64,000 nucleotides of DNA from NCBI GenBank assembly GCA_041499965.1, contig JBGQLG010000004.1, positions 15,103-79,102 of the forward strand, in the 5' to 3' direction. Numbering within the stretch: the first letter of the stretch is position 1; each line of letters starts with the position of its first letter. The position numbers were made by a program, and so were the translations under genes. The notes beneath the pieces are model-generated. The model made no database searches and was not told the origin of the DNA. It worked only from the letters and a program-made list of their open reading frames with translations. This document shows positions 1-64,000 of the stretch, piece by piece. Source of the DNA: Candidatus Methylomirabilia bacterium (lineage in GTDB: Bacteria; Methylomirabilota; Methylomirabilia; Rokubacteriales; CSP1-6).

Positions 1-635
1 AGGATCATCGTCTCGAACTCGTGGGCCAGCTCGATCAGCTCGTGGCGCCGCCGCAGCGACTGGCTGGGCCCGGCCGGGTTCTGGAAGTTGACGATCGTGT
101 AGATCAGCTTGCAGGGTCGACCCTCGGTGCGCAGGGCGACGAGGCGCTCGCGCACCGCCGAGGTCACGATGCCCTCCTCGTCCACCGGCACCGTCAGGAT
201 CTCGGGGCCGTGGCGTCGGATGGTGTTGAGCGAGCCGGAGAACGTGGGCGCTTCGACGATCACGACGTCGCCGGGATCGATGAAGGCGCTGAAGGCCAGC
301 GCCAGGGCCTGGCCGGAGCCGTTGGCGACGATGATGTTCTCCGGGGCGGTCTTGAAGCCCTCGAACCGCTCGTACTTGTGGCAGATCAGCTCGCGCAGCG
401 CCCGGTACCCCTGCGGCTCGCCGTAGGTCATGGCGGCCGCGCCCTCGGCCTGTATCATATCGGCGGTGGCCTCGACCATGCCCTCGTAGGGAAACGAGAC
501 GGGGTCGGGATAGCCGCCGCCGAACTCGTAGAGCGCGCTCATCGACGGCCGCGGGGTGGCGACCGACACGCCCCAGCCGATGCGGGCACGACGGGACAGC
601 AGGGACTCGAAGGGGTCGGTGGCGGGTGTCATCAT
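1..635 (-). CDS. PLP-dependent aminotransferase, class I/II fold (N-terminal part only; 3' end runs off the window start)
   Basis: Reverse-strand translation from ATG (complement of 633-635) reads MMTPATDP...ELICHKYERFEGFK...IVNFQNPAGP, aminotransferase-like. Not in the ORF track because there is no stop inside the window. Plus-strand ORFs 21..644 and 109..426 are antisense artefacts. Confidence 0.6.
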   Translation of the reverse strand, partial: MMTPATDPFESLLSRRARIGWGVSVATPRPSMSALYEFGGGYPDPVSFPYEGMVEATADMIQAEGAAAMTYGEPQGYRALRELICHKYERFEGFKTAPENIIVANGSGQALALAFSAFIDPGDVVIVEAPTFSGSLNTIRRHGPEILTVPVDEEGIVTSAVRERLVALRTEGRPCKLIYTIVNFQNPAGPSQSLRRRHELIELAHEFETMI

Positions 636-668
636 GCCGAATAGGATACCCGATCAGGGGCCCGAGGC

Positions 669-2057
669 TCACCCCCCGGGGTGGCGCCGATGCCAGTCGG
701 TGACGGCCTGCCAGGCGCGGGCGGCCGCGAGGATCGTGTTCTCCTCCCACGCCCGTCCCATGAACTGCAAGCTGGTCGGCAGCCCTGCCTCCGTGAATCC
801 GTTGGGCACCGCGACCGCCGGCAGCCCCGCGGCGTTGCCGATGGCGCCCATGACGTCGGGGATATTGCCGCGCGCGGCGCTGCGGAACTCCTGGTCGAGT
901 GGCGAGGCGACCGCCGGGCGCCCGGGGGCGACGAGCGCGTCGAGGCTCGACAGCACACGGTCGGCCTCGCGGACGACGAAGGTCCGCAGGCGCAGGGCCC
1001 GGATGTAGTCCTTGGCGAGGATGGCATCGCGCGCGTAGGCGGTGAATCGGTCCTCGGGGGCGGTGAGTCCCGCGATCCCGCCGCTCTCGATCATGTCCTC
1101 GAAGGCGCTGGCGGCCTCCGCCATGAGGATCGTCCGCGTGATCGCGTCGTACGGCAAGTCAGCGAGCGTCACCTCCTCGACCGTCCCGAGCGTGCGCAGG
1201 ACGTCGAGCGAGCGGACGAAGGCCTCGCGGACCGGCGCCTCGGCGGTCGCCGCCACGTCGCGGATCACGCCGAAGCGGAAGCGCCGGCCGTTGACCCCAC
1301 CGCCGTCGTACCGGTACGGTCGCGACGCGGCCGTGGGATCCAGCGGATCGGGGCCCGCGATCGCGTCGAGGACGAGGCCGCAATCGTCGGCCGTGAGGGC
1401 CAGCGGGCCCAGCTTGTCGAGCGTCCAGCAGAGCGCCATGGCGCCGTGGCGGCTCACCCGGCCATAGGTCGGGCGCAGGCCGGTGACGCCGCAGTTGGCG
1501 GCCGGCGAGAGGATCGAGCCCCAGGTCTCCGAGCCGATGGCGAAGGGCACGAGCCCGGCCGACACCGCCGAGCCCGAGCCGCTCGAGGAGCCGCCGCTCC
1601 AGGTGTCACCCCAGGGGGAGATGCCCGGCCCGGTGAACGAGGCATTGGGTTGCCGGTAACCCATCCCGCCGGCCAGCTCGACCATCGCCAGCTTGGCCAC
1701 CAGCACGGCCCCGGCCTCTTCCAGCCGCCGCACGACCGTGGCGTCGTGGGCGAACGTCTGCGCCCGAAACGGTGCCGCACCCCACGTCGTCGGGATCCCG
1801 CCGGACGTGGCCAGCAGATCCTTGGCGCCGTACGGGATGCCGTGCAGCGGTCCCCGCCAGCCGCCGGCCGCGATCTCGCTCTCGGCACGGCGTGCCTGCG
1901 CGAGCGCTCGCTCGCGGGTCATGGTGACCACCGCGTTGTAGCGCGGCCCGAGCCGCTCCAGCCGATCGAGGAACGCCTCGGCGAGAGCCATTGGCGAGAC
2001 CTGCCGCGTGCGCACGGCCTCGGCCAGCTCGCGGACGGGAAGGAAGACCGGGTTCAC
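669..2057 (-). CDS. amidase (amidase-signature family)
   Basis: 462 aa. GGSSSGSGSAVSAG amidase signature and GIPYGAKD. The GTG start overlaps the stop of the upstream small ORF (GTGA). Confidence 0.85.
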   Translation of the reverse strand: MNPVFLPVRELAEAVRTRQVSPMALAEAFLDRLERLGPRYNAVVTMTRERALAQARRAESEIAAGGWRGPLHGIPYGAKDLLATSGGIPTTWGAAPFRAQTFAHDATVVRRLEEAGAVLVAKLAMVELAGGMGYRQPNASFTGPGISPWGDTWSGGSSSGSGSAVSAGLVPFAIGSETWGSILSPAANCGVTGLRPTYGRVSRHGAMALCWTLDKLGPLALTADDCGLVLDAIAGPDPLDPTAASRPYRYDGGGVNGRRFRFGVIRDVAATAEAPVREAFVRSLDVLRTLGTVEEVTLADLPYDAITRTILMAEAASAFEDMIESGGIAGLTAPEDRFTAYARDAILAKDYIRALRLRTFVVREADRVLSSLDALVAPGRPAVASPLDQEFRSAARGNIPDVMGAIGNAAGLPAVAVPNGFTEAGLPTSLQFMGRAWEENTILAAARAWQAVTDWHRRHPGG

Positions 2058-2266
2058 TGGTCGGCGCGGAAGGGCGCGAACCGCGGCAGCGGCTCGTCCG
2101 CATTGGTCAGGGGGACGGTGCTCAGGGCCGCGGTCTGCTCGACGATCGCCGCGACGGCCCGGCGGAGGATCTCGAGTTGCTCGGCGCTGAGCCGGGCGCC
2201 GTAGCGCTGACGGACCAGCGAAAACCGGAGATCGGCCTCGCCCGGATCCTGCGCCGGCTCGCTCAT
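2054..2266 (-). CDS. small hypothetical protein (70 aa), translationally coupled to amidase
   Basis: Stop overlaps the amidase GTG start. No recognisable domain. May be spurious. Confidence 0.35.
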   Translation of the reverse strand: MSEPAQDPGEADLRFSLVRQRYGARLSAEQLEILRRAVAAIVEQTAALSTVPLTNADEPLPRFAPFRADQ

Positions 2267-2353
2267 CGCGGGCGCATCCTACACCATCCTCCCTTCGCCC
2301 TGCCGGCCGGCGACTTCCGTGGTACGCTCGGTGCGCAGACTTACCAGCCTGAC

Positions 2354-3667
2354 GTGACCCAAGCCAAGAAGATCACCAAACGACGGCGAAGCCGGGGAAA
2401 GCCCAAGCCGAGCCGTGCGCGGCAGACGGCGCTCCCGGTCGAGGCCCCGCCCGAATCCCCGGTAGCTCTGGCCCCGGAGGCTGTAGCCGAGACGCCGGAC
2501 TTCGAGCTCCCGCTCGCCCAGCCCGAAGTTGCGTTCGCCATGCGGGCGGCGGCCCGGCCTCCTGAGCCGGAGCGGCCGTTCCCGACCACCCGCCGGGCCA
2601 TCTTCTTCGACGTCGAGAACACGAGTCGCGCCCAGCACATCGCCCGCGTGATCGACTACCTCGCGGTCGATCGCCTGGGCCGTCGCACTGACTTCGTTGC
2701 CGTGGGCAACTGGCGCGTGATCGGTCACGACACCGCCCGCCTGCTGGCCGGGCACGGCGCCCAGCTGCTGCACAGCGCGCCGTCCGTGGGCGTGAAGGAC
2801 TGGAGCGATCTGCGCATCGCGGTGGCCGCGGGCGTGTGGCTCGGCACCGCCCGGCCCGGTGACGTCCTCGAGATCATCTCCGACGATCGAGCCTTCGACG
2901 CGGTCGGCGACGTGGCCGTCGGCCTTGGCATCGCGTTCCGCCGCATGTCGTATCGCACCCTCACCGGGGTGCCGCGCGAGCAGGAGCCCGTCGCCACCGT
3001 CGTGGCCGCCGAACCGCCCGCCGAACCGCGCGCCGAGTCGCACGCTGGCAGCCGGCGCCGGCGCGGACGGCGGGGAGGCTACGGCCGCCGGGAAGCGCCG
3101 ATCGCGCAGGCGGCACCCCCGCCGGTGGCCCGACCCGTCGCCGAAGCGGAGCCGCACACGGCGCCCCACGACGAGTTGCTGGGCGTCGCGCGCGATCTGA
3201 TCAGCGTCGCGCCGAGCGGTACGGTCACCCTCGACACGCTCGCCAACGCGCTCAAGAGCCGCGGGTTCAGCCGGACGCCGGGCTCGCCGCGGCTCATCAC
3301 CCGCCTGCGCCGGATCCGCGAGCTGTCGGTCAGCCGCTCCGGCCACATCACGCTCGTGGATTCCCAGGCGCCGGTGGAGCCGCGAGTCGATGTCGAGCCG
3401 GACGCCGAGCCGGTGGTCACCGCGTTGCCCGCGCCCGAGCCGGTTCGAGACGACGAGGATGACAATCGGGGCAACCGGCGCTCGCTCGACGAACGCCGGC
3501 GCGAGGTCGAAGCGGCCCAGGCGCTCGGACACGACGCTCCGCTGCCGCCGCCGCCGGCCGTGGTCGAGGGCAACCGGACCGAAGGGCCGCAGGACGACGC
3601 CTTTCGTCGTCGCCGTTCGCGTCGGGGCGGCCGCCGCCGGCGTCACAGCGCTCCCGCCGCCGGCTAG
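2354..3667 (+). CDS. NYN (PIN-like RNase) domain protein with C-terminal OST-HTH/LOTUS-like domain and Arg-rich tails
   Basis: AIFFDVENT...GNW...ISDDRAFD NYN pattern. Later DELLGVARDLISVAPSGTVTLDTLANALKSRGF resembles LOTUS. Start uncertain (GTG 2354 or ATG 2539). The ORF-track start at 1991 would overlap the amidase operon and is unlikely. Confidence 0.6.
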   Translation: MTQAKKITKRRRSRGKPKPSRARQTALPVEAPPESPVALAPEAVAETPDFELPLAQPEVAFAMRAAARPPEPERPFPTTRRAIFFDVENTSRAQHIARVIDYLAVDRLGRRTDFVAVGNWRVIGHDTARLLAGHGAQLLHSAPSVGVKDWSDLRIAVAAGVWLGTARPGDVLEIISDDRAFDAVGDVAVGLGIAFRRMSYRTLTGVPREQEPVATVVAAEPPAEPRAESHAGSRRRRGRRGGYGRREAPIAQAAPPPVARPVAEAEPHTAPHDELLGVARDLISVAPSGTVTLDTLANALKSRGFSRTPGSPRLITRLRRIRELSVSRSGHITLVDSQAPVEPRVDVEPDAEPVVTALPAPEPVRDDEDDNRGNRRSLDERRREVEAAQALGHDAPLPPPPAVVEGNRTEGPQDDAFRRRRSRRGGRRRRHSAPAAG

Positions 3668-3722
3668 TCTCCGGTCGATCGCTCCACAGTCGCGGGCTGG
3701 CCCGGCCCGACTGCCTGACCCC

Positions 3723-4748
3723 TCAGGCGAATCGCCAGCCGTCCAGTGCGCCCCAATCGTCCGGCAAGATTCGAAGCGGCAGGTCCTGAAATCCAACCAG
3801 CCCGTGCGCGAGCAGTGGCGCCAGCGCCGTCTTTCGACGCGATCCGCGCGGCCGCGCGAGGCTCGGCATCAGCGCCAGCTGGTCAGCCAGGGGCCGGGCG
3901 CCGGCGGGCAGGCGTCGCACGCCGTCGGGGGTCACCACGTCGAACGCGTTCCCTCGCCGGGGCCCGGCAATGACCGGCACCTGGGTCCAGAGACGCGAGC
4001 GGGAAACGGGCGGGACCGCATCGACGCGGCCGGAGACCACGTCCCAGTCCGCGCACGCGGCCCGGCGCGCGGCCGGGGCGGCGCGCCGGCCGCGGGCATC
4101 GAGCGCGCGCCACGTGAGCGACAGCGCGAGCGAGCGGCCGTGGCAGACGACGTCGTGCGGTGTCCACGGGGGCAGGTGAAACAGCGCCCCGGCCGGCAGG
4201 TCGAGCGTGCGCCAGCCGCGGTGTTCGCGGGGCTGGCGCGAATCGAGGTCCTCCGGCGTGCCGGGACGGACCGGAGGACCGAGGGTGACCGTGCGTCGTC
4301 CCTCGAGCTGAAGCCAGAACGCGTCCACCGGGCCATCATGATGCAGCCCCATGCCCGGTCGGCCCCGTCCCTCGACCGCGAACAGGAACGAAGTCTCCTC
4401 GCGGAGCGGTCCCGTCAGGGCGATCCGGAGCGCAACCATGAGCCGCATGAGGCGCGGCAAGACCTGGTGCACCTGCGGCAGGAACACCGTCGCGCCGGCT
4501 GACAGCGCCGGGCGCAACCGTCGCGGATCGCTGGAGCGATCGTAGCGGCGCTCGGCGGCGATCTGGAACGGGGCGCCGGCCTCGGCCATCGCGACGACCG
4601 TCGCGAAATCGGGGGCGATGGCGCGCCACGCGCGGTCGCGCGGGCGGAGGACGGTCGGCGCCCGCCCGAGGCGGCTCGTCCGGAAGCGCGCCAGGGCCGC
4701 GGGCCCGGCAAACCACGTCGCCAGCGGGGAGACGACGCCGCGGCTCAC
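3723..4748 (-). CDS. cupin-4/JmjC-like protein (ribosomal-protein hydroxylase RoxA/YcfD-like)
   Basis: GMGLHHDGPVDAFWLQLEGRRTVTLG resembles the YcfD HxD...GxRRW core. A second His lies in HLPPWTPHDV. Confidence 0.5.
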   Translation of the reverse strand: MSRGVVSPLATWFAGPAALARFRTSRLGRAPTVLRPRDRAWRAIAPDFATVVAMAEAGAPFQIAAERRYDRSSDPRRLRPALSAGATVFLPQVHQVLPRLMRLMVALRIALTGPLREETSFLFAVEGRGRPGMGLHHDGPVDAFWLQLEGRRTVTLGPPVRPGTPEDLDSRQPREHRGWRTLDLPAGALFHLPPWTPHDVVCHGRSLALSLTWRALDARGRRAAPAARRAACADWDVVSGRVDAVPPVSRSRLWTQVPVIAGPRRGNAFDVVTPDGVRRLPAGARPLADQLALMPSLARPRGSRRKTALAPLLAHGLVGFQDLPLRILPDDWGALDGWRFA

Positions 4749-4755
4749 GGCCGTC

Positions 4756-5967
4756 CTATGTCCGCACCTGGTTGCGGCCGGCCTGCTTGGCGCGGTAGAG
4801 CGCGGCGTCGGCGGCCTGGACGACGTCGTCCGGGTTGCCGGCCCCGCCTCCGGCGGCCGCCACGCCGATGCTCACGGTGACCGCGAGGCGCTCGCGGGGG
4901 CCGCCGGCCGGCGGAGGCTCCGGACGGACGCGGGGCCGAGCCATCGAGCGCAGCGTGAACGGCGCGCCCTCGATCGTCCGGCGCAGCGACTCGAGGTGCT
5001 CGCGTGCCTGGTCGACGGTCTTGCCGGGGAAGAGCACCGCGAACTCCTCGCCCCCGTAGCGAAACGCCCGGCCGCCCCCACCGACGGCGGCCAGGCGCGC
5101 GCCCACCATGCGGAGGATCTGGTCGCCCACGTCGTGGCCGTGCACGTCGTTGAAGCGCTTGAAGTGGTCGACGTCCACCATGGCGACCGTGTACGTGCCG
5201 CTCAGCCGGGCCAGCGCTTCGTTGAGCGCGCGCCGCGCCGGCAGGCCCGTCAGCTCGTCGTCGTAGGCCATGCCGTGCCACGTCTCGATCAGCGACAGCA
5301 CGAGGATGAGACCGCCGGTGGCCAGGTAGACGGTCGAGTCGAGGCCCCCGCCACCGGCGCTGAGCGCCAGGAAGGTGGCGACCACCGTCCACACCGCGCC
5401 ACCCTCCAGCGCCGTCCCCTGCCGGACCGCTCGCCAGGCGACCATGAGAAACGCCAGCGCGAAGACGATGAGAGCCGGCTGGGGTAGCGCTCCGAGCCCG
5501 GGGGCCCGTGAGACATCCAGCCAGCCGGTGAGCGGCAGGAACAGCGGCTGGCAGAGCAGGATCAGCAGCACGATCTCTGCGCCGAGGCCCACCAGCGCCA
5601 CGCGGCCCGGCCGGGCCAGCAGCCCGCGCTCGGGCAGCCACGCCAGCGCGGCCAGGTCGAGCGGAACCAGGACGGTCAGCACGCCGAAGATCGCGCGGCC
5701 GACCTCGCCGCCGGCGCCGCTGGCCGGCGCCCACGCGAGCAGCGCGCGGTCGGTGAGGAGCAGCACGGCCAGCGAGAGCACGAGGCGGCTGCGGTTGAAG
5801 CGCCAGGCCAGCAGGATGCCCCCGCCCAGCACGGTCAGCGGGAACGAGGGCAGGAGCGGCGCCACCGCGTTCCGGAGACCGGCGGGGTGAAGGGCGATCG
5901 TGGCGGTCAGCAGCAGGATCGCACCGGGCAGCAGGCGGAGGAAGACCTTGTTCACCGCCGACAGCAT
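4756..5967 (-). CDS. membrane-anchored diguanylate cyclase (multi-TM N-terminus + GGDEF)
   Basis: About 6 hydrophobic segments, then DVDHFKRFND, RYGGEEF and LYRAKQAGRN. Confidence 0.85.
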   Translation of the reverse strand: MLSAVNKVFLRLLPGAILLLTATIALHPAGLRNAVAPLLPSFPLTVLGGGILLAWRFNRSRLVLSLAVLLLTDRALLAWAPASGAGGEVGRAIFGVLTVLVPLDLAALAWLPERGLLARPGRVALVGLGAEIVLLILLCQPLFLPLTGWLDVSRAPGLGALPQPALIVFALAFLMVAWRAVRQGTALEGGAVWTVVATFLALSAGGGGLDSTVYLATGGLILVLSLIETWHGMAYDDELTGLPARRALNEALARLSGTYTVAMVDVDHFKRFNDVHGHDVGDQILRMVGARLAAVGGGGRAFRYGGEEFAVLFPGKTVDQAREHLESLRRTIEGAPFTLRSMARPRVRPEPPPAGGPRERLAVTVSIGVAAAGGGAGNPDDVVQAADAALYRAKQAGRNQVRT

Positions 5968-6119
5968 GCCTCCGTCGCCGGGGTCGGCGCCAGAGGGGTG
6001 AGGCTAGCGCGAGATCTCGGCGGCTGCGTGCCGATAGAGCGCCGGGAGGGAGCGGGGAGGCCGGCGACCGGTGCGACAGGTCGTCACCGGCTCCCCTCGC
6101 TCCACCCGATCCGCTTCGG

Positions 6120-7856
6120 TCAGGCTTTCTCGACCATGTAGATGTGAGGGAACATGTCGAAATAGATATTGCCGTCGACGACGGTCTCGCCCAGCTTGTT
6201 CTTCTCCAGTCCACGCACCTGAGGCTTGGCCGCTGCCCATCGTGTCACCCAGGCCACCGGGATGTAGCCGCCGTCCGTCTGCATGATTTCTTCGGCCTTG
6301 GCGTAGTTGACGAGCCGCTTCTTGGCGTCGCGCGTATCGCGTCCCGCCTCGAGCTCCTTGTCGAAGGCGTCGTTGACCCAGGCCTGGCGCTTGCCCTCCG
6401 TCTTCTTGCCGTAGAACGTGTCGAAGTACTCGTTGTGCGGGTCCGGGTAGTCCATGAACCAGCGGATCCAGACCAGCTGGTAGTCGTTCTTCCAGAGGCC
6501 GGCACGGAAGACGCGCTGCTCCAGCACCTCGAGCTCCGTCTTCATGTTGAGGTGCTCGAGCAGCACGGACTGCACGGCCTCCGCGAGCGGCTTCGAGCCG
6601 TAACCTTCTTCGCGCATGGTCAGGGTGATCTTGGGCCAGTTGCGCCCGCCCTCGAACGGCGTGCCCTTGAGCTCGGCCAGGGCCGCCTTGGGATCGAAGC
6701 GCTGGATGTCGCGGATCTTCTTGTCGTCCACCGCCCCGGGGAAGCCCGGCGGGATCATCGAATGAGCGGGAACGGCGAAGCCGTCGGCGACGCGCACCAC
6801 GTTCTCCCGATCGATCGCGTGCGCGATCGCCCGGCGCACCTTGACGTTGTCGAAGGGGGGCTTGGTCACCTGCGGGGTGAGGTACCACGTCCCCGGGAAC
6901 GGATACCGGAACACCTGCTTCGCGGTCCGGGGGTCGTCGCGTAGCCGCTTGAGGTCACCGGTCTGCAGGGAGGTGATGTCGAGCTCGTTACCCTCGTACG
7001 GCAGGGCACCCGACTGCACCGAGACGATCGGGATGGTCACCTTGTCCAGCGTCATGTCCTTGGCGTTCAAGAAGTGCTTGTTCTTGCGGAGCACCATGGA
7101 CTTGTTGTGCTCCCACGCCTCGAGGGTGAAGGGCCCGTTGCAGACCAGGTTGGCGGCCTCCGTCCACTTGTCGCCGTGCTTCTCGACCGAGGGCCGGTGG
7201 GCGGGGAGCGCGGCGAGGTACGCGGAGAGCACCGGGAAATAGCCGCGCGGCCCCTCCAGCGTGACCTCCAGCGTCCAGTCGTTCTTGGCGACGACGCCGA
7301 CCTGGGAGGCGTCGGGGACCTTGCTCTTGTTGAAGGCCTCCGCGCCCTTGATGTCGTAGAAATAGCTCGAGTACGGGTTCTTGCTGGCCGGGTCCATCTG
7401 GCGCTTCCACGACCACTCGAAGTCCTTGGCCGTGCACGGCGAGCCGTCAGACCATTTGGAATCCTTGCGGATGGTGAACGTCCACACCGACCCCTCGGCG
7501 TTGGACGCGACCTTCTCCGCCACGTAGGGGACCGGCTGGAAATCGGCGTTGAACTTCATGAGGCCCGCCCAGAGTGCGGGGACGCCGGAGCAGTACAGAT
7601 CCTTGTTGTAGTCGTGGCTCGAGGGATCGTTCTGCCACCAGCCGCCGCCACCGATCCGCAGGTGCTGCTCCTTGGCGAGCTTCTCGCCGGCGGCGAGCTT
7701 GGGTGCGGCCGAAGCGGGCCGGGCGTTGAAGCCGGCCGCGCCGAGGGCGGCGAGGCCCGCGGCGACTTTCAGGAAATCGCGGCGACCGACACCGGCCGCG
7801 CTCAGGCGCTCGGCCAGCAGATCCAGCTGCGCATCGGAGATCCGGGGACGCGTCAT
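6120..7856 (-). CDS. ABC transporter substrate-binding protein, family 5 (peptide/nickel type, DppA/OppA-like), Tat signal
   Basis: RRDFLKVAAGLAALGAAG twin-arginine signal. 578 aa, SBP_bac_5-like. Confidence 0.8.
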   Translation of the reverse strand: MTRPRISDAQLDLLAERLSAAGVGRRDFLKVAAGLAALGAAGFNARPASAAPKLAAGEKLAKEQHLRIGGGGWWQNDPSSHDYNKDLYCSGVPALWAGLMKFNADFQPVPYVAEKVASNAEGSVWTFTIRKDSKWSDGSPCTAKDFEWSWKRQMDPASKNPYSSYFYDIKGAEAFNKSKVPDASQVGVVAKNDWTLEVTLEGPRGYFPVLSAYLAALPAHRPSVEKHGDKWTEAANLVCNGPFTLEAWEHNKSMVLRKNKHFLNAKDMTLDKVTIPIVSVQSGALPYEGNELDITSLQTGDLKRLRDDPRTAKQVFRYPFPGTWYLTPQVTKPPFDNVKVRRAIAHAIDRENVVRVADGFAVPAHSMIPPGFPGAVDDKKIRDIQRFDPKAALAELKGTPFEGGRNWPKITLTMREEGYGSKPLAEAVQSVLLEHLNMKTELEVLEQRVFRAGLWKNDYQLVWIRWFMDYPDPHNEYFDTFYGKKTEGKRQAWVNDAFDKELEAGRDTRDAKKRLVNYAKAEEIMQTDGGYIPVAWVTRWAAAKPQVRGLEKNKLGETVVDGNIYFDMFPHIYMVEKA

Positions 7857-7879
7857 GGAATCCTCCTGGGGTGGAATGG

Positions 7880-8839
7880 CTACTTCAATTTCGGATCGAG
7901 GGCGTCGCGCACCCCGTCACCGAAGAACGTGAAGGCGAGCATGGTGACGGCGATCGCGATCGACGGGAACACGCAGAGATGCCAGTACGACCGGATGAAC
8001 TGCTGCCCCTCGCCGACCATCTGGCCCCACGAGGGCGTGGGCGGGTTGATGCCGACCCCGATGAACGAGAGCGCCGCCTCGGTGAAGATCGCCTCGGGGA
8101 TGCCGAAGGTGACCGCGACGACGATGGGGGTGAGCGCGTTGGGCAGGATGTGACGGCCCAGCAGCCGCACGAAGCCGGCGCCGAGGCCGCGGGCGGCGTC
8201 GACGTACTCCTTCTCCCGGATGACCAGCACCTGGGCACGCGTCTGCCGGGCGATGCCCACCCAGCCGGTGAGACCGATGGCGATGAAGATGTTCGTGAGT
8301 CCGGCGCCGAGCATCGACATGACGAGGATGACGAAGAGCAGCCGCGGGAAGGCGTACATCACGTCGATGAAGCGTGTGATGGCCACGTCGGCGCGTCCAC
8401 CCAGGTAGCCTGACAGGGCGCCGATCGGCACGCCGATGACCACGACGAAGACCTGGGCGCCCAGCCCGACGATCATCGAGATCCGCGCCCCATAGATCAT
8501 GCGCGAGAGCAGGTCGCGGCCGAGCTGGTCGGTGCCGAGCGGATAGTCGCGCGACGGGGACTCGTTCAACCGCATGAAGTTAGTCTTCGTGTACGGTCGG
8601 GGCGCCAGTACCTCGGCGAAGATCGCGATCAGGCACAGCAGCACGATCACGATCCCGCCCGCCATGGCCAGCCGGTTGCGGAGCAGACGCCGCACCCCGT
8701 CGCGCCACAGGCTGGAGGAGCGGGTGTTGCCGACCGGCTCGGCGCCGACCAGGCTCGGCGCCCGGGCGCCGTCGGGGTCGGCCAGCGGGCGCGGCCCGGC
8801 GCTGACGCTAGTACCGGATCCGGGGGTCGAGAACGCCAT
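7880..8839 (-). CDS. ABC transporter permease (DppC/OppC-like)
   Basis: 319 aa multi-TM permease with the N-terminal extension typical of DppC. Confidence 0.8.
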   Translation of the reverse strand: MAFSTPGSGTSVSAGPRPLADPDGARAPSLVGAEPVGNTRSSSLWRDGVRRLLRNRLAMAGGIVIVLLCLIAIFAEVLAPRPYTKTNFMRLNESPSRDYPLGTDQLGRDLLSRMIYGARISMIVGLGAQVFVVVIGVPIGALSGYLGGRADVAITRFIDVMYAFPRLLFVILVMSMLGAGLTNIFIAIGLTGWVGIARQTRAQVLVIREKEYVDAARGLGAGFVRLLGRHILPNALTPIVVAVTFGIPEAIFTEAALSFIGVGINPPTPSWGQMVGEGQQFIRSYWHLCVFPSIAIAVTMLAFTFFGDGVRDALDPKLK

Positions 8840-9734
8840 AGGCCAGGTCGACGACCAGGTTCATGACGGCCAGGAAGACGCCGTAGCTCAGCACGACGGC
8901 CATGATCATCGGGTAGTCACGGCCGGTCATGGAGAGGACGAAGAAGCGGCCCATGCCCGGCACTCGAAAGATAGACTCGACGAAGAACGATCCGGTTCCC
9001 ACCGCGGCGAAGAGCGGGCCCAGCAGCGTGACGACCGGGATCAGGGCGTTCTTGAGCGCGTGCTTGAAGATCACCGGCATCTCGCTCAGTCCCTTGGCCC
9101 GCGCGGTCAGCGTGTAGTCGGCGCGGATGACCTCCAGCATGCTGGCCCGCGTGAAGCGCGCGATGATGCCCATCGGGGCCAGGGCCAGCGTCACCGTCGG
9201 CAGTACCCACGTGTTCGGCGAGTCCCAGCCACCGGTGGGAAAGAGCGGCACCACGAACGAGAACAGGATGATCAGGAACACGGCCAGGACGAAGTTGGGG
9301 ACCGCCACGCCCACCGTGGCGAGCGAGACCGAGACGTAGTCCCACCCTCGGTTCTGGTAGACGGCGGCCAGGATGCCGAGCGTGAGGCCGCCGGTGACCG
9401 CGAGCACGAGCGCCATCGAGCCGAGGAAGAGCGAGATGGGGAACGTCTCTCTCAGGATCTCGGCCACCGTACGGGTCTTGTAGACGAACGAGAAGCCGAA
9501 ATCGCCGCGGACAGCGTTGGTGATGAAAACGCCGAACTGCTGCCAGAGCGGCTTGTCGAGGCCGTAGTGCGCCGCCAGCACCTTCTGCGCCTCCGGGGAG
9601 AGCGGATTGGCCCCCTCGGCGATCGGATCCAGCGGGCTACCCGGCGTCGCGTGCATGACCAGGAACGTCACCAGGGCCATGGCGAGGATCGTCGGGATCA
9701 GCCAGAGCAGCCGGGAGACGACGTATTGGACCAA
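8808..9734 (-). CDS. ABC transporter permease (DppB/OppB-like)
   Basis: 308 aa BPD-type permease. 3' end overlaps the next permease by 32 nt. Confidence 0.8.
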   Translation of the reverse strand: MVQYVVSRLLWLIPTILAMALVTFLVMHATPGSPLDPIAEGANPLSPEAQKVLAAHYGLDKPLWQQFGVFITNAVRGDFGFSFVYKTRTVAEILRETFPISLFLGSMALVLAVTGGLTLGILAAVYQNRGWDYVSVSLATVGVAVPNFVLAVFLIILFSFVVPLFPTGGWDSPNTWVLPTVTLALAPMGIIARFTRASMLEVIRADYTLTARAKGLSEMPVIFKHALKNALIPVVTLLGPLFAAVGTGSFFVESIFRVPGMGRFFVLSMTGRDYPMIMAVVLSYGVFLAVMNLVVDLAYGVLDPRIRY

Positions 9735-9904
9735 CCAAGCCCTCCGGTCGCCGGGACCCCATCGAATCCCGGACGAGTCTGCTTACTATTTGGCAAGCGA
9801 TGGGGGGAGTCAAGGAGTTAACGGTAGGTTGACTCAGAGCCCATCGTCGCCGCAGACTCATCGGACTGGGCCGTGACGGGCCGCGGGGGGATGACCGGGC
9901 GGGG

Positions 9905-12537
<2,633 letters not shown>

Positions 12538-12541
<4 letters not shown>

Positions 12542-13536
12542 TCACGCTCGACGCTCACCTCGCCACCGGTCGCGGCCCCGACGCCGCCGCCCTCGGCGCG
12601 CTGGTCCGGGCGATGGCGGCGGCCGGCGTGAAGATCGCCGACGAGCTGGCCCGGGCGGCGCTGATCGGACAGCTCGGAACCACGGGCGAGACCAATGTCC
12701 AGGGCGAGAAGGTCAAGAAGCTGGACGTGTGGGCCAACGACGTGGTCGTCGCGGCGCTGGACGCGACGGGGCGCGCGTGCACCCAGGTGTCGGAGGAGAT
12801 GGAGGAGATCCGCCACCGCCCCGAGCACTGCGCCGGCGCCGGCTTCGTGGTGTGCTTCGACCCGGTGGACGGCTCCTCCAACCTCGACGTCAACGGCATC
12901 GTCGGCACGATCTTCTCGATTCTGAAGAAGCGCGGGGGCGGGCCCGACCACGCGCGGGCCGACGTCCTGCAGCCGGGCACGACGCAGGCGGCGGCCGGCT
13001 ACATCATGTACGGCCCCTCGACCCTTCTCGTGATGACCACCGGCGCCGGCGTGCACGGCTTCACGGTGGACCGCGCGAGCGGGGCGTGGGTCCGCACGCA
13101 CACGAACCTCAGGATGCCCGCCCGCGGCCGGACCTACAGCGTCAATGACGGCAACTTCACCCGCTGGCCCGACGGGATACGGCGATTCGTCGAGCACGTG
13201 CGCCAGATCGACGTCCCGACCGGACGACCCTACACTGCTCGCTACGCCGGGTCGCTGGTCACCGACGTGCATCGGACGCTGCTGGAGGGCGGCATCTATC
13301 TGTACCCCGAGGACGCGGCGGGCAGCGGCAAGCAGAGCAGCGGCAAGCTGCGGCTGATGTACGAGGCCTCGCCGATGGGGTGGATCATCGAGCAGGCCGG
13401 TGGCGCGGCGTCCACCGGGCGGGCCCGCATCCTCGATCTCGTGCCGACGGCACCGCACCAGCGCGTGCCGCTGCTGATCGGCAGCGCCGAGGACGTGCGG
13501 CTGGCCGAGGACTTCTACACCGGCAAGTACTCGTAG
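12538..13536 (+). CDS. fbp: fructose-1,6-bisphosphatase class 1
   Basis: [44 protein letters not shown] start overlaps the GH63 stop (GTGA). Confidence 0.85.
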
Positions 13537-13555
13537 CGACGAAGGAGGAGACGAA

Positions 13556-14485
13556 GTGACGACGACGGAGCGCGTGCGCGAGATCCTCAGCTGGTACGGC
13601 AGCGACAGCCCGGGAACGCTGACCAACCTGGCCCGCATGCTATCGGCCGGCACCCTGGGCGGCACCGGGCGCATGGTCATCCTGCCGGTCGACCAGGGCT
13701 TCGAGCACGGGCCGGCCCGCAGCTTCGCGCCCAACCCGGCCGGCTACGATCCGCGTTACCACTTCCAGCTGGCGATCGACACGGGGTGCAGTGCCTACGC
13801 GGCGCCGCTGGGCTTCCTGGAGGCGGGCGCTCGCGAGTTCGCCGGCCAGGTGCCGCTCATCCTCAAGCTCAACAACCACGACGTGCTCTACGAGGAGAAG
13901 GACCCGATCCAGGCCATCACCGGCTCGGTGCGCGACGCGCTGCGGCTCGGCTGCGTCGCGATCGGCTACACGATCTACCCCGGCTCGACCCACCGCCTGG
14001 ACATGTACACGAAGCTCCGCGAGCTGGCCGAGGAGGCCAAGGCCAACGGCCTCGTCGTGGTGGTGTGGTCGTACCCGCGCGGCTCCGGCCTCTCCAAGGA
14101 GGGCGAGACCGGCATCGACGTGACCGCCTACGCCGCCCACATCGCGGCCCAGCTCGGCGCTCACATCGTCAAGGTGAAGCTGCCCTCGGCGCACCTGGAG
14201 CAGGCCCCCGCCAAGAAGGTGTACGAGACCGAGGGCGTGAAGGTCGGGACGCTGGCCGAGCGCGTGCGTCACGTCGTGCAGTCCACCTTCAATGGCCGTC
14301 GCGTGGTCATCTTCTCGGGCGGTCCGACGACCAGCGACGAGCAGGTCTACGACGAGGTGCGCGCCATCCGTGACGGCGGCGGCTTCGGCTCGATCATCGG
14401 CCGCAACTCGTTCCAGCGCAAGAAGCCGGACGCGGTGAAGTTCCTGGGCACGATCATGGGCATCTACGCCGGCACCCAGAAGTGA
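13556..14485 (+). CDS. fba: class I fructose-bisphosphate aldolase (DhnA/archaeal type)
   Basis: 309 aa. LILKLNNHD...SYPRG...HIVKVKLP pattern of DhnA-type aldolases. Confidence 0.7.
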   Translation: MTTTERVREILSWYGSDSPGTLTNLARMLSAGTLGGTGRMVILPVDQGFEHGPARSFAPNPAGYDPRYHFQLAIDTGCSAYAAPLGFLEAGAREFAGQVPLILKLNNHDVLYEEKDPIQAITGSVRDALRLGCVAIGYTIYPGSTHRLDMYTKLRELAEEAKANGLVVVVWSYPRGSGLSKEGETGIDVTAYAAHIAAQLGAHIVKVKLPSAHLEQAPAKKVYETEGVKVGTLAERVRHVVQSTFNGRRVVIFSGGPTTSDEQVYDEVRAIRDGGGFGSIIGRNSFQRKKPDAVKFLGTIMGIYAGTQK

Positions 14486-15462
14486 TCGTCCTCGCCGGCG
14501 ACGTCGGCGGCACCAAGACCGCGCTCGCACTCTTCGACAAGACCGCGCGGGGTCCGGTGCTCGTCCGGGAGGATACGCTATCCAGCCGCGGGTTCGCGAC
14601 GCTCGAGGCCGCCATCGAGCGCTTCCTCTCGGCCGGCCCGCGGCCGAAGATCGAGGGGGTCTGCCTGGGGGTGGCCGGGCCCGTGGTCGACGGTCGCTGC
14701 GTGGCCACCAACCTGCCGTGGGTCATCGACGAGCACGCGCTCGCCTCCGCGATCCCGGCTCCGCGGGTGAAGCTCCTCAACGATCTGGAGGTTGCCGCTC
14801 ACGGCGTGCTGAGCCTGCCCGAGGCCGAGCTGCGGACGCTGCAGCCGGGCACTCCACGTCAGGGGCACATGGTGCTGATCGCGGCCGGCACCGGGCTGGG
14901 CGAGGCCCTCATCGTCCAGGACGGCGACCGCCGAATCGTCATCGCCAGCGAGGGCGGTCACGGGGATTTCGCGCCCCGTGATGACGTCGAGGAGGATCTG
15001 CTGCGGTTTCTCCGCAAGGAGTTCGGCCGCGTCTCGCTCGAGCGCATCCTGTCCGGCCCCGGGCTCTTCAACGTCTACCGCTTCCTGCGCGACACCGGAT
15101 GGGCCAGGGAGTCGGCCCAGGTCGCCGAGCGCATGCGGGCCGGCGACCCCAGCGCGATCGTCAGCGAGATGGCCCTGGCCGAGAGTGATTCGATGTGCGT
15201 CAAGGCGCTGGACATCTTCGTGTCGGTCTACGGTGCCGAGGCGGGGAACCTGGCGCTCAAGGCGATGGCGGTGGGCGGCGTCTTCGTGGGGGGCGGGATC
15301 GCGCCGCGCATCCTGCCGCGGCTGACGACCGGCGCGTTCGTGGCCGCCTTCCGCGACAAGGGCCGTCTCGGCCCGCTGATGGAGGCGATCCCCGTCTGCG
15401 TCGCGCTCAATCCCCGGGCGCCGCTGCTCGGCGCCGCCCAGGTCGCCACCACGCTCGTCTAG
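14482..15462 (+). CDS. glk: glucokinase
   Basis: MIVLAGDVGGTKTALALF N-terminal motif. ATGA overlap with fba. Confidence 0.8.
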   Translation: MIVLAGDVGGTKTALALFDKTARGPVLVREDTLSSRGFATLEAAIERFLSAGPRPKIEGVCLGVAGPVVDGRCVATNLPWVIDEHALASAIPAPRVKLLNDLEVAAHGVLSLPEAELRTLQPGTPRQGHMVLIAAGTGLGEALIVQDGDRRIVIASEGGHGDFAPRDDVEEDLLRFLRKEFGRVSLERILSGPGLFNVYRFLRDTGWARESAQVAERMRAGDPSAIVSEMALAESDSMCVKALDIFVSVYGAEAGNLALKAMAVGGVFVGGGIAPRILPRLTTGAFVAAFRDKGRLGPLMEAIPVCVALNPRAPLLGAAQVATTLV

Positions 15463-15467
15463 AAACA

Positions 15468-15537
15468 TGGGGGCCCCGAGATGGCCCCCCCCAGCGCTCG
15501 GGGCGCCCCGGCGAAGCCGAGGCGCCCGTCGGTCATG
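15468..15537. repeat. ~70-bp GC-rich palindromic intergenic repeat, copy A (GGGGGCC-loop-GGCCCCCCCC hairpin plus GGGGCGCCCC palindrome)
   Basis: About 88% identical to 47581..47650. Lies between the convergent glk and sensor-kinase 3' ends. Confidence 0.75.
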
Positions 15538-15567
15538 CGCGCTACGACTTTTCCCGAACGAGCCGAG

Positions 15568-18258
15568 CTATGTTTTGGGGGTGACCTCGTCGAGGTCGTC
15601 GCGATCGTGGGTGATGGGCAGGGTGACCGTGAAGGTCGTGCCCTTCCCGAGCTCGCTCTGCACGTCGATCGTCCCGCCGTGGCTCTGCACGATGCCGAGG
15701 CTGACCGACAGGCCGAGACCGGTGCCGCTCACCTCCGGCTTGGTCGTGAAGAACGGATCGAAGATGCGACCCAGGATCTCGGCCGGGATGCCGGGCCCGG
15801 TGTCCTCGAAGGCGATCCTCAGCGTGCCGCCGTCGAGGCTGGTGCGGATCGTGAGCGAACCGCCGCCCTTCATCGCGTAGACGGCGTTGTTGATGATGTT
15901 GAGGAACACCTGCTTGATGCGCGACACGTCCATCTCGACCATCGGCAGGTCCTCGGCGTGCGCCTCGGTCACGGTGACCGCGTTCAGGGCGCCCTGGCGG
16001 CGGACCATCCCCACCACCTGCTCGATGACGGCGCTGACGTCGGACGGCTCGGGCATGAAGTCGCGCTGGCGACTGAACTGGAGCAGGTCGCGCACGATGT
16101 CACGCGCGCGCGAGGCCTCCTCCTGGATGAGGCCGAGCTCCTCGCGCATCGGGTCGTCGGCGGGCAGGCGTTCGGCGATGAACGAGGCGAAGCCCAGCAC
16201 GGTGGTGAGGGGATTGTTGATCTCATGCGCGATGTTGGCGGCCAGCTCGCCGATGGCGGCCAGCTTCGTGGACTGCACGAGCTGGGCCTGGGTCTGCTTG
16301 AGCTCGGCCATCTGTTGCTTGACGCCCTCGAACAGGCGCGAGTTCTCGATGGCCAGCGCGCCCTGCAGCGCGATGCCCTCGGCCAGCCGCAGCTCCTCGG
16401 CGGCGAAGCGATGGGCCTGGGTGAGCCACAGGATGGAGAATCCGCCGATCAGCTCGTCCTTCCAGAAGATCGGTTGGATGAGCATCGACTTGTGCTCCAC
16501 GACCTGCGAAGCCGCCATCCCGCTCCAGGCCTCGGCCTGGCTGTCGGAGGCGGCGATCGGCCCCTTGGCCGCCATCAGCGCGGTGACCACCGGATCGTCG
16601 AGCTTGAGGCTCGACGCCGCCGTCACGCCCAGGAGCTCCTTGGGAATGCGATAGCCGACCAGCGGCACGAAGCGCGCGCGGTCGGGCGCCAGCAGCCACG
16701 CGACGCCCATGTCGCCGCGGAGCGTGCGCACCATCTCGCGGGTGGCCCGACGGAGGATCTCGGTGAGATCGAGCGTGGAGCCGATGGCCTGGCTGACCGC
16801 CACTAGCGTCTCGTTGTACTGCAGGCGGCGCTGCGTCTCCTCGTACAGGCGCGCATTGCGGATGGCCACCGCGGCCGACGTCGCCAGGGCCTGGACCAGC
16901 GCGACCTCGTCGGCCCCGAACTCGCGGCGCTGACGGGAGAGGCCGACCAGCACGCCGACCGGTGCCTCCTCCAGCAGGAGCGGCACCGCGACGAGCGACA
17001 TGAGCCCCTCGGCTTGCGCCCACTGGCGCTCTTTGAGGCGTGGATCGACCGGCAGGTCGGCGATCACGAGCGGCGTCAGGTGCTCCATGACCCAGCCGAC
17101 GATGCCCTCGCCCGGCTCGAACCGCCCGCGCCGGTCGCCTGGCTGCTCGGCCAGCCCCGCCTGGGCGTGCAGCCGGTACTCGCCGGGACCCTCTTCGAGC
17201 CAGATCCGCACGACGTCCAGGTAGATGCGCGAGCGCACCAGCTCGGTGAAGCGCTGCAGGACGTCGGCGAGGCGCAGCGAGGAGGCCAGCAGGTGGCCGG
17301 CCTCGACGAGGCTCTGCTGCTCGGCCGCGCGCTGGGCGACGCCGTGGAACAAGCGGGCGTTCTCCACCGCGATGGCGACCTGGTTGGCCACGATGTTCAG
17401 CAGTTGCTCCTCGTCGGCCTTGGCGCCGGGCGGCAGGGTGTGGCGGGCCGTCATCACGCCGAGGGGCCGGCCCCGCACCGTGAGCGCCAGCGTCCAGTCG
17501 GCCTCGGCCCAGTCCTCGCCGGTGGCCAGGCCCGTCCCGGCCAGCACGCTGCGCGGCCGCTCGGTCTCGTCACCGGTCACCGCCACCTTGACGTCCGCGT
17601 CCGGCAGCTCGACGGACAGGCTGCGGGTGCCGAGCGCCTTGGACAGGGCCGGCAACAGCTGCTCGAGCATGGCGCGGGCGCCGACCTCGGAGGTGATGTC
17701 CTGCACCGCGCGGTGGAGATCGGCGAGCTGGGTGGCGCGGCGCACGAAGTGCTGGTTGAGGCGCTTGAGCTCCTCCACCTGATTGACCAGCCGGTAGACG
17801 AGGCGCTGGTTCAGCTCGCGGAGATAGACGCCTTGCTCGCGCTCCTCGACCTGCTCGCGCTTGCCGTGCAGGAATTCCTCGACCTGGCGGGGGAAGGTAT
17901 CGACGTCGATCGGTTTCTGGATATAGCCGTCGCACCCGGCCACCAGCGTGCGCTGGCGGTCGCCTTCCATCGCGTAAGCGGTCAGCGCGACGACCGGTGT
18001 GTTGGCGAAGGCTGGGAACGACTTGATGACCGCCACCACCTCGTAGCCGTCGATGCCCGGCAGGTTCACGTCGAGCAGGATCAGGGCCGGCTCCTCGCGC
18101 ACCGCCGCCTCGATGCCGGAGAGCCCGTCCTCGGCGTCGACGATCGTATAGCCGTCGGCCTCCATGATGGCGCGGACCAGCATGCGGTTCTCGGGGTTGT
18201 CCTCGATGTAGAGGATCTTGGGCTTCTTCCCGTCGCGGCGAATGATGGGAGCGGGCAT
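15568..18258 (-). CDS. hybrid sensor: N-terminal receiver - GAF x2 - HisKA - HATPase_c histidine kinase
   Basis: KILYIEDNPENRMLV...LLDVNLPGIDGYEV REC domain. IAHEINNPL H-box. GTGLGLS. Confidence 0.85.
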   Translation of the reverse strand: MPAPIIRRDGKKPKILYIEDNPENRMLVRAIMEADGYTIVDAEDGLSGIEAAVREEPALILLDVNLPGIDGYEVVAVIKSFPAFANTPVVALTAYAMEGDRQRTLVAGCDGYIQKPIDVDTFPRQVEEFLHGKREQVEEREQGVYLRELNQRLVYRLVNQVEELKRLNQHFVRRATQLADLHRAVQDITSEVGARAMLEQLLPALSKALGTRSLSVELPDADVKVAVTGDETERPRSVLAGTGLATGEDWAEADWTLALTVRGRPLGVMTARHTLPPGAKADEEQLLNIVANQVAIAVENARLFHGVAQRAAEQQSLVEAGHLLASSLRLADVLQRFTELVRSRIYLDVVRIWLEEGPGEYRLHAQAGLAEQPGDRRGRFEPGEGIVGWVMEHLTPLVIADLPVDPRLKERQWAQAEGLMSLVAVPLLLEEAPVGVLVGLSRQRREFGADEVALVQALATSAAVAIRNARLYEETQRRLQYNETLVAVSQAIGSTLDLTEILRRATREMVRTLRGDMGVAWLLAPDRARFVPLVGYRIPKELLGVTAASSLKLDDPVVTALMAAKGPIAASDSQAEAWSGMAASQVVEHKSMLIQPIFWKDELIGGFSILWLTQAHRFAAEELRLAEGIALQGALAIENSRLFEGVKQQMAELKQTQAQLVQSTKLAAIGELAANIAHEINNPLTTVLGFASFIAERLPADDPMREELGLIQEEASRARDIVRDLLQFSRQRDFMPEPSDVSAVIEQVVGMVRRQGALNAVTVTEAHAEDLPMVEMDVSRIKQVFLNIINNAVYAMKGGGSLTIRTSLDGGTLRIAFEDTGPGIPAEILGRIFDPFFTTKPEVSGTGLGLSVSLGIVQSHGGTIDVQSELGKGTTFTVTLPITHDRDDLDEVTPKT

Positions 18259-18268
18259 GGGGTGTCCT

Positions 18269-20413
18269 TTACCCCTGCGCCGGGGTCAGCGGCAGGGTGA
18301 AGTGAAAGGTCGAGCCCTGGCTCTCGCGGCTCTCCGCCCAGATCCGGCCACGATGCAGCTCGACGAACTTCTTGCTGATGGCCAGGCCGAGCCCGGTGCC
18401 GTCAGCCTGCTGAGCGAGCGGATTGTCCAGGCGCTGGAACGGCTCGAACAGCCGCTGCAGGTCGCCGGGCGAGATGCCGATGCCGGTGTCGGCCACGGAG
18501 ACGTGCAGGGCCTCGGGCTCGGGCCGGACCTGCACCAGCACGTGGCCGCTGTGCGTGAACTTGATGGCGTTGGAGAGCAGGTTGAGCAGCACCTGCTTGA
18601 CCCGCATGCGGTCAGCGTGGACCATCGGCAGCTCGACCGGCATGTCCTTTTCGATCTTCACGCGCTTGTCCCGGACCAGCGGCATCGAGGACTCGATGCA
18701 CTCCTCGACCACGTCGTGCAGGTCGAACTTCTCCGGACGCATCTCGAACTTGCCGGCCTCGATGCGGGAGAAGTCGAGGATGCTGTTGATCAGCTCCAGC
18801 AGGTGGCGGCTGGAGTTGTGGACGGAACGGACGTACGCCTCCTGCCGCTCCGTGAGGTCGCCGTCGAGACGGTTGAGCAGGACCTTGGAGAAGCCGATGA
18901 TCGAGTTCAGCGGGGTCCGCAGCTCGTGCGACATGTTGGCGAGGAACTGCGATTTGAGACGGCTGGCCTCGAGGAGGCGGGCGTTGGAGGTGGCCAGTCC
19001 CTCGTAGAGCCGCGCGTTCTCCAGCGAGATGGCGGCCTGGGTGGCCAGCAGCAGGAGGACCTCGAGCTCCTGGTCGTCGTAGATCTCGCCCGACAGCTTT
19101 TCGCCGAGGAGGAGGATCCCGTTGAGCTTGTTCTCGACCTTGAGCGGCACGATCAGCGCGGCCTTGACCGCTTCTAGCTCGCCCTCGGCCGTCTCGAAGT
19201 AGCGGGCGATGCGGGGGTTCAGCTTCACCTCTTCCTTGACCAGCAGTCCCTCGGTCGTGACCAGCCACTGAGCGATGGGGCTGTCGGCGCGGATCGACTC
19301 GATCCCCGAGCCCTCCTCGACCGTGGTGTCCTCCTGGTAGTTGACGAACGCACCGGTGGTGGGGTCGTGGATCATGAGCGTGGCGTGGGTGGCCGGGATG
19401 CCGCGCACCAGTCCGTGCACGAGCGTATCGACCAGCTCGTTGAAGTTCAGGATGGAGCTCATCCGCTTGCTGATCTGCAGCAGGGTCTCGTAGCAACCCT
19501 GCCGCTTGCTGAACATCATCCGCTGGATGCGGTCGTCGAGCCCCTGGCCCAGCGGCGACAGCAGCACCGTGATCACCGCCCCCACCGGCACGATCAGCCA
19601 CAGCGCGCTGGCTTCCTTCAGGTTGAAGTAGTCCTCGATCACCTTGGTGGCCACGCCGAGGACGAGCGTGATGACGGTGCCCACCAGCGCGTAGACGGCC
19701 GTCTTCTTCACCGCCACCGCCACCGCGAACAGGCGGTAGCGCACGATGGACGTGCCCAGCATGAGGGCGAAGATCATGTTGGCCGGAATGCCGACCGGAT
19801 AGACGTAGTCGGCGGCCGGCACGAATCGGCTGAGGATGAAGCGCGCGAAGTCGACCCAGCCACCGGCCAGGCTCACCAGGGTGCCGAGCATGATCAGCGT
19901 GCCGCGGTTGCGCCGGAAGCTGGAGTCGATGCCCCGGTGGTCCCGCACGAGGAGGATCACGCCGTAGATCATGAAGCCGTTGAAGGCGAGCAGGTACGGC
20001 AGGTACAGCGGGCCGGTCGCCGGCGCCCAGCCCCAGTGCGTGGCCTTCACGCCGCTCATGAACCACGGGGAGCCGGACAGGTTGATCAGCTCGTAGATGA
20101 AGGCCAACAGGTAGGCCAGGACCAGCGACGGTCGATGACGGGTCGTGCTGTCGAGGAAGATGAGGACGAAGTGGTAGTAGAAGGCCGGCAGCGCGATGAC
20201 GCCGATGTGGATGACGATCTCGACGAAGTAGGCGGTCCACTCGTCGGGGCTCGTGCGCAGGAGGAAGACGCCGAAGTTCCACAGCGCCATCCCGGACGCG
20301 AAATAGGCAAAGACGCGGTTGAGCCGACTCCCCGGGTTGCGCAGCAGCGACAATCCGGCCAGGGAGACGTTGAGGAAGAACGCTACGAGCGGGAGAAGAC
20401 TATGAGGGCTCAC
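18269..20413 (-). CDS. sensor histidine kinase with 7TM N-terminal module, GAF, HisKA, HATPase_c
   Basis: Seven hydrophobic helices. [11 protein letters not shown]-box. [10 protein letters not shown]. Confidence 0.85.
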
Positions 20414-21077
20414 GCCCGTTCCCCTCGGGCGGATCGAGAGGAAGGTAGACCTTGTCCTTCTGGCGCTGCGCTTCGATCTCCTCCTTGAGGATCCCGAAGA
20501 TCACCAGGTCCCAGTACCGTTCGCCGTCGAAGCCGGCCTGGCGGAGGATCCCCTCCTGCCGGAACCCGTTGCGCCGGAGGGAGTTCATGCTGAGCACGTT
20601 GTACTCGTAGACTTTGGCTTCGATGCGACGCAGGCCGAGCACGTCCACGCCATAGTAAGAAATGAGTTTACCTGCTTCGACCCCGAAACCCCGCTTCATT
20701 GCTCGCACGTCGGTGATGATCGTCTCCAGGAAGGCGTAACCCTCCAGCAGGTGGATGTTGAAGAGGCGCACCACCCCCACCGGTTTGGTCCAGCCCCGGT
20801 GGGCCTCGATGACCAGCACGATCTGGGTGGGATCGGTCAGGACCGCCTCGAAGAAGGCCGGCGACTTGTCCCACACATGCTTGTAGGACTGCAAGAACTC
20901 GCTGCCGACCATGCGTTCGAGGAACGGGTCGTCGACCCACGCGGAGAGATGGTCGAGATCTGCCGGCGTGAATGTCCGGAGATAGACCCTGGTGCCGCGG
21001 GAGATGACGCTGCCGCGCTCGCGGGGCGGCGTCGATTGGGAGGGGGCGTCAGGCCCCTGGTGCTCCACCGAGATCAC
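20400..21077 (-). CDS. GNAT family N-acetyltransferase (RimJ/RimL-like)
   Basis: VRLFNIHLLEGYAFLETIITD, RGFG, LRRIEAKVYEYNVLSMNSLRRNGF. Start placed at the GTG overlapping the STAS stop rather than the ORF-track start at 21140. Confidence 0.65.
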   Translation of the reverse strand: MISVEHQGPDAPSQSTPPRERGSVISRGTRVYLRTFTPADLDHLSAWVDDPFLERMVGSEFLQSYKHVWDKSPAFFEAVLTDPTQIVLVIEAHRGWTKPVGVVRLFNIHLLEGYAFLETIITDVRAMKRGFGVEAGKLISYYGVDVLGLRRIEAKVYEYNVLSMNSLRRNGFRQEGILRQAGFDGERYWDLVIFGILKEEIEAQRQKDKVYLPLDPPEGNGREPS

Positions 21078-21430
21078 ATTCCGGGACCGGTCCAGAGCGC
21101 GAAGGCGGTGATCGTCCCCGTGTCCTTGAGCGCCCGGCACACCACGTCATTGGCGCGCAGCGCCAGCGTGCCACTGGGCTGTGCCTCGAGCACACGACGC
21201 GCTTCGAGCAAGGCCGCGATGCCGGCCGCGTCCAGCGCCGTCACCGCTCGCAGGTCGATCACCTGGCGCGTCCGGCCATCAGCCACGGCCTGCCGGATCT
21301 GTGCGCGCAACGCCGGGGCCGTCACGGCAGTGAGGGGACCGGCGAGTCGGAGCCGTTCCGGACCGGTCGTGGTCCGGTCGGCTGCCGGCGTCGCCGTACC
21401 CTCGTGCATCCCCGCATCGACGGCGCTCAT
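21074..21430 (-). CDS. STAS-domain protein (anti-sigma-factor antagonist-like)
   Basis: 118 aa. LRLAGPLT...IDLRAVTALDAAGIAALL, SpoIIAA-like. Confidence 0.65.
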   Translation of the reverse strand: MSAVDAGMHEGTATPAADRTTTGPERLRLAGPLTAVTAPALRAQIRQAVADGRTRQVIDLRAVTALDAAGIAALLEARRVLEAQPSGTLALRANDVVCRALKDTGTITAFALWTGPGM

Positions 21431-21445
21431 GGTCAGGAGCGTTTC

Positions 21446-22204
21446 CTAGAAGTCGATATCAAAGCGGACGAGCGGAGCACCCAGCGACAGCTCGTTCGGC
21501 TGGATGTCCAGGCAGCGGCCGGCCGGGGTCCCCGCCGCCTCGACGTTGTCGAGGTAGGCAAGGTCGACACCGCCGTAGAGCGCCGCTGCGTAGGGGTTCG
21601 GGTTCGGGGTCAACGGGCAGAAGATCTGGCGCAGGGTCAGCTTCATCTTCACTCCGGGCGCGACCTCGACCTCGGTCTCGAAGTTGCCCGCGAAGGGCAG
21701 CCGGAAGACGCCCGTGAAATTGCGATTGCGGCCCCGGTCCGCCTTCACCTTGCCGACGACGGTGCCGAACGGGATGTCGTGCAGGATCGCCGGCGAGAAA
21801 TCCATCTGCCCGTGGAACTCGCCCTTGAGCACCACGGCCTCCGGCCCGTCCACGGGGTTGTCACCCTGGATGACCGTCGCGAAGTTGCCATCGAGCGTGC
21901 CCAGGCCGGTGGTGAGACTGACGTTGTCACTGCCGAGCACGTTGACCGCGCAACCGGCCGGACCGCTCTGCAGATCCGCGCTCGGGCACAGCGGCGTCCC
22001 GGGCACGGCCACACCGGTGATCGCCGAGGTGGCGAGGCGACGGGCGACCGGCGGACGATGCCGTTGATTCCTCTGCACCAGCTTCATGTTCTCGGTCAGC
22101 TCATAAAGGGTCGCGTCGCTCGCACGGGCCAGGGCCGGCGCGCTAGCAACGGCGACACCCACCAATCCCAGAATGGCGACGATCCGCTTTGATGTCGGCT
22201 TCAT
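21446..22204 (-). CDS. secreted hypothetical protein
   Basis: MKPTSKRIVAILGLVGVAVASAPALARA signal peptide. No recognisable domain. Confidence 0.5.
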   Translation of the reverse strand: MKPTSKRIVAILGLVGVAVASAPALARASDATLYELTENMKLVQRNQRHRPPVARRLATSAITGVAVPGTPLCPSADLQSGPAGCAVNVLGSDNVSLTTGLGTLDGNFATVIQGDNPVDGPEAVVLKGEFHGQMDFSPAILHDIPFGTVVGKVKADRGRNRNFTGVFRLPFAGNFETEVEVAPGVKMKLTLRQIFCPLTPNPNPYAAALYGGVDLAYLDNVEAAGTPAGRCLDIQPNELSLGAPLVRFDIDF

Positions 22205-22433
22205 CTTGCTCTCCGTTCTCCGCGCTCCAACGTCGCTCGCCGGTGCGAGGCTTCAATGGCCCGCTTGGGCGGGATCAACTACTACAGCAAGCTCAGTACC
22301 AAACTACGCGACCGATCCATAACCTATTGGGAATAAAGATAAGATTGCCTCAGGCGCCCCCTCAAACTGCGGTCTCCCGGGTGATTCCTTAACGACTGAT
22401 CAGGTCGAGGTGACACGAACGGCGAGAAACTGA

Positions 22434-23255
22434 TCAGCCCCTGGACTCGCGCTCAGGATTGGCGACCCGCACCCACGCCAGGAGGCTGATTCCAGCCAGG
22501 AACGTCTCGCGGCGCTCGAGAATCTCGAACCCCGCGGCGCGGAGGACGGCATCGAACTGCTCGCGGTTCAGATAGCGGGGACGGACGCCCCGGAACGCGT
22601 CGAAGAGTGCGGTCGGGAGCAGCCAGCGCAGCGCGCGAATCGCCGCCCACCAGCCGCGCCGGCGCCGGACCTCGGCGAACGTGCGCAGGACGTGCGCTCG
22701 GCGCGCGTAGGTGAGGAACACGATGTGGCCGCCCGGCTTGAGGGCGCGTCGGCAGGCGGCCAGCAGGGCGGCGGGGTCCGGGTGCCAGTAGAGCGTGTGC
22801 ATGCTGACGAGCACGTCGAAGCCGCCACCGGCCGGCGTCGCGTCGCGCGCGAGGTCGGCATGCTGGAAACTCAACGACAGGTCGGTATCACGATGATGAC
22901 GCCGGGCGACGTCGACGAGATGCTGCACCGCATCGACCCCGACGACCGTCCAGCCCCGCCGGGCGAGACGTGCGGCCACCGTGCCGATGCCGCACGATAC
23001 ATCCAGTACGCGCGTGGCCGCCGGCGCACCCGGCCGCGCTCCGCGCTCGACCAGCCCGATGACCTCGTCGACGAGCGCTTCGTAGGGCTGGAACCCGCGG
23101 ACGATCGCGTCGTAGGTGAGACCGTAGCCGACGGCGATCAGCCGTTCAACCGCGGGCTGGAACGGCATGTGCGCCCCCGTGGCTCCACCGACCGGAGGAG
23201 CCAGCAGGCCCGTGGAGGCCGGCGATGCCGCCGAGCCGGAAGACTTGCGCCCCAC
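22434..23255 (-). CDS. class I SAM-dependent methyltransferase (paralog 2)
   Basis: VLDVSCGIGTVAARLARRGWTVVGVD motif I. LKPGGHIVF. Confidence 0.8.
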   Translation of the reverse strand: MGRKSSGSAASPASTGLLAPPVGGATGAHMPFQPAVERLIAVGYGLTYDAIVRGFQPYEALVDEVIGLVERGARPGAPAATRVLDVSCGIGTVAARLARRGWTVVGVDAVQHLVDVARRHHRDTDLSLSFQHADLARDATPAGGGFDVLVSMHTLYWHPDPAALLAACRRALKPGGHIVFLTYARRAHVLRTFAEVRRRRGWWAAIRALRWLLPTALFDAFRGVRPRYLNREQFDAVLRAAGFEILERRETFLAGISLLAWVRVANPERESRG

Positions 23256-23258
23256 GGG

Positions 23259-24062
23259 CTACGCCTCGCTCTCCTTCTTGGCCAGCACCAGAACGCTGGC
23301 GCCGTTGAGGAAGGTCCGCCGTGTCTCGAGGACGGTGAATCCGGCCGTCCGCAGGTTGGCGCCGAAGGTCGTCTCGTTCCAGTAGTGCGGGCCGACCCGG
23401 CGTCGGGTCGCCTCGAACAGCCAGTGCGGGAACAGCCAGAGCAGCAGGCAGCGCAGTGCCGCGGCCGTTCCCTCGGCCTGGCGTAGCTCCTGGAACGTGG
23501 CACGCGGGCGGACCGCACCGGTGTGATTGACGAAGATCGCGTGGCCGCCGGGCTTGAGCACGCGCCACGCGTGAGTGAGCACGGCCTGGGGATCGGCATG
23601 CGCGTAGAGGGAATGGACGTTCACGACCTGGTCGAACGATCCGTCGCGCAGCGTCGCGGTCGGCAGGTCACCCTGCGTGAACGCGAGATTGGCCAAGCGC
23701 TTGGCCCGGCGCTTCTCTCGCGCGAGTTCGACCAGCGCGCCATACGGTTCGAGGCCGAGCACCGAAAAGCCAGCCTCGGCCAGTACGAACGTGAGATTGC
23801 CAGGACCGCAGCCCACGTCGAGCACCTGGAACGCGCGCCGGTCAGGCGAGGTGGCCTTGGCCGCCGTCTCCACCAGCTCCAGCACCTCGGCCTGCAGCCG
23901 CTGGTAAGGGGCGAACTGCTCGAAAATATAGTCGTACACGAGCCCGTAGCCGATCGACAGCATCCGGTCGATCGTCCACTGGAACCCGCCCTGCAGAGAC
24001 CCCATGACCACCTCCGCCGGGACCGGGGCATCGGCGTGCGCGCTGGTCCGTGGGTGCATCAT
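23259..24062 (-). CDS. class I SAM-dependent methyltransferase (paralog 1)
   Basis: VLDVGCGPGNLTFVLAEAGFSVLGLE. LKPGGHAIF. Shares an N-terminal IGYGL.YD block with the adjacent gene. Confidence 0.8.
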   Translation of the reverse strand: MMHPRTSAHADAPVPAEVVMGSLQGGFQWTIDRMLSIGYGLVYDYIFEQFAPYQRLQAEVLELVETAAKATSPDRRAFQVLDVGCGPGNLTFVLAEAGFSVLGLEPYGALVELAREKRRAKRLANLAFTQGDLPTATLRDGSFDQVVNVHSLYAHADPQAVLTHAWRVLKPGGHAIFVNHTGAVRPRATFQELRQAEGTAAALRCLLLWLFPHWLFEATRRRVGPHYWNETTFGANLRTAGFTVLETRRTFLNGASVLVLAKKESEA

Positions 24063-24071
24063 AGCCTCCCG

Positions 24072-24449
24072 TCAGGCGCGATCCGCCAGGACCTTCTCCA
24101 CAGTCCCGCGCAGCTCGTCGGACGTGAACGGCTTGAGGAGAATCGCGTGAAAACCCATGCGGTTGGCTTCATCGATGATCTCGGGGGTGCCGTGACCTGT
24201 CACCAGCACCACGGCCATGCCGGGGTGCAGCGTGCGGGCCTGCTGAAAGACCTCGAACCCGGTCATCCCGGGCATCTTGTAGTCGAGGACCATCAAATCG
24301 AATGGTTCTTTTCGCATCAACTCCACTGCGGTCTCGCCGCGGTTGGCGCCCTTGACGGCGTACCCGAGCGCCTGGAGGACGTTGACGCACAGGACGACGA
24401 CCGGACCGGCGTCGTCGACGATCAGGATCTTGGTCTTGGCCGGGCTCAA
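24072..24449 (-). CDS. single-domain response regulator (CheY-like)
   Basis: ILIVDD...LMVLDYKMPGMTG...LLKPF. Confidence 0.85.
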   Translation of the reverse strand: MSPAKTKILIVDDAGPVVVLCVNVLQALGYAVKGANRGETAVELMRKEPFDLMVLDYKMPGMTGFEVFQQARTLHPGMAVVLVTGHGTPEIIDEANRMGFHAILLKPFTSDELRGTVEKVLADRA

Positions 24450-26044
24450 TTCGCCTGGGCCAACGCAGGCGAGTCGGTCGCGCTGCCGCTCGTGAGCGTT
24501 TCGTAGTGCCGGGTGATCTCTTCCAGACGCTCCAGCGGGACCCTGAGGAAAGCCTCGACCACCGCCGGGTCGAAGTGCGAGCCGACGCCGCGCGAGATCT
24601 CCTCGCGGGCCTCACCCAGCGCGAGCGCCGTGCGATACGGCCGGTTCGAGGTGATCGCGTCGAAGACGTCGGCTACCGTGACCACCCGCGCGACGATCGG
24701 GATGTCCTCAGCCCGCAGGCCGTCGGGATAGCCGGTGCCGTCCCACCGCTCGTGGTGGTGACGGACCGCGCACGTCTCGCGGGCCAGGAATCGCAGGGGC
24801 TCGAGGATCTTGGCCCCGACCACCGGGTGGCTCTTGATGATCGTGAACTCCTCGGCGGTGAGCCGCTCGGGTTTCCGCAAGATCGTGTCCATGATGGACA
24901 GCTTGCCGAGGTCGTGCAGCATCGCCCCCCGCCGGACCACTTCCACCATCTCCAGCGTCATGCCCATCGTCTGCGCGATCTCGGCGGCGTAGAGCGCCAC
25001 CCGGGCGGAGTGACCCTTGAGGTACCGGTCCTTGGACTCGATGGCGTTGACGAAGGCCGTGATGGTGTCGACGAGGTTGCGCTCGACGTTCTCGCGCAAG
25101 ATCAGCTTTTGCAGCGCCACGGCCGTGCTCTGGGCGTAGCCCAGCAGCATGTCGCGCTCGTCCGGCAGGAAACCGCCGGTGGTCGCCTCGCGGGCGAGGC
25201 ACACGATGCCCATGGTGTGCCCCACCCCGGGGATGACGGCCGCCATCGCTTCGAGCGGCTCGCCGGCGATGGTGACACCGAGCGTCTCGCGTCTGCCGCC
25301 GGCGACCATATCCTCGAATGACCGCTGCAGTGACGTCAGCAGCCGCGTCACCAGCGGGCCGGCGCCCTGCTGGCTGCAGCCGAAGGCGCCCTGCTCGTCG
25401 CGCAGGAGCACGAGGGCCGCGTCGCTCTTGATGCTCTGTCCGATCAGGCCGAGCACCTCGTCCATGAACGCCGAGGTCTCGAGCCCCTGTAGGGCCAGGT
25501 CGCCGATGCGGAACATCACCTCCACGCCGGACTGCCGGCGCGACAGCTCCTCCGTGAGCCCGGCCGGCAACGGCACCTGGCCGTCCCACTTCAGACGGTC
25601 GGCCCGGATGCGCACCAGCAGCTCCTGGACCTCGCGGATCGAGAAGGGCTTCGGCAAGTAGTCGTAGGCGCCGTGGCGCAGGCCAAAGACCGCCGAGTTG
25701 ACCGAGGGGTTGCCGGTGATGAGCACGACCGGTGTCGCCGGCTGCTTGCCCTTCACCGCGCGGAGCAGATCCAGGCCCGACAGCCCCGGCATTTTGATGT
25801 CGGACACGACGAGATCGAAGGCGTGCGCGGTGATCAAGGTCAGCGCCTGCTCGGCGGCTGCGGCCTGCGTCACCGTGCACCCGTTGGCCGAGAAGGCCGA
25901 GACGAGAAAGCGCAACAGCGACGCGTTGTCGTCGACCACGAGGACTCGGAGGACCTCGGGGGCGACGGCGCTCGGAGAAACCGCGGGCATGGGCACCAGT
26001 CCTCCTACTTGGCGGCCGACATCTGGCTGAGGAACTCCATCCAC
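24446..26044 (-). CDS. response regulator with HD-GYP c-di-GMP phosphodiesterase output
   Basis: VLVVDDN...DIKMPGLSG REC domain. HD-GYP: LHDLGK and HHERWDGTGYP. ATGA overlap with the CheY gene. Confidence 0.85.
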   Translation of the reverse strand: MDGVPQPDVGRQVGGLVPMPAVSPSAVAPEVLRVLVVDDNASLLRFLVSAFSANGCTVTQAAAAEQALTLITAHAFDLVVSDIKMPGLSGLDLLRAVKGKQPATPVVLITGNPSVNSAVFGLRHGAYDYLPKPFSIREVQELLVRIRADRLKWDGQVPLPAGLTEELSRRQSGVEVMFRIGDLALQGLETSAFMDEVLGLIGQSIKSDAALVLLRDEQGAFGCSQQGAGPLVTRLLTSLQRSFEDMVAGGRRETLGVTIAGEPLEAMAAVIPGVGHTMGIVCLAREATTGGFLPDERDMLLGYAQSTAVALQKLILRENVERNLVDTITAFVNAIESKDRYLKGHSARVALYAAEIAQTMGMTLEMVEVVRRGAMLHDLGKLSIMDTILRKPERLTAEEFTIIKSHPVVGAKILEPLRFLARETCAVRHHHERWDGTGYPDGLRAEDIPIVARVVTVADVFDAITSNRPYRTALALGEAREEISRGVGSHFDPAVVEAFLRVPLERLEEITRHYETLTSGSATDSPALAQAN

Positions 26045-27450
26045 TGCCGCGTCAGCACACCGTCGTTCGGGAACTTCAGCCCTTCGAAGCCCTGCGGCAG
26101 CGCGGGCGACGCCGGCTTGGCGTCGGCGGCCGCGCGCTCACGGGAGGCCGTCGCCGGGGCGGCCAGCGCAGACTCGAGTACCAGCGCCGGCGGCTCCACG
26201 GGCTTGACGCGCTCCTCGATCACCACCGCCGGCACGATCGCCTTCGGCTCCTCGACCGGCTCGGGAATGCGCGGCTCAAGCATGAGCTCCAGGGGCGCGG
26301 TCACGATCGGCTCGGCGGCCAGGGCCTCGACGGCGGCCTCGAGGACGAGCGGCTCGGCGAGGGTCGGCGCGGTCGCCACGGTGGCCACCGCCTCGTTGAG
26401 GGCGACCTGGGTCGCGGTCGTGGCGCCGAGCAGCGCGGTCGCGAGATCCTTGAACGACACCCGCTCGGGAGCCGGGGCGGTGGCGGTCACCACGTGCGCC
26501 GGCGCGATCGCTGGCACGGCATCCAGTACCGGACGCGCCGGCGGCGCCGGGATCTCCGGCAGTGCCAGCGGCTCGATCGTGGCCTCGGGCTCGATCGAGA
26601 GTTCCAGGGTCTCCACCGCGTCGGCCAGCGATACGATCGGGTCCGGCGCCGCGGCGACGAGAGCTTCGACGACGGGCTCGGCCATCAGCGGCTCCGGCTC
26701 GCGCAGCATCACCGGCTCGGCCGCCGGGCGCGGGCGCTCGGTCCACGGTGCCGTGACGACAGCCTGTCGGCTGACCATGCTGACCACGGGCGCCGGCTCA
26801 CGCGACGGGACCACACGTTCGGCGGCGCGGGGCCCGCCGGTGGGCGCGTCGGGGCTCGCCTGCGTGAGGAGCTTCTGGATCTTGGCGCCGGTCGCGCGCG
26901 CGGCAGCGCCGTTCATCGTGATGACGTTCTCGGCGGCTGGGCCCGTCAGCGAGTCCGGGTCGACCATGCGGGCGCTGGCCGGAACGACAGCCCGGCGGAG
27001 CCGTAGGAGCGACTCGAAGTAGACCGCGGGAACGCCGTCGAACTCCAGGTGGCGGAACTCCACGCAGTCGACCTCGGGGAAGCCGAGCTGCTTGATCTTG
27101 CGGTGGAAGGCGTCAGGCATGCGCTCGACCACGAAGAGCAAGCGCGGCGGCCGGTCCTCCGACACCTGGCAGCTTGGGTAGAGCCGCACCAGCGCCTCGG
27201 GATACTCCAGGCACCACGAATAGGCCTCAACGGCCTTCATGAGCATCTCCTCGTTCGCGGTGAATCCGACTGCGCCCAGCACGAGTGCGCCAACGGCGTC
27301 GACGCCGATCACGTCGATCGTCGCGTGCCCCAGCAGCAGGCGTGCGTCGAGGACGGTGAGGCCGGGCTCGATGGCGTCGAAGTTCTCGACGACCAGTGCC
27401 TGCAGCTTGGCGGCATCCTCGATTCGCAGTTTCCTGATCCCCACTCTCAT
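26005..27450 (-). CDS. hypothetical protein: N-terminal NucS/DUF91-like nuclease-fold domain lacking catalytic E-x-K, followed by a long Pro/Glu/Ala/Val-rich low-complexity region
   Basis: ATG at complement of 27450 is preceded by GAGGAG. LQALVVENFDAIEPGLTVLDARLLLGHATIDVIGVDAVGALVLGAVG follows the NucS pattern (ENxxxIExGL...IDLxxxDxxGxxVVIELK) with ELK replaced by GAV. The ORF-track start at 27528 is unlikely. Confidence 0.6.
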   Translation of the reverse strand: MRVGIRKLRIEDAAKLQALVVENFDAIEPGLTVLDARLLLGHATIDVIGVDAVGALVLGAVGFTANEEMLMKAVEAYSWCLEYPEALVRLYPSCQVSEDRPPRLLFVVERMPDAFHRKIKQLGFPEVDCVEFRHLEFDGVPAVYFESLLRLRRAVVPASARMVDPDSLTGPAAENVITMNGAAARATGAKIQKLLTQASPDAPTGGPRAAERVVPSREPAPVVSMVSRQAVVTAPWTERPRPAAEPVMLREPEPLMAEPVVEALVAAAPDPIVSLADAVETLELSIEPEATIEPLALPEIPAPPARPVLDAVPAIAPAHVVTATAPAPERVSFKDLATALLGATTATQVALNEAVATVATAPTLAEPLVLEAAVEALAAEPIVTAPLELMLEPRIPEPVEEPKAIVPAVVIEERVKPVEPPALVLESALAAPATASRERAAADAKPASPALPQGFEGLKFPNDGVLTRQWMEFLSQMSAAK

Positions 27451-27511
27451 CGCTTTTGGCTCCTCACTCAGATGGGCCGGTCGCCCCGGCTCCGTTCGGA
27501 CCCGGAGAGAG

Positions 27512-27527
27512 AGCAAAGGGGGTACCA
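27512..27527 (-). promoter_or_regulatory. candidate sigma-54 promoter (-24/-12): TGGTAC-N5-TTGCT on the minus strand
   Basis: Reverse complement of 27512-27527 is TGGTACCCCCTTTGCT. GG and GC are spaced as in TGGCAC-N5-TTGCW, with one mismatch. Lies about 60 nt upstream of ATG 27450 and just downstream of the sigma-54 activator gene. Confidence 0.55.
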
Positions 27528-27660
27528 AAGCAGACTGTGACGGACAACCCCAGGAGGGACAAAGCTTTTTGGAGCAGAACGGGGAGGGGCGAGGAGGACA
27601 GGATGGGTGATTCGTGTCCGCCCACGCCAGGTTTTCGTGGGGGGTGTGGCCAGAAACGGG

Positions 27661-29019
27661 TCAGGCTAGGGGGGTGGCTTCCGTCAGCTTCTTGCGCAGG
27701 GTCTGCCGCGTGATTCCGAGGATCTTGGCGGCCTCGCTCTTGTTCCCGTTGGCCTGCCGCAGCACCTTGAGGATGTAAGCGCGCTCGACAGCCTCCAGGG
27801 TCCGGGGCTCGCGGGAAACTTCTTCCGGCAAGGGGCCATCTGTTGCCGCCGCGAACGGCACCGGCATCTGGTCGGCCTCGATCGTGTCGCCTACGCTCAG
27901 GATCACCAGGCGCTCGATCAGGTTCTTGAGCTCGCGCACGTTGCCCGGCCACCCGTAGGCCAGCAGGAGTGACTCCGACTCCGTCGCCAGGCGCTTGACG
28001 GCCTTGTGAAAGGTGCTGTTGGCCTCGGCCAGGAAATGACGCGCCAGGGGCAGGATGTCCTCCCGGCGCTCGCGCACCGGTGGGATCGTGAGCGGGATGA
28101 CGTTCAGCCGGTAGAAGAGGTCCTCGCGGAACTTGCCCTCCTTCACCATCGTCTCGAGGGATCGGTTGGTGGCGGCAATCACCCGGACGTCGACCTTGAG
28201 GTCGCGGGTGCCGCCGACGCGCTTGAAGGTCCGCTCTTGCAGGCAGCGGAGCAGCTTGGCTTGGCTGGCCAGCGGGATCTCACCGACCTCGTCCAGGAAG
28301 AGCGTGCCGCCGTCCGCCAGCTCCATGAGGCCCTTCTTCGTGCTCTTGGCGTCGGTGAAAGCGCCCTTCTCGTGGCCGAAGATCTCGCTCTCGAACAGCG
28401 TCTCCGTGATCGCGGCGCAGTTGACCTCCATGAACGGCGAGTTGCGGCGGGCGCTCTCGTAGTGCAGCCCACGGGCGACCAGCTCCTTGCCGGTGCCGCT
28501 CTCCCCCTGCACGAGGATCGTGTGCGCCTCGCTCTGGGCCAGCTGCGTGATCACTTCGCGAAGCCGGCGAGTCGACGTCGACTCCCCGACGATCTGGTTC
28601 GTCCGGTACTTTCCCTCCTGCAGGCCTTGCAGCCGGGTGATCTCGCGGCGCGCCTTCACCTCGTCGAGCGCCCGGGTGACCGTGATACGCAGTTTCTCCA
28701 GATGCTGGAACGGCTTCTCGAGGTAGTCGGTAGCGCCGTTCTTCATGGCGATCACGACGCTTTCGATGTGACCGAAGGCGGTGATCATGATGACCGCGGT
28801 CTGCGGGTGCCGCGCGCGCATCTCCCGCAGGACCTGGATCCCGTCGATGTCGGGCAGGCGCAGGTCGACGAGGGCCACGTCGGGCTCCACCTGGTCGGCG
28901 ATCTCCAGCCCGTCCTTGCCGGTGCCGGCGGTGTGGACCTCGATGTTGTCCTGCCCGAGGACGCGGGATACCAGAGAACGAATGTTGCGCTCATCGTCGA
29001 TCACGAGGACTGAATTCAT
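27661..29019 (-). CDS. sigma-54-dependent Fis-family response regulator (NtrC-like: REC-AAA+-HTH)
   Basis: GESGTGKE Walker A. ESELFGHEKGAFTDA (GAFTGA-type). C-terminal Fis-type HTH (EAAKILGITRQTLRKKL). Confidence 0.9.
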   Translation of the reverse strand: MNSVLVIDDERNIRSLVSRVLGQDNIEVHTAGTGKDGLEIADQVEPDVALVDLRLPDIDGIQVLREMRARHPQTAVIMITAFGHIESVVIAMKNGATDYLEKPFQHLEKLRITVTRALDEVKARREITRLQGLQEGKYRTNQIVGESTSTRRLREVITQLAQSEAHTILVQGESGTGKELVARGLHYESARRNSPFMEVNCAAITETLFESEIFGHEKGAFTDAKSTKKGLMELADGGTLFLDEVGEIPLASQAKLLRCLQERTFKRVGGTRDLKVDVRVIAATNRSLETMVKEGKFREDLFYRLNVIPLTIPPVRERREDILPLARHFLAEANSTFHKAVKRLATESESLLLAYGWPGNVRELKNLIERLVILSVGDTIEADQMPVPFAAATDGPLPEEVSREPRTLEAVERAYILKVLRQANGNKSEAAKILGITRQTLRKKLTEATPLA

Positions 29020-29163
29020 GACTGGATCGATTGTAGCCGAACCGGGCCCCCGTTAAGAAACCTACCATGTGGTAATGAAATTCCCGGGTCGTACCACCCA
29101 TCACTGAGCCGGCAATGACCTGTAAACGCCAACATATCAAGACATATTTGCCGAAAACACCTA

Positions 29164-29180
29164 TGGCACGGCTCTCGCTT
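29164..29180 (+). promoter_or_regulatory. candidate sigma-54 promoter TGGCACG-N4-TCGCT upstream of the GAF-GGDEF gene
   Basis: Perfect -24 TGGCAC with the GC dinucleotide at the correct -12 spacing (TCGC versus consensus TTGC). Only about 15 nt before ATG 29195, so it would be leaderless or the true start lies downstream. Confidence 0.4.
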
Positions 29181-29194
29181 GACGAAGTGCTCCG

Positions 29195-30274
29195 ATGACT
29201 GATCTGCCGACGGGTCGATCCAGAGACGAAGCACGAGTGGCGACCGAGCGCCTCAAGCAGCTCATCGCCATCGGCATCGCGCTGACCAGTGAGCGCGAAC
29301 TGTCGAAGCTCCTCGAGCGGATCGTCGGCGAGGCCCGGCGCTTCGCCAACGCCGAGACCGGCGCCCTCTTCCTTCGTGACGGCGACGCGCTGCGCTTCGC
29401 CGTGGCGCAGAATGACGGGCTGCTCGAGCGCCTGGGCGAGCGCGAGATGCGGCGCCACTTCGCTGCCGAGCCGCTCACGCTCGCCCAGCCGAGCCTGGCC
29501 GGTTACGTCGCGCTGACCGGTCGTCTGGTCAACCTCCCCGACAGCGACGAGGCGCTGCAGGACCAGCCCTACGCCTTCAACCGCGAGCTCGACGCCCTGT
29601 TTCGGTACCAGACAGGCTCGGTGCTCGTGGTTCCGCTCCAGGAACCCAAGGGCGAGGTGATCGGCGTGCTGCAGCTCGTCAACGCGCGCAACGACCACGG
29701 CGAGGTCGTGCCCTTCGAAGCCGAGCTGGAGGGCCTGGTCCAGGCGCTCGCCTCCCAGGCCGCGGTGGCCATCCGCAACGCCCGGCTCGAGGAACTGTCG
29801 TTCAAGGATCCTCTCACCGGCGTCTACAACCGTCGGCACTTCGCGCTCCGCATCGAAGAGGAGGCCAGGCGCCACGCCCGCTTCGGCGAGCCGCTCTCGC
29901 TGGTCCTTCTCGACCTCGACCGCTTCAAGCAGATCAACGACGAGCTGGGGCACGCGGCCGGCGACGACACGCTGCGCGAGTCGGCCCAGCTCATCGTGGC
30001 CAACTCGCGCAGCTTCTCGGTCGTGACCCGCTACGGCGGCGACGAGTTCGCGGTGCTCCTCGTCAACACGCCCAAGGCCGGCGCCGTCAAGTACGCGCGC
30101 CGCATCAAGGACGTGATCGAGCGCCATCGGTTCGTGCACGGACCGCTCACGGTCAGCGTGGGGATCGCCGCGCTGCCCGAGGACGTGACGCACAGCGCGG
30201 ACCTCGTGCCGGCGGCGGATCGCGCACTCTACGCGGCCAAGCGTCTCGGCCGGAATCTCATCGAAGTCGCATAG
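29195..30274 (+). CDS. GAF-domain diguanylate cyclase (GAF-GGDEF)
   Basis: LDLDRFKQIND, RYGGDEF, LYAAKRLGRN. Confidence 0.85.
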   Translation: MTDLPTGRSRDEARVATERLKQLIAIGIALTSERELSKLLERIVGEARRFANAETGALFLRDGDALRFAVAQNDGLLERLGEREMRRHFAAEPLTLAQPSLAGYVALTGRLVNLPDSDEALQDQPYAFNRELDALFRYQTGSVLVVPLQEPKGEVIGVLQLVNARNDHGEVVPFEAELEGLVQALASQAAVAIRNARLEELSFKDPLTGVYNRRHFALRIEEEARRHARFGEPLSLVLLDLDRFKQINDELGHAAGDDTLRESAQLIVANSRSFSVVTRYGGDEFAVLLVNTPKAGAVKYARRIKDVIERHRFVHGPLTVSVGIAALPEDVTHSADLVPAADRALYAAKRLGRNLIEVA

Positions 30275-30417
30275 CACTCCTCGGGCGGGCTCGCGCGCCG
30301 TCTTCGCCGGCCGCCGTATACTCCGGGCATGGACAGCGAGGAGCGCAGGCGCGGGGCTCGGCGCCCACGAGCGACTGACGTGCCGCAGCCGCCCCGGACC
30401 AGCGAAGGATTCCCCGG

Positions 30418-32694
30418 ATGACGCACCTGGAGACGCTCGAGCGCATCCAGCAGCGCGTGCTCTGGCTCTCGGCCTGGATGGTCCACCACGCCAACGCGCG
30501 GCCAAGTGTCGACGGCCTCAAGGTCGGCGGGCACCAGGGCTCGTCGGCGTCGGTGGTCAGCCTGCTGACCGCGCTCTACTTCGACGCGCTACGTCCCGGC
30601 GACGTCGTCGCCGTGAAGGCGCACGCCGCCCCGGCGTTCTACGCGGTCCAGTACCTGCGCGGCCGGTTGAGTGCCGCCGAGCTGCAGGGTCTGCGCGTCT
30701 TCGGCGGCCTGCAGGCCTATCCCAGTCGCCGCAAGAACCCGGCGGTCGTCGATCTTTCCACGGGCTCGATGGGACTGGGCGCGGTGGCGGCGACGTTCGG
30801 TGGCCTCGCCTCACGGTACCTGGTGGATCACGGGGGCCACGCGACACCCGAGCGGTTCGTCGTGATGGTCGGCGATGCCGAGCTGGACGAAGGCAACGTG
30901 TGGGAGGCGCTCGGCGAAGAGGTCGTGCGGCGGCTCGGCAACGTGCTGTGGATCGTGGACGTCAACCGCCAGAGTCTCGATCGCGTCGTCCCCGACACCC
31001 GACCGCGCCAGCTCGCCGACATGTTCCGCGCCGGCGGCTGGCGCGTCGACGAGCTCCGCTGGGGACGGAAGCTGCAGGCGCACCTCGCAGAGCCCGGCGG
31101 TGAGCCTCTGCGCCGGCGGCTGGAGCGCGCATCCAACGCGGAGTATCAGCGGTGGCTCCGGCTGCCCGCGGGCACGCTCCGCAAGGCGCTGGTCACCGGA
31201 CCGGATGGCGGCCTCGACGCCGCGCTCGACCGGGCGCTCGTCGACGTCGCCGACGAGGCGCTGCCCGCGCTGATCGGTGACGTCGGCGGCCACGACCTCG
31301 CGCTTCTTCTCGAGGCCTACGCGGCCGCCGCTCAGGAGCGTGAGCGCCCCTCGGTGATTCTCGCCCACACGATCAAGGGCTGGGGCCTGCCGTCGGCGGG
31401 CGATCCGCTGAATCACACGGCCGTGACGAGCGGCGTGCAGATCGAGGCGCTGCGGGTGGCCCTCGGCGTCGAGCCGGGCCGGGAATGGGACGGCTTCACG
31501 CCGGGTACGCCGGAAGCCGAGCACATCCGGACGCTGCCGCCGCTGTTCACGCCGCCGCCCGTGCCCCCGCCGCCTGCCGTGCCGGAGACGCTCGACGAGA
31601 CCTATGCGGAGCAGACGTCGACGCAGGAGGCGTTCGGCCGTGCGCTGGCGGCGCTGGGTCGGGTGCCGGTCGGCGACGCGATCGTCACGATGTCCGCCGA
31701 CGTGGCGGTGACCACGCACCTGGCGGGCTGGATGAACCGCAAGGGCATCTACTTCCCGTCCGCGCGGCCCGACGCGTTCGCCGACGTGCCGCAGGCCGTG
31801 CGCTGGCGGGAGGGTCCCGACGGCCAGCATGTCGAGCTCGGCATTGCCGAGCACGACCTGTTCCTGACGCTGGCCGCCTTCGGGCTCACCGCCGAGCTGT
31901 CCGGTGCCACGTTGCTGCCGATCGGTACGCTCTACGATCCATTCGTCACGCGCGGGCTCGACGCGCTGTATCACGCGCTCTACTGTGGCGCGCGCTTCGT
32001 CGTGGTCGCCACGCCGTCGGGGATCAGCCTCGCCCCGGAGGGCGGTGCCCATCAGTCGGTGATCACGCCGGTCATCGGCGTTACCCTGCCCGACCTTGCG
32101 TACTACGAGCCGGCATTTGCGCGCGAGGTCGAGTGGATCCTACTGGCCGGGTTGCGCGCCGTGGCCGAGCGGCGTGAGAGCCTCTACCTGCGCCTGACCA
32201 CCGCCCCGGTCGACCAGCGCCTGGCTCTGCCGCCGACCGCCGAGCTCCGCGCGGCCGTGCTGGCTGGCGGCTATCGACTCGTCGACGCGCGCGGCGCCCA
32301 GGGATGGAGCGCGGAGGCGGCCGTGCACCTCTTCGCGGTGGGTGTGACCGTCTCCGCTGCCGTGGAGGCGGCCCGCCGGCTCGGCGAGCGCGGCGCCTTC
32401 GCCAGCGTGTTCGTCGTCACCAGTCCGGATCGGCTCTACCGGGGGCTGCGCGACCCGCGCCCCTACGTCGAGACGCTGGTGGGCGCCGACGAGGAGGACG
32501 TGCCGGTGGTCTCGGTCCTCGACGGCCACTCCCACGCGCTGGCGTTCCTGGGCGGCGCGCTCGGCGTGCCCCAGCTCGCCCTCGGCGTGGACGGCTTCGG
32601 TCAGTCGGGGACGCGGCCCGATCTCTATCGCCACTACGGCATCGACGCCGACGCCATCGTCGCGGCGGCCGCCACGCTGCTGGGTGGGTTGTAG
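30418..32694 (+). CDS. AceE-family TPP-dependent 2-oxoacid dehydrogenase E1 component (homodimeric type, shortened N-terminus)
   Basis: KVGGHQGSSASVVSLLTALYFD...GLQAYPS...STGSMGLG...VMVGDAELDEGN...ILAHTIKGWGLP parallel E. coli AceE GGHMASFQSSAT...LSSYPHP...VSMGLGP...LGDGEMDEPE...ILAHTIKGYGMG. 758 aa. No E2/E3 genes nearby. Confidence 0.6.
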   Translation: MTHLETLERIQQRVLWLSAWMVHHANARPSVDGLKVGGHQGSSASVVSLLTALYFDALRPGDVVAVKAHAAPAFYAVQYLRGRLSAAELQGLRVFGGLQAYPSRRKNPAVVDLSTGSMGLGAVAATFGGLASRYLVDHGGHATPERFVVMVGDAELDEGNVWEALGEEVVRRLGNVLWIVDVNRQSLDRVVPDTRPRQLADMFRAGGWRVDELRWGRKLQAHLAEPGGEPLRRRLERASNAEYQRWLRLPAGTLRKALVTGPDGGLDAALDRALVDVADEALPALIGDVGGHDLALLLEAYAAAAQERERPSVILAHTIKGWGLPSAGDPLNHTAVTSGVQIEALRVALGVEPGREWDGFTPGTPEAEHIRTLPPLFTPPPVPPPPAVPETLDETYAEQTSTQEAFGRALAALGRVPVGDAIVTMSADVAVTTHLAGWMNRKGIYFPSARPDAFADVPQAVRWREGPDGQHVELGIAEHDLFLTLAAFGLTAELSGATLLPIGTLYDPFVTRGLDALYHALYCGARFVVVATPSGISLAPEGGAHQSVITPVIGVTLPDLAYYEPAFAREVEWILLAGLRAVAERRESLYLRLTTAPVDQRLALPPTAELRAAVLAGGYRLVDARGAQGWSAEAAVHLFAVGVTVSAAVEAARRLGERGAFASVFVVTSPDRLYRGLRDPRPYVETLVGADEEDVPVVSVLDGHSHALAFLGGALGVPQLALGVDGFGQSGTRPDLYRHYGIDADAIVAAAATLLGGL

Positions 32695-32713
32695 CGGTAT
32701 ACTTCGAGCACCG

Positions 32714-34192
32714 ATGGTCACCCTCACCCCCGACCGCAAATCCGCGCTTCGCCGCGAGCTGGCCGCCATCGTCGGCCCCGGCGGCGTGCTGTCCGAGCCG
32801 GACGAGCTGCTCGTCTACGAGTCGGACGGGCTGACGCTGCTGCGGGCCCTGGCCGATTTCGTGGTCTTCCCCACGGCGGCCGAGCACGTGGCGGACATCG
32901 TGAAGCTGGCCAACCGCGAGCGGCTGCCGTTCGTGGCTCGCGGCGCCGGGACCGGGCTGTCGGGCGGCTGCCTGCCGGCCGAGGGCGGCATCGTGATCTC
33001 GATGATGCGCATGAACCGCGTCCTCGAGGTCGACTACGACAACCAGATCGCCGTCGTCGAGCCGGGGCTGGTCAACCTGCACCTGTCGTGGGCGGTCGGC
33101 CCCCGCGGCTTCTACTACGCGCCGGACCCGTCGAGCCAGCAGGCCTGCACCATCGGCGGCAACATCGCCAACAACTCGGGCGGCCCCCACACGCTGAAGT
33201 ACGGCGTCACCGTGAACCACGTGCTCGGCCTCGAGGTCGTGATGCCCGAGGACGGCAGCATCGTGTGGCTGGGCGGCCGCACGCGCGACCCGCTCGGCTA
33301 CGATCTGCCCGGCCTCTTCGTCGGGTCGGAGGGCACCTTCGGCATCGCCACCAAGATCGTCGTGCGCATCCTCCGCAAGCCCCAGGCGGTGAAGACGGTG
33401 CTCGCCGTCTTCGATCAGGTCGAGCACGCCTCGGCGGCCGTCTCGGCGATCATCGCGCGCGGCCTGGTGCCGGCGGCGATCGAGATGATCGACCACCTGA
33501 CGATCCAGGCCGTCGAGGACGCCTTCGGCTGCGGCTATCCGCGCGACGCGGCCGCCGCGCTGCTGATCGAGGTCGACGGCCTCCGCGCGGGCCTGGACGC
33601 CCAGGCCGATCGCATCGAGGCGGCCTGCCGCGAGTCGGGCGCGCGCGACGTGCGGACGGCGGCTGACGAGGCCGAGCGCCAGCTCTTGTGGAAGGGACGC
33701 AAGTCGGCGTTCGGCGCCTACGGCCGGGTGTCACCCGCCTACATGGTGATGGACGGCGTCATCCCGCGCACCAAGCTGCCCTATGTGCTCGGCCGCGTGA
33801 ACGAGATCGTGGCCGCCCACGGTCTGCGTGTCGGCAACGTGTTCCACGCCGGCGACGGCAACCTGCATCCGAACATCCTCTACGATCCGCGCAAGCCGGG
33901 CGAGGAAGCGCGCGTGGTGCAGGCCGGCGCCGAGATCATGAAGGTCTGCGCCGAAGTCGGCGGCTCGATCTCGGGCGAGCACGGCATCGGACTGGAGAAG
34001 TCCGACTTCATGCCGTTCATCTTCTCCGCCGCCGATCTCGAGTTCATGCAACGGCTCAAGACCGCGTTCAACCCGAACGGTCTCTGCAACCCGGGCAAGG
34101 TCTTCCCGACGAAGAAGTCCTGCGTCGAGGTGGGGCCGGTCGCCTATCGGCCGCACACGATCGAAGAACAGGGCCTCGCGCAGCGCTTCTGA
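32714..34192 (+). CDS. glcD: FAD-linked oxidase, glycolate oxidase subunit GlcD-like
   Basis: FAD-binding PCMH domain (RGAGTGLSGG). Start set at ATG 32714 after the E1 stop. TATACT lies 10 nt upstream. Confidence 0.8.
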   Translation: MVTLTPDRKSALRRELAAIVGPGGVLSEPDELLVYESDGLTLLRALADFVVFPTAAEHVADIVKLANRERLPFVARGAGTGLSGGCLPAEGGIVISMMRMNRVLEVDYDNQIAVVEPGLVNLHLSWAVGPRGFYYAPDPSSQQACTIGGNIANNSGGPHTLKYGVTVNHVLGLEVVMPEDGSIVWLGGRTRDPLGYDLPGLFVGSEGTFGIATKIVVRILRKPQAVKTVLAVFDQVEHASAAVSAIIARGLVPAAIEMIDHLTIQAVEDAFGCGYPRDAAAALLIEVDGLRAGLDAQADRIEAACRESGARDVRTAADEAERQLLWKGRKSAFGAYGRVSPAYMVMDGVIPRTKLPYVLGRVNEIVAAHGLRVGNVFHAGDGNLHPNILYDPRKPGEEARVVQAGAEIMKVCAEVGGSISGEHGIGLEKSDFMPFIFSAADLEFMQRLKTAFNPNGLCNPGKVFPTKKSCVEVGPVAYRPHTIEEQGLAQRF

Positions 34193-34203
34193 GCGGAATC
34201 GCC

Positions 34204-35508
34204 GTGCCTGCGCTGCTCGACACCCTCCGCGCGACCGTCGGTGCCGCCCACGTGCTCATCGGCGTGGAGCTCTCGCCCTTCGTGATCGAGGGCCGCACTC
34301 CCGACGCCGCCGTCTTCCCCGGCACCGCCGAGGAGGTGGCGGCGGTCGTGCGCGCGGCCGCCGCGGCCGGCGCGGCGATCGTGCCCTGGGGCGGCGGCAC
34401 CGCGGTGGCGGTCGGCGAGCCGCCGCCGCACGCGGCGCTCGTCCTCGGCCTGCGCCGGCTCGCGCGACTGGTCGAGCACGAGCCCGGTGACCTGACCGCG
34501 ACGGTCGAGGCGGGCCTCACGCTGGCCGTCTTCCAAGATAGCCTGCGGGCGCGCGGTCAGTGGCTCTCGCTCGATCCGCCGGATCCTCAGCACGCGACCG
34601 TGGGCGGCATCATCGCCGCCGATGCCTCGGGCCCGCGGCGGCATCTGTACGGCACGGTCCGAGACTTACTCATCGGCCTCACCGTGGTGACCGCCGAGGG
34701 CGCCATCGTGCGGGGTGGCGGCAAGGTCGTCAAGAACGTGGCGGGCTACGACCTGCCGAAGCTGTTCGTCGGCGCCTGGGGCACGCTGGGCATCGTGGTC
34801 GAGGCCACCTTCAAGCTGCGCCCGTTGCCCGACGAGGAGCGGCTGCTCGCCGTCCGCTTCGATCGCCTGAAGGATTGCGGCGCCGCCGCCCGGAGCCTGC
34901 TGGCCGGCGATCTCATTCCCAACGCGGTCGACATCGTCGATCCCGTCGCCGCGGCGGCGCTGGGGCTCGGCAGTGCGGCGGCGCTCGTCGTCGGCTTCGA
35001 CGGGTTGCGCGAGCAGGTCGACTGGCAGGTCGCCGAGCTCACCGCGCTCGCCGGGTCGCTGGGCGGCCGCGACGTCGCCACGCTGCCGCCGGCCACGTGG
35101 CCGCGGCTGGCGACGATCGCGCGCGACGCCATCGATTCGCGGGCGGCGCTGATGCGCTTCTCGGTGCTGCCGACGCTCGTGGCGGAGACGATGGAGCAGG
35201 GCGCCCAGGCGGCGCGCCAGCGCGGGCTGGCCAGTGCGTGGGCCGCCCACGCCGGGGTCGGCGTGATCGAGGCAGCGCTGATGGCCGGGCGCGATGCCGC
35301 CGACGTCACCGCGGTGCTGACCGAGTGGCGGGCGATGGCGACGACCGGCGGCGGCCACGCCACGCTCACCTGGGCACCGCTGGCCGTGAAGTCGCAGGTG
35401 CCGGTGTGGGGCGACGCCGGCCCCGCCGGCCGGATCATGCAGGCCATCAAGGCGCAGCTCGATCCCCACAACGTCCTCAACCCCGGGCGATTCGTGGCGG
35501 GCATCTGA
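34204..35508 (+). CDS. glcE: glycolate oxidase FAD-binding subunit GlcE-like
   Basis: FAD-binding domain (IVPWGGGTAV...VKNVAGYDL). GTG start inferred just after the glcD stop. The ORF-track start at 33688 is a frame artefact. Confidence 0.65.
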   Translation: MPALLDTLRATVGAAHVLIGVELSPFVIEGRTPDAAVFPGTAEEVAAVVRAAAAAGAAIVPWGGGTAVAVGEPPPHAALVLGLRRLARLVEHEPGDLTATVEAGLTLAVFQDSLRARGQWLSLDPPDPQHATVGGIIAADASGPRRHLYGTVRDLLIGLTVVTAEGAIVRGGGKVVKNVAGYDLPKLFVGAWGTLGIVVEATFKLRPLPDEERLLAVRFDRLKDCGAAARSLLAGDLIPNAVDIVDPVAAAALGLGSAAALVVGFDGLREQVDWQVAELTALAGSLGGRDVATLPPATWPRLATIARDAIDSRAALMRFSVLPTLVAETMEQGAQAARQRGLASAWAAHAGVGVIEAALMAGRDAADVTAVLTEWRAMATTGGGHATLTWAPLAVKSQVPVWGDAGPAGRIMQAIKAQLDPHNVLNPGRFVAGI

Positions 35509-35510
35509 GC

Positions 35511-36857
35511 GTGACGCACCCGACGCCCGCGAGTACCACGCCGTCGCCGCTCACCCTGCACGGGCTCAGCGTGGAGGGCGTGAACCAGTGCGTGCACTGC
35601 GGGCTCTGCCTGGCCTCCTGCCCGACGTTCTCCGAGCTCGGCACCGAGATGGACTCGCCGCGCGGCCGCATCTTCCTCATCAAGTCGCTGGCCGAGGGGC
35701 GCATCGGCCTCAGCGATCCGACCGTCGAGCATCTGTCGCTCTGCCTCGACTGCCGCGCGTGCGAGACGGTCTGCCCGGCCGGCGTGCCCTACGGACGGCT
35801 GATCGAGGCGGCCAAGGCCGAGATCGAGCGCCAGAGACCGGGGGGCCTCGGGCGCCGCGCGTTTCGCTGGCTGAACTTCGGGCTGCTGCTCGGTCACCGA
35901 CGCGTGCTGGCCCTGGCCGCCGCGGGGCTACGCCTCTACCAGGCCAGCGGCCTGCAGTCGCTGGTGCGGCGAACCGGGCTCGCGCGGCTGTTGCCGGGCA
36001 CGCTGCCGGCGTGGGAGGCGCTGCTGCCGACGATGCCGTCGGCCGCCGAGCGCGCGCCGCTGCCGGCGCTGACGCCGGCCGTCGGCCCGCGTCGCGCCCG
36101 CGTCGCGATGCTGACGGGCTGCGTGCAGTCGATCGTGTTCGGTGCCCACAATCGGGCGACCGCGCGCGTCCTGGCCCGCAACGGGTGTGACGTGCTGGCG
36201 CCGTCGGGGCAGGGCTGCTGCGGCGCGCTCAACGCCCACGGCGGCGATCACGCGCGGGCCGTCGCGATGGCGAAGCGTACGATCGAGACGTTCGAGGCCG
36301 CGGGCGCCGACGCGATCGTCGTCAACACCTCCGGCTGCGGCGCCCACATGAAGGCGTACGACGCGCTGCTGGCCGACGATCCGGCCTGGGCCGAGCGGGG
36401 CGCCCGTTTCGCGCGCATCGTGCAGGACCTGGCCGAGTTCCTGGCGCGCGAGCCGCTGCGCGGCCCGCTGGCGCCGGTGTCGATGACGGTGACCTATCAC
36501 GATCCGTGTCACGTCGTGCACGGCCAGAAGATCCGCCGCCAACCGCGCGAGCTGCTGGCCCAGATTCCGGGGCTGAAGGTGGTCGATCTGCCGGAGGCCG
36601 ATTGGTGCTGCGGCTCGGCCGGGATCTACAACCTCACCCAGCCGGAGATGGCCGATCGCCTGCTGCGCCGGAAGGTGCGCAACGTGGCCTCCACCACCGC
36701 CGAGGCCGTCGTCACCGCCAACCCCGGCTGCATCCTGCAGATCCAGGCCGGGCTGCGCGCCCAGGGCATCGAGCGCTCGGTGCTGCATCTCGTCGAGGTG
36801 CTCGACCGGGCCTACGCCGGCTCGAGCGCGGCCGCCGAGGCCGCCGCCCGGACGTGA
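35511..36857 (+). CDS. glcF: glycolate oxidase iron-sulfur subunit GlcF-like (2x4Fe-4S + CCG domains)
   Basis: CVHCGLCLASCP and CLDCRACETVCP ferredoxin motifs. Cys-rich CCG region (DPCH, CCGSAG). GTG start 3 nt after the glcE stop. Confidence 0.75.
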   Translation: MTHPTPASTTPSPLTLHGLSVEGVNQCVHCGLCLASCPTFSELGTEMDSPRGRIFLIKSLAEGRIGLSDPTVEHLSLCLDCRACETVCPAGVPYGRLIEAAKAEIERQRPGGLGRRAFRWLNFGLLLGHRRVLALAAAGLRLYQASGLQSLVRRTGLARLLPGTLPAWEALLPTMPSAAERAPLPALTPAVGPRRARVAMLTGCVQSIVFGAHNRATARVLARNGCDVLAPSGQGCCGALNAHGGDHARAVAMAKRTIETFEAAGADAIVVNTSGCGAHMKAYDALLADDPAWAERGARFARIVQDLAEFLAREPLRGPLAPVSMTVTYHDPCHVVHGQKIRRQPRELLAQIPGLKVVDLPEADWCCGSAGIYNLTQPEMADRLLRRKVRNVASTTAEAVVTANPGCILQIQAGLRAQGIERSVLHLVEVLDRAYAGSSAAAEAAART

Positions 36858-37378
36858 CGAGTCGAGCCCCCGGGTCGACGCCCCTCGAGCACAAGGCGAC
36901 CGCGCCGACGTCGGTGGGGTGCTTCGTGCTCACGGTGTCGGACACGCGTACGCCCGACAACGACACCGGCGGCAACGTGATTCGCGAGCTCCTGTCCGGC
37001 GCCGGGCACCCCGTGATTGGCTCGGCGATCGTGCGCGACGAGCCGGCCGACGTCGCGCGCGTCGTGCGCGAGGCCTGCGCTGACCCGCGCGTGCAGGTCG
37101 TTGTCCTCACCGGCGGCACCGGGATCACCTCGCGCGACTCCACCTTCGAGGCGGTGGAGGCGTTGCTGGACAAGCGGTTGCCCGGCTTCGGCGAGCTGTT
37201 CCGGGTGCTCTCGTACCAGGAGATCGGCGCCGCCGCCATGCTCTCGCGCGCCCAGATGGGCATCCACGCGCGGCGCATCGTCGTCTCACTCCCCGGCTCG
37301 CCCAACGCCTGCCGGCTCGCGCTCGAGAAGCTCCTGCTGCCCGAGCTCGGCCACCTCGTACGGGAGGTCAGTCGCTGA
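36854..37378 (+). CDS. moaB: MoaB/MogA-family molybdopterin adenylyltransferase-like protein
   Basis: FVLTVSDTRT...GGTGITSRD...SLPGSP pattern. Start uncertain (GTG 36854 overlapping the glcF stop, or GTG near 36914). Confidence 0.6.
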   Translation: MTSRAPGSTPLEHKATAPTSVGCFVLTVSDTRTPDNDTGGNVIRELLSGAGHPVIGSAIVRDEPADVARVVREACADPRVQVVVLTGGTGITSRDSTFEAVEALLDKRLPGFGELFRVLSYQEIGAAAMLSRAQMGIHARRIVVSLPGSPNACRLALEKLLLPELGHLVREVSR

Positions 37379-37445
37379 GCCGTCCCTGACGCGCGCTATA
37401 CTCGATGCGTCACTCGATGCGTCCTGCGCTTCAAGGAGGCTTGGC

Positions 37446-38537
37446 ATGCCGCGCTCGTACCGTTTCGTGACGCTGGCCCTGATCGTCGCCGTCGCGCTCC
37501 TCACGCCGGCGGTGCCGCCGTCCATGGCCCAGGAGACCAAGTACTGGCGGGAAGACGCCGCCGTCACACCGCCGCCGGAGCTCTCCCGCTTCAACCAGCT
37601 CCTGGCCGATCTCGCCGAGCAGCTCAAGCCCGCGCTCGTCCACGTCCAGGTGCGGCGCACGCCCGGCAAGGACCGCGATGACGACAGTCCCGGCGAGCCC
37701 CGCCGCAGCAACGGCTCCGGCTTCCTCATCGACCCCGGCGGCCTGATCGTCACCAACGCCCACGTGGTGGAGGACGCCGACTGGGTGCAGGTGCGGCTGG
37801 CCGACGGCCGCCGCTTCCAGGGTAAGGTCGTCGGGCAGGACGACCGCGTCGACCTGGCGCTGGTCAAGATCGATGGCGCCGACCACCTGCCGACGCTGCC
37901 CATCGGCGACTCCAACCGTGTGCGGGTCGGCGAGTTCGTCATGGCGCTCGGCCATCCGTTCGGGCTCGAGCAGTCGGTGTCGCTCGGTATCGTGAGCCGC
38001 AAGGGCCGGCCGCTCGACGTGGCGGCGCCCGGCTTCGACTACCTCCAGACCGACGCCGCCGTCAACCCCGGCAACTCCGGGGGGCCGCTCGTCAACATGG
38101 CCGGGCAGGTGGTGGGCGTGAACAGCATGGCCGCGCGCAACGGCTCCATCGGCTTCGCGATTCCGTCAAATCTCGTGAAGCTGCTGGTGCCGCAGCTCGC
38201 GACCAAGGGCAAGGTCGAGTGGGGCTGGCTGGGGGTGTCGATCACCGAGGTCGGCGACGACGACCTCGACCGGCTGAAGCTGCGCGAGGCCAAGGGCGTG
38301 CTCGTGCGCCGCGTGATGCCCGGCGAGCCGGCCGATCAGGGCGGCGTGAAGGCCGACGACGTCATCATCGCGCTCGACGGCACGACGCTGGCCGAGCCGC
38401 GCGACCTGCAGCGCGTGGTGTCGACGACGCCGGTCGGCAAGCGGGTGCGCATGGTGGTCCTGCGCGCCGGTGAGCAGAAGGAGATGGAGATCACGATCGG
38501 GCGCTACCAGGAGCGTCCGGAGCGGCCCGCGCGCTAG
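37446..38537 (+). CDS. htrA: HtrA/DegP-family serine protease (trypsin domain + PDZ), signal-anchored
   Basis: Intact triad context: GSGFLIDPGGLIVTNAHVV, DLALVKI, GNSGGPL. C-terminal PDZ. AGGAGG SD 7 nt before the ATG. Confidence 0.85.
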   Translation: MPRSYRFVTLALIVAVALLTPAVPPSMAQETKYWREDAAVTPPPELSRFNQLLADLAEQLKPALVHVQVRRTPGKDRDDDSPGEPRRSNGSGFLIDPGGLIVTNAHVVEDADWVQVRLADGRRFQGKVVGQDDRVDLALVKIDGADHLPTLPIGDSNRVRVGEFVMALGHPFGLEQSVSLGIVSRKGRPLDVAAPGFDYLQTDAAVNPGNSGGPLVNMAGQVVGVNSMAARNGSIGFAIPSNLVKLLVPQLATKGKVEWGWLGVSITEVGDDDLDRLKLREAKGVLVRRVMPGEPADQGGVKADDVIIALDGTTLAEPRDLQRVVSTTPVGKRVRMVVLRAGEQKEMEITIGRYQERPERPAR

Positions 38538-38539
38538 GG

Positions 38540-39040
38540 TCAAGCTCGCGCGTGCGGCGCCGCCAGCGCCGCCAGCGTCGCTCGCGCCCACGGCTCGTCG
38601 AGCGCGGGCGTGGGCGCGTAGCGGATCGCCCCGGTGATGCGCGCGCCGCCCTCCCAATCAGCGGCCGCGTCCTCGATCACCTGCTCCACCTCGAGCAGGA
38701 AGAAGCCTAGGTCGTACGCCTCGCCGCCCACCACGGGTAGTGGCCCGTCCAGCGCACGAATCTTGACGGACGTGACGACATCGGGCTCGATAATGCTGAG
38801 CGTTCCCAGCGCGCGCTCCGCGAGATTCCGGGCGCTGCCGCTGCGGGCCTGGATGACGAGCCCCAGCGAGCGGGCGTCGTAGGCGCGGAGCTCGAGATAG
38901 GAGACCAGCATCGGATGAGGACGACCCTCGGCGTCCAGCGTCACGAACGGCAGTCCGACTCCCAGCCGCTGCGCGAGGTCCCGCTGGCTGAGCCGCTCGA
39001 CGAGCGCCGGGGGGAGTGCGGAGCCGACCACGCGTGTCAT
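38540..39040 (-). CDS. hypothetical protein (possibly PNPOx-like FMN-binding split-barrel)
   Basis: 166 aa. Weak pattern resemblance only. Confidence 0.4.
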   Translation of the reverse strand: MTRVVGSALPPALVERLSQRDLAQRLGVGLPFVTLDAEGRPHPMLVSYLELRAYDARSLGLVIQARSGSARNLAERALGTLSIIEPDVVTSVKIRALDGPLPVVGGEAYDLGFFLLEVEQVIEDAAADWEGGARITGAIRYAPTPALDEPWARATLAALAAPHARA

Positions 39041-39199
39041 GCCGGAAGCGTAACAGCCGCGTCACGGCCGCGACAACCTGCCCACGGACCCGAACACGAT
39101 CCCTTCATCCCGGCGCGCACTTGGCTCGATGGCGACCGTGGTCCTGCCCTTGCACCGCCGGATCGGGTCGCCCCGACTCCTCCGACGGAGAGTGGTTCC

Positions 39200-39790
39200 A
39201 TGGACAACCTGCGCTGGTGGCTGCTGCTGATCGTCGCGGTTCTGTTCTCGATGTCCGGCTGCGCGTCCTCCCAGGACTGGGCGTACTGGCGCAACCATCC
39301 CACGCACTTCGCCACCGGCGGCCACATGACGTTCTCGATGCAGAACGACAACGTCTACTACCCCACGGTGACCGAGGCCGACGTCAAGCAGGCCCAGACC
39401 TACGGCTGGTGGGGTGACCAGGTTCCGCTGGCGCCGCCGGCGAACCTGTCCGGTCGCTGGGTGGGGACGTGGAGGGGGCTCGGGCTGTTCGACTCGCTGC
39501 GCCAGGGCGACGTCGAGGCCACGCTGACCCAGCAGGACAACGTCGGCGTCGCGCTCCTGCACCTGGAGAACACGATCGCGGCCGGAGTGCCGTGGATCGT
39601 GCGCCTCGAGGGGATGCGCGGTGTGCGCCTGGTCTATCGGGTGGCGGGCAACGACGCGTGGATGCGGTATCCGGAGAGCCCGACCGAGATGACCGTCGCC
39701 TTCACCCTCATCAACAACGATCGCCTCGTCGGCACCATCGCGGACGCCGACGCGCCGGTCGTCATCACGCTGATCCGCCGCCAGAAGTAG
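39200..39790 (+). CDS. hypothetical lipoprotein
   Basis: MDNLRWWLLLIVAVLFSMSGCASS signal with a lipobox-like MSGC. The ORF-track start at 38915 is an upstream extension. Confidence 0.55.
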   Translation: MDNLRWWLLLIVAVLFSMSGCASSQDWAYWRNHPTHFATGGHMTFSMQNDNVYYPTVTEADVKQAQTYGWWGDQVPLAPPANLSGRWVGTWRGLGLFDSLRQGDVEATLTQQDNVGVALLHLENTIAAGVPWIVRLEGMRGVRLVYRVAGNDAWMRYPESPTEMTVAFTLINNDRLVGTIADADAPVVITLIRRQK

Positions 39791-39859
39791 GACGGCTTCG
39801 CGGGGGCCCGGACAACGGGCCCCATCCTCCACAGCCCTGGCCCGCCCGGGCGGGGCGCC

Positions 39860-40933
39860 TCAGTAGCCGCGGGCGCGGTCCACGACCTGGAGCAACGGAC
39901 GGTCGGAGAGGAAGCGCCGCAGGTTGTCCACCCAGAGCGCCGCCACGAGCGAGTCGCGGTCGGGATGCAGGCCGCCGACGTGGGGCAGCACCACGATGCC
40001 GGGCGTCGTCCAGAACGGATGCTCGGCCGGCAACGGCTCCGTCGTGAACACGTCCAGCACGGCGCCGGTGATCCGGCGCTCGCGTACGGCGGAGACCAGG
40101 TCGGCGTCGACGACGAGATCGCCGCGCCCGAAGTTCAAGACCCACGCGCTCGGTTTCAGCCCGGCCAGCGCGGCCTTGTCGATGATCCCTCGGGTCTCGG
40201 CCGTGGAGGGCAGGAGCAGGAGCACGTAGTCCGATTCCGCGAGCACGCGTGCCGTTTCAGAGGGCGCGTGCACGCGCTCGACGTGCGGGATCGCCGTCGG
40301 CTCCCGCTTGGTGCCGATCACGCGCATGCCGAGCCCCGTCGCCAGCCGCGCCACCTCGACGCCGATCGCACCCAGCCCGAGGATGCCCAGCGTGGCGCCG
40401 GCCAGCGTGGGATTCACGCGGCGCCGCCAGCGTCCCGCCGCCTGATCCAGCACGATGCCCGCCAGATCCTTGGAGCACAGGAAGAGCGCCGCCAGGATGT
40501 GCTCGGACATCTGCACGCGATGCGTGCCCCGCGCGCACGTCAGCGCGGCGCCCGCCGGCGTGTCGGCCCCGAGCCATTGCTCGCAGCCGCCGGTCAGCGA
40601 TTGGATCCAGCGTAGTCGCGGCGCCCGGGTGGCGAGCGTGCTCGGCGGCCGCCAGGCCAGCAGCGCGTCAGCCTTGGCCAGCAGTGAATCGGGCGGATCG
40701 GACTTGAGCGGTGTGGTGATCAGCTCGACCGAGCCCGCGAGGCCGGCCGCCTCCGCCGCGCGCAGGTAGGGACCGGCCTCGTCGAGCCACAGCAGGACGG
40801 ACGGCGTGGGGACTAGCTTCCGGCCCGCGCCGGAGCGCTGACCGCCTCCCCCTGGCCGTTGGGCGAGGGCTCGCAGGTCGCGCCGCCCTCGTGGTGGATC
40901 GACAGGTCCTTGATGGTCGGCGACGTCCCGCAC
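39860..40933 (-). CDS. D-isomer-specific 2-hydroxyacid dehydrogenase, NAD-binding
   Basis: GILGLGAIGVEVARLATGLGMRVIG Rossmann motif. RGD...E...PHVGG catalytic context. Only a GTG at 40933 is available as a start, giving a 120-nt overlap with the moeB 3' end. Confidence 0.7.
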   Translation of the reverse strand: MRDVADHQGPVDPPRGRRDLRALAQRPGGGGQRSGAGRKLVPTPSVLLWLDEAGPYLRAAEAAGLAGSVELITTPLKSDPPDSLLAKADALLAWRPPSTLATRAPRLRWIQSLTGGCEQWLGADTPAGAALTCARGTHRVQMSEHILAALFLCSKDLAGIVLDQAAGRWRRRVNPTLAGATLGILGLGAIGVEVARLATGLGMRVIGTKREPTAIPHVERVHAPSETARVLAESDYVLLLLPSTAETRGIIDKAALAGLKPSAWVLNFGRGDLVVDADLVSAVRERRITGAVLDVFTTEPLPAEHPFWTTPGIVVLPHVGGLHPDRDSLVAALWVDNLRRFLSDRPLLQVVDRARGY

Positions 40934-42063
40934 AGCGGGCAGTTGGGATCCCGCCGCAGCCGGACCTCGCGGAAGCGCATGCCGAGCGCGTCGTACGTCA
41001 GCAGGCGTCCGATCAGCGGCTCGCCGATGCCGAGCAGCAGCTTCACGGTTTCCGTCGCCTGCACCATCCCGATCATGCCTGGGAGCACGCCCAGGACCCC
41101 GGCCTCACTTCAGGAGGGCACCAACCCCGGTGGTGGTGGTGTGGGGTACAGGCACCGGTAGCACGGGCCCTGGTTCGGGGCGAACACCGTGGCCATGCCC
41201 TCGAACTGGAAGATCGAGCCGTGCACGTTGGTCTTGCCGGCCAGGTAGCAGGCGTCGTTGACGAGATAGCGCGTCTCGAAGTTGTCCGAGCCGTCGACGA
41301 CGAGGTCGTAGTCCTTGATGACGTCCATCACGTTGTCGACGGTGATGCGCATCGGCAGCGAGACGACGTTGACGTCGGGGTTGAGCGCCTTCAGCGTGCG
41401 TGTGCCCGACTCGACCTTCGGCTTGCCGACGTCCGCCGTCGTGTGCAGGATCTGGCGCTGCAGGTTCGTGATGTCGACGGTGTCGCCGTCCATCAGCCCG
41501 AGCGTGCCCACGCCGGCCGCCGCCAGGTAGAGCGCGGTCGGCGAGCCGAGACCCCCGGCGCCGATGAGCAACACCTTGGAGCGCAACAGCTTCCGCTGGC
41601 CCTTGTCGCCGACCTGATTCAGCAGGAAGTGGCGGCTGTAGCGCTGGAGCTGATCGGGATTGAGCGGCTGGTCCTTGACGGTCGGCAGGCCCGACTGCGC
41701 CCACTTCTGGTAGCCGCCTTGTAGATTCGTGACGTTCTGATAGCCGAGCTCGTGCAGCGCCTTGGCGGCGAGCATCGAGCGCAGCCCGGTCTGGCAGTAC
41801 AGCATGATCGGCGTGGTCGGGTCGGTCACGGCTGCGCCCACACGGAACTCCAGGAAGCCCCGGCTGATGTTGCTGGCAGCCTCGATGTGCCCGTCGCGGA
41901 ACTCGTCGGGGTCCCGCACGTCGATGACCACCAGCGGCTCGTTGGCGGCCAGGCGCCGCTGCAGGTCGGCCGGCCCCTGCTCGGGGATGACCTGCCGGGC
42001 CTCGGCCAGCATTTCCTTCAGAGTTTTCATCTGGGTGATGTTACCCCCATTTCCGGTCGACAT
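40813..42063 (-). CDS. moeB: rhodanese-ThiF/MoeB fusion (molybdopterin/thiocarboxylate-activating E1-like) containing one in-frame TGA at the conserved active-site Cys codon: probable selenocysteine protein
   Basis: ORFs 41110..42063 and 40813..41088 are in the same frame, separated only by TGA (complement of 41110-41112). Rhodanese YCQTGLRS. Thi[25 protein letters not shown]...CPLC zinc motif. The TGA sits where MoeB/ThiF proteins carry the conserved Cys (PS-[TGA]-SEAGV versus LTCVEAGV). A hairpin lies 15 nt downstream. Confidence 0.65.
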
Positions 42064-42144
42064 TCAACCGAGCCGCGCCGGTTTCGTGGCCGATCCCCGG
42101 TGTTTCTCGGGCCTGGAGAGCGGCTGCTATACTCGCCGAACTCG

Positions 42145-43026
42145 ATGAGCGACACCAGAAAAGGCATCGTGCTTGCGGGTGGCGCCGGCACCCGGCTGTA
42201 CCCCTTGACGCTGGCGGTGAGCAAGCAGCTCGTCCCCGTCTACAACAAGCCGATGATCTACTACCCGCTCTCCACACTGATGCTGGCCGGCATCCGCGAG
42301 ATTCTGGTCATCACGACGCCCCACGATCAGGCGAACTTCCAGCGCCTCCTCGGCGACGGCCGCCAGATCGGTCTCAGCGTCGAGTATGCCGTGCAGCCGG
42401 AGCCGGCCGGCATCGCCCAGGCCTTCCTGATCGGCCGCGATTTCATCGGGCGTCATCCGGTCGCGCTCGCCCTTGGCGACAACCTGTTCTACGGCCACGG
42501 GCTGACCGAGTCGCTCCAGCGCGCCGCCGCTCGCCCCGAAGGCGGAACGATCTTCGCGTACTGGGTGCGCGACCCCGAGCGCTACGGCGTCGTCGATTTC
42601 GACGCGGCCGGCCGCGTGGTGGCGATCGAGGAGAAGCCGGTGCGGCCCCGCTCGTCGTGGGCGGTGACCGGTCTCTACTTCTACGACGCGCGGGTCGTCG
42701 AGATCGCCGCCGGCCTCACGCCCTCCGCCCGCGGTGAGCTGGAGATCACCGACGTCAACGGTGCCTACCTGCGGCAGGGCCGCTTGCACGTCGAGAAGCT
42801 GGGGCGCGGGGTGGCGTGGCTGGACACCGGCACCCACGAGGCGCTGTTGCAGGCCGGCACGTTCATCCAGACGCTGGAGACCCGCCAGGGGCTGATGGTC
42901 GCGTGCCTGGAGGAGATCGCCTACCGCATGGGCTGGATCGGCGCCGCCGACGTCGAGCGCATCGCCAAGCCGATGCGTGACAACGCCTACGGCCAGTACC
43001 TCCTGCGCTTGCTGGCCGAGCCATGA
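42145..43026 (+). CDS. rfbA: glucose-1-phosphate thymidylyltransferase
   Basis: [54 protein letters not shown] is 11 nt after a TATACT box. Confidence 0.85.
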
Positions 43027-43051
43027 CCGCGTGCTATCCTCACACGGTCTG

Positions 43052-43591
43052 ATGGACATTTCCCGCGACGCCAAGCGCGCGTTCCAGCTGCAGACGTACG
43101 CACCGGCGCCGGCGATCGAGGGCGTCGCGCTGGTCACGCTCAGGCGCCACGCCGACGACGGCGGCAGCCTCACCGAGCTGGCCCGGCTCACCGAGGGCGG
43201 CGGCACCGAAGGCCTGGAAGGATTCAGCGTGCGCCAGGTCAACTACAGCGAGCTGGCGCCGGGCACGATCAAGGCGTTCCACCTGCACGTGCGCCAGACC
43301 GACGTCTGGTACGTGCCGCCCGGCGACCGCATGCTGATCGTGCTGCTCGACGTGCGTCAGGGCTCGCCGACCGAGAGCGCGCGCATGCGCCTGGTGCTCG
43401 GCGATGGCGCCTCCCGGCTGCTGCGCATCCCGCCCGGCGTCGCCCACGGCGTGCGTAACCTGGCCACCTCGCCCGGCCGCATCATCTACTTCACCGACCT
43501 GCACTTCTCGGCCGAGCCGTCCTCCAGCGACGAAGGCCGGCTGCCGTGGGACTTCGCGGGCGCCGACGTGTGGGAGGTCACGCGCGGCTAG
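43052..43591 (+). CDS. rfbC: dTDP-4-dehydrorhamnose 3,5-epimerase (cupin)
   Basis: 179 aa from ATG 43052. RQVNYSELAPGTIKAFHLH...WYVPPG pattern. Confidence 0.8.
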   Translation: MDISRDAKRAFQLQTYAPAPAIEGVALVTLRRHADDGGSLTELARLTEGGGTEGLEGFSVRQVNYSELAPGTIKAFHLHVRQTDVWYVPPGDRMLIVLLDVRQGSPTESARMRLVLGDGASRLLRIPPGVAHGVRNLATSPGRIIYFTDLHFSAEPSSSDEGRLPWDFAGADVWEVTRG

Positions 43592-44590
43592 ATGAAGCTG
43601 CTGGTCACGGGCGGGTGTGGCTTCATCGGCTCCAGCTTCATCCGCACCGTGCTGACCACGCATCCCGACGACAGCGTCGTCAACCTCGACAAGCTGACCT
43701 ACGCCGGCAACCCCGCCAACCTGGCCGACGTCGAGCGCGATCCCCGCTACGCGTTCGTCCACGGTGACATCGGCGACGCCACGCTCGTGCGCGACGTCGC
43801 CCACGGCATGGACGCGGTCGTGAACTTCGCCGCCCCCAGCCACGTCGACCGCTCGATCCTCGACCCCGACGAATTCTTGAAGACGAGCGTCCTCGGCGTG
43901 CACGTGCTGCTGGAGACGGTGCGCGAGCTGCGCATCCCGCGCTTCCTGCAGATCAGCACCGACGAGGTGTACGGCTCGATCGCGTCCGGGGCCGCCCGCG
44001 AGGACGCGCCGCTGCAGCCGTCCAACCCGTACTCGGCGGCCAAGGCCGGTGGCGACCTGCTGGCGCTGGCCGCCTGGCGCACGCACGGGGTGCCGGTGGT
44101 CATCACGCGCTCGTCCAACAACTTCGGGCCCTACCAGTACCCGGAGAAGCTCGTGCCGCTGTTCGTCACCAACGCCCTCGACGACCGGCCGCTGCCGCTG
44201 TACGGCGACGGCCGCCAGGTCCGCGACTGGCTCTACGTGCTCGACAACTGCGCGGCGATCGACCTGGTGCTGCGGCGTGGGCGTGACGGCGAGGTCTACA
44301 ACGTCGGCGGAGGCCACGAGGTCGCCAACGGCGCGCTCACGCGCGAGATCCTGCAATTGCTCGGCAAGCCCGAGAGCCTCGTGCAGCCGGTGGCCGACCG
44401 CCCCGGTCACGACCGCCGTTACGCGCTCGACGCCACCAAGCTCGGGAGCCTCGGCTGGGCGCCGCGCTATCCGTTCGCCTCGGCCCTCGAGTCGACGGTG
44501 CGCTGGTACTGCGAGCACGAGGCGTGGTGGCGGCCGCTGAAGTCCGGCGAGTTCCGCGCGTACTACGAGCGGCAGTACGGCCGGCGATGA
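43592..44590 (+). CDS. rfbB: dTDP-glucose 4,6-dehydratase
   Basis: MKLLVTGGCGFIGSSFIR, YSAAKAGGD (YxxxK), STDEVYG. Confidence 0.9.
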   Translation: MKLLVTGGCGFIGSSFIRTVLTTHPDDSVVNLDKLTYAGNPANLADVERDPRYAFVHGDIGDATLVRDVAHGMDAVVNFAAPSHVDRSILDPDEFLKTSVLGVHVLLETVRELRIPRFLQISTDEVYGSIASGAAREDAPLQPSNPYSAAKAGGDLLALAAWRTHGVPVVITRSSNNFGPYQYPEKLVPLFVTNALDDRPLPLYGDGRQVRDWLYVLDNCAAIDLVLRRGRDGEVYNVGGGHEVANGALTREILQLLGKPESLVQPVADRPGHDRRYALDATKLGSLGWAPRYPFASALESTVRWYCEHEAWWRPLKSGEFRAYYERQYGRR

Positions 44591-44609
44591 GCCGGCCGGT
44601 CGAGGCGCC

Positions 44610-45632
44610 ATGAAGGCCCGGATCGCGGTGCTGGCCGGCCTTGCCGTCGCCCTGCTGGTGCCGGTCTCCCTCGTCCTGGCCCGCCCGGCCGCGCGCGAGC
44701 CGCGGCCGCACCCCAAGGACATGCCGGCGGTGCCGTCGTACGTGGAGCGCGTCGAGCCCGCCCTGGTCGGCCTGCACGTGCGGGCGGCCGAGAACCGGCC
44801 GTCGTCGGCGCGGCTCGGCACCCGCCGCTTCGGCACCGGCGTCATCTTCGACCCGCGCGGCTACGTCGTCACGGTCAGCTACGTCGTCCTCGACGCGCTC
44901 CGCATCGAGGCCCGCATGCTGGATGGCCGCTCGGTGCCGGCCCGGCTGGTGGGCCTCGACCTCGACACCGGGCTGGCGGTGGTGCGCCTGGAGGGCGCCG
45001 GCCCGTGGCCGGCGGCCGAGCTGCGGCCCTCGAGCGACCTGCGGGTGGGGGCGGTGACCGGCACGGTCGGGGTGGACGAGGACGGTGACCTCGTGCACGC
45101 CACGACCACGCTGCGCTCGGTCCGGCGCTTCTCGGCGTTCTGGGAGTACATGCTCGACCGCGCGCTGATGCTGGAGCCGTCGATGTCGACGTGGGGCGGC
45201 AGCGCCGCCGTCGACGAGCGCGGGCGCGTGGTCGGCATCGTCTCGCTCCGGCTGGGCGAGGCGCCCTACGTGAGCCTGGCCATCCCCGCCGAGGAGTTCC
45301 TCGCGGTCAAGGACGAGCTGGTCACGGCCGGCCGCGTCGTGAGCCGGCGGCCCCGGCCCTGGATCGGCCTCTACACGGCGGCCCAGCCCGGCCGCGTGGT
45401 CGTCGACGGCTTCAACGAGGCCGGCCCCGCCCGCGAGGCCGGGTTCCGCCGCGGTGACCAGATCGTCGGGGTCGACGGCGTCGACGTGGCCTCCCAGGAG
45501 GAGTTCTACGCGCAGATGTGGCGGCGCCGGGCCGGCGACACCATCGAGGTCTCCGTGCGGCGCAACGACCGCGTGCAGGTCATCAGCGTGCGGTCCATCG
45601 ATCGCCATCGCCTGTATCCGAGTCCGCGCTGA
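44610..45632 (+). CDS. DegP/S1C-like protein with degenerate catalytic triad plus PDZ domain (probable pseudo-protease), secreted
   Basis: Trypsin-fold pattern, but His box reads TVSYVV (versus TNAHVV in htrA) and Ser box reads TWGGSA (versus GNSGGPL). PDZ at the C-terminus. N-terminal signal peptide. Confidence 0.6.
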   Translation: MKARIAVLAGLAVALLVPVSLVLARPAAREPRPHPKDMPAVPSYVERVEPALVGLHVRAAENRPSSARLGTRRFGTGVIFDPRGYVVTVSYVVLDALRIEARMLDGRSVPARLVGLDLDTGLAVVRLEGAGPWPAAELRPSSDLRVGAVTGTVGVDEDGDLVHATTTLRSVRRFSAFWEYMLDRALMLEPSMSTWGGSAAVDERGRVVGIVSLRLGEAPYVSLAIPAEEFLAVKDELVTAGRVVSRRPRPWIGLYTAAQPGRVVVDGFNEAGPAREAGFRRGDQIVGVDGVDVASQEEFYAQMWRRRAGDTIEVSVRRNDRVQVISVRSIDRHRLYPSPR

Positions 45633-45647
45633 GTTAGACTCGGCCTC

Positions 45648-47054
45648 ATGAAGGGCGCGGCCGACACGTACCAGGGGCGCGGCCTCATCGCCGACCCGAT
45701 CCACCAGTACATCCTCTACACGCGCCCGGGCGGCATCCCGGGCGAGGCCACCGAGCAGGACCTGATCGACACGCCGTGGGTCCAGCGGCTGCGCCGCGTG
45801 CCCCAGCTGCAGTCGGCCCGCTGGGTGTTTCCCGCCGCCGAGCACAGCCGCTTCCAGCACTCGCTGGGCGCCATGCACCTGGCCGGGCGCTTCGCCCAGC
45901 AGCTCTACCCCTCGCTGCGGGCCGTCTTCCCCGACGCGCCCTCGGCCCCGCTGATCGAGGAGCTGCTGCGCATGGCCGGCCTGCTGCACGACGTCGGTCA
46001 CGGGCCCTTCGGCCACTTCTTCGACGACAACTTCCTGATCGACTACGACCTCACCCACGAGCTGCTCGGCCAGCGCATCATCCGCGAGGAGCTGGCCGAT
46101 CCGCTGCGCGGGCTGCGGCGCAGCCCCAGCGGGGCGTTCAACGCCGACGAGCAGATCGACCCGGAGTGGATCTGCTACCTGATGGGGAAGGCGTACACTC
46201 ACCCGCTGGAGTCGCACCCGAAGTGGCTGCCGTTCCTCAAGCCGCTGCTCTCGGGCGTCTTCACGGCCGACAACATGGACTACGTGCTCCGCGACGCCTA
46301 CATGTGCGGGGTGGCGGTGGGCCCGATCGACATCGAGCGCATCATCTACTACTCGTTCTTCTCCGAGAAGGGGTTGACGCTCGACCGCAGCGGGCTGCAG
46401 GCGTTCACGATGTTCCTGAACGCGCGCTTCTACATGTACACAAACGTCTACTACCACCGCACGACGCGCGGCATCGACCTGCACCTGAAGGAGATCTTCC
46501 GCGACACGATGAAGATCGCCTTTCCCTACGACCTGACCAAGGAGCTGCACCCCTACCTGCACCTGACGGAGTGGACGCTGCTGGAGGAGGTCGGCCGCTG
46601 GCACGACTCCGACGACGCCGAGCGGCGGGCGCTCGGAGCGGAGTGGCGCCACGTGCTCGACCGGCGGCTCAAGTGGCGCATGTCGGGCGAGGAAGTGCTC
46701 GACCAGTTCGAGGCGCGCAAGGGCCAGGGCTTCCTGCAGTCCGAGGAGGTCGAGAAGCGCGTGAAGAGCTTCCTGCCGCCGCGGCTGCGCGACGTGCCCT
46801 TCAAGATCGACATGGCGCTGCAGGACCCGCGCCCGCTCAATCCGCTCAAGATGGGCGATCGGCAGATCTACGTGTTCGACGGCGCCTCCGGCTCGGTGTC
46901 CGAGGAGCCGCTCAGCGAGATCCTCAAGTACCTGCCCGGCAAGGTGGCCCAGTGCCGGATCTTCGCGATGAACCACGAGCACGACGCCGCCCTGGCCCTG
47001 GCGCTCAAGCGCGCGCTCAACGAGGAGCCGCCCTCGATCGTGACCAACGTCTGA
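45648..47054 (+). CDS. HD-domain dNTP triphosphohydrolase-like protein (dGTPase/SAMHD1-like)
   Basis: RFQHSLGAMHLAG...LLHDVGHGPFGHFFD...DNMDYVLRDAYMCG HD-domain signature. Confidence 0.75.
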   Translation: MKGAADTYQGRGLIADPIHQYILYTRPGGIPGEATEQDLIDTPWVQRLRRVPQLQSARWVFPAAEHSRFQHSLGAMHLAGRFAQQLYPSLRAVFPDAPSAPLIEELLRMAGLLHDVGHGPFGHFFDDNFLIDYDLTHELLGQRIIREELADPLRGLRRSPSGAFNADEQIDPEWICYLMGKAYTHPLESHPKWLPFLKPLLSGVFTADNMDYVLRDAYMCGVAVGPIDIERIIYYSFFSEKGLTLDRSGLQAFTMFLNARFYMYTNVYYHRTTRGIDLHLKEIFRDTMKIAFPYDLTKELHPYLHLTEWTLLEEVGRWHDSDDAERRALGAEWRHVLDRRLKWRMSGEEVLDQFEARKGQGFLQSEEVEKRVKSFLPPRLRDVPFKIDMALQDPRPLNPLKMGDRQIYVFDGASGSVSEEPLSEILKYLPGKVAQCRIFAMNHEHDAALALALKRALNEEPPSIVTNV

Positions 47055-47575
47055 TGGCCGACAACCCCCTCGCCCCCGCCGAGGTCGCCGCGCTGCTGCC
47101 CGCCACCGTGGCCGCGCTGCGCGCCGAGCTGGCGGCGCTGCCCGAGCGCGTACTGGCCTGGCATCCGGCGCCCGGCGAGTGGTGCGTGAAGGAGGTGCTC
47201 GGCCACCTGATCGAGGCCGACCACCGCGGCTTCGCCGGCCGCATCCGCATCATCCTGGCCGCCGACACGCCGGTGCTCGAGCGGTGGGAGCCGCCCGACG
47301 TCGCCCGCGCCCGCGGCGACTGCGCGAAGCCGGCTGCCGCGCTGCTCGACGAGCTGACGGCGATGCGACAGGACAGCGCCGCCCTCGCGCGCGGCCTGCG
47401 CGAGGGCGACCTCGACCGCGCCGGCCGTCATCCCACCGTCGGGCTGCTGCGCGTGCGCGACTTGCTGCAGGAGTGGGTGCACCACGACCGCAATCACGTC
47501 CGCCAGGCGCTGGCCAACGTGCAGGCCTACGTGTGGCCGGCGATGGGGAACTCGCAGAAGTTCGCCGGCGACTGA
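47054..47575 (+). CDS. DinB/YfiT-like (DinB_2) putative metal-dependent hydrolase
   Basis: 173 aa. WCVKEVLGHLIEADH...WVHHDRNHVRQ His-rich four-helix pattern. Start overlaps the HD gene stop (TGATG). Confidence 0.6.
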   Translation: MADNPLAPAEVAALLPATVAALRAELAALPERVLAWHPAPGEWCVKEVLGHLIEADHRGFAGRIRIILAADTPVLERWEPPDVARARGDCAKPAAALLDELTAMRQDSAALARGLREGDLDRAGRHPTVGLLRVRDLLQEWVHHDRNHVRQALANVQAYVWPAMGNSQKFAGD

Positions 47576-47580
47576 TTTGA

Positions 47581-47650
47581 TGGGGGGCCCCGAGATGGCC
47601 CCCCCCCCCAGCGTTCGGGGCGCCGCGGCGAAGCCGCGACGCCCCTCGAT
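47581..47650. repeat. ~70-bp GC-rich palindromic intergenic repeat, copy B
   Basis: About 88% identical to 15468..15537. Again sits between convergent 3' ends (DinB-like on +, queC on -). Generates the spurious ORF 47577..48374 beginning MMGGPEMAPPPS. Confidence 0.75.
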
Positions 47651-47663
47651 GTCTGTCTCTGGC

Positions 47664-48359
47664 TTAACCGCGGTAGCGGGTGGGGTCGGACACGTCGGCC
47701 TCACCGAATCCCTTGCGGCGGAGCGTGCACGAATCGCAGCGGCCGCAGGCGGCGCCGTCCGGCGCCGGATCGTAGCAGGACAGCGTGAGCGCGTAGTCGA
47801 CCCCCGCCGCGGTCCCCGCCCGGATGATCTCGGCCTTGGTCATGCGGATCAGCGGCGTGTGGATGCGCAGATGCTGGCGCCCCTCGACGCCCGCGCGCGT
47901 GGCCAGCGTGGCCAGTCGCTCGAACGCCTCGATGAACTCCGGCCGGCAATCGGGATACCCGGAATAGTCGTACACGTTCACGCCGATGACGATGTCGCTC
48001 GCCTCCAGCACCTCGGCCCACGCCAGCGCGAACGACAGGAAGATCGTGTTGCGAGCCGGCACGTAGGTGACGGGGATGCCGTGGGCCATCGCGTCGAGCG
48101 CGCGATCCTTGGGGACCTCGATGTCGGCGGTGAGCGCCGAGCCGCCGAACGCGCGCAGGTCGATCGTGAGCACCTCGTGACGCACCACGCCGAGCGCGGC
48201 CGCCACCCGCCGGGCCGCCTCGATCTCGACCGCATGGCGCTGGCCGTACGCGAGCGTCAGCGCGTAGAGGGCGAAGCCCTCCCGGGCCGTCAGCGCCGCC
48301 GCGGTCGTCGAGTCCACGCCGCCGCTGAGCAGCACCACCGCCTTCGGCCGAGCGTCCAT
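47664..48359 (-). CDS. queC: 7-cyano-7-deazaguanine synthase
   Basis: [15 protein letters not shown]-loop. C-terminal CGRCDSC zinc motif. ATG at complement of 48359. Confidence 0.85.
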
Positions 48360-48414
48360 GGCGCCATAGTATGATCGATCGCCCACGGGAAACACGGGAC
48401 TCAGGGGGTAGGTC

Positions 48415-49590
48415 ATGGAGAAGTTTCGGGGCGTCGACTACTACGGCATCGAGACGCTGCTCTCCGACGACGAGCGGATGATCCGCGACGCCGTCCGCGA
48501 CTGGGTCGAGGCGGAGTTCCTGCCGATCGTGGCGGAGCACCATCGAGCGGAGACGTTCCCGGTCGCGCTCATCCCCAAGCTCGGCGAGCTGGGCGTGTTC
48601 GGCGCCACGCTCCAGGGCTACGGCTGCGCCGGCCTGAACAACGTCGCCTATGGCCTGATCATGCAGGAGCTGGAGCGCGGCGACTCCGGGCTGCGTTCAG
48701 GCGCCTCCGTGCAGAGCGGGCTCGTGATGTACCCGATCTACACGTATGGCTCCGACGCCCAGAAGGACCGCTGGCTGCCCAAGCTGGCGACCGGCGAGGC
48801 GGTGGGCTGCTTCGGCCTCACCGAGCCCGATCACGGCTCCGACCCCGGCTCGATGAAGACGCGCGCGAAGCGCGTGGCCGACGGCTACGTGCTCAACGGC
48901 ACCAAGCTGTGGATCACCAACGGCTCCATCGCCGACGTCGCCGTGGTGTGGGCCAAGGAAGATGACGGCGAGATCTACGGCTACCTGGTCGAGCGCGGCA
49001 CCCCGGGCTTCTCGACGCTCGACATCCACGGCAAGTTCTCGATGCGCGCCTCGATCACCTCGGAGCTGGCCTTCCAGGACTGCAAGATCCCGCTCGACAA
49101 CAAGCTCCCCAAGGTGCAGGGGCTGCGCGGGCCGCTGGGCTGTCTGAACCAGGCGCGCTACGGCATCGCCTGGGGCGCGGTGGGTGCGGCGATGGCCTGC
49201 TACGACTGGACGCTGCAGTACGCCCAGCAGCGCATCCAGTTCGGCAGGCCGATCGCCTCGTTCCAGCTCGTGCAGCAGAAGCTCGTCTGGATGATCACCG
49301 AGATCACCAAGGCCCAGCTCCTCGTGCTGCAGCTCGGCCGCCTCAAGGACGCCGGCACGCTGCGGCCCCAGCAGGTCTCGATGGCCAAGATGAACAACGT
49401 GCAGATGGCGCTCGACACCGCCCGCCTGGGCCGCGACGTCCTGGGCGCGGCCGGCATCGTGGACGAGCACCCGATCATCCGCCACATGCTAAACCTCGAG
49501 ACGGTCAACACGTACGAGGGGACGCACGACATCCACACGCTGATCGTGGGCCGGGACATCACGGGACTGGACGCGTTCGGGATCGGCTAG
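48415..49590 (+). CDS. gcdH: acyl-CoA dehydrogenase, glutaryl-CoA dehydrogenase-like
   Basis: 391 aa. [36 protein letters not shown]-terminus typical of GCDH. Confidence 0.8.
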
Positions 49591-49611
49591 CGGTCGTGCC
49601 GCGGAAGCGGT

Positions 49612-50415
49612 CTAGGCGCGCGGCACCTCGCCGCTGCGGATGGCGATCTCGCGGACCACCTGGTTGATCCGGCTGACCGCCTCGCCGATGCGGTCGGCCG
49701 CCTCGCTGGTCGCGGTCGACCGCTCGCGCATCTGCAAGAGCTGGGCGCTGGCCAGGATGACCGCGAGCGGGTTGTTGATGCGATCGCCCAGGTACTCGCC
49801 CAGCTCCTTGAGCAGCGCCAGCTCGGCGCCCTGCACCGTCCGCTCCTGCGCCGCGGCCATCGTCTGCCGCTCGGAGTCCAGCCGGGCCACGACGTCGTCG
49901 AGCGCCTTGGCGCTGGCCGCGACCAGCTCGCGCAGATCCTCGGCGCCGCCGTGGGCCAGCGAGTCGAGGACCACCTGGTGGTAGCGCCGCGCGAACTCGA
50001 CGTCGCCGAGCAGCTGGCCCACCGTTTCCTCGTACTCGGCGCGCACGTGGCGGGCGACCAGCGTCTCGAGCTCGTGCGCCACCTGGTTGGGCGCGATCTC
50101 CTTGGCGTCGAGGTACGCGGTGGCGCCGAGGTCGCGGCCGAAGTCGTGGGAGGCGTCGCCGATGAAGATGCTGCTGTAGAAGATGAACGGCAGCTTCTTG
50201 AAGCGCGGGTCCTGGCGGATGGTCCGGCAGAGCTGGAAGCCGTCCATCTTGGGCATCTTCACGTCGGAGACGATGGCGTCGATCGGCTCGCGCTCCAGGA
50301 TCTCCAGCGCCAGGGTGCCGTCGCCCGCGGTCAGGACCTCGTGGCCGGCGCGGCCGAAGAGCGCCGTCAGCATGCGTCGGTGCGGCGACGAGTCGTCCAC
50401 CACGAGGATTCGCAT
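49612..50415 (-). CDS. response-regulator receiver fused to a HisKA-like dimerisation domain lacking the phosphoacceptor His and any ATPase domain
   Basis: MRILVVDDSSPHRRML...SDVKMPKMDG REC domain. C-terminal LGDRINNPLAVILASAQLL parallels the H-box IAHEINNPL with His replaced by Asp. No HATPase_c. Confidence 0.65.
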   Translation of the reverse strand: MRILVVDDSSPHRRMLTALFGRAGHEVLTAGDGTLALEILEREPIDAIVSDVKMPKMDGFQLCRTIRQDPRFKKLPFIFYSSIFIGDASHDFGRDLGATAYLDAKEIAPNQVAHELETLVARHVRAEYEETVGQLLGDVEFARRYHQVVLDSLAHGGAEDLRELVAASAKALDDVVARLDSERQTMAAAQERTVQGAELALLKELGEYLGDRINNPLAVILASAQLLQMRERSTATSEAADRIGEAVSRINQVVREIAIRSGEVPRA

Positions 50416-50471
50416 GGCCCGTCTATCATTACTCGACCGGGCCACCCGGCCGGCAGCCTAAAATGCGCCGC

Positions 50472-50503
50472 GCGGGTGGGGGCCACCGCCGGCCCCCCCC
50501 CCC
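50472..50503 (-). terminator. GC-rich hairpin (GGGGGCC-ACCGCC-GGCCCCC plus C/G run) downstream of the cyclase gene; terminator-like, same architecture as the repeat hairpins
   Basis: Perfect 7-bp stem. A U-rich stretch (AUUUUA) lies only about 14 nt further 3' on the minus-strand transcript, so not a canonical intrinsic terminator. Confidence 0.35.
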
Positions 50504-50504
50504 G

Positions 50505-51452
50505 TCACTTGATCGCGTACGGGTTGATCGGCGTCCCCACGCCGCGGGTGACCGGCAGCGGCGGCGCGACCAGCAGGAAGGCGTAGCGGCCGTCGGCGGC
50601 GCAGTCGGCGGCCAGATCTTCCAGGAAGAAGATCTCGCCCAGCGTGAGCCCCATGTTGGGGATGGCCAGCACGTGGAACGGGTTGCGGAAGCCGGCGATC
50701 TCCGAGGGGCGCACCTCGACCGCGTAGTTGTCGCTGGCGATGGCCGCGATCTCCTTGGCGTGCAGCCACGGCGCGGTGTGGGCGGAGACGCCGGGGAAAT
50801 CGTCCAGGTCGAAGTGCCGCCAGTCCTTCTTGTCCAGGTACCGGCTCATGTGGCCGGTGCGGACCAGCAGGATGTCGCCCCGCTTGATCTCGATCTTGGC
50901 CGCCGCCGCCGTCGCCTCGAGATCGGCGACGGTGATCGCGTAGCCGGGCTCGAGCGCCCGCACGCCCTTGTGGCGCGCCACGTCCAGCAGCACGCCGCGG
51001 CCGGCGATCTTGTTCGTCGTCTTGTCGATGCTGTTCTTGGCCGCGCCGCTGCTGGTCACCAGATTCGCGTCGTAGCCGTTCCACATCTTGCCCTCGTAGA
51101 AGATGTGGGCGAGGCTGTCCCACTGGGTCACCGACTGTAGCGGCATGACGATCCAGTCGTCGGAGCCGCCGTAGCCCTGCATCGCGCGCACCTCGTCCGG
51201 CGTCCGCGGCTGGTCGCCGCCGTCGCGGAACATGGCGTGGATGGGGTTGAAGCGCTGGCGGGTGCCGCTCTGCGGCCCGTCCCGCTGCAGCGGGATGCCG
51301 AGCGCGAAGACCTTGCCCGTCGTGGCCAGCCGGGCGGCGGCGGCGATCGCCTCCGGCGTGATGTAATTCAGGGTGCCGATCTCGTCGTCGGGCCCCCACT
51401 TGCCCCAGTTGCGCACTTGAAGCACGAGCTTTCGGAGGATGTCTTCACTCAT
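50505..51452 (-). CDS. cyclase-family protein (kynurenine formamidase-like metal-dependent hydrolase)
   Basis: 315 aa. Family call is pattern-based. Confidence 0.6.
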   Translation of the reverse strand: MSEDILRKLVLQVRNWGKWGPDDEIGTLNYITPEAIAAAARLATTGKVFALGIPLQRDGPQSGTRQRFNPIHAMFRDGGDQPRTPDEVRAMQGYGGSDDWIVMPLQSVTQWDSLAHIFYEGKMWNGYDANLVTSSGAAKNSIDKTTNKIAGRGVLLDVARHKGVRALEPGYAITVADLEATAAAAKIEIKRGDILLVRTGHMSRYLDKKDWRHFDLDDFPGVSAHTAPWLHAKEIAAIASDNYAVEVRPSEIAGFRNPFHVLAIPNMGLTLGEIFFLEDLAADCAADGRYAFLLVAPPLPVTRGVGTPINPYAIK

Positions 51453-51531
51453 GGCCCGCCATCATACGGTACTCTCGCGGTCAGGGAACGCCGGGGCCCC
51501 TCGGCGCGTTTGCAACAAATGGAGGACGCCC

Positions 51532-52047
51532 ATGACCATCCAGTGGCGGCGACAGGCCATCCTGACGGCGATCGTGATGCTCCTGCTCGGGCCCGGACTG
51601 ACCGACCGCGTTCTGGCCGACGGCGGCGGTGGCGACGACCGCGCCAACCAGCCGCGGGGCCGGGCGGAAGACCCCGACTACACAGCGGGGGTGAAGGCGA
51701 TCCGGGCCAACCGGTTCGCCGAGGCGATGCCGCTGCTGCAGCGCGTCGTCGACCGCGACGCCAAGAACGCCGACGCCTACAACTGGCTCGCCTACGCCAC
51801 CCGGCGCAACGGCGATGCCACCGCGGCGCTGCCGCTCTACGAGAAGGCGCTGGCGATCGACCCCAAGCACCGGGGCGCCCACGAGTACATCGGCGAGGCC
51901 TACCTGATCCTGGGCAACCTGCCCAAGGCCAAGGAGCACCTGGCCCGGCTCGACTCGCTGTGCACGCTGGGCTGCTCGCAGTACCGCGATCTGAAGAAGG
52001 CCGTCGAGGAGTACGAGAAGACCGGCAAGGTGTCGGCCACGCACTGA
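51532..52047 (+). CDS. secreted TPR-repeat protein
   Basis: Signal peptide (ILTAIVMLLLGPGLT). ADAYNWLAYATRRNGD...ALPLYEKALAIDPKH...AHEYIGEAYLILGN TPR-like repeats. GGAGG SD before ATG 51532. Confidence 0.6.
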   Translation: MTIQWRRQAILTAIVMLLLGPGLTDRVLADGGGGDDRANQPRGRAEDPDYTAGVKAIRANRFAEAMPLLQRVVDRDAKNADAYNWLAYATRRNGDATAALPLYEKALAIDPKHRGAHEYIGEAYLILGNLPKAKEHLARLDSLCTLGCSQYRDLKKAVEEYEKTGKVSATH

Positions 52048-52103
52048 CCCGCCGCTTGTCCTGAGGCCCCTCGTCCCGTACGCTCCCGGGTGCCGGCCGC
52101 CCG

Positions 52104-53351
52104 ATGCGTGGCCGGGACGAGGAGGCCCCGGTGAAGGTCGGCATCTTCTACGAGCTGCAGTTGCCCCGTCCGTGGGGCGAGCGGAGCGAGTACCAGCTTC
52201 TGCAAGACGCGCTCAGCCAGATCGAGCTGGCCGATCGGCTCGGCTTCGACTACGCCTGGTGCGTCGAGCACCACTTCCTCGAGGAGTACTCGCACTGCTC
52301 GGCGCCCGAGGTGTTCCTGGGCGCGGCCACCCAGCGCACCAAGCGCATCCGTCTCGGCCACGGGATCGTCCAGCTCCCGACCAATCATCCGATCCGTGTT
52401 GCCGAGCGGGTGTCCACGCTCGATCTGCTCTCGGGCGGCCGCGTCGAGCTGGGGCTCGGCGAGGGGCAGGGGCCCGTCGAGCTGCACCCGTTCGGGGCCC
52501 GCGTGCGCGACAAGCGCGAGGTGTGGGAGGAAGCCGTACAGGCGCTCGTCCCCGCGTTCACCCAGAGCGCCTGGCAGTGGGAGGGCCGGCACTTCAAGTT
52601 CCCTGCGCGCAACGTGCTGCCCAAGCCGTTCCAGAAGCCGCACCCGCCGCTGTGGGTCGCCTGCTCGAATATCCAGACGATCGCCAACGCCGGCCGCTGG
52701 GGCATGGGCGCGCTCGGCTTCCAGTTCGTCTCGCCCGACGCCGCCCGCGCGTGGGTGAACCGCTACTACCTGGAGCTGACGCAGAACCTGGCGCGGCTCG
52801 CCGACTACCCGGCGAACCCGAACATCGCCATGGTCAGCGGCTTCATGTGCGCGCCCACCGACGAGGAGGCGCTGGCCAAGGCCTCGGGCTGGACGTTCTT
52901 CGTCTTCTGCCTCAGCCACTACGGCCGCCACGGCATTCCCAACCCGGGCGAGGGGAACATGTGGGAGGCCTACCAGGAGTGGCGCCACACCGACCAGGCG
53001 CAGGAGACGCTGCGCAGCGGGCTCATCGGCTCGCCGGAGACGATCCGCCGCCGGCTGCGCGAGTTCGAGGTGACCGGCGTGGACCAGGTGATCTTGCTGG
53101 CCCAGGCCGGCCGCACCGCCCACGAGGACATCTGCAAGAGCCTCGAGCTGTTCGCGCGCGAGGTGATGCCGGAGTTCCACGCGCGCGAGCCCGAGCACGC
53201 GCGCTGGAAGGCCGACGTGCTGGCCGGCCGTGTGCACCTGCAGGGCGAGGACTCGGACACCTACCGGCTCTACGCCCACCAGAACGAGGACATCGTGCGG
53301 CTCACGCCGGCCGAGCTGAAGGCCAAGAGGGTGGCCAAGGAGCGCGCGTGA
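52104..53351 (+). CDS. LLM-class (luciferase-like) flavin/F420-dependent oxidoreductase
   Basis: TIM-barrel LLM pattern (VGIFYELQ...DYAWCVEHHF...LGLGEG...). Start may be GTG 52131. Confidence 0.7.
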   Translation: MRGRDEEAPVKVGIFYELQLPRPWGERSEYQLLQDALSQIELADRLGFDYAWCVEHHFLEEYSHCSAPEVFLGAATQRTKRIRLGHGIVQLPTNHPIRVAERVSTLDLLSGGRVELGLGEGQGPVELHPFGARVRDKREVWEEAVQALVPAFTQSAWQWEGRHFKFPARNVLPKPFQKPHPPLWVACSNIQTIANAGRWGMGALGFQFVSPDAARAWVNRYYLELTQNLARLADYPANPNIAMVSGFMCAPTDEEALAKASGWTFFVFCLSHYGRHGIPNPGEGNMWEAYQEWRHTDQAQETLRSGLIGSPETIRRRLREFEVTGVDQVILLAQAGRTAHEDICKSLELFAREVMPEFHAREPEHARWKADVLAGRVHLQGEDSDTYRLYAHQNEDIVRLTPAELKAKRVAKERA

Positions 53352-53683
53352 GCGCGCACGGGCTGCCGGCGCTCGCCTGGCTGGTGTTCGTGGGCGCGGC
53401 GTTGCTGGAGGTGGGCGGCGACGCCACCGTTCGCCACGGGCTCCGCGGGGGCCGCGCCGGCGTGATCATTGCCGGCTGCGTACTGCTGGCCGGCTACGGC
53501 CTGCTCGTGAACGTCGTGCGGTGGGACCTCTCGCGGCTGCTCGGCGCTTATGTCGCGGTATTTGCACTGGTCAGCGTGCTGGTCGGGCGCCTCGTGCTGC
53601 ACGAGAGCGTGCCGATCTCCACCTGGCTCGGGGTCGGCATCATCTGCGCCGGCGGCGCCGTCGTGCAGTTCGGCTCGCGCTGA
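53347..53683 (+). CDS. small 4-TM membrane protein, YnfA/UPF0060 (SMR-like) family
   Basis: About 111 aa, four hydrophobic helices. GTG start overlapping the LLM stop. Hidden inside the ORF-track frame 52172..53683. Confidence 0.5.
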
Positions 53684-54411
53684 TGCCCGCGCTGCTCGTG
53701 CACGGCGTCCCCGACACCGATCGCGTCTGGCATGCGGTCGTTCCGCGGCTGGGGCGGCCCGACGTGGTGACGCTGCGGCTGCCGGGCTTCGGCGGGCCGA
53801 CGCCCGACGGCTTCGATTCGACGAAGGACGCGTACGCCGCCTGGCTCGTCGAGCACATCGTGGCGCAGGACGGGCCGGTCGACCTGGTCGGCCACGACTG
53901 GGGCGCGCTGCTCGTGCTCCGCGCGGCGTGTCTGCGACCGGAGCTGGTGCGGAGCTGGGCGGTGGGGGCTGCGCCGCTCGACGCCGAGTACGTCTGGCAC
54001 AAGGCTGCCCAGGCCTGGCAGACGCCCGAGGTCGGCGAGCAGGTGATGGCGCGGCTCACGGGGCCGGCGATGGAGAAAGCGCTGGCCGCGGCGGGCGTGC
54101 CGTCCGAGGACGCGCGCGAGGCGGCGGCCCATCTCGACGACACGATGAAGCGCTGCATCCTGCGCCTCTACCGCTCGGCCATCACGGTCGGCGAGCAGTG
54201 GGGTCCCGACCTCAGCCGGCTGCCCGCGCCGGGGCTGATCCTGTGGGGCGAGCTGGATCCCTACGCGGCGCCGACGTGGGGGGAACGGCTCGCCGCCCGC
54301 ACGGGCGCGCGCTTCGTGTCGCTCGCGGGATGCTCGCACTGGTGGCAGCTCGAGCGCCCGGCCGACGTGGCGACGCTGCTCACGACGCACTGGGACGGCG
54401 CCGGGCGATGA
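53683..54411 (+). CDS. alpha/beta-fold hydrolase
   Basis: MPALLVHGVPDTDRVW...LVGHDWGALL nucleophile-elbow-like context. ATG overlaps the previous stop (TGATG). Confidence 0.65.
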   Translation: MPALLVHGVPDTDRVWHAVVPRLGRPDVVTLRLPGFGGPTPDGFDSTKDAYAAWLVEHIVAQDGPVDLVGHDWGALLVLRAACLRPELVRSWAVGAAPLDAEYVWHKAAQAWQTPEVGEQVMARLTGPAMEKALAAAGVPSEDAREAAAHLDDTMKRCILRLYRSAITVGEQWGPDLSRLPAPGLILWGELDPYAAPTWGERLAARTGARFVSLAGCSHWWQLERPADVATLLTTHWDGAGR

Positions 54412-56672
54412 TCGGGCAATCGCATCCCCGCCTGGGCGGCGGGCCGCTGGTGACCGGCACCGGCCGCTTCGTGGACGACGTGCGGGTGCCGGGGATGCTG
54501 CACGCCGCGGTGCTGCGCTCGCCCCACGCCCACGCGCGGCTCGTCTCCATCGACGCCAAGCGGGCGCGCGATCTGCCCGGCGTGCGCGCGGTGCTGACCG
54601 CGGCCGACGTGCCGGCCGCCGCCATCATTCCCAACCGCGTGCCGGCTCCGGCCGGCACCGATCGCTATCTGCAGCCGGCCATCGCCCGCACCGTGGTGCG
54701 CTACGTGGGCGAGCCGGTGGCGCTCGTCGTCGCCGACGATCCGTACCTGGCCCGCGACGCCGCCGAGCTGATCGACGCGGTGTACGAGACGCTGCCCGCC
54801 TGCCCGTCGGTGGCCGACGCGCTGGCGCCGGGCGCGCCGCGGCTGTTCGCCGGGACCGACTCGAACAACGTCGCCACCATCACCATGCGCGTGGGCGACG
54901 TCGACGCCGCGCTGGCCGGCGCCGCCGTCGTCATCCGCGAGCGGTATGACTATCCGCGCCAGACGGCCGCCGCGCTGGAGACGCGCGGGCTGGTGGCGGT
55001 GCCGCCGGCGGCCAGCGGCGGCGAGCTGCACCTGATCGGCTCGACGAAGTGCATTCACATCAACCGCACGATCCTGGCGCCGATCTTCGGCATGCCGCCC
55101 GGCGCGCTGCGGCTCACCGAGGTGGACGTCGGCGGCGGCTTCGGCGTGCGGGGAGAGCTGTACCCCGAGGACATCCTGGTGCCGCTGGCCGCGCTCAAGC
55201 TGGGCCGGCCGGTGAAGTGGATCGAGAGCCGGCGCGAGAACCTCATGGCCGCCAACCACGCCCGCGAGGTCGCCTACGAGATCGAGATCGGCTTCGCCGG
55301 CGACGGCCGCATCCTGGGCATCCGCGCGGTGATCCACGCGGACATCGGCGCCTACGTGCGCACGGCCGCGCTGGTGCCGGCGGAGTTCGGCGCGTCGCTG
55401 CTGCCCGGCCCGTATCGCGTGCCCAGCTACGCCTGCGACCTCTGGTCGGTGGTGACCAACAAGACGCCGGCGGGCACGCTGCGCTCGCCCGGTCGCCCGG
55501 AGTGCAACTTCGTGCGCGAGCGACTGCTGGACCGGGGCGCCGCGCGCCTCGGCCTCGACCCGGCCGAGCTGCGCCGGCGCAACCTGATCCGCCCTGAGGA
55601 GATGCCCTACGACTGCGGCACGAAGTCGTTCGGCGTCAACACGGTGTACGACTCCGGCGATTTCCCCGCGCTGTTCGCCGAGCTGCTGCGCCGGCTCGAC
55701 TACGACGGGGCGCGCGCCGAGCAGGCGACGCTGAACGCCCGGCCCGGACTGCGGCGCGGCATCGGCCTGGCCGTGTACGTCGAGAAGACCGGGCTCGGCC
55801 CCTTCGAGACCACGCAGGTGGAGGCGCGCGCCGACGGCACGCTGGTGGTGGACACCGGCGCCTCGTCGATGGGCCCGGGGCTGGAGACGGTGCTCGCGCA
55901 GATCCTCGGCGAATCGCTCGGCCTTCCGCCCGCGCGCTTCCACGTGCGCCACGCCGACACCGCCGCCGTGGAGAGCGGCGTGGGCACCTACGGCTCGCGC
56001 GGCACGGTCACCGCGGGCAACGCGGCCGCATTGGCCGCGGCCAAGCTCATCGCCGAGGCGCGCTCGCGGGCCGCCGCCCGTCTGGGCGTGGCCGAGGCCG
56101 AGGTGACGTACGCGGGCGGCGTGCTCGAGGCCGGCGGCCGTCGCGTCACGCTGGCCGAGCTGGCCGCCGAGCGCCGCCTGGCCGCCGGCGCCTCGTTCGA
56201 GGTGCCCAAGGTGACGTACGCCGGCTGCGCCTGCGCCGTCGTGCTCGACGTCGACGCCGAGACGGGCACGCTCGCGCTGCGCCGCATCGTCGTGGGCGCC
56301 GACGTCGGGCGCGCGGTGAACCCGGCGCTGGTCGACGCCCAGCTCGTGGGCGGTGTGGCCTTCGGCATCGGCAACACGCTGCACGAGAGCCTGGCCTACG
56401 ACGCCGACGGCCAGCTCGTCTCCGGCACGCTCATGGACTACGCGCTGCCGCTGGCCACCGACGTCCCCGTCGTGGACGGCTTTTACCAGGAGGTGCGCGC
56501 CAAGACCAACCCGCTCGGCCTGCGCGGCCTCGGCGAGTGCGGCAACCCGGGTCTCGGCGGCGCCATCGCCAACGCTGTGTGCGACGCGCTCGGCCGGCCC
56601 GAGCTGGCCATCACCGCGCTGCCGCTCACGCCCGCCCGGATCCGCGCGGCGATCGAGCGGGCGGCGCCATGA
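54408..56672 (+). CDS. molybdopterin-dependent hydroxylase large subunit (xanthine dehydrogenase/CoxL family); no adjacent small (2Fe-2S) or medium (FAD) subunit genes
   Basis: 754 aa. GRFVDDVRVPGMLHAAVLRSPHAHARLVSID N-terminus. Later GGGFGVRGE and EAR...PLGLRGLGECG motifs. ATGA overlaps with both flanking genes. Confidence 0.8.
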   Translation: MIGQSHPRLGGGPLVTGTGRFVDDVRVPGMLHAAVLRSPHAHARLVSIDAKRARDLPGVRAVLTAADVPAAAIIPNRVPAPAGTDRYLQPAIARTVVRYVGEPVALVVADDPYLARDAAELIDAVYETLPACPSVADALAPGAPRLFAGTDSNNVATITMRVGDVDAALAGAAVVIRERYDYPRQTAAALETRGLVAVPPAASGGELHLIGSTKCIHINRTILAPIFGMPPGALRLTEVDVGGGFGVRGELYPEDILVPLAALKLGRPVKWIESRRENLMAANHAREVAYEIEIGFAGDGRILGIRAVIHADIGAYVRTAALVPAEFGASLLPGPYRVPSYACDLWSVVTNKTPAGTLRSPGRPECNFVRERLLDRGAARLGLDPAELRRRNLIRPEEMPYDCGTKSFGVNTVYDSGDFPALFAELLRRLDYDGARAEQATLNARPGLRRGIGLAVYVEKTGLGPFETTQVEARADGTLVVDTGASSMGPGLETVLAQILGESLGLPPARFHVRHADTAAVESGVGTYGSRGTVTAGNAAALAAAKLIAEARSRAAARLGVAEAEVTYAGGVLEAGGRRVTLAELAAERRLAAGASFEVPKVTYAGCACAVVLDVDAETGTLALRRIVVGADVGRAVNPALVDAQLVGGVAFGIGNTLHESLAYDADGQLVSGTLMDYALPLATDVPVVDGFYQEVRAKTNPLGLRGLGECGNPGLGGAIANAVCDALGRPELAITALPLTPARIRAAIERAAP

Positions 56673-57640
56673 TCCGCGCCGCCGATCGTCTCGAGATCGT
56701 CGTCCTCGTCGACAACACCACCGACAGCCTGTCCACCACGCCGAAGCACGTCATTCCCGAGTGGGCCGGGCTGTACGCGGCGGGACGCCTGCCGACGCTA
56801 TCCGGCGAGGTCACCTGCCGGGCGCACCACGGCCTGTCGCTGCTGCTCACGGCGTACGTCGGCGAGGAGCGCCACACGCTGCTCTTCGACGCCGGCCCGG
56901 CCGGCTCCACGCTGACCCAGAACGCGACGATCCTGGGGGTGGACTGGAGCGAGATCGAGGCGGTTGTGCTGTCGCACGGCCACTGGGACCATGGCGGCGG
57001 CCTGCTCACCGCGATCGAGACGATCGCCCGGCACCGCAGCCCCGGCCAGCTCGACTGCTTCGTGCATCCCGGCATGTTCCGGCAGCGCGGCTCCCGGCGG
57101 CCGGACGGCATCCTGCTCGTGCAGGAGCGACTGCCGGATACGGAGGGGCTCGGCCGGGCCGGCGCCACCGTGGTCAGCACCCGCGAGGCGCAGACCGCCG
57201 TCGGCGGCGTCTTCTACGTGAGCGGCGAGATCCCGCGGGTGACGCCGTACGAGGTCGGGCTGCCCGGCCACGTCCAGCGCGCCGCCGACGGCTCGTGGGA
57301 GGACGATCCGCTCATCATGGACGAGCGCTTCGTCTCCGTGCACCTCAAGGGCCGGGGCCAGTTCGTCTTCTCCGCCTGCTCGCACGCCGGCGTCGTCAAC
57401 GTGCTGACCCACGCGCGCGAGGTCTTTCCCTCGCTGCCGCTCTACGGGGTGATGGGCGGGTTGCACCTGTCCGGCGTGACGGAGAAGATTATCCCGGACA
57501 CGGTCGCCGGGCTGAAGCGCTTCGGCCTGAGCGTGCTGGCGCCCGGGCACTGCACCGGCTGGCGGGCGATGAGTCTCCTGGCCCGCGAGTTCGGCGACGA
57601 GCTGGTGCCCTCGGCGGTGGGTAAACGTTATCTGGTTTGA
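56669..57640 (+). CDS. MBL-fold metallo-hydrolase
   Basis: VLSHGHWDHGGG (HxHxDH). Later His/Asp ligand spacing consistent with the beta-lactamase fold. Confidence 0.75.
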   Translation: MIRAADRLEIVVLVDNTTDSLSTTPKHVIPEWAGLYAAGRLPTLSGEVTCRAHHGLSLLLTAYVGEERHTLLFDAGPAGSTLTQNATILGVDWSEIEAVVLSHGHWDHGGGLLTAIETIARHRSPGQLDCFVHPGMFRQRGSRRPDGILLVQERLPDTEGLGRAGATVVSTREAQTAVGGVFYVSGEIPRVTPYEVGLPGHVQRAADGSWEDDPLIMDERFVSVHLKGRGQFVFSACSHAGVVNVLTHAREVFPSLPLYGVMGGLHLSGVTEKIIPDTVAGLKRFGLSVLAPGHCTGWRAMSLLAREFGDELVPSAVGKRYLV

Positions 57641-57947
57641 CGGGGGGGCCCCGAAGGGTCACGGAGCAGGTCGAACCCGCTCACCGTGCCGTTTCGGGGC
57701 TCCGTCTCCTCGAAGTGGGTTCCCGCGGGCGGCGCTGCTGCCGCCGCCCAGAAGCGAACTTCTCTTCATCGGCCGGTCTGGGCGTCGGGAATCCGCGAGA
57801 GCGCGTGAGCATCTGTCTTCCCGAGCGCGTGAAGTGACGGTACGACTCACGACAATCGCGGGGATAGGCTGGCCGGCCGACAAGCGCCTTCCCGAGGCGC
57901 TTCCCCATGATCCCCTGTCGGGAGCCGTTCAACGGGAGAACGACACG

Positions 57948-58304
57948 ATGAAGGCAGCAACCATTGCAGCGGGTGTGTTCCTCCTCGCGATCGCGACGCC
58001 GGCGCGTGCGGAACTGACGACGCAGGGATGGCTCGACTTCTACGATGGAAAGGCCGGACCGTCCGTCGTGGTGGCACAACTGATGGCAGAGTCCTATGTG
58101 CTCGGCATGGCGGCCAGCGTGATCGCGCTGCGAATCCTCTCGTGCCGAGATGGTTACCTCCCGAAGGCCGAAGACATCGCGAGGCTCACTGCGCGTGTGC
58201 TTCGGGACAACCTCTCGCACCCGGGCATGTCCGTTACCGCGGCGGTACTCGCTGCGGCAACCATTGACGGGACCTGCCAACGCGGCGAGCGAGGCGCGCG
58301 ATGA
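57948..58304 (+). CDS. small secreted hypothetical protein (118 aa), lower GC than surroundings
   Basis: MKAATIAAGVFLLAIATPARA signal peptide. GGAGAA SD. Local GC about 62% against about 70%. The ORF-track start at 57834 is an extension. Confidence 0.5.
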   Translation: MKAATIAAGVFLLAIATPARAELTTQGWLDFYDGKAGPSVVVAQLMAESYVLGMAASVIALRILSCRDGYLPKAEDIARLTARVLRDNLSHPGMSVTAAVLAAATIDGTCQRGERGAR

Positions 58305-58616
58305 TCGCCGCCCGACGAGGGCGACCGGTCCGGGGACGTGGCGGGCAGAAAACTCCGTGCCGGGCACTCAAGCCAGCCCACCTAGCGATGTTCGACGCTG
58401 GGCACGTTGAACTTTCCACTCCCGCCAGCGATCGGCTGGGCCGCCCACGCCGCACCCTGCGACTCCGCTCGTTTCGGTGGCCGTAGACCGTGCTGCCGGC
58501 GACGTAGCCCGCCTCGTGAAGCCTCCCTCCGGGCGCCCACCAGGGCGGTTGGCCCGGCCGCGCCGCCGGAGTACCATAAGCCCCTCGCGGGTTTCCGGTC
58601 CGCCAGGAGGGACGAG

Positions 58617-59672
58617 ATGGGCGAGATCCTTGGCCTCGGCATGACGCACTATCCGCCGCTCATCGGCACGGACGCGAACATGGCCAACATCCTGCGCGCC
58701 GTGCTCAAGGACCCAGGCCTCCCCGAGCGCTATCGCGATCCCGCGAGCTGGCCGGAGGCCATGCGCCGGGAGTACGGCAGCGACGGCGGCGCGGCCTCGG
58801 CGGCCGCCCACCGCGCCGACCTCGTGCGCCACTTCCGCCACGCCCGCAAGCTCCTGGACGAGTTCAAGCCGGACCTCGTCGTCATGTGGGGCGACGATCA
58901 GCACGAGAACTTCACCGAGGACGTCATCCCGCCGTTCTGCGTGCTGGCCTACGAGCAGGTCGAGGCGCGGCACCGGCCGCGCGACATCTCGGCGCCGAAC
59001 GTGTGGGGCGAGGGGCCGGACAAGGTCTTTCGGATCAACGGCCACCGCGAGGCAGGCAAGTACCTGGCGAGGCGGCTGCTGGAGCAGGGCGTGGACACGG
59101 CCTACGCCTACAAGCCGCTGCACCACGAGGGGCTGGCCCACGCGTTCCTCAACACGGTGCTCTACCTCGACTACGACCGCGTCGGCTTCCCGTACCCGGT
59201 CGTCGCCTTCCAGGTGAACTGCTACGGTCGCCGGGTCATCGCCCAGCGCGGCGGGCGCGGCAGCCTGGCCAATCCGCTGGCCGAGGCCGACCTCGATCCG
59301 CCGTCGCCCTCGCCGAAACGCTGCATGGAAGTCGGCGCGGCGGTCGCGCGGGCCATGCGCGAGAGCCCGTGGCGGGTGGCGCTCATCGCCTCGTCGAGCT
59401 GGTCGCACGCGTTCCTGACCGACAAGAACCACCAGCTCTATCCCGACATCCCCGAGGACCGGCGGCTCTACGAGGCGCTACGCGTCGGCGACTACGACAC
59501 CTGGCGCGACCGCCCGCTCTCAGCCATCGAGGAGTCCGGCCAGCAGGAGATGCTCAACTGGTACATGCTGGCCGGCGCCATGGAGGCGATCGGGCGCAAG
59601 CCGGACGAGTGCGAGTTCCTCGAGACGTGGTCGTTCAACTCCAACAAGTGTTTCGCGGTGTTCAAGCCATGA
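58617..59672 (+). CDS. LigB-type (class III) extradiol ring-cleavage dioxygenase
   Basis: GLGMTHYPPLIG, VVMWGDDQHENFTEDVIPPF and SSSWSHAFL parallel LigB TSSHIPALG, ILVYNDHASAF...IPTFAI and TGGMSHQL. AGGAGG SD 9 nt upstream of ATG 58617. Confidence 0.55.
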   Translation: MGEILGLGMTHYPPLIGTDANMANILRAVLKDPGLPERYRDPASWPEAMRREYGSDGGAASAAAHRADLVRHFRHARKLLDEFKPDLVVMWGDDQHENFTEDVIPPFCVLAYEQVEARHRPRDISAPNVWGEGPDKVFRINGHREAGKYLARRLLEQGVDTAYAYKPLHHEGLAHAFLNTVLYLDYDRVGFPYPVVAFQVNCYGRRVIAQRGGRGSLANPLAEADLDPPSPSPKRCMEVGAAVARAMRESPWRVALIASSSWSHAFLTDKNHQLYPDIPEDRRLYEALRVGDYDTWRDRPLSAIEESGQQEMLNWYMLAGAMEAIGRKPDECEFLETWSFNSNKCFAVFKP

Positions 59673-60940
59673 CGACGGCCCGGACCAACGGCAACGGCAC
59701 GGCGGCCATTCCCAAGCTGAGCGGCGACATCCGTACGCTCATCCCCACGCTCGGCCTGCACAACTACTGGTACCCGGCCATCGCCGACAAGAAAGTCGGC
59801 TCGCGCAAGCCGGTGAAGGTCGCCATGCTGGGCGAGGAGATCTGCCTCTTCCGCGGCGCCACCGGCGCGGTCGCGGCCATCCAGGACGTGTGCCCGCACC
59901 GCGGCGCCCGGCTGAGCGAGGGCAATTGCCACTACGAGGGCACCGTGGCCTGCCCGTACCACGGCTGGGTGTTCGACGAGTCCGGCAAGAACGTGGCCGT
60001 GCTCTCCGAGGGGCCGGACTCCGGCGTGTGCGGCAAGCCGGGCACCGAGGCGAAGATCTATCCCACCCGCACGCTCAAGGGCGTGGTCTTCGTCTGGGTC
60101 GGTAACGAGGATCCGGCGCCCATCGAGCAGGACGTGCCCGAGGAGTTCTTCGACGACGACGCGCTGGTGCAGATCGGCCAGGTCCACTGGCGCTGCAACT
60201 GGGAGGTGGCGCTCGAGAACTCGATGGACTCGCACGTGAACTACGTGCACCGCAACGCGGTGGTGGTGGCGCGCGGCGGCTTCATCGCCCGCGGCGCCCA
60301 GGGCGAGCACCCGCTCTACGTGGGCAACGGCTTCGGCGGCGACGTCGCCGAGAGCAACTACATGCGCCGCAACCCGACGCAGGACTTCTACCCCAACGGC
60401 TGGAAGTGGCCGAAGACCAACTACCGGCGGGTCTGGACGTGGATCACCAAGCCGCTGGCCGATCGCGCCCGGCGCAACATCCCGCCGCCGAAGTCGGCGC
60501 GGTGGTGCGGCGGCCACCATCTGCCCGGCATGTTCCGCGCGGAGTTCGGCTGGGATCTCTACACGCGCATGTGCGTGCCGGTCGAGGAGCACCTCACACG
60601 CGTCTGGTACTACCACTGCACGCGACCGAAGAACGCGGTCCGGCGGTTCTGGGACAGGCTGATGTACGCGACCGTGCGCCGCTGGATCATCGAGTACAAC
60701 TTCTCCCGTCAGGACGAGGCGGTGATGCTCAACCAGCGCTACGACACGCCGGAGAAGCTCTCCGGCACCGACGCCGAGGTGATCCAGTGGCGCAAGCTGG
60801 TGGTCACCAAGCACTACGGCGGCCGTGACGCGCCGTTCGAGTACCGCAACCCGGACGACCTCGCGCCCGACGCCGTGCCGGTCGAGCGCGTCTCCGTGCG
60901 CTATCTCCAGGAGAAGGCGCGGACCACGACGGCCCGATGA
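59669..60940 (+). CDS. Rieske non-heme iron oxygenase alpha subunit (KshA/CntA-like; no beta subunit or reductase adjacent)
   Basis: CPHRG...CPYHGW Rieske cluster motif. D-x2-H-x4-H (DSHVNYVH) mononuclear iron site. ATGA overlap with the LigB gene. Confidence 0.75.
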   Translation: MTTARTNGNGTAAIPKLSGDIRTLIPTLGLHNYWYPAIADKKVGSRKPVKVAMLGEEICLFRGATGAVAAIQDVCPHRGARLSEGNCHYEGTVACPYHGWVFDESGKNVAVLSEGPDSGVCGKPGTEAKIYPTRTLKGVVFVWVGNEDPAPIEQDVPEEFFDDDALVQIGQVHWRCNWEVALENSMDSHVNYVHRNAVVVARGGFIARGAQGEHPLYVGNGFGGDVAESNYMRRNPTQDFYPNGWKWPKTNYRRVWTWITKPLADRARRNIPPPKSARWCGGHHLPGMFRAEFGWDLYTRMCVPVEEHLTRVWYYHCTRPKNAVRRFWDRLMYATVRRWIIEYNFSRQDEAVMLNQRYDTPEKLSGTDAEVIQWRKLVVTKHYGGRDAPFEYRNPDDLAPDAVPVERVSVRYLQEKARTTTAR

Positions 60941-62040
60941 CGTCGATCACCCGGCGGGGCCTGCTGCGGACGGCGCTGGTCGGCGCCGCCGCCGCGGTGG
61001 CGGGCGTGCGGAGGGTCGCCGCCGCCGAAACGCCGCCGGAGTGGGCAGCCCTCGTGGCGGCGGCGAAGAAGGAAGGCCGGGTCGCCGTCAACACGTTCCC
61101 CGGCGACGGCTATGCCCGGGCGCTCAAGCCGTTCGCGCAGGCGTATCCCGACATCAAGATCGAGCATACGAGCCTGCACTCGCAGGACTTCGCGCCCCGC
61201 ATTCTCCAGGAGCGCAAGGCCAGCAGCTTCACCTGGGACGTGGTCTCGATCCCCACCAGCACCGCGCTGCAGGTGCTGCGGCCGGCCGGCGTCTGGGATC
61301 CGGTGCGGCCGGCGATCGTCCTGCCGGAGGCGAAGGACGACGGCGGGTGGGAGGGCGGCTTCGAGCGCGGGTTCTCGATCGTCAAGGACGGCGCGCTGAG
61401 CTACGGCTTCATCGCCATCCGGGGCGGTGGCGTGACGATCAACACCGACCTCGTGAAGGAAGACCAGCTCAAGACCTTCAACGACCTGCTCGACCCGCGC
61501 TGGAAGGGCAAGCTGCTCCTGCCCGACGTGCGGGTGATGGGCGACACCTTCTGGCCGATGACGGCCGTGCGCCTGGCCCTGGGCGACGACGTCATCAAGC
61601 GACTGTTCGTGGACCAGGAGCCGGCGCTGAGCCGGGACACCCGCCAGGTCGCGGAGTTCATGGTGCGCGGGCGATTCCCCATCGCGCTCGGCGTCAACCC
61701 GCTCCTGCTCAAGCAGTTCCAGCGCCAGGGCCTCGGCAAGAATCTCAGGCTGCTGCGCTTCCCCGAGATGGACACGGTGAACTTCGGCACCACGCTGTGG
61801 CTGGTCAACCGCGCGCCGCATCCCAACGCGGCGAAGCTGTTCATCAACTGGGTGCTGACCAAGGACGCGCAGGTGGCGTGGGCGCGCGAGGTGGAGACGA
61901 ACAGCCGCCGGGTCGGCGTCGAGCCGGGCAATCCGGAGTTCGCGCTGCCGCGCGGTGCGAAGTTCTTCCAGGTGGACGCCGAGGAGAACCTGGCCCACGT
62001 GGTCAAGACGCAGGATATCGCCAAGGCCGTGATCAAGTAG
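60937..62040 (+). CDS. ABC transporter periplasmic substrate-binding protein (family 1, Fe3+/polyamine type), Tat signal
   Basis: RRGLLRTALVGAAAAVAG twin-arginine signal. 367 aa. Confidence 0.7.
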   Translation: MTSITRRGLLRTALVGAAAAVAGVRRVAAAETPPEWAALVAAAKKEGRVAVNTFPGDGYARALKPFAQAYPDIKIEHTSLHSQDFAPRILQERKASSFTWDVVSIPTSTALQVLRPAGVWDPVRPAIVLPEAKDDGGWEGGFERGFSIVKDGALSYGFIAIRGGGVTINTDLVKEDQLKTFNDLLDPRWKGKLLLPDVRVMGDTFWPMTAVRLALGDDVIKRLFVDQEPALSRDTRQVAEFMVRGRFPIALGVNPLLLKQFQRQGLGKNLRLLRFPEMDTVNFGTTLWLVNRAPHPNAAKLFINWVLTKDAQVAWAREVETNSRRVGVEPGNPEFALPRGAKFFQVDAEENLAHVVKTQDIAKAVIK

Positions 62041-62072
62041 GCCGGGCGGCGGCGCGGGCCCGGGGGCGCTGA

Positions 62073-63185
62073 GTGGTGACGGGCGAGACGGTCCTGCAGC
62101 TCACCGGTGTGCGCAAGCTGTACGGCGCCGCCCCCGCCGTCGACGGCGCCTCGCTCCAGATCCAGCGCGGCGAGGTGTTCACGCTGCTGGGACCGAGCGG
62201 CTGCGGCAAGACGACGACGCTGCGCCTCGTTGCTGGCCTCGAGCGGCCTGACGCCGGCGACATCACGCTGCGCGGCCGCGTCGTCGCCTCGGCCGCGCGG
62301 CGGTTGTTCATCGCGCCGCACAAGCGGAACCTCGGCATGGTGTTCCAGTCTTACGCGATCTGGCCCCACATGAGCGTCTTCGAGAACGTCGCCTACCCGC
62401 TGCGGCTGCGCGGCACCAGGGCCGCGGACGTTGTCGAGCGGGTCACGCGCGTGCTCGACCTCGTCGGCCTGAGTGGGCTGCAGGAGCGCTCGGCCACCCT
62501 GCTCAGCGGCGGCCAGATGCAGCGCCTGGCGCTCTGCCCGAGCCTCGTCTACGAGCCGGACCTCCTGCTGCTGGACGAGCCGTTCAGCAACCTCGACGCC
62601 AAGCTCCGCGAGCAGATGCGCGTGGAGCTGAAGCTGCTGCAGCGCCGCCTCGGCGTGACCGTCCTCTTCGTCACCCACGATCAGATCGAGGCGCTCAGCC
62701 TCTCCGACCGCATCGCCGTCATGCAGCGCGGGCGGGTCGAGCAGGTCGGGACCCCGCGCGAGCTGTACGATCGCCCCGCGACCGCCTTCGTGCGCGATTT
62801 CCTGGGGCAGACCGTGGTCCTGCCCGGGCGCGTCGCCGGTGGTGGGCCGGGGGCGGTGACGGTGAAGCTCGACGGCGTGTTCGGCGGGCGCCTCATCACC
62901 GGTCGCGCCGCGCCGGGCGCGACGCTCGCCGCCGCCGCCGAGGCGCACGTGGCCATCAGGCCGGAAGACATCGAGGTGACGACCGACGGCACGGCGCCGG
63001 ATGACCACGCGCTCCCCGGCGTCATCGAGGCGCTGCTGTTCGTCGGCGACCGCTACGAGGCGCGCGTGTCACTCGGCGGCGAGCAGCGGATCCTGCTGCT
63101 CTTGCCGCGGGCGCGTGAGTGGCGTGAGGGCCAGCGCCTGCAACTCGGATTGCCACCGGGCGCGGTGGGAGTGTGGCCCGCGTGA
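62073..63185 (+). CDS. ABC transporter ATP-binding protein (PotA/FbpC-like with C-terminal TOBE domain)
   Basis: GPSGCGKTT Walker A, LSGGQMQRLAL signature, LLLDEP Walker B, HD H-loop. Confidence 0.85.
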   Translation: MVTGETVLQLTGVRKLYGAAPAVDGASLQIQRGEVFTLLGPSGCGKTTTLRLVAGLERPDAGDITLRGRVVASAARRLFIAPHKRNLGMVFQSYAIWPHMSVFENVAYPLRLRGTRAADVVERVTRVLDLVGLSGLQERSATLLSGGQMQRLALCPSLVYEPDLLLLDEPFSNLDAKLREQMRVELKLLQRRLGVTVLFVTHDQIEALSLSDRIAVMQRGRVEQVGTPRELYDRPATAFVRDFLGQTVVLPGRVAGGGPGAVTVKLDGVFGGRLITGRAAPGATLAAAAEAHVAIRPEDIEVTTDGTAPDDHALPGVIEALLFVGDRYEARVSLGGEQRILLLLPRAREWREGQRLQLGLPPGAVGVWPA

Positions 63186-63231
63186 GGACGACGGTGTGGT
63201 GAACATTGCTGGAGTCGCGTGAGGTGAGCAG

Positions 63232-64000
63232 ATGCCGGACACGAGCCGCGATCGCTCGATAAGCGTGCGGGAGGAGTTCGACCGCTGGAAGGTCGACTAC
63301 GCGGCCCATCGCCCGCGACTCAAGCCGTGGCTTGACGCGACGAAGTCGGCGGCCGTGAGCGCCGCCGTGTCGAGCGCCGTGCTCTTCGTCGTCTTTCTCG
63401 TCTTCTTTCTCCAACGGCAGCTGAGGGGGGCGAGGACGCCGGGCGCAAGGCCTTTGGAAGACCTGGTTCGGTCAGCCTTGCGCGAGACGCAGCAGGATCT
63501 CGGGAGCACGCTCGAGCTCAGCCGCCCGGGCGGTCGCCCCGAGGCCGGAGCCGAAACCCTGCCCCTCCCCGTCAGCCTGCCGACGGCAGAGCCCAAGGCC
63601 AGAGAGACAGAGCCGTTCCTGCGCCACCTGGAGGAGCACGTCCAGGCTCGACTCGACGAGCTGAACCAGACGAAGCGAACGGGACAGGCTCAGGAGCGGT
63701 TCGTGTTTGTCGTGCTGATGGTCGCGGGGCTGTTGACGCTGGGGCTGTCCCTCGGCGGAATCGCCTGCGTCGTTGTGGGGCGGCTAACCCCCGGCGTCCT
63801 CGCCGAGTGTGTCGCCATCCTGCCCGGCGGCGGAACGCTCATCCTCTGGCAAAAGTCGCGGACGCTCCGGGAACAGCGCGGGAGCATCGCGCGCGAGCTC
63901 GACTCGCATGTCCGCACGCTCCAGGCCATTCAACTCGTACGGGGCGTCCCCGACCCGGCCAAGCGCAGTCAGGGCATGATCGACCTCGCCCAGAAGCTCC
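63232..64000 (+). CDS. hypothetical membrane protein (5' part; runs off window end)
   Basis: ATG 63232 preceded by GAGGTGA. Open to the window end. Two predicted TM helices (AVSSAVLFVVFLVFFL; FVFVVLMVAGLLTLGLSLGGIACVVVG). Not in the ORF track because there is no stop. Confidence 0.35.
   Translation, partial: MPDTSRDRSISVREEFDRWKVDYAAHRPRLKPWLDATKSAAVSAAVSSAVLFVVFLVFFLQRQLRGARTPGARPLEDLVRSALRETQQDLGSTLELSRPGGRPEAGAETLPLPVSLPTAEPKARETEPFLRHLEEHVQARLDELNQTKRTGQAQERFVFVVLMVAGLLTLGLSLGGIACVVVGRLTPGVLAECVAILPGGGTLILWQKSRTLREQRGSIARELDSHVRTLQAIQLVRGVPDPAKRSQGMIDLAQKL

Follow-up and report, generated by a model that had tools for sequence, protein, structure and literature searches.

What does the sigma-54 promoter lying behind an NtrC-type activator gene control in Rokubacteria, and what is the protein encoded immediately downstream of it? 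These bacteria, abundant in soil and not yet cultured, have large genomes whose regulation is almost wholly undescribed. A first-pass annotation of a 64-kb stretch of DNA from this group (the window) had proposed a self-contained five-gene module behind the promoter (P1). The features it described were all found in their places, and the order of the five genes proved to be conserved when related loci were checked. The module is not self-contained: the unit runs on through a conserved second promoter (P2) into five further genes, which include those of two histidine kinases, and the conserved core takes in a GNAT acetyltransferase. As judged from sequence, the five genes and P1 would form the upstream half of a larger island. 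We put at roughly 0.6 the probability that this is a 12-gene sigma-54 island with its own activator, three promoters, autoregulation, a reset of c-di-GMP and a non-catalytic NucS-like scaffold protein.

Extent and conservation of the island

The signalling island occupies positions 15568-30274 of the window (12 genes, ~14.7 kb); beyond its final gene lies the end (15462) of a convergent glucokinase gene. The full order of genes is retained in every related locus of sufficient length, and the cluster, which is chromosomal, shows synteny and vertical conservation. The activator and the kinases show 72–95% identity across Rokubacteria loci (75–95% for the activator, 72–93% for the 7TM-GAF kinase), and 68–69% in a distant locus, L029. 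This locus and another more distant one, L030, possess a compact core consisting of the activator, the NucS-like protein, HD-GYP, CheY, one methyltransferase, GNAT, the 7TM kinase, the hybrid kinase and the P1 motif. From these comparisons the 12-gene island is a fixed trait of Rokubacteria (Methylomirabilota), and few signalling loci in this analysis were as strongly conserved. As had been surmised, the gene combination does not seem to be a described system: the cluster was not found in the literature searched on Rokubacteria with sigma-54 or c-di-GMP, HisKA_7TM or NucS-like proteins, nor in that on HD-GYP/NtrC/GGDEF/methyltransferase combinations. No known RNA families were detected with Rfam between 21000 and 30500, and PADLOC made no defence assignment for the gene set, the methyltransferase and HD matches being generic only.

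Promoters and upstream elements

P1 (TGGTACCCCCTTTGCT; 27512..27527, minus strand) lies 61 nt upstream of ATG 27450 in the 210-bp gap behind the activator gene, where the first-pass annotation had placed it. The element occupies the same place in 21/21 related loci, which keep at least 9 of 11 consensus bases 42–65 nt ahead of the start codon, and its motif is also present in L029. P2 (TGGTACTGAGCTTGCT; 22286..22301, minus strand), a strong element which had been missed together with the genes behind it, is kept in 19/19 related loci. The third element, P3 (TGGCACGGCTCTCGCT; 29164..29179, plus strand), had been recognized as a second, weaker site facing the GAF-GGDEF gene, and 11 of the 13 loci having a GGDEF neighbour retain its GG-N10-GC. 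P1, P2 and P3 each carry 10/11 consensus bases, the −12 part of P3 being TCGCT. Exact matches to TGGYAC-N5-TTGCW occur twice in the 64 kb (0.04 expected), both intergenic and each facing a gene, while the related loci, 374 kb in all, contain 45 sites that agree with the consensus at 10 or more of its 11 bases, 38 of them at the P1, P2 or P3 positions. Using a GG at −24 and GC at −12 in a TGGCAC-N5-TTGCW frame facing a downstream gene as the definition, motif and conservation mark all three as predicted sigma-54-dependent promoters. The RpoN-box peptide was not found in the window and the related sequences analysed (rpoN was not seen there); the presence of sigma-54 is thus implied only by the activator. 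Since the end of P3 is 15 nt from the GGDEF ATG, its mRNA would be near-leaderless and would require leaderless translation; the spacing is a constant 14–15 nt in the six loci in which the start codon aligns.

Upstream of P1 lies a pair of elements, box A (GTTTCTGGCC) and box B (GAATCACCC), 33 nt apart at 27605..27657 (minus strand), which constitutes a candidate enhancer (UAS). P2 is preceded by a corresponding pair (box A GTTTCTCGCC, box B GAATCACCC; 22379..22430, minus strand) at the same offset to the −24 TGG (77 nt between). The composite A-N32/33-B occurs twice in the window (0.00 expected), only upstream of P1 and P2. The positions of box A (GTTTCT, ~−130 from the −24 TGG) and box B (GGAATCA, ~−86) are conserved, their offsets at the two promoters varying by only about 3 nt across loci; the dyad symmetry of both boxes is imperfect in the window itself. 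Between enhancer and P2 is an A/T-rich block resembling the IHF consensus (TTCCCAATAGGTTAT; 22319..22333, minus strand) with conserved TCAA-N4-TTR columns, which may serve as an IHF site; that of P1 is degenerate in the window itself. Upstream of P3 an alignment of 11 loci revealed a conserved block (CGTTAAGAAA..ACCA.GTGGTAA.GAA; 29050..29088, plus strand). It resembles box B of P1 and P2, and is a candidate activator-binding site common to P3 and the activator's own promoter. Ten nucleotides before the activator ATG, an invariant GGCTACAATCG (29028..29038, minus strand; 100% conserved alignment columns) contains TACAAT, a candidate sigma-70 −10 box that would give rise to a near-leaderless activator mRNA. 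The cis-regulatory logic of the cluster can be read from its sequence, which makes it feasible to reconstruct the promoters, boxes and proteins and to assay them in a heterologous host.

The box pairs bear directly on where the unit ends. Were 27450-22434 a self-contained operon of five genes, those past 22434 would be an independent adjoining unit, set off by the 229-bp gap with its own promoter between the second methyltransferase gene (MT2) and the next gene, and P2 could be acted on by a different signal. The boxes of P2, a pair shared with P1 and no other site in the 64 kb, make this unlikely. The genes downstream are syntenic in every locus, and in L029 the methyltransferase gene is directly followed by those of GNAT and the kinases, the second promoter motif being absent. 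Furthermore, the unit of five genes counts three receiver proteins but no kinase. The larger island is therefore preferred. No terminator-like site was found from P1 to the end of MT2, and the five genes behind P1 are presumably co-transcribed. The leader of P2 contains two GC-rich stem-loops (22235..22273, minus strand); a hairpin recurs at the same place across loci with differing sequences. RNAalifold returned no structure for this leader, the hairpins being misaligned, and the folds were taken for each sequence separately.

Regulators and enzymes of the island

The activator gene (27661..29019, minus strand), with the 210-bp gap downstream, is as first described. Its product is an NtrC-family protein with a receiver, an AAA+ domain and a C-terminal HTH_8 (Pfam Response_reg 2.8e-28, Sigma54_activat 2.1e-70, AAA_lid_14, HTH_8 1.1e-14), and the translation shows the DD pair, D52 and GESGTGKE. 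Walker A, the GAFTDA loop and HTH_8 are found in all orthologues. GAFTDA is invariant in 27 activator-encoding sequences; it keeps the F and T of GAFTGA, the second Gly being replaced by Asp. The NCBIfam scores remain below the respective cut-offs, AtoC being the best: AtoC 482 (714), NtrC 437 (559) and ZraR 379 (760).

The domain order is that of NtrB-NtrC/glnAp2, AtoC and ZraR, and the predicted promoters share with NtrC-type ones the canonical −24 GG/−12 GC spacing, paired upstream sites ~100–150 nt before the start and an A/T-rich, IHF-like block before the promoter. At glnA the activator boxes overlap a sigma-70 promoter, and activator-type boxes likewise lie over the putative sigma-70 promoter of the activator gene here. 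The protein differs from these named regulators in being an orthologue of none, in its GAFTDA rather than GAFTGA loop, and in its presumed kinases of the 7TM-GAF and REC-GAF-GAF types. Its targets would be signalling enzymes and lineage-specific proteins, not the nitrogen-assimilation genes of NtrC.

Adjacency suggests that this activator controls P1, and that boxes A and B are its binding sites. Adjacency as such proves nothing, and large Rokubacteria genomes probably encode many sigma-54 activators. P1–P3 might then be true sigma-54 promoters that respond to an enhancer-binding protein from another part of the genome, and the neighbouring activator would have other targets. We regard this as distinctly unlikely: the activator gene adjoins P1 on its upstream side without exception, in 21/21 loci and in L029, and box-B-like boxes occur also in the activator-GGDEF intergenic region.

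Pfam bears out the identities first given to the HD-GYP, CheY and GAF-GGDEF genes. The GAF-GGDEF diguanylate cyclase gene (29195..30274, plus strand), divergent from the activator gene, is such a neighbour in 13 related loci; its GGDEF motif is intact (NCBIfam GGDEF domain, 169 bits). The REC-HD-GYP response regulator (24446..25990, minus strand; Pfam Response_reg and HD_5, the latter 1.1e-38) contains LHDLGK and HHERWDGTGYP, its HD and GYP motifs being intact, and carries the signature of a c-di-GMP phosphodiesterase, the activity being predicted. It also scores 216 bits against the NCBIfam NosR family, below the cut-off of 400. The gene order originally given for this region stands. For the HD-GYP gene the most probable start is ATG 25990 (514 aa), the one chosen by gene callers in relatives; since this is 14 nt after the upstream stop, the 40-nt overlap proposed from GTG 26044 is probably not real. 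As in RpfG and PA4781 a receiver is fused to an intact HD-GYP domain (Pfam HD_5), and activation by phosphorylation is likewise presumed. It differs from them in an additional ~170 residues between REC and HD-GYP, and in being encoded behind a sigma-54 promoter with CheY, methyltransferases and the dead-nuclease protein. The CheY-like protein (24072..24449, minus strand; Pfam, single REC) has a start which overlaps the HD-GYP stop by 4 nt.

The two methyltransferases, MT1 (23259..24062) and MT2 (22434..23255), both on the minus strand, had been described as tandem class I paralogues forming part of the unit. Their class and kinship stand. Methyltransf_11/23/25 matches (E 1e-19 to 7e-23) and the GxGxG SAM motif (VLDVGCGPG, VLDVSCGIG) identify them as predicted class I SAM-dependent enzymes, and they are 43% identical. 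MT2 does not belong to the core of the unit: the single methyltransferase of L029 is 59% identical to MT1 and 45% to MT2, and by these identities MT1 is the ancestral copy and MT2 a duplication within Rokubacteria. Curated NCBIfam cut-offs exclude them as UbiG, UbiE, CpaM, DVU_1556, BioC or PmtA equivalogs, the best scores being UbiG 68 (103), CpaM 55 (180) and DVU_1556 52 (155). Their PDB relatives are generic class I enzymes which do not point to a substrate, and the best 120 matches to MT1 are close Rokubacteria orthologues only, not informative on this point. Tandem methyltransferases of the glycine-betaine type were considered; the tool results gave no support.

Behind P2, all on the minus strand, the first gene (21446..22204) specifies an exported, beta-rich protein of 252 aa with a signal peptide and four conserved Cys. 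It had no known family in Pfam or NCBIfam and no PADLOC match; the structure that AlphaFold predicted from aligned close orthologues was poor (pLDDT 55), and Foldseek returned no matches below E = 0.27. Next are a STAS-domain protein of the anti-sigma antagonist type (21074..21430; Pfam, NCBIfam below cut-off), whose gene is variable or absent in relatives, and a GNAT (Acetyltransf_3) acetyltransferase (20400..21077), which by synteny, L029 and L030 included, belongs to the conserved core. Pfam identified the last two products as a HisKA_7TM-GAF-HisKA-HATPase sensor kinase (18269..20413) and a REC-GAF-GAF-HisKA-HATPase hybrid kinase (15568..18258). These two histidine kinases most likely drive the NtrC-type activator, a pairing assumed from adjacency alone. 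PilS-PilR exemplifies the pairing of a polytopic membrane kinase with an NtrC-type regulator. The resemblance lies in a sigma-54 activator accompanied by a kinase that crosses the membrane several times and lacks a large periplasmic domain, and in an exported protein among the target products. Unlike PilS-PilR, the cluster has no pilin or pilus genes, possesses a second, soluble hybrid kinase and includes c-di-GMP enzymes in its regulon.

In the 12-gene circuit which we favour, one or both kinases would phosphorylate the activator, which would bind boxes A and B and, assisted by an IHF-like bend, open the sigma-54 holoenzyme at P1, P2 and P3. P1 would express the dead-NucS-like protein, REC-HD-GYP, CheY, MT1 and MT2; P2 the exported protein, STAS, GNAT and both kinases; and P3 the GAF-GGDEF protein. 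Because the kinases are behind P2, and no terminator-like site was found between P1 and P2, the circuit would be positively autoregulated, and read-through from P1 may also reach the kinases. The induced products would reset c-di-GMP turnover, with a GAF domain gating the cyclase and phosphorylation gating the HD-GYP phosphodiesterase, while the CheY-type receiver, methyltransferase and GNAT may join in by acting on some target. The methyltransferases and the dead-nuclease protein may be effectors, as first suggested. The disordered linker of the latter would make the conserved helical motif at the C-terminus accessible to a partner, candidates being the CheY or REC proteins of the operon.

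The NucS-like protein

The first gene behind P1 (26005..27450, minus strand) encodes a 481-aa protein with a NucS-C-like PD-(D/E)xK domain (residues ~10–145), a P/A/E/V-rich disordered linker and a C-terminal motif, PQGFEGLKFPNDGVLTRQWMEFLSQMS. It has no Pfam or NCBIfam match, DUF2378 (0.077) being the only Pfam hit at E ≤ 10, and Pfam, NCBIfam and PDB sequence searches with the protein and its distant relatives gave nothing significant. Two fold searches, together with an alignment at the level of single residues, support the suspicion that its N-terminus is a catalytically dead NucS-like domain. The predicted fold matches the C-terminal, RecB-like nuclease domain of NucS/EndoMS (PDB 2vld, 5gke). 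Of the catalytic Asp...Glu-x-Lys residues the Asp is retained (D46), and A60 and G62 align with EndoMS E179 and K181. Compared with NucS as defined in PMC5290159, it lacks the N-terminal DNA-binding domain, the nuclease-like domain beginning at residue ~10; the Glu and Lys of ExK are replaced by Ala and Gly; PF01939 does not match; and a 300-residue disordered linker is present. NucS is not reported in the phylum of this bacterium (PMC5290159). From the predicted fold, this is a NucS-type nuclease fold without the catalytic Glu and Lys, most likely a non-catalytic binding or scaffold protein.

A PD-(D/E)xK fold whose best match is NucS, invariant D46 and D51 residues in the family, and two methyltransferases encoded further downstream would also be expected if the protein were a NucS-like nuclease with its activity intact, or if the cluster served defence or restriction-modification. 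This we consider highly improbable, given the residues at the E179/K181 equivalents (Gly62 is nearly invariant), the missing DNA-binding domain and the vertical conservation of the cluster. Moreover, PADLOC lacks a model for the 481-aa protein, and the methyltransferases match its generic methyltransferase model only, being of the Methyltransf_11/23/25 small-molecule types and not DNA methyltransferases.

The consensus for clamp binding demands a hydrophobic residue where the QWMEFL of the C-terminal motif has Glu, and a clamp-binding (PIP-box) reading was rejected by inspection. Proteins with the dead-NucS domain, disordered linker and 'G.L..QW(R)xFL' motif form a family of 424 clusters at 50% identity without a Pfam model. 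A tentative and rather improbable proposal is that these are new components of sigma-54 regulons, in which the disabled domain binds a nucleic acid or nucleotide signal and the repeated helical motif docks CheY, REC-HD-GYP or the activator as a feedback scaffold; such a scaffold would link phosphorelay, c-di-GMP turnover and enhancer-dependent transcription. The cluster adds a protein family apparently derived from the NucS nuclease domain, with catalysis lost, which lies recurrently behind sigma-54 promoters, and would illustrate how the fold of a repair nuclease has been taken over for signalling.

Gene content and conservation of the cluster

The window has a G+C content of approximately 70%, and its proteins are identical or nearly identical to proteins of Rokubacteria/Methylomirabilota metagenome-assembled genomes. 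The minus-strand genes listed in the first-pass annotation, and the divergent GAF-GGDEF gene, are all present, Pfam domains being identified in all but the 481-amino acid protein. They comprise an NtrC-family activator (27661–29019; REC, Sigma54_activat, AAA_lid_14 and HTH_8), a 481-amino acid protein with a NucS-like N-terminal domain (26005–27450), an HD-GYP response regulator (REC and HD_5; ORF end at 24446), a CheY consisting of a single REC domain (24072–24449), and two paralogous proteins with class I methyltransferase domains, MT1 (23259–24062) and MT2 (22434–23255), which share 43% identity. The GAF-GGDEF gene (29195–30274) is on the plus strand. The gene boundaries had been described as overlapping or near-abutting; the overlap at the HD-GYP gene probably does not stand. 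The 40-nt overlap obtained by starting at GTG 26044 is probably an artefact of choosing the longest ORF, since gene callers place the start in relatives at the ATG equivalent to 25990, giving a protein of 514 amino acids that begins 14 nt past the preceding stop.

The annotation had further proposed a five-gene operon behind a single sigma-54 promoter. Its components were correctly recognized but its extent was underestimated, a second promoter (P2) and the five minus-strand genes behind it having been overlooked. The latter encode a 252-amino acid exported protein with a signal peptide and, as identified with Pfam, a STAS protein, a GNAT acetyltransferase, a HisKA_7TM-GAF histidine kinase and a REC-GAF-GAF hybrid kinase whose gene ends at 15568. 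The cluster ends at a convergent glucokinase gene. The unit therefore comprises 12 genes and three sigma-54 promoters (P1, P2 and P3), not five genes behind a single promoter; the genes behind P1, and those behind P2, are presumably co-transcribed. On this flank, FBPase, DeoC-type aldolase and glucokinase genes are found (12496–15462, plus strand).

Relatives were sought by a pattern scan using one genome per species, and gene order was established by tblastn with the window proteins. The scan located relatives of the 481-residue protein at 23 loci, all in the Rokubacteria/Methylomirabilota. One and the same gene order, in which that of the five genes behind P1 is included, was seen in all loci of sufficient length: activator, 481-residue protein, HD-GYP, CheY, MT1, MT2, exported protein, (STAS), GNAT, 7TM kinase and hybrid kinase, with GAF-GGDEF as the divergent neighbour in 13 loci. 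Identities across loci are 75–95% for the activator, 72–93% for the 7TM kinase and mostly 72–94% for CheY; the 481-residue and exported proteins are more variable than these signalling proteins. In one locus, L015 (6153–8880), the cluster is rearranged or expanded: there are two MT1-like genes, and past the usual P1 the TGGTAC-N5-TTGCT motif recurs twice, at 7049 and 8864. Past the GGDEF gene the window (30418–36000) contains an E1-type transketolase-family protein (30418–32694) followed by FAD-linked oxidase genes, which in loci L001 and L002 (1–7100) run on into a GlcD/E/F-like set (FAD_binding_4, Fe-S/CCG) and MoCF_biosynth. As the order is the same in both, synteny reaches past the signalling cluster.

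Promoters and upstream elements

P1 (TGGTACCCCCTTTGCT, 27512–27527, minus strand) lies where it had been placed, 61 nt before ATG 27450 and inside the 210-bp gap past the activator gene. P2 (TGGTACTGAGCTTGCT, 22286–22301, minus strand), the second exact match, occupies a 229-bp gap directly past MT2 and faces the 252-amino acid ORF. The weaker element facing the GAF-GGDEF gene, P3 (TGGCACGGCTCTCGCT, 29164–29179, plus strand), is likewise present, its GG-N10-GC being kept in 11 of 13 loci. The exact motif TGGYAC-N5-TTGCW occurs twice in the 64-kb window versus an expectation of 0.04. P1 is kept with at least 9 of the 11 consensus bases in 21/21 loci, 42–65 nt ahead of the start codon, and P2 was found in 19/19. 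At least 10 of the 11 consensus bases are matched at 45 sites in 374 kb of these related loci, and 38 of the sites are P1, P2 or P3.

The distance between the end of P3 and the GGDEF start codon is a constant 14–15 nt in the six loci with an aligned start codon (15 nt in the window), which implies a near-leaderless GAF-GGDEF mRNA and suggests leaderless translation from P3. Both divergent genes look near-leaderless (29164–29197; 29017–29038). The P2 leader (22235–22273, minus strand, and the same position in loci L005–L027) contains one or two GC-rich stem-loops beginning about 10 nt past the predicted start. The stems vary by locus (e.g. CCCGC/GCGGG, GTCCCCG/CGGGGAC, GCCGCC/GGCGG) while their position is constant, which points to a 5' structure maintained either for mRNA stability or for the binding of a protein. 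These stem-loops had no Rfam match, nor did Rfam reveal a known RNA in 21000–30500.

Upstream of P1 and P2, alignments revealed two conserved blocks, box A (GTTTCT) and box B (GGAATCA); between these boxes and the promoter lies an A/T-rich stretch similar to the IHF consensus. The window has exactly two matches to the composite GTTTCTNNCC-N(20-45)-GAATCANCC (27605–27657 and 22379–22430; 0.00 expected), each separated from the -24 TGG by 77 nt. Counted from the T of the TGG, the first base of box B is at -84 to -89 and that of box A mostly at -128 to -131 across loci, at P1 and P2 alike. This arrangement matches the classical NtrC-type enhancer layout, and we infer that the adjoining activator binds the boxes. 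Between the activator and GGDEF genes there is a conserved, box B-like CGTTAAGAAA..ACC / GGTAA.GAA block, and the alignment of this intergenic region reveals an invariant GGCTACAATCG 10 nt ahead of the activator ATG, where TACAAT is invariant. The region is presumably a shared regulatory one, from which the activator may both drive P3 and adjust its own expression from a putative sigma-70 promoter.

Regulators, enzymes and the proposed circuit

The conserved cluster is a real feature, a variant of a known regulatory kind which contains an undescribed protein family. The literature searched held no published account of this gene combination, in agreement with the earlier remark that it was not recognized as a described system. 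The best-supported reading (probability about 0.6) is that of a positively autoregulated sigma-54 regulon under NtrC-type two-component control, working like the glnAp2-type enhancer-dependent systems. One or both kinases would activate the NtrC-type regulator, which through the A/B boxes would fire P1, P2 and P3; the products would include the kinases themselves, thereby closing the feedback loop, and two c-di-GMP enzymes of opposite action, each under separate sensory control. CheY, methyltransferase, GNAT and two lineage-specific proteins would be further products, and roles in the response may be envisaged for the methyltransferases, the GNAT and the NucS-like protein.

The RpfG-like HD-GYP protein and the cyclase are probably both active, since the HD and HHERWDGTGYP signatures are present in the former and GGDEF in the latter. 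The activator has a Walker A motif, and its sigma-54 contact loop (residues ~212–224) reads GAFTDA rather than GAFTGA, invariably so in the 27/27 orthologues compared, including the distant L029. The regulators, kinases, methyltransferases and GNAT all score below the NCBIfam equivalog cut-offs; the resemblance of MT1 and MT2 to small-molecule, lipid or peptide methyltransferases is generic only. Model and fold searches gave no assignment for the exported 252-amino acid protein, and PADLOC gave no defence assignment for the cluster.

The NucS-like protein and its wider family

In the 481-residue protein an N-terminal domain (residues 1–155) is highly conserved and is followed by a Pro/Ala/Glu/Val-rich linker, variable in length and with a few short conserved motifs, and an invariant C-terminal motif, PQGFEGLKFPNDGVLTRQWMEFLSQMS. 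In the AlphaFold model (57-sequence alignment) only the N-domain is confident (pLDDT 80–90); the remainder is disordered apart from two isolated helices (333–357 and 468–479). Residue equivalences were taken from a weak alignment of a paralogue with EndoMS (E = 0.49, by itself not significant), which pairs D46 with D165, position 60 with E179 and position 62 with K181, which we take to be the EndoMS catalytic residues. The window protein has Asp, Ala and Gly at these positions; across the family Gly62 hardly varies, and position 60 is occupied by Ala, Thr, Asn or Gly, one paralogue keeping Glu. These residues support the original description of a catalytically dead NucS-like domain, and the predicted fold matches the NucS/EndoMS nuclease domain. 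Membership of the NucS family was rejected since the N-terminal DNA-binding domain, a PF01939 match and ExK are all missing. The domain carries three conserved cysteines (residues 80, 94 and 129), which may have a redox or metal-related function; C129 is invariant, and most of the distant relatives retain it.

A search of the N-domain against 1.84 billion representative proteins gave 424 clusters at E ≤ 1e-3. Distant members (34–48% identity) retain the N-domain, the disordered linker and at least one copy of the G.L..(Q/E)W(R)xFL motif, and have no Pfam match; in one subfamily a further domain of some 90 residues is appended at the C-terminus. Genomic context was obtained for five kinds of locus. 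The stand-alone paralogues at L031 (1191–1546) and L032 (8929–9001) have this extra domain, again with no Pfam match, and likewise lie behind sigma-54-type motifs: a perfect TGGCACACCGGTTGCT 15 nt ahead of the start in L031, where a GAF-GGDEF gene with its own motif is divergent from the paralogue, and TGGCTCGAGACTTGCT 57 nt upstream in L032. No such motif was found at the relative in L028. In loci L029 and L030, where identity in the N-domain is 48%, the cluster is present in compact form (activator, NucS-like protein, REC-HD-GYP, CheY, one methyltransferase, GNAT, 7TM-GAF kinase and REC kinase) with TGGTACCACCCTTGCT upstream of the gene for the NucS-like protein. The single methyltransferase of the compact form has 59% identity with MT1 and 45% with MT2, which suggests that MT2, the exported protein, STAS and P2 were added within the Rokubacteria.

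Follow-up and report, generated by a model that had tools for sequence, protein, structure and literature searches.

Gene organization and promoter

The gene studied here, X, lies on the minus strand of the 64,000-nucleotide stretch of DNA that was analysed (the window). Its open reading frame was found exactly where an earlier note on this DNA had put it, at 26005-27450, and encodes 481 amino acids from the ATG. The gene and its surroundings contain the following features:

27661-29019, minus strand: NtrC-like sigma-54 activator (REC - AAA+ - HTH_8, by Pfam), directly upstream of X
27605-27614, minus strand: intergenic block GAATCACCC, a candidate activator-binding (UAS) site
27512-27527, minus strand: sigma-54 type promoter TGGTACCCCCTTTGCT (-24 TGGTAC / -12 TTGCT), 62-77 nt upstream of the X ATG
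27460-27465, minus strand: Shine-Dalgarno sequence GAGGAG, found by reading the sequence and kept as GAGGAG in the orthologue alignment
26005-27450, minus strand: gene X, 481-aa protein, from the list of open reading frames (stop codon 26005-26007)
24446-25990, minus strand: response-regulator HD-GYP protein (Response_reg + HD_5, by Pfam and synteny)
24072-24449, minus strand: single-domain CheY-like response regulator (Pfam), its start overlapping the HD-GYP gene by 4 nt

Three observations speak for the ATG and against an upstream TTG at 27528: the GAGGAG sequence is located 10-15 nt upstream of the ATG, the orthologues share the N-terminal start M(R/K)xxx(R/K)KL, and an open reading frame begun at the TTG would overlap the sigma-54 promoter.

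Exact matches to the sigma-54 promoter occur twice in the window, while 0.04 are expected by chance. The promoter block upstream of X is invariant in 11 species and is the best-conserved part of the intergenic region. A GG-N10-GC (-24/-12) element precedes X in all of the 44 syntenic loci, at -41 to -94, and an NtrC-like activator gene adjoins X in every one of them. With the correct spacing of the -24 GG and -12 GC, the conservation of the element and the adjoining activator, this is a predicted sigma-54-dependent operon, and the previous description of X as its first gene holds. The GAATCACCC block, which reads (A/G)GAATCA.CC in the majority of the 11 aligned species, is situated approximately 80-100 nt upstream of the -24 element; from this conservation we infer that it may serve the activator as a binding site. 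The second sigma-54 promoter of the window precedes an ORF of 252 aa with a signal peptide. This ORF was considered as a separately encoded version of the C-terminal domain found in paralogues of X and was rejected on account of the signal peptide and the lack of similarity; no second copy of the N-terminal or C-terminal domain of X is present elsewhere in the window.

Downstream, the probable ATG of the HD-GYP gene (25990) is only 15 nt past the X stop codon. The gene order NtrC / X / RR-HD-GYP / RR / MT / MT (MT, methyltransferase) is conserved wherever the contig reaches far enough, and the operon arrangement is kept across Rokubacteria/Methylomirabilota. A 7TM histidine kinase is also encoded in the cluster, and a divergent GAF-GGDEF gene flanks the operon, a GGDEF neighbour being present in only about one third of the syntenic loci. 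An anti-phage defence nuclease (Shedu, Hachiman, Card1-like) was considered for X and rejected, as the PADLOC search gave no match for it and the neighbourhood consists of signalling genes.

Predicted fold of the N-terminal domain

X consists of three parts. A head with a NucS-type fold is followed by a long spacer, predicted to be disordered, and the chain ends in a short, conserved helix:

26986-27450, minus strand: predicted NucS/EndoMS-like PD-(D/E)xK-fold domain, residues 1-155 (AF2, Foldseek, PDB profile search, orthologue conservation)
26095-26985, minus strand: disordered Ala/Pro/Val/Glu-rich spacer, residues 156-452 (pLDDT, composition, orthologue comparison)
26008-26094, minus strand: conserved C-terminal module, residues 453-481, LPQGFEGLKFPNDGVLTRQWMEFLSQMSAAK (invariant residues, conservation map, pLDDT, hydrophobic moment)
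26023-26049, minus strand: amphipathic helix, residues 468-476 (helix pLDDT about 70, hydrophobic moment 0.6)

The relationship of X to NucS is visible only through family profiles and the structure model, since searches with the single sequence were empty both in Pfam (no matches at E <= 1) and in the PDB (no phmmer matches). The only match in the NCBIfam scan was NucS itself, and it was weak (E 0.088; 11.8 bits for the whole protein against the NF003270 model, which has a cut-off of 216). A profile built from 28 N-domain sequences, on the other hand, placed EndoMS (E 3.7e-4) first and NucS (E 0.01) second among 177,635 PDB sequences, the third-best match having an E-value of 0.26. The AlphaFold model of the N-domain (pLDDT 86, pTM 0.79; AF2 pLDDT mostly >90 across residues 1-155) has EndoMS 5gke_A (E 1.5e-5) and NucS 2vld (E 8e-5) as its best Foldseek matches, all EndoMS/NucS matches falling between E 1.5e-5 and 2e-4 with a probability of 1.00. 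Below them the list continues with other PD-(D/E)xK proteins, namely 3dnx, Card1, SduA, SfsA, HamA and restriction enzymes. According to these matches the N-domain possesses the alpha/beta core fold with the active-site beta-hairpin of the PD-(D/E)xK superfamily, and it is strongly conserved between orthologues. Thus residues 1-155 are predicted, on the basis of the model, to adopt the RecB-like nuclease fold of the NucS/EndoMS C-terminal domain. The likeness to this domain that the earlier note had recognised over residues ~10-150 goes beyond chance, EndoMS/NucS being ranked first by the PDB profile and by Foldseek, and the structure prediction did not yield some other fold.

The alignments of X cover only residues 133-209 of EndoMS. 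The N-terminal domain of NucS, which is responsible for mismatch recognition and dimerisation (PMC8228993) and comprises about 115 aa in NucS/EndoMS, is missing from X, where the nuclease-like domain begins at residue ~10. The common part includes an IEPGL-type motif.

Loss of two catalytic residues

Two sites in the head correspond to the active center of EndoMS:

27313-27315, minus strand: codon D46, equivalent to the catalytic D165 of EndoMS and kept (HMM alignment, constant offset 119)
27265-27273, minus strand: codons A60-V61-G62 in place of EndoMS E179-x-K181 (HMM alignments)

Of the catalytic triad D165/E179/K181 (T. kodakarensis numbering) only the aspartate is retained in X as D46, the glutamate being replaced by A60 and the lysine by G62, so that the functional (D/E)xK motif of the PD-(D/E)xK superfamily is lacking. 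The same holds for the family: among 246 members position 46 is occupied by D in 227 and by E in 14, position 60 is A, T or V, position 62 is G, D or A, and (D/E)x(K/R) is found at the aligned beta-3 positions in none of them (0/246); homologues retaining the E-x-K residues were therefore not found. The RecB QxxxY motif has likewise lost its Gln (position 73 is A/V/M/I), and its Tyr is kept as Y77. In EndoMS either E179A or K181A alone abolishes the activity (PMC4838380). The replacement of the catalytic E-x-K, previously claimed, is thus correct, but the replacing residues are not G-A-V: the HMM alignment gives A60-V61-G62, as the alignment in the earlier note also implies. We consider it probable that X is non-catalytic and acts as a signalling adaptor rather than as an enzyme.

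The spacer and the C-terminal module

The spacer of X is acidic and disordered, and selection acts on its composition only. The mean AF2 pLDDT per 10-residue block stays below 60 throughout residues 159-455 and is mostly below 50. Five amino acids account for 67% of the segment (A 22%, P 15%, V 11%, E 10%, L 9%), which bears out the compositional bias, described before as a Pro/Glu/Ala/Val-rich tail. The additional description of the tail as highly repetitive was rejected, because Tandem Repeats Finder detected merely two weak short arrays of 27 and 44 nt. Among 39 orthologues the spacer varies from 125 to 538 aa, its A+P+V+E+L content stays within 56-74%, and there is essentially no positional conservation. 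X offers an example of a long disordered segment that is conserved in composition and not in sequence. Real repeats are present in the tail of some orthologues, for example P0111.

The short conserved C-terminus noticed earlier (FPNDGVLTRQWMEFLSQM) is present across the orthologues. The last ~29 residues follow the pattern LP.DG.LTRQW..FL.Q(M/L), in which G464, R468 and Q476 are invariant. In almost every complete family member WxxFL stands ~11 residues before the C-terminal end, and some members carry it in duplicate. A protein-database search with the C-terminal 42 aa returned only fragments of 32-72 aa from the same family, the motif occurring in no other family. Consensus patterns for the PIP box (Qxx[LIVM]xx[FYWH][FYWL]) and the beta-clamp motif (QL[SDA]LF / QLxLx[LF]) matched the last 40 residues in 0 of 39 orthologues, and a NucS-like clamp-binding C-terminus was rejected on this pattern.

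The family and its paralogues

The X family comprises 786 representatives at 50% identity, 343 of them at E <= 1e-10, and all named members belong to Rokubacteria/Methylomirabilota, an uncultured lineage of soil and groundwater. Neither Pfam nor NCBIfam has a model for the family, full-length distant members have no Pfam match, and literature searches on the family, on Rokubacteria/sigma-54/HD-GYP and on NucS-like inactive domains yielded nothing relevant. Once the family is defined, annotators could assign several hundred "hypothetical proteins" to a domain model. Three entries from contigs of ~1 kb (P0073, P0078, P0079) were left out, as they look like read-through or chimeric gene calls.

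An architecture of N-domain, disordered region and REC was found in two independent 50%-identity cluster representatives and at locus L044, where the REC domain is 61% identical to the CheY-like regulator of the operon. Such receiver fusions favour the scaffold or adaptor reading of X. However, an internal WxxFL persists in the REC-fusion paralogue, which makes a plain replacement of the motif by the fused domain less likely. In some paralogues the motif is internal and placed just ahead of a folded domain; the C-terminal 95-aa domain of paralogues has no relative in the PDB or Pfam. The motif is also present in paralogues outside the signalling cluster, so that it might bind the protein's own N-domain or some housekeeping target and not a receiver encoded in the operon. 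Type-B paralogues of Rokubacteria (L046-L049), the kind with a C-domain, keep the N-domain and have no WxxFL motif.

Discussion

Taken as a whole, the data make it about an even chance that X is a non-catalytic "pseudo-nuclease" serving as an adaptor or tether in a two-component/c-di-GMP module. According to this scheme, once the NtrC-like activator is switched on, X would be co-expressed with the HD-GYP protein and the CheY-like regulator. It would then act as a flexible tether, the folded head of which binds some target or self-associates, and the C-terminal helix would dock on a partner, for which a receiver domain from this module is the likeliest candidate. Such docking could position or sequester the output proteins of c-di-GMP and two-component signalling. 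The role of the head as a non-catalytic binding module and of X as a scaffold or sensor, proposed in the earlier note, is in agreement with this scheme and is likewise what we infer. A more specific version is possible but doubtful: X would represent a new class of bacterial signalling scaffold, in which the WxxFL helix at the end of a spacer of 125-538 residues captures the receiver of the co-transcribed CheY-like regulator and/or of the HD-GYP phosphodiesterase, perhaps in a phosphorylation-dependent manner. The module would thereby be organised in space, and the fusions in paralogues would hard-wire the same partnership. X is promoter-proximal in a module (sigma-54 activator, HD-GYP protein, CheY-like regulator, kinases) that is conserved in all of the syntenic loci recovered, and the identity of its partner would therefore shed light on the working of this module.

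One might argue that the WxxFL helix binds the N-domain of X itself, either in cis as auto-inhibition or in trans through head-to-tail oligomers or condensates, which would turn X into a self-assembling hub. The N-domain and the motif do co-occur family-wide in any genomic context, including paralogues outside the cluster and members with a duplicated motif, and the helix reaches a pLDDT of ~70 in the single-chain model of full-length X, above the rest of the tail. However, the type-B paralogues carry the N-domain without WxxFL, and we regard self-binding as unlikely. The same helix could instead be a membrane-targeting sequence. MinD and FtsA carry C-terminal amphipathic helices of this kind, and X would then be a hub anchored at the membrane or the pole, with its head tens of nanometres into the cytoplasm. 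The position of the helix at the extreme C-terminus, its hydrophobic moment of ~0.6, similar to that of the MinD and FtsA helices, and the 7TM histidine kinase of the cluster agree with such an anchor. Yet three invariant residues (G464, R468, Q476) and the conserved LP.DG.LTRQW..FL.Q pattern of ~20 residues are stricter than what generic lipid-binding helices show, the net charge is only about +1, and the motif is internal in paralogues, which renders membrane targeting rather improbable.

The remaining alternatives concern the head. It could be a non-cleaving DNA- or RNA-binding module. In that case X would associate with the nucleoid or with promoters and co-regulate the sigma-54 regulon, its tail touching RNA polymerase or the activator. 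The head shares its fold with a DNA endonuclease, several basic residues (R89, R103, R110, R117, K118, R150, R152) are conserved, and the gene adjoins that of the NtrC-like activator. Nevertheless, X is devoid of the NucS domain for mismatch recognition and dimerisation, no HTH or other DNA-binding Pfam domain was found in it, and the head is acidic overall (18 K+R versus 23 D+E, pI ~5.3), which argues against plain DNA binding; this role too is rather improbable. Active-site migration is known among PD-(D/E)xK enzymes, and D46, E67 (E/D) and K/R72 on the following helix are nearly invariant in the family, so X might still be an active nuclease with a migrated site of this kind. We consider this very unlikely, because the E179A or K181A substitution is by itself sufficient to kill EndoMS, the Gln of QxxxY is gone too, a signalling operon and a disordered tether are unlike nucleases, and the PADLOC search was empty. 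The least probable reading is that the degenerate pocket binds a small ligand, for instance c-di-GMP, which the divergent GGDEF protein would make and the HD-GYP protein break down; X would then be a second-messenger effector. The genes for synthesis and degradation are indeed next to the operon and within it, and the ligand might be bound by a conserved polar cluster (H42, D46, Y77, R103, E109, R110) and by the RLRR of residues 150-153. However, the signatures of known c-di-GMP binders such as PilZ and MshEN are missing from X, which has no Pfam match at all, and the GGDEF neighbour is confined to a minority of the loci. The reading is purely contextual.

The adaptor reading places X next to several known systems. 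NucS/EndoMS (2VLD, 5GKE) and X have in common the C-terminal RecB-like nuclease fold, the catalytic Asp, the Tyr of QxxxY and a short conserved motif at the extreme C-terminus. In NucS/EndoMS this motif is of the PIP box/beta-clamp type, which that of X is not; X has moreover exchanged the essential Glu and Lys for Ala and Gly, lost the Gln, and acquired an inserted disordered spacer, and its gene belongs to a signalling cluster, in contrast to replication and repair. The central domain of ERCC1 and the nuclease-like domain of RecC are non-catalytic PD-(D/E)xK binding modules. They resemble X in that the fold is kept, the catalytic residues are lost, and binding rather than cleavage is presumed. 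However, these modules act inside DNA-repair complexes beside an active nuclease, and X stands alone, carries a disordered tether and belongs to a two-component/c-di-GMP operon. It is thus a clean bacterial case of a repair-nuclease fold that lacks two catalytic residues, Glu and Lys, and is reused in a signalling operon.

At the other end of the protein, the FliM N-terminus and the CheZ C-terminus are receiver-binding helical peptides, and RomR-type scaffolds combine a receiver, a Pro-rich linker and a conserved C-terminus. X resembles them in its short conserved terminal helix, its flexible linker and its presumed functional association with CheY-like receivers; the likeness to RomR extends to the paralogues, in which architectures of a receiver and a Pro-rich disordered region exist. 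There is no sequence similarity, and the folded domain of X has a nuclease fold and is not a switch-complex or phosphatase domain. The MinD and FtsA helices share with that of X the extreme C-terminal position and a comparable hydrophobic moment; the X motif differs from them by its far stricter conservation, its little net positive charge and its internal placement in some paralogues. The layout of a folded domain, a disordered region and a short linear motif is a eukaryote-style architecture that has rarely been documented in bacteria.

The N-terminal domain is a probably inactivated nuclease fold

Single-sequence queries with X, the 481-residue protein under study, gave no matches in Pfam or PDB, and its sole NCBIfam match was NucS (E 0.088; 11.8 bits, cut-off 216). 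A profile of the N-terminal domain, or head (28 sequences, residues 1-158), run against all PDB sequences placed EndoMS (5gke, E 3.7e-4) and NucS (2vld, E 0.01) on top, the third-ranked match having an E-value of 0.26. The AlphaFold2 model of this domain (53 sequences; mean pLDDT 86, pTM 0.79) was searched against PDB with Foldseek and again EndoMS and NucS chains came out on top (E 1.5e-5 to 2e-4, probability 1.00), with other PD-(D/E)xK proteins below them: 3dnx, Card1, Shedu SduA, SfsA and HamA. Therefore, the head of X shares its RecB-like nuclease fold with the C-terminal domain of NucS, as the earlier note had proposed. X lacks the N-terminal dimerisation and mismatch-recognition domain which defines NucS (PMC8228993), and thus falls outside the NucS family.

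The HMM alignment of X and EndoMS runs at a constant offset of 119. It pairs D46 of X with EndoMS D165 (Ala in the crystallised mutant), and E179 and K181 with A60 and G62; in the RecB QxxxY motif the Gln is replaced by A73 and the Tyr is kept as Y77. Cleavage by EndoMS is abolished by D165A, E179A or K181A, each alone (PMC4838380). When 259 distinct family sequences were aligned to the profile, 246 spanned the active-site positions: 227 of them have D at position 46 and 14 have E, position 60 is A, T or V, position 62 is G, D or A, and (D/E)x(K/R) occurs in none. Every family member examined lacks the canonical catalytic Glu and Lys. On the helix that follows these positions, E67 (E/D) and K/R72 are conserved; a migrated active site in the head is unlikely. 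X is a pseudo-nuclease with the fold of the NucS catalytic domain.

A disordered spacer and a conserved C-terminal motif

Residues 159-455 consist of Ala (22%), Pro (15%), Val (11%), Glu (10%) and Leu (9%) for the most part and are predicted to be disordered in the full-length model, where all 10-residue blocks have a mean pLDDT below 60 and most below 50, with the exception of one weak helix at 333-356. Tandem Repeats Finder detected two weak short arrays and nothing more, so this region is compositionally biased and not repetitive. The earlier observation and structural reading of X are confirmed with two small corrections: the catalytic ExK is indeed lost, but the alignment gives A-V-G in its place and not G-A-V, and the tail has the biased composition ascribed to it without being highly repetitive. 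Spacer length varies between 125 and 538 residues in the 39 complete orthologues, with near-zero positional identity and a mildly negative net charge, and five residue types make up 56-74% of the spacer in each. Such a pattern marks a flexible spacer under selection on composition and reach rather than sequence. Tandem repeats of a PVMQVAEPVIEAPQ-like unit are obvious in the spacer of the 879-residue orthologue P0111 and suggest that repeat expansion enlarges the disordered region in some lineages, though the window copy is non-repetitive.

Conservation of the last ~29 residues equals that of the folded domain, and even the most divergent subfamily keeps G464, R468 and Q476 without exception. 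A helix is modelled at 468-476 (pLDDT ~70, hydrophobic moment ~0.6), and the core W-x-x-F-L-x-Q-(L/M) lies ~11 residues before the C-terminal end in nearly all complete members. WxxFL is present twice in P0140, P0142, P0149, P0170, P0189, P0197 and P0203, one copy in the spacer and the other near the C-terminus or directly before the C-terminal domain; this duplication suggests multivalent binding. No PIP box or beta-clamp motif was found in the C-terminus of any of the 39 orthologues, and the 42-residue tail of X matched fragments of its own family alone in the protein database.

Distribution and architectures of the family

The N-domain profile, searched against 1.84 billion representative proteins, matched 786 at E <= 1e-3 (343 at <= 1e-10, 162 at <= 1e-30). 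Nearly all of these proteins carry the domain at or close to their N-terminus, total lengths run from under 100 (fragments) to 879 aa, and, fusions excepted, family members carry no Pfam domains. A scan of GTDB species genomes yielded 49 loci, all from Rokubacteria/Methylomirabilota MAGs except two labelled only 'uncultured bacterium' and one labelled Binatia; the scan used a narrow peptide pattern and thus sets no limit on the taxonomic spread of distant members. The nearest relatives, in Candidatus Rokubacteria MAGs, share 92-93% N-domain identity with X. Three architectures are observed:

Type A (X of the window): head, spacer, C-terminal motif
Type B: head, Pro-rich spacer, 0-2 WxxFL, ~95-aa C-terminal globular domain (YDFYDF..QLQD..G)
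Receiver fusions (L044 8001..9386, P0118, P0138): head, acidic spacer with internal WxxFL, receiver domain

The ~95-aa domain (consensus ...EFP..TIYDFYD..R.AQVFQLQDSHG...) occurs in L046 8001..8960, L047-L049, P0149, P0170, P0189, P0192 and other members of a paralogous subfamily. It has no Pfam or PDB relative, its sole match being a weak one to a Cas2-like PADLOC entry (E 0.005). Genes near this subfamily encode, among others, a TPR protein, a hydrolase, acetyl-CoA synthetase and ArsR. The receiver-fusion paralogues lie in an unrelated neighbourhood without a sigma-54 promoter. The X family is an unannotated one, with a new architecture on a known fold.

The operon and its sigma-54 promoter

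Features of the X operon and its surroundings in the window
26005..27450 (-), gene X, a real ORF of 481 aa counted from the ATG
27512-27527 (-), sigma-54 promoter TGGTACCCCCTTTGCT, exact consensus match
~27605-27614 (-), second conserved block GAATCACCC, 80-100 nt upstream of the sigma-54 promoter (11-species alignment)
29195..30274 (+), GAF-GGDEF diguanylate cyclase gene, divergent from the NtrC-like activator
22286-22301 (-), second exact sigma-54 promoter match TGGTACTGAGCTTGCT, upstream of ORF 21446..22204

Wherever the contig is long enough the order is kept: NtrC-like activator, X, receiver-HD-GYP, CheY-like regulator, two methyltransferases, (secreted unknown), GNAT and 7TM-GAF histidine kinase. 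The GAF-GGDEF gene holds the divergent upstream position in about one third of the syntenic loci, the window included. The operon is not interrupted by any notable intrinsic terminator or sigma-70 promoter. The HD-GYP and response regulator genes overlap by 4 nt. The longest receiver-HD-GYP ORF, 24446..26044 (-), starts at a GTG at 26044 and has 40 nt in common with the end of X; the true start is likely the ATG at 25990, 15 nt past the X stop codon, a spacing as in L003. The ~180 residues separating its receiver from the HD-GYP domain have no Pfam match.

A longer X starting at TTG 27528 is unlikely, because a GAGGAG Shine-Dalgarno sequence lies 10-15 nt 5' of the ATG, orthologue N-termini share M(R/K)xxx(R/K)KL with the ATG start, and the extension would traverse the sigma-54 promoter.

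Exact sigma-54 consensus matches number two in the window (G+C ~70%) against 0.04 expected. TGGTACCCCCTTTGCT is the best-conserved block of an intergenic region that is otherwise ~53% identical among 11 species, and all 44 syntenic loci have a TGG-N9-TTGC element 41-94 nt 5' of the start codon. The GAATCACCC block could be an activator-binding site. An A/T-rich stretch, AAAAAGCTTTG, is located at 27561-27570 (-), between the NtrC-like gene and the promoter; the two are candidate activator-binding and DNA-bending sites. The TGGTACTGAGCTTGCT promoter is kept at the equivalent site in L001 and L003, and therefore the regulon appears to comprise at least two sigma-54 transcription units. The ORF behind it, 21446..22204 (-), encodes 252 aa with a signal peptide and no family assignment, its L003 counterpart having no Pfam match on record.

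Proposed function

X combines a nuclease fold that has lost the catalytic Glu and Lys with a disordered spacer and a helix conserved at the C-terminus; its gene has sigma-54 promoter elements and is tightly and conservedly linked to genes for receiver-domain and c-di-GMP proteins, and natural receiver fusions exist. From these features we infer that X is an adaptor or tether, made upon induction of the module. The head would serve for binding or self-association, and the terminal helix for docking. Simple DNA binding is made less likely by the acidic pI of the head (~5.3) and by the lack of the DNA-recognition domain of NucS. For X as a c-di-GMP receptor the argument is one of context only.

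The C-terminal motif is also found in paralogues outside the signalling cluster, and therefore the helix may bind targets other than a receiver: the head of X itself, in self-assembly or auto-inhibition, the membrane, or a housekeeping protein. Docking on a receiver domain would be the most plausible role of the helix, by analogy with the FliM and CheZ peptides, and natural head-receiver fusions support such a partner. The receiver fused in L044 is complete, with all phospho-acceptor residues present, and shares 61% identity with the CheY-like regulator encoded in the X operon (24072..24449).

Follow-up and report, generated by a model that had tools for sequence, protein, structure and literature searches.

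Predicted MoeB selenoproteins and related E1-like enzymes

A selenoprotein family named MoeB was predicted from marine metagenomes, in those of the Sargasso Sea by Zhang, Fomenko and Gladyshev in 2005 (PMC1088965) and in GOS in 2008 (PMC2398784), and it also appears in the reviews PMC9312934 and PMC13188914. Its marine members have a ThiF/MoeB domain with the predicted Sec in an LVPS-U motif (PMC1088965 supplement) and are fused to one rhodanese domain, which is C-terminal, the order found in MoeZ and Uba4. The genes are low in GC, with GGC GUG CUC CC downstream and a stem that tolerates U·G pairs and one mismatch. The same two modules, an E1-like adenylation domain and a rhodanese, constitute Uba4/MOCS3 of eukaryotes and MoeZ/MoeBR of actinobacteria. 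In Uba4, Urm1 becomes thioester-linked to the Cys of the crossover loop (C202 in C. thermophilum, C225 in yeast), and the persulfide of the rhodanese domain then resolves the linkage (PMC7911844). E. coli ThiF and MoeB are without a fused rhodanese and have Cys rather than Sec; Cys184 of ThiF forms an acyl disulfide with ThiS (PMC12596934).

The DNA considered here, a 64,000-nucleotide stretch from Rokubacteria (Methylomirabilota) that is called the window below, has on its minus strand what is most probably (a rough probability of 0.87) one intact gene for a Sec-containing rhodanese-MoeB/ThiF sulfur-carrier-protein adenylyltransferase/sulfurtransferase. Comparison of homologous sequences indicates that the apparent internal stop almost certainly encodes selenocysteine at the catalytic Cys position, which would make the gene a member, from a soil bacterium of the Rokubacteria, of the already predicted family. 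As a selenoprotein it is not of a new kind, since Sec is at the same column, with a nearly identical hairpin loop, in the "MoeB" family of Zhang et al. (2005).

A rhodanese-MoeB reading frame with an internal UGA

The features of the locus are as follows.

40813..42030, minus strand: predicted rhodanese-MoeB selenoprotein CDS of 405 codons, with UGA as Sec at codon 307 and a TAG stop at 40813-40815
41695..41973, minus strand: N-terminal single rhodanese domain (Pfam PF00581, E = 8e-20, residues 31-123)
41776-41796, minus strand: rhodanese active-site loop C-QTGLR-S (Cys90 in 416-residue numbering)
40936..41640, minus strand: ThiF/MoeB adenylation (E1-like) domain (Pfam PF00899, E = 7e-86, residues 142-376, full profile)
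41542-41562, minus strand: Gly-rich ATP loop GAGGLGS of the ThiF/MoeB domain
41152-41163, minus strand: CxxC zinc motif CYRC of the ThiF/MoeB domain
41110..41112, minus strand: in-frame UGA at the catalytic Cys position of the crossover loop, taken as Sec
41098..41109, minus strand: four codons from the UGA to the hairpin, AGU GAG GCC GGG (Ser-Glu-Ala-Gly)
41078..41097, minus strand: putative SECIS element within the CDS, invariant block GUCCUGGGCGUGCUCCCAGG
40930-40941, minus strand: CxxC zinc motif CPLC of the ThiF/MoeB domain

The two minus-strand ORFs 41110..42063 and 40813..41088 are in a common frame and their sole separator is the TGA that is the complement of 41110-41112, just as a sequence-only reading of the window had described. 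The 416-residue read-through product proposed there is obtained from the ATG at 42063, which adds 11 residues to the 405 counted from the conserved start, the ATG at 42030 (MKTLKEML). Of 159 relatives, 150 have an ATG at the position equivalent to 42030, and 123 are without an in-frame start just upstream of it.

The proposed succession of a single rhodanese, a ThiF/MoeB domain and CYRC...CPLC is upheld by the Pfam matches and by the motifs CQTGLRS, GAGGLGS, CYRC and CPLC. The adenylation domain runs across the UGA, and with its Rossmann Gly-rich loop for ATP, its pair of CxxC zinc motifs and its crossover-loop Cys/Sec position it has the features expected of an E1-like ThiF/MoeB adenylyltransferase. 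PDB matches are to ThiF, MoeB and Uba4, the best among solved structures being E. coli ThiF (E = 6e-58) and MoeB (E = 2.5e-56). To Uba4/MOCS3 and MoeZ/MoeBR the similarity is at the family level only (E about 1e-53), the domain order being reversed and Sec standing in place of Cys. NCBIfam NF006444 (PRK08762), 'molybdopterin-synthase adenylyltransferase MoeB', has the same domain order and is matched over its full length (530.2 bits, cut-off 449; positions 3-374 of the 387 in the model, the UGA of the query being replaced by Cys); its Cys-type orthologues are 75-85% identical and have Cys at the crossover loop where this gene has UGA and the putative SECIS. The N-terminal placement of the rhodanese, which had been thought the reverse of the usual, is therefore real but not unusual in itself, since a curated family has it. 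As domain order has never been stated as a criterion for the MoeB selenoprotein family, the N-terminal rhodanese is best described as a different architecture inside that family.

Conservation of the UGA and of the frame beyond it

The TGA had been placed at the conserved Cys of MoeB and ThiF from the window alone, and HMMER alignments agree, setting it against ThiF Cys184, MoeB Cys187 and the Uba4 crossover-loop Cys202/225. The marine proteins likewise have their Sec at the same column, with 54% identity to the protein here across the site and through the C-terminal half of ThiF (BLASTP), so that the comparison with Sec-containing homologues comes out as anticipated. The residue after Sec is always Ser here, unlike in the marine proteins.

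Codons at this position were counted at the DNA level in 161 homologous sequences, comprising 160 loci and the window and nearly all labelled Rokubacteria/Methylomirabilota. TGA is present in 147, TGC in 13 and TGT in one, and the downstream frame is intact in all 147 of the TGA sequences. At the protein level, 73 of the best 120 clusters end exactly at ...GLVP[S/H], and ~44 of them are full-length and read GLVPS-C-[A/G/S]EAGVLGVLP. Cys homologues of the kind expected for a selenoprotein are thus to hand as the 14 TGC/TGT orthologues, the ~44 full-length Cys-type clusters and, at a greater distance, ThiF, MoeB and Uba4. One MAG, SMAG_U8953, appears to carry both the Sec-type and the Cys-type forms. 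TGA serves as an ordinary stop in the window, where many Pfam-complete genes end in it.

A nonsense mutation in a once-intact MoeB gene, or a sequencing or assembly error in which TGC or TGT was miscalled, would fit the public gene calls, which show two ORFs (317 aa and 84 or 87 aa), and the many database entries that stop at ...GLVPS. However, the same TGA recurs throughout the 147 sequences although the ThiF-domain proteins of the set diverge to about 81% identity, it is kept in two large clades, and it is found in two assemblies made independently from the same species, with 99.97% and 99.8% identity to the window. Past the TGA there is no disruption of the frame, and pN/pS is 0.155 after it and 0.152 before, so the downstream part is under the protein-level selection expected in a bacterial selenoprotein gene. 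Synonymous sites, moreover, are frozen only beside the TGA. A pseudogene or an error is effectively refuted, with a negligible likelihood left to it, and the earlier preference for Sec over a nonsense mutation gains the support of the conserved UGA, the constrained downstream frame, the frozen hairpin and the Cys-type orthologues.

A conserved hairpin 3′ of the UGA

The hairpin CCUGGG-CGUGCU-CCCAGG that had been noticed just after the UGA is indeed there: a 6-bp stem CCUGGG/CCCAGG (41095-41078) closes a 6-nt loop, CGUGCU, and 14 nt separate the UGA from the stem and 20 nt separate it from the loop. The core GG-CGUGCU-CC is nearly identical to that of the marine MoeB genes. Published bSECIS criteria are an apical loop of 3-9 nt, a stem of 4-16 bp, a G in the first two loop positions, 16-37 nt from UGA to loop and an MFE <= -7.5 kcal/mol (PMC13188914). 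Here the loop has 6 nt, the stem 6-7 bp, and G is at loop position 2 and is followed by U; the loop lies 20 nt from the UGA and the MFE is -9.2 to -11.9 kcal/mol.

Synonymous variation was assessed over 101 degenerate codon columns in 139 distinct TGA-type sequences. Zero synonymous entropy is found only in codons +5 to +9 (GUC CUG GGC GUG CUC), which are five of the 101 columns. At codon +10 either CCA or CCG is used, whereby a U-A pair becomes U·G and the pair is kept. In the four codons that lead from the UGA to the hairpin matters are different: codon +1 is AGC in 131 sequences and AGT in 8, codon +2 is GAG in all 139, and the third positions of codons +3 (GCN, H = 1.33 bits) and +4 (GGN, H = 1.43 bits) vary freely, with the changes in these Ala and Gly codons being synonymous only. 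Cys-type genes have Ala or Gly at codon +1 and use GUG CUC/CUG GGC/GGU GUG CUG CCC/CCG further on, which breaks the hairpin; the energy of the same pairing is +0.9 in them as against -9.7 kcal/mol in the TGA form. The freezing of synonymous sites in the TGA forms only is what selection at the RNA level would leave.

A different explanation of the same invariant nucleotides is that the gene is split, with translation ending at the UGA and a second polypeptide starting from an invariant GUG eight codons on, the pieces then assembling. What is conserved would in that case serve initiation, as start site and ribosome-binding site, and would not be a SECIS. Codon +8 is an invariant in-frame GTG with GAGG upstream of it, and ORF finders give a 91-aa ORF from that GTG. 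Yet the GAGG is 14 nt from the GUG, long for Shine-Dalgarno spacing, and codons +1 to +7, which such a start would leave untranslated, keep S-E-A-G-V-L-G with the Ala and Gly codons free at their third positions, a signature of translation. The Cys-type orthologues are continuous across the supposed break point, and a break there would sever the ThiF fold and its crossover loop right at the catalytic residue. A split gene is accordingly considered very improbable, and the conserved block is best taken as a SECIS.

No stem pair with changes on both sides was found, and because the stem is nearly invariant the shuffle controls for covariation were uninformative. In the six core stem pairs there is a one-sided, wobble-keeping change in 13 cells and loss of pairing in 3, and one stem pair is broken in three marine sequences. 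With the stem essentially invariant, the support for the hairpin is conservation together with wobble-compatible single changes, not covariation. Folding of the region downstream of the UGA, which the sequence-only reading had recommended, gave a divided answer. The hairpin has the dimensions of a bSECIS, but with RNAfold the region after the UGA shows no energy excess over shuffled GC-rich sequence (z from -0.7 to +0.5), and the fold of a 66-nt segment prefers an alternative, non-conserved hairpin. Against a background of 70% GC the Cys-type sequences fold about equally well overall. With z near 0 and Cys-type sequences folding about as well, folding energy was dropped as evidence for the SECIS in favor of conservation.

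Decoding and the selenocysteine machinery

On the reading preferred here, SelB carrying Sec-tRNA(Sec) would bind the hairpin on the mRNA being translated and so insert Sec at the UGA. Neither tRNA-Sec nor sel genes were found in the window (ARAGORN and Rfam; Pfam on about 40 window ORFs), and ARAGORN found no tRNA-Sec in the 160 loci. In 1.79 Mb of related loci tblastn with E. coli queries gave no match to SelA or SelB, as expected for such a small sample, while the E. coli SelD query revealed that selD adjoins the rhodanese-MoeB gene in two relatives (loci L055 and L080); neither selA nor selB was present in the neighborhoods of two proteins closely homologous to the L055 SelD. Sec proteins are predicted in Methylomirabilota, a phylum in which predicted selenoproteins are reported to be numerous (PMC13188914; PMC13582414).

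The UGA could also be recoded as something other than Sec, either by SECIS- and SelB-dependent insertion of Cys with a non-canonical tRNA or by near-cognate read-through with Trp or Cys. There is a precedent in the SelB-dependent insertion of Cys at UGA by an unusual tRNA(Cys) (Vargas-Rodriguez et al. 2018, as cited in PMC13582414). The occurrence of UGA at a catalytic Cys position with close Cys-type orthologues is nevertheless the classic Sec/Cys pair, selD occurs in the lineage, adjacent to this gene in two genomes, and the many selenoproteins predicted for the phylum point the same way. A plain TGC would serve for Cys without any SECIS, and the long-term retention of UGA plus hairpin in two large clades is then hard to explain. 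Recoding to an amino acid other than Sec is hence regarded as improbable.

The earlier remark that MoeB-like proteins are a known but rare selenoprotein family stands in its first part, the family being known from prediction. In its second it does not apply to Rokubacteria, where, to judge from the codon counts, the predicted Sec form predominates (147/161 sequences). The lineage is one of soil and groundwater; the other members of the family are known from marine metagenomes.

Proposed chemistry

By analogy with Uba4/MOCS3/MoeZ and ThiF, the ThiF domain would adenylate a ubiquitin-like sulfur carrier (MoaD/ThiS/CysO type) at its C-terminal glycine, and the crossover-loop Sec would attack the acyl-adenylate to give an acyl-selenoester. 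Alternatively, the Sec might end in an acyl-selenosulfide, comparable to the acyl-disulfide of ThiF Cys184. A persulfide on the fused rhodanese Cys (CQTGLRS) would then resolve the acyl intermediate to yield the carrier thiocarboxylate. In these steps Sec would surpass Cys both as nucleophile and as leaving group.

E. coli MoeB is reported to manage without the equivalent Cys, whose role has been doubted. A MoaD-MoeB thioester has never been seen (PMC7911844), and for these two reasons the catalytic role of Sec in rhodanese-MoeB is one that we infer from the analogous enzymes. Upstream of the gene there is conserved synteny with divergent rmlA/rmlC/rmlB, Trypsin-PDZ and HD genes, while the downstream genes vary (PNPOx-like, 2-hydroxyacid dehydrogenase, MoaB-like, GlcDEF-like). 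Synteny clustering, which was of ORFs of 60 aa and longer, saw no linked gene for a ThiS/MoaD-like carrier at the locus. An AlphaFold2 model of a Cys-type orthologue (P0002) was poor, with mean pLDDT 62, pTM 0.52 and the crossover loop <50, the alignment being shallow. Sec almost always sits at catalytic residues, and its near-fixation on the crossover loop here therefore argues for a catalytic role of the residue at this position in bacterial enzymes of the MoeZ type, like the role it has in Uba4.

As a tentative proposal, offered as an outside chance, the Sec-type rhodanese-MoeB of Rokubacteria would be the main and near-universal E1-like activator of sulfur carriers in these bacteria, working through an acyl-selenoester or selenosulfide as the first natural 'seleno-E1', or else would act in a selenium relay. 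In the latter and more speculative version, which is suggested by the selD beside the gene in two genomes and by the fused rhodanese, the enzyme might relay selenium too, for instance as a carrier selenocarboxylate or by feeding SelD.

Annotation and wider relevance

Two other same-frame TGA junctions in the window, at 27661 and 45630, were considered as selenoprotein genes and rejected, being ordinary gene boundaries. When 237 TGA candidates from all loci were scanned for Sec/Cys pairs, the rhodanese-MoeB gene alone came out. In an exact-protein look-up the 317-aa form was on record and the 306-aa form was not, and one public gene model splices over the stop. Public gene calls for the locus and for >100 relatives give a truncated "MoeB" of 306-320 aa and an orphan ThiF fragment of 84-87 aa, which should be merged to give one selenoprotein.

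To a family known so far only through computational predictions made in marine metagenomes the Rokubacteria genes would add a large and well-sampled soil and groundwater clade. With 139 distinct sequences and a built-in control in the Cys-type genes, the putative SECIS is defined with unusual clarity, and the predicted Sec/Cys pairs are natural material for testing what selenium contributes to E1-type chemistry.

Gene layout and the recoded position

The rhodanese-MoeB gene is, at a probability that we put at roughly 0.85-0.9 from comparative sequence evidence, a genuine selenocysteine-coding gene. As the sequence-only reading had described, two ORFs share one frame with TGA alone between them, and a 6-bp stem hairpin follows 15 nt after the UGA:

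42063 (ATG; second ATG at 42030) to TGA 41110-41112, minus strand: first part of the rhodanese-MoeB ORF
After the TGA, same frame, to TAG 40813-40815, minus strand: rest of the ORF
41095..41078, minus strand: hairpin CCUGGG-CGUGCU-CCCAGG, its first base the 15th nucleotide after UGA

Pfam recognises in the read-through protein a Rhodanese domain (residues 31-123, E = 8e-20) and, with the TGA inside it, a full-length ThiF domain (residues 142-376, E = 7e-86). With UGA replaced by Cys the protein matches NCBIfam NF006444, the family of MoeB with an N-terminal rhodanese domain, at 530 bits, the cut-off being 449. The single rhodanese and ThiF/MoeB chain proposed earlier stands, with a refinement of its start and length. 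The ATG at 42030 (MKTLKEML) has an ATG at the equivalent position in 150 of 159 relatives, and in 123 of the 159 the 15 codons upstream are without an in-frame start codon, so that the conserved start is most likely 42030, the product 405 residues and the recoded position codon 307. When the protein is aligned by HMMER with solved structures, the TGA falls on E. coli ThiF Cys184, E. coli MoeB Cys187 and the crossover-loop cysteine of Uba4 (6yub; "...PPPPSAQTS-C-GEAGIMG"), bearing out its assignment to the conserved catalytic Cys.

Conservation of the TGA and translation past it

Among the best 120 clusters from a protein search, 73 are of 306-400 residues and end exactly at ...GLVP[S/H], and about 44 are full length, reading GLVPS-C-[A/G/S]EAGVLGVLP. 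The DNA comparison took in the window, 80 loci of species-representative genomes, of which almost all bear the label Candidatus Rokubacteria, Rokuibacteriota or Methylomirabilota, and 80 soil-metagenome loci; of these sequences, 147 have TGA at this codon, 13 TGC and 1 TGT. Sequencing error is excluded because two independently assembled contigs, JGI Ga0534153_0005992 and NCBI JBGPDR010000197.1 (GCA_041482415.1), which match the window at 99.97% and 99.8% identity, carry the same TGA. A reassigned genetic code is rejected since TGA is an ordinary stop elsewhere in the window, where many genes with complete Pfam domains terminate in it.

In a neighbour-joining tree the Rokubacteria sequences form a pair of Sec-only clades, of 105 and 34 sequences, and a Cys clade of 12, with one further Cys sequence, so that switches between Sec and Cys must have been rare and the Sec form is old. 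One MAG, SMAG_U8953, has a TGA-type and a TGC-type copy, on the contig pair L052 (DATEMW010000108) and L075 (DATEMW010000197); the two are Sec/Cys paralogues of a single organism or else come from a bin that mixes organisms. Six contigs whose SMAG MAGs are classed as Binatia, Acidoferrum, Limnocylindria or Dormiibacterota (L018, L035, L060, L068, L070 and L071) have genes 81-86% identical to the query. All six have TGA, and the three checked for synteny (L060, L068 and L070) show the same gene order; the six are probably mis-binned Rokubacteria contigs rather than products of inter-phylum transfer.

Two readings dispense with selenocysteine: a pseudogene created by a nonsense mutation, and a split gene restarting at an invariant GTG eight codons downstream. 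For 139 distinct TGA-type sequences, the 150 codons before the TGA give a pN/pS of 0.152, the 60 codons after it 0.155 and those beyond the hairpin 0.168. Moreover, the four codons between TGA and hairpin (41098-41109, minus strand) keep Ser-Glu-Ala-Gly while the third positions of Ala and Gly are free. Equal selection on both sides and this protein-level constraint rule out both readings, and uphold the initial preference for Sec over a pseudogene. All 139 distinct TGA-type genes carry Ser (AGC or AGU) at codon +1, counted from the TGA, and GAG at +2, positions that in Cys-type genes hold Ala or Gly (+1) and GAG or GAA (+2). The fixed Ser and GAG may reflect a context requirement for Sec insertion extending beyond the hairpin.

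The hairpin as a SECIS

Synonymous entropy was calculated for the 101 four- or six-fold degenerate codon columns with conserved amino acid between codons -150 and +60. The median is 1.08 bits, and it is zero in exactly five columns, the consecutive codons +5 to +9, GUC CUG GGC GUG CUC. At codon +10, 129 sequences have CCA and the other 10 CCG, a change from U-A to U·G that keeps the pair. Thirteen distinct Cys-type genes encode the identical peptide with different codons (GUG, CUC/CUG, GGC/GGU, GUG, CUG, CCC/CCG), and forcing the hairpin pairing on them gives +0.9 kcal/mol, versus -9.7 kcal/mol in the window. All four constraints of a published bacterial SECIS model (PMC13188914) hold: the loop is of 6 nt with G at position 2 followed by U, the stem is of 6-7 bp, the UGA-to-loop distance is 20 nt and the MFE is -9.2 to -11.9 kcal/mol. 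Folding energy shows no gain over shuffled sequence in this GC-rich context, and no compensatory covariation is seen because the near-invariant stem hardly varies; its six core pairs have 13 cells with a one-sided, wobble-keeping change and 3 unpaired. The hairpin thus appears to behave as a SECIS, a case made by the frozen synonymous sites and the natural Cys-type control and not by thermodynamics or covariation.

Selenium machinery

The 64 kb window contains no tRNA, Rfam match, selA, selB or selD, and neither it nor any locus scanned has a second Sec/Cys pair. A tblastn search of 1.79 Mb of related DNA with E. coli SelA, SelB and SelD found a selD of Cys type, with 47-50% identity to the E. 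coli protein, directly adjoining rhodanese-MoeB in two of the Rokubacteria genomes:

L055:8903-9952, plus strand: selD, 48 nt upstream of the rhodanese-MoeB gene, same strand
L080:11343-12347, minus strand: selD, convergent with the rhodanese-MoeB gene

The other 158 loci have no selD nearby. The 1.79 Mb of related loci sampled gave no SelA, SelB or tRNA-Sec, nor did the surroundings of two proteins closely homologous to SelD of L055. For the phylum, Sec-type group 4 [NiFe] hydrogenases have been predicted (PMC13582414), and one Methylomirabilota MAG has 63 predicted selenoprotein genes (PMC13188914).

Elsewhere in the window, tandem paralogous SAM-dependent methyltransferase genes (22437-23258 and 23262-24071, minus strand) share a frame with TAG alone between them. 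A dense signalling-gene cluster at about 15571-30271 includes a receiver-GAF-histidine kinase hybrid, a 7TM histidine kinase, a receiver-HD-GYP protein, an NtrC-type sigma-54 activator and a GAF-GGDEF cyclase; another GGDEF gene lies at 4759-6003.

Proposed chemistry

In ThiF, Cys184 of the crossover loop becomes linked to ThiS through an acyl disulfide (PMC12596934). In Uba4 the corresponding Cys attacks the adenylate of Urm1, and the resulting thioester is resolved by the persulfide of the fused rhodanese, via an acyl-persulfide, to the thiocarboxylate (PMC7911844). By homology, rhodanese-MoeB would adenylate a ubiquitin-like sulfur carrier, Sec would accept the acyl group in a selenoester or be part of an acyl-selenosulfide, and the rhodanese Cys (CQTGLRS) would deliver the sulfur. 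AlphaFold2 model quality is too poor to judge the geometry. The locus has no linked ThiS/MoaD-like gene. A MoaB-like gene is about 4 kb away in the near-identical twin contigs, and 26 other loci have a similar one within 3-4 kb:

About 36854-37378, plus strand: MoaB/Mog-like gene (PF00994), by correspondence with homologous locus L165:9192-9716

It lies downstream of the MoeB-like gene, past an HtrA-like protease, and is followed by GlcD/E/F-like genes; such a neighbour fits a molybdenum-cofactor role only loosely.

Place in the MoeB selenoprotein family

That MoeB-like proteins are a known bacterial selenoprotein family is confirmed by its prediction from the Sargasso Sea (PMC1088965), and the family appears again in GOS and recent reviews. 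The 2005 supplement (PMC1088965) gives marine proteins with ...[29 protein letters not shown], then GUC CUN GGC GUG CUC CCR GGA, so that Sec is in the same column with almost the same loop, and identity over the C-terminal half of ThiF is 54%. In contrast to the gene here, the marine proteins have their rhodanese at the C-terminus rather than the N-terminus, a looser stem and low-GC marine organisms as source. The Cys-type protein P0021 (446 aa, cut at a contig end) has past its ThiF domain the apparent start of a second, C-terminal rhodanese, and a rhodanese-ThiF-rhodanese architecture may exist.

Public data systematically mis-annotate the gene as one truncated gene and a separate fragment: for L165:4507-5757 and L166:835-2085 the calls are a 317-aa protein and an 84- or 87-aa 'ThiF' fragment. 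The gene model of protein P0046 passes from ...GLVP straight to YDALGMRF, as if the TGA region were spliced out, and that of P0001 is chimeric with a duplicated segment. The finding is of a new lineage and a new architecture inside a known, computationally predicted selenoprotein family and, though a specialist would not be surprised by it, the gene is a clean example and a point of entry to what the crossover-loop residue does in catalysis.

Follow-up and report, generated by a model that had tools for sequence, protein, structure and literature searches.

The described systems closest to the locus analysed here each resemble a part of it. The car operon for carbazole (CarAa, CarBaBb, CarC) is built around a homotrimeric-class Rieske oxygenase and a LigB-superfamily enzyme, and alpha3 Rieske oxygenases of the CarAa/OxoO type work without a beta subunit. 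The molybdenum hydroxylases of the Pseudomonas putida 86 quinoline pathway (Qor, acting with OxoO/OxoR) and of nicotine breakdown (KdhLMS) are LMS heterotrimers encoded together, and aerobic CO dehydrogenase CoxLMS (form I and form II) is distinguished by active-site loops reading VAYRCSFR or AYRGAGR. Importers of the PhnS2T2U2/FbpABC kind have three components, with a fused double permease and a TOBE ATPase; a Tyr-Tyr pair provides the iron ligands of FbpA.

We examined ten genes in a 64-kb stretch of DNA (the window) from an uncultured soil bacterium of the Rokubacteria (Methylomirabilota), together with a comparison set of 73 genome loci and 80 metagenome loci. The cluster is a real and fairly ordinary set of oxidation and uptake genes that, judged from sequence, most likely serves the breakdown of an aromatic compound, and the oddities noted in the original prediction mostly have simple explanations. 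All ten predicted ORFs lay on the plus strand at the coordinates given below and carried the domains originally named (ORF calls, Pfam, NCBIfam, PDB). The proposed homology searches against characterised enzymes returned KdhL/QorL for the Mo subunit, CarAa/OxoO for the Rieske protein and MhpB/LigB for ring cleavage; the domains and these nearest solved relatives support the predicted oxidative catabolic cluster. Every gene except one small ORF was intact and had host-like codon usage, with a GC3 of 0.92-0.96. The predicted 4-nt start/stop overlaps (GTGA or ATGA) were present at five junctions (LLM/YnfA, hydrolase/CoxL, CoxL/MBL, LigB/Rieske and Rieske/SBP), whereas the YnfA/hydrolase junction was a 1-nt overlap (TGATG).

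The LigB-fold protein (58617..59672, 351 aa), a putative ring-cleavage dioxygenase, matched Pfam LigB at 41 bits over residues 229-324 only. Its AF2 model (pLDDT 88.7) gave LigAB beta, DesB, DHPAO and MhpB as best Foldseek matches (13-18% identity, E 8e-16 to 1e-11). H11, H175, H264 and E311 were kept, and Q95 aligned with LigB His61 and MhpB His53, placing the protein in a divergent LigB-fold clade in which an invariant Gln replaces the canonical second iron-ligand His, giving a His/Gln/Glu rather than a His/His/Glu metal site. The canonical His/His pair occurred in 0 of 45 LigB-family representatives, while 26 had H11/Q95 and five had E or D at position 11 with H95. Because the clade lacks the canonical second iron-ligand His, dioxygenase activity is not assured, and the name "LigB dioxygenase" calls for care: the fold is that of LigB, yet Gln stands at the second iron ligand. 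Homologues of 53-60% identity were found in classical aromatic clusters beside other kinds of Rieske oxygenase, namely in Ramlibacter (Ring_hydroxyl_A and B, SDR, MFS, MarR, LigB-like, Amidohydro_2, FAA hydrolase), at locus L058 (LigB-like, SDR, Ring_hydroxyl A and B, Amidohydro_2) and in Pseudonocardia benzenivorans (LigB-like, alpha/beta hydrolase, LigXa-type Rieske). The presence of these distant homologues inside classical ring-hydroxylating dioxygenase clusters supports a ring-cleavage role.

Overlapping the LigB-fold gene by ATGA is a Rieske non-haem-iron oxygenase alpha subunit of the homotrimeric CarAa/OxoO class (59669..60940; Pfam Rieske 73.5 bits, Aromatic_hydrox and VanA_C). Its best PDB match was CarAa 3gcf (E 5e-35, residues 22-201), with OxoO at E 5e-19. 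The predicted motifs CPHRG...CPYHGW and DSHVNYVH were present, and C75/H77/C95/H98, D187, H189, H194 and D349 were invariant across 44 orthologues. The original prediction had remarked on a missing beta subunit and reductase; neither was found, and absence of the former is normal for this class. FeS, FAD, ferredoxin and reductase domains were absent from the called genes of the window, and neither FeS/FAD subunits for the Mo enzyme nor a ferredoxin or reductase for the Rieske protein appeared within the 64 kb or the 7 kb that follow.

Transport genes followed. The solute-binding protein (SBP; 60937..62040; Pfam SBP_bac_8/1/11/6) has a twin-arginine signal (TRRGLL) and belongs to the Fe3+/aminoethylphosphonate/polyamine-type cluster, with weak matches to PhnS2 (NCBIfam) and to FbpA-like PDB entries (E 3e-9). 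Ligands of this SBP class are usually small and polar or charged rather than aromatic. The ATPase of the importer, which carries a TOBE domain at its C-terminus (62073..63185; Pfam ABC_tran and TOBE_2), best matched PhnT2 at 326 bits against a cutoff of 457. The permease originally thought to be missing proved to be an artefact of the window end: public contig L001, 99.66% identical over window positions 59939-64000, continues through a 267-aa membrane ORF, whose 5' part occupies plus-strand positions 63232..64000, into a 573-aa fused BPD_transp_1 permease two genes past the end (best NCBIfam match PhnU2, 161 bits, under cutoff). The membrane ORF had no NCBIfam or other family match and is inserted in the window's genome only; in other loci the permease directly follows the ATPase. 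The island extends further on L001 with SDR, HIBADH-like and alpha/beta-hydrolase genes, of which the SDR is generic and was not scored as a cis-diol dehydrogenase equivalog by NCBIfam.

Upstream lies a group of genes around a molybdenum enzyme. The first encodes a luciferase-like (LLM) flavin oxidoreductase (52131..53351; Pfam Bac_luciferase 190 bits) with a GTG start preceded by GAGGAGG and an alternative ATG at 52104; its closest PDB entry was 7bip, a luciferase-like monooxygenase (E 4e-30). Orthologues of 88-90% identity stood 5' of CoxL in nine related loci (L004, L011, L013-L015, L018, L083, L002 and L003), the last two of which carry the window's own DNA. The YnfA/UPF0060 small membrane protein gene (53348..53683; Pfam 27.2 bits, cutoff 24.9) is an insertion specific to this genome: apart from the window it was seen only in L002, a copy with 99.9% identity, and it was missing from all other type-A loci. 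The 242-aa alpha/beta-fold hydrolase (53683..54411; Abhydrolase_6 85 bits) is an optional part of the group, being found at 72-74% identity in L011, L013 and L014 and absent from L004, L015, L018 and L083, where the LLM gene abuts CoxL. An MBL-fold protein of the uncharacterised, COG1237-like 2p4z/3h3e/7dck type (56669..57640; Lactamase_B 36.8 bits; E 1e-17 to 1e-21 to these three entries) overlaps CoxL by ATGA, and its gene came after CoxL in all type-A loci.

The Mo enzyme itself is a xanthine-oxidase/CoxL-family large molybdopterin-binding subunit (54408..56672; Pfam Ald_Xan_dh_C, MoCoBD_1 and MoCoBD_2). Among solved structures it is closest to hydroxylases of N-heterocycles and to CO dehydrogenases, with KdhL first (7dqx, E 3e-145), followed by Mycobacterium CoxL, CutL and QorL (E 1e-108). 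Checked for being a pseudogene or inactive paralogue, it was found to keep the catalytic Glu E710 (GLGECG), GGGFG and Q185 and is not a pseudogene. Assignment as a CO dehydrogenase was ruled out by the active-site loop GAYVRTA and scores far under the CODH equivalog cutoffs. The reported lack of 2Fe-2S and FAD neighbours was borne out: no CoxS signature occurred in six frames of the 64-kb window, no CoxS motif beside orthologous CoxL genes, and no S or M gene in the window, the next 7 kb or the 8-10 kb flanks of orthologous loci. This is not unusual, as 27 of 40 related CoxL-like loci in a soil-metagenome sample also lacked an adjacent CoxS.

In the window, 976 nt separate the MBL stop from the LigB start. 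They hold the small ORF with a signal-peptide-like N-terminus (57948..58304; GC 65%, GC3 0.73), described in the original prediction as a low-GC gene for a secreted protein. It had no Pfam or NCBIfam match, and L002, an identical contig, was the one other place where it was seen; in L004 its place is taken by a gene with a PRC domain, and in six loci the spacer is missing altogether. The ORF, non-conserved and atypical in codon usage, is probably an insertion or a non-functional gene. About 40 nt 5' of the LigB start, with an AGGAGG Shine-Dalgarno sequence at 58604-58609, lies a promoter-like element on the plus strand (58549..58577, TTGGCC-N17-TACCAT). It scores under the consensus-scan threshold. 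When the sequences upstream of LigB from 16 loci were aligned, the distant loci read TTGACA-N17/18-TAGCAT and the near ones TTGGCC...TAGGAT; LigB has its own promoter-like element, conserved across lineages.

Synteny divided the cluster into parts. Of 50 genome loci, 43 had the Rieske gene immediately 3' of LigB. Where the downstream sequence reached 7.5 kb or more (28 loci), Rieske was present in 25, SDR in 23, ABC genes in 15 and type-A CoxL in seven. The conserved core is LigB-like then Rieske, usually with an SDR and often with an ABC importer. Gene content, intactness, conservation and the modular synteny are shown directly by these sequences. We consider it somewhat more probable than an even chance that the locus brings separable modules, A, B and C, together in one composite catabolic cluster, intact in the genome of a member of the Rokubacteria (Methylomirabilota). 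Module B is the core itself, the SDR here lying just past the window. We infer an order of reactions in which the Rieske enzyme would hydroxylate or dihydroxylate an aromatic ring with the help of a ferredoxin and a reductase whose genes lie elsewhere, the SDR would re-aromatise the diol, the LigB-fold enzyme would open the ring, and the downstream hydrolase and HIBADH-like enzymes would process the product. Module C, the PhnS2T2U2/FbpABC-like importer (Tat-signal SBP, TOBE ATPase and fused permease), probably imports the substrate. Module A (LLM flavoenzyme, Mo large subunit and MBL protein, with hydrolase and YnfA inserted here) would be an accessory oxidation module docked upstream in the window's sublineage only, probably co-transcribed with LigB in several relatives. 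We infer its link to module B, which the short MBL-to-LigB gaps of six loci and the other CoxL paralogues adjoining LigB in L022, L029 and L059 support, and likewise the substrate class; module A would hydroxylate a related, possibly N-heterocyclic compound with FeS/FAD partners from elsewhere in the genome. Points that sit less easily with this modular aromatic reading are the generic SDR, the SBP class, the LigB Gln, the lack of redox partners nearby, the absence of module A from most LigB-Rieske loci, the solitary 85%-identical CoxL found elsewhere and the chance adjacency that plentiful CoxL-like and LLM paralogues could produce.

The original prediction treated the ten genes as one unit, and a pathway devoted to one N-heterocyclic or phenolic substrate, in which the Mo enzyme hydroxylates beside the ring nitrogen, the Rieske enzyme follows (compare Qor and OxoO in quinoline breakdown), LigB cleaves and hydrolases finish, is possible but unlikely. 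The solved relatives of all three enzymes fit it, both blocks are contiguous and co-directional at an MBL-to-LigB gap of 39-81 nt in six related loci, and in L022, L029 and L059 a different CoxL paralogue is encoded within about 1.2 kb of the LigB-like gene. Against this, the LigB-Rieske-SDR core, in some cases with ABC genes, is widespread in dozens of genomes without a Mo enzyme within 10 kb, a CoxL 85% identical to that of the window is also found by itself in other surroundings, the window's own spacer separates the blocks with a non-conserved ORF and a promoter-like element, and the transporter type does not suggest heteroaromatics. The ten genes do not form one fixed unit, and the N-heterocyclic part of the predicted substrate stays a guess.

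On another reading the two blocks are unrelated neighbours, LLM-CoxL-MBL acting on another compound and the adjacency being a lineage-specific rearrangement devoid of pathway meaning. The two are joined only in the window's sublineage (LigB identity at least 85%), and module A orthologues are also found alone. These genomes appear rich in CoxL-like and LLM paralogues (distant LLMs lay within 10 kb at 10 loci), so some adjacency could be chance. We regard this reading as improbable, since the short junctions in six loci suggest co-transcription and make a functional link in this lineage plausible, and a paralogous LLM-ABH-CoxL module was independently recruited, divergently adjacent to LigB, in L029. 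It is more doubtful still that the LigB-fold protein has other chemistry, or is a non-catalytic Rieske partner, in the use of a polar, possibly non-aromatic compound taken up by a PhnSTU-like transporter: Q95, non-catalytic LigB-fold subunits such as AmnA among the structural matches and the aminoethylphosphonate-type transporter models point that way, but the catalytic-base His (H264) is conserved along with H175, E311 and H11, and homologues sit in ring-hydroxylating clusters with downstream hydrolases.

The importer shares the three-component architecture of PhnS2T2U2/FbpABC, and PhnT2, PhnU2 and PhnS2 are its best NCBIfam models, but all scores fall under curated cutoffs, the membrane ORF between ATPase and permease is unrelated, and the SBP, although FbpA-like proteins are its nearest solved relatives, lacks the Tyr-Tyr pair. 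The Mo subunit has the large-subunit architecture of CoxLMS with strong NCBIfam and PDB similarity, and differs in its loop and in having no CoxM or CoxS genes. Compared with class III extradiol dioxygenases (LigAB, DesB, MhpB, AmnAB, DHPAO), the LigB-fold protein has the same fold and keeps the equivalents of His12, His127, His195 and Glu242, whereas His61 is replaced, there are some 50 extra residues, the Pfam match covers the C-terminal third only and the clade has no characterised member. Likeness to CarAa is confined to the Rieske domain and the beginning of the catalytic domain, and the locus has LigB first and lacks a CarBa-like small subunit and CarAc/CarAd ferredoxin or reductase; it nevertheless shares with the car operon a homotrimeric-class Rieske enzyme, a LigB-superfamily enzyme and a nearby alpha/beta hydrolase. 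Finally, while the LigB-Rieske core can do without the Mo module, which has no S or M gene nearby, the locus resembles the quinoline and nicotine systems in that a CoxL/Qor/Kdh-clade Mo hydroxylase adjoins a Rieske oxygenase of the OxoO/CarAa class.

The region from 52104 to 63185 is best read as part of a modular catabolic cluster, in which a conserved core of LigB-like, Rieske and SDR genes is accompanied by an optional ABC importer. The upstream LLM-CoxL-MBL genes are a lineage-specific addition that is probably co-expressed in compact relatives, those with a short gap between the MBL and LigB-like genes. The ten plus-strand genes of the original prediction and their coordinates were borne out when we listed ORFs, inspected start sites and measured G+C by codon position, and every domain assignment was upheld by Pfam and NCBIfam. 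These searches matched a luciferase-like oxidoreductase (LLM, 52131-53351), a UPF0060/YnfA protein, an alpha/beta hydrolase, a CoxL-type Mo-hydroxylase large subunit (54408-56672; Ald_Xan_dh_C, MoCoBD_1 and MoCoBD_2) and an MBL-fold protein (56669-57640), followed by a small ORF without assignment. Downstream lie the LigB-like gene (58617-59672, 351 aa; a weak and partial LigB match), the Rieske gene (59669-60940; Rieske and Aromatic_hydrox/VanA_C), a solute-binding protein (SBP) gene (60937-62040; SBP_bac_8/1) and an ABC ATPase gene (62073-63185; ABC_tran and TOBE). The 4-nt overlaps proposed for these genes were present at five junctions (GTGA or ATGA), but the YnfA and hydrolase genes share a 1-nt TGATG overlap instead. 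The G+C content of the window is approximately 70%, and GC3 was 0.92-0.96 in all island genes except the small ORF (0.73).

A scan of one genome per species yielded 73 loci, which were compared by tblastn with all island proteins, and homologues came overwhelmingly from Candidatus Rokubacteria/Methylomirabilota MAGs. The Rieske gene lay directly 3' of the LigB-like gene in 43 of the 50 loci that had a LigB-like protein of at least 70% identity and enough downstream sequence. Where at least 7.5 kb of downstream sequence was available (28 loci), the Rieske gene was found in 25, the SDR gene in 23, ABC genes in 15 and a window-type CoxL in 7; the commonest order was LigB, Rieske, SBP, ATPase, permease, SDR. 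LLM-CoxL-MBL occurred upstream of LigB only at a LigB identity of at least 85%, in ten distinct loci. The MBL-LigB gap was 39-81 nt in six of the ten, which suggests a single transcription unit in those six. CoxL also adjoins LigB in three further loci (L022, L029 and L059), but since these genomes often carry paralogues of LLM and CoxL, this is suggestive and not proof. Eight LigB-Rieske loci with 79-82% identity to that of Rokubacteria (L019, L029, L031, L035, L037, L042, L047 and L048) came from MAGs assigned to Dormibacterota, Limnocylindria, Verrucomicrobiia, Acidoferrum, Actinobacteria or Binatia; either these are mis-binned soil-MAG contigs or the operon was transferred recently.

More distant LigB-like homologues (53-60% identity) were found in other phyla within classical aromatic clusters that carry different Rieske enzymes. 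The Ramlibacter cluster encodes Ring_hydroxyl alpha and beta subunits, SDR, MFS, MarR, LigB-like, Amidohydro_2 and FAA hydrolase proteins; that of a deltaproteobacterial MAG encodes LigB-like, SDR, alpha and beta subunits and Amidohydro_2; and that of Pseudonocardia benzenivorans encodes LigB-like, a hydrolase and a LigXa-type Rieske protein. These recurrent neighbours are the best evidence that the LigB-like protein is a putative ring opener, in the sequence hydroxylate, dehydrogenate, cleave. An alphaproteobacterial MAG (L059, 4779-14426) carries a LigB-like gene of 55% identity; its neighbours are a CoxL-like gene with a frameshift, genes for a GltD-like Fe-S flavoprotein and a large catalase and, on the opposite strand, a canonical LigB.

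We examined whether the LigB-like protein deserves its assignment as a LigB dioxygenase, which held for the fold but not for the whole active site. The Pfam PF02900 match (41.2 bits, cutoff 26.3) covers only residues 229-324, and similarity to solved structures was marginal by sequence (MhpB, E 2e-4 over 35 residues). An AlphaFold (AF2) model built from a 38-sequence alignment (pLDDT 88.7, pTM 0.91) nevertheless adopted the LigB alpha/beta fold: the top 31 Foldseek matches in the PDB were all LigB-fold proteins, nearly all of them class III extradiol dioxygenases. LigAB beta (E 8e-16) ranked first, ahead of DesB, DHPAO, MhpB and AmnB, and the top matches had 13-18% identity. H11, in the motif GLGMTHYPP, was invariant in 38 family members and corresponds to the first Fe(II) ligand, LigB His12, by motif position alone, the N-terminus lying outside the HMMER and hhalign alignments. 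E311 aligned with the carboxylate ligand Glu242, H264 (SSSWSH) with the catalytic base His195 (GGMSH) and H175 with His127; E311 and H264 were conserved across representatives. At the position of the second Fe(II) ligand, LigB His61 in the N-D-H motif, the protein has Q95. Two HMMER alignments placed Q95 opposite His61 of 1b4u_B and His53 of MhpB (8k04), and a third, independent hhalign alignment (92% probability) placed it opposite the NDH histidine of the canonical LigB from L059.

Gln95 was invariant in the family alignment A1. An exhaustive profile search recovered 278 cluster representatives at E <= 1e-30. Among the 45 near-full-length representatives (clustered at 50%), 26 had the H11/Q95 pair and five had Glu or Asp at position 11 together with His at position 95; the canonical His/His pair was found in none of the 45. 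Positions 11 and 95 co-vary across the family, of which a nearly invariant D94 and E97 (DDQ[YH]E) are also specific features. With the LigB fold kept and the second Fe-ligand histidine replaced, the protein belongs to the superfamily by fold while departing from one of its defining active-site features, and its putative ring cleavage is drawn from genomic context rather than from a catalytic signature. No characterised member of the clade was found, and literature searches on glutamine ligands in LigB enzymes returned nothing usable.

The CxH...CxxH ligands of the Rieske protein (C75, H77, C95 and H98), the bridging Asp D187 and the iron-binding H189 and H194 (DSHVNYVH) were invariant in 44 orthologues, and the Rieske domain scored 73.5 bits in Pfam. 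D349, also invariant, is a candidate third iron ligand; the alignment with carbazole 1,9a-dioxygenase CarAa stops at residue 201. CarAa was the best solved relative (E 5e-35), followed by phthalate-family enzymes, OxoO and DdmC. These enzymes are alpha3 and have no beta subunits. The catalytic domain scored 48.6 bits with Aromatic_hydrox and 23.1 bits with VanA_C. A beta subunit had been reported missing, and the Ring_hydroxyl_B domain was indeed absent from those called genes of the window that were searched, but its absence is not unusual: given the alpha3 relatives, no beta gene is expected. No ferredoxin or reductase for the Rieske protein was found in the 64-kb window or 7 kb downstream. 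The top NCBIfam match, sterol demethylase SdmA, was rejected, as its score of 72 bits lay below the cutoff of 600 and it covered the Rieske domain only.

The closest relative of the Mo-hydroxylase large subunit was KdhL of nicotine catabolism (E 3e-145), followed by Mycobacterium CoxL, CutL and QorL. The catalytic Glu, E710, was invariant even in paralogues of 36-41% identity, and GGGFG and Q185 were present; being full length and codon-adapted, the subunit is not a pseudogene. It is not an aerobic CO dehydrogenase. In CO dehydrogenases the active-site loop reads VAYRCSFR in form I and AYRGAGR in form II; here it is GAYVRTA, and the NCBIfam CODH models gave 532 and 441 bits where their cutoffs are 950 and 991. 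Among the called genes of the window, Pfam detected no FeS, FAD, ferredoxin or reductase partner, and a CoxS signature regex, which catches canonical CoxS only, matched in none of its six frames. Near orthologous CoxL genes the motif was absent from all four metagenome loci and all eight genome loci; these related loci were scanned for CoxS alone.

We then used a CoxL alignment to scan metagenomes, which gave 80 loci. Forty CoxL-like loci had flanks of at least 1.5 kb on both sides, and a CoxS motif lay within 3 kb in 13 of them and was missing in 27. The description of the subunit as an orphan therefore stands and holds consistently here, but this is not unusual in soil bacteria, and large-subunit genes lacking a partner appear to be the norm among these soil-derived loci (L083-L162). 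FeS and FAD partners may be supplied in trans. A CoxL 85% identical stands by itself in other metagenomic contexts. A paralogous module, in which an LLM gene (421 aa) is followed by genes for an alpha/beta hydrolase (260 aa) and a CoxL-like protein (768 aa), was seen in three soil contigs (L117, 5815-10244; L156, 913-5485; L029, 2003-6535). Identity was 27% for LLM and 39% for CoxL, the gene order matched that of the module in the window, the hydrolase and CoxL genes overlapped, and CoxS was absent; in L029 the module divergently adjoins LigB-Rieske-SDR. The nearest relatives of the LLM protein were FMN-type luciferase-like monooxygenases, and the MBL protein is a member of the uncharacterised 2p4z/3h3e/7dck group. 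Among the loci compared, the YnfA gene was found in this genome alone and the hydrolase gene in some loci only. No characterised member of this CoxL clade was found, and the literature on orphan coxL and on PDB 7DCK yielded nothing usable.

The absence of a permease gene proved to be an edge effect. A JGI soil metagenome contig, found by exact-protein look-up, matched 48387-59923 at 99.9% identity, and blastn matched the NCBI MAG contig JBGPDR010000184 to 59939-64000 at 99.66% identity (14 mismatches). Past the window end, the latter encodes a 267-aa membrane ORF of no family and a fused BPD_transp_1 permease of 573 aa, for which PhnU2 was the best model, then two minus-strand genes (SCO4226-like and DUF885), and then an SDR, a HIBADH-like dehydrogenase and an alpha/beta hydrolase in that order. 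This refutes the claim of a missing permease, and the island is longer than originally reported. The 267-aa ORF (63232-64000 in the window; 3294-4097 on the JBGPDR010000184 contig, locus L001) separates ATPase and permease in this genome only, the permease lying directly 3' of the ATPase in all other loci. SBP, ATPase and fused permease, the last on the 99.66%-identical continuation contig, are thus encoded together as a type I ABC importer, a trio also present in 15 of the 28 long loci. Their best models were PhnS2/T2/U2, all below cutoff. The SBP carries a twin-arginine motif, TRRGLL, and its nearest solved relatives were FbpA-like proteins. Uptake of iron(III) was rejected, as the FbpA similarity is weak and the SBP lacks a Tyr-Tyr pair.

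The 976-nt MBL-LigB spacer (57641-58616) is particular to this genome and contains the non-conserved, low-GC3 ORF 57948-58304. The same position holds a PRC-domain gene in one related locus (L004) and 39-81 nt alone in six relatives. The spacer thus appears to have been inserted recently into a once compact array. A sigma-70 scan of 51400-64000 found no promoter, and terminators only at a chance-level number. Cross-locus alignment alone made visible a TTGACA-N17-TAGCAT-like element upstream of LigB that is common to several lineages; its window version is TTGGCC-N17-TACCAT (58549-58577). Rfam at gathering thresholds and ARAGORN gave no matches over the window.

Elsewhere in the window, a minus-strand rhodanese and ThiF/MoeB-family gene (40813-42063) has an in-frame TGA (41110-41112) exactly at the catalytic Cys (PS*SEAGVLG). 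GC3 is 0.93 either side of the TGA, and approximately 15 nt downstream a stable hairpin begins. The gene is probably a selenocysteine-containing MoeB, and the original Sec-moeB call looks right; this selenoprotein family is already known (PMC1088965). A glycolate-oxidase-like GlcD/GlcE/GlcF set lies within 32684-37378, with FAD_binding_4/FAD-oxidase_C followed by an Fe-S CCG-type ORF ending at 36857; next comes a MoaB/MogA-like ORF at about 36854-37378. The GlcE, GlcF and MoaB assignments were read from translations alone; on that footing the moaB call seems correct, but moaB has no link to the island. A minus-strand PF04199 'cyclase' gene (50505-51452) is 93-96% conserved and lies immediately upstream of LLM in four loci (L004, L011, L013 and L014). 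Kynurenine formamidase and isatin hydrolase are members of PF04199, and the gene may belong to the same catabolic neighbourhood.

The suggestion of an N-heterocyclic substrate fits the nearest characterised relatives (Kdh/Qor, CarAa/OxoO and MhpB), but the data do not require an N-heterocycle, and a ligand that is polar or charged is hinted at instead by the class of the transporter. Rokubacteria abound in soil and are uncultured, and operon proteins were 76-91% identical across dozens of species-level genomes. If our reading is true, Rokubacteria carry a widely conserved, strongly constrained operon of LigB-like, Rieske, ABC importer and SDR genes that would import and cleave some aromatic compound of soil organic matter, which would give a concrete handle on their diet. 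Literature searches yielded nothing usable on aromatic catabolism in Rokubacteria, and nothing on the LigB-like or CoxL clade.

Judged from sequence, the LigB clade with Gln in place of His and the Mo subunits without partner genes would be the only features of enzymological interest. The predicted metal site of the former would be His/Gln/Glu, while sister branches would have Glu or Asp/His/Glu, with His/His/Glu found in neither; if true, it could imply a different metal or ring chemistry compared to canonical extradiol cleavage. The CoxL clade, apparently never accompanied by FeS/FAD subunits and recurring instead in LLM-(hydrolase)-CoxL(-MBL) modules, might use electron partners other than S and M subunits. 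We nevertheless think it improbable that these two clades are new functional variants; ordinary membership of their families is the likelier case. Taken as a whole, the cluster is a typical catabolic island and not a new kind of system, its type being well known: a Rieske oxygenase, a dehydrogenase, extradiol-type cleavage and an importer, with a Mo hydroxylase alongside.
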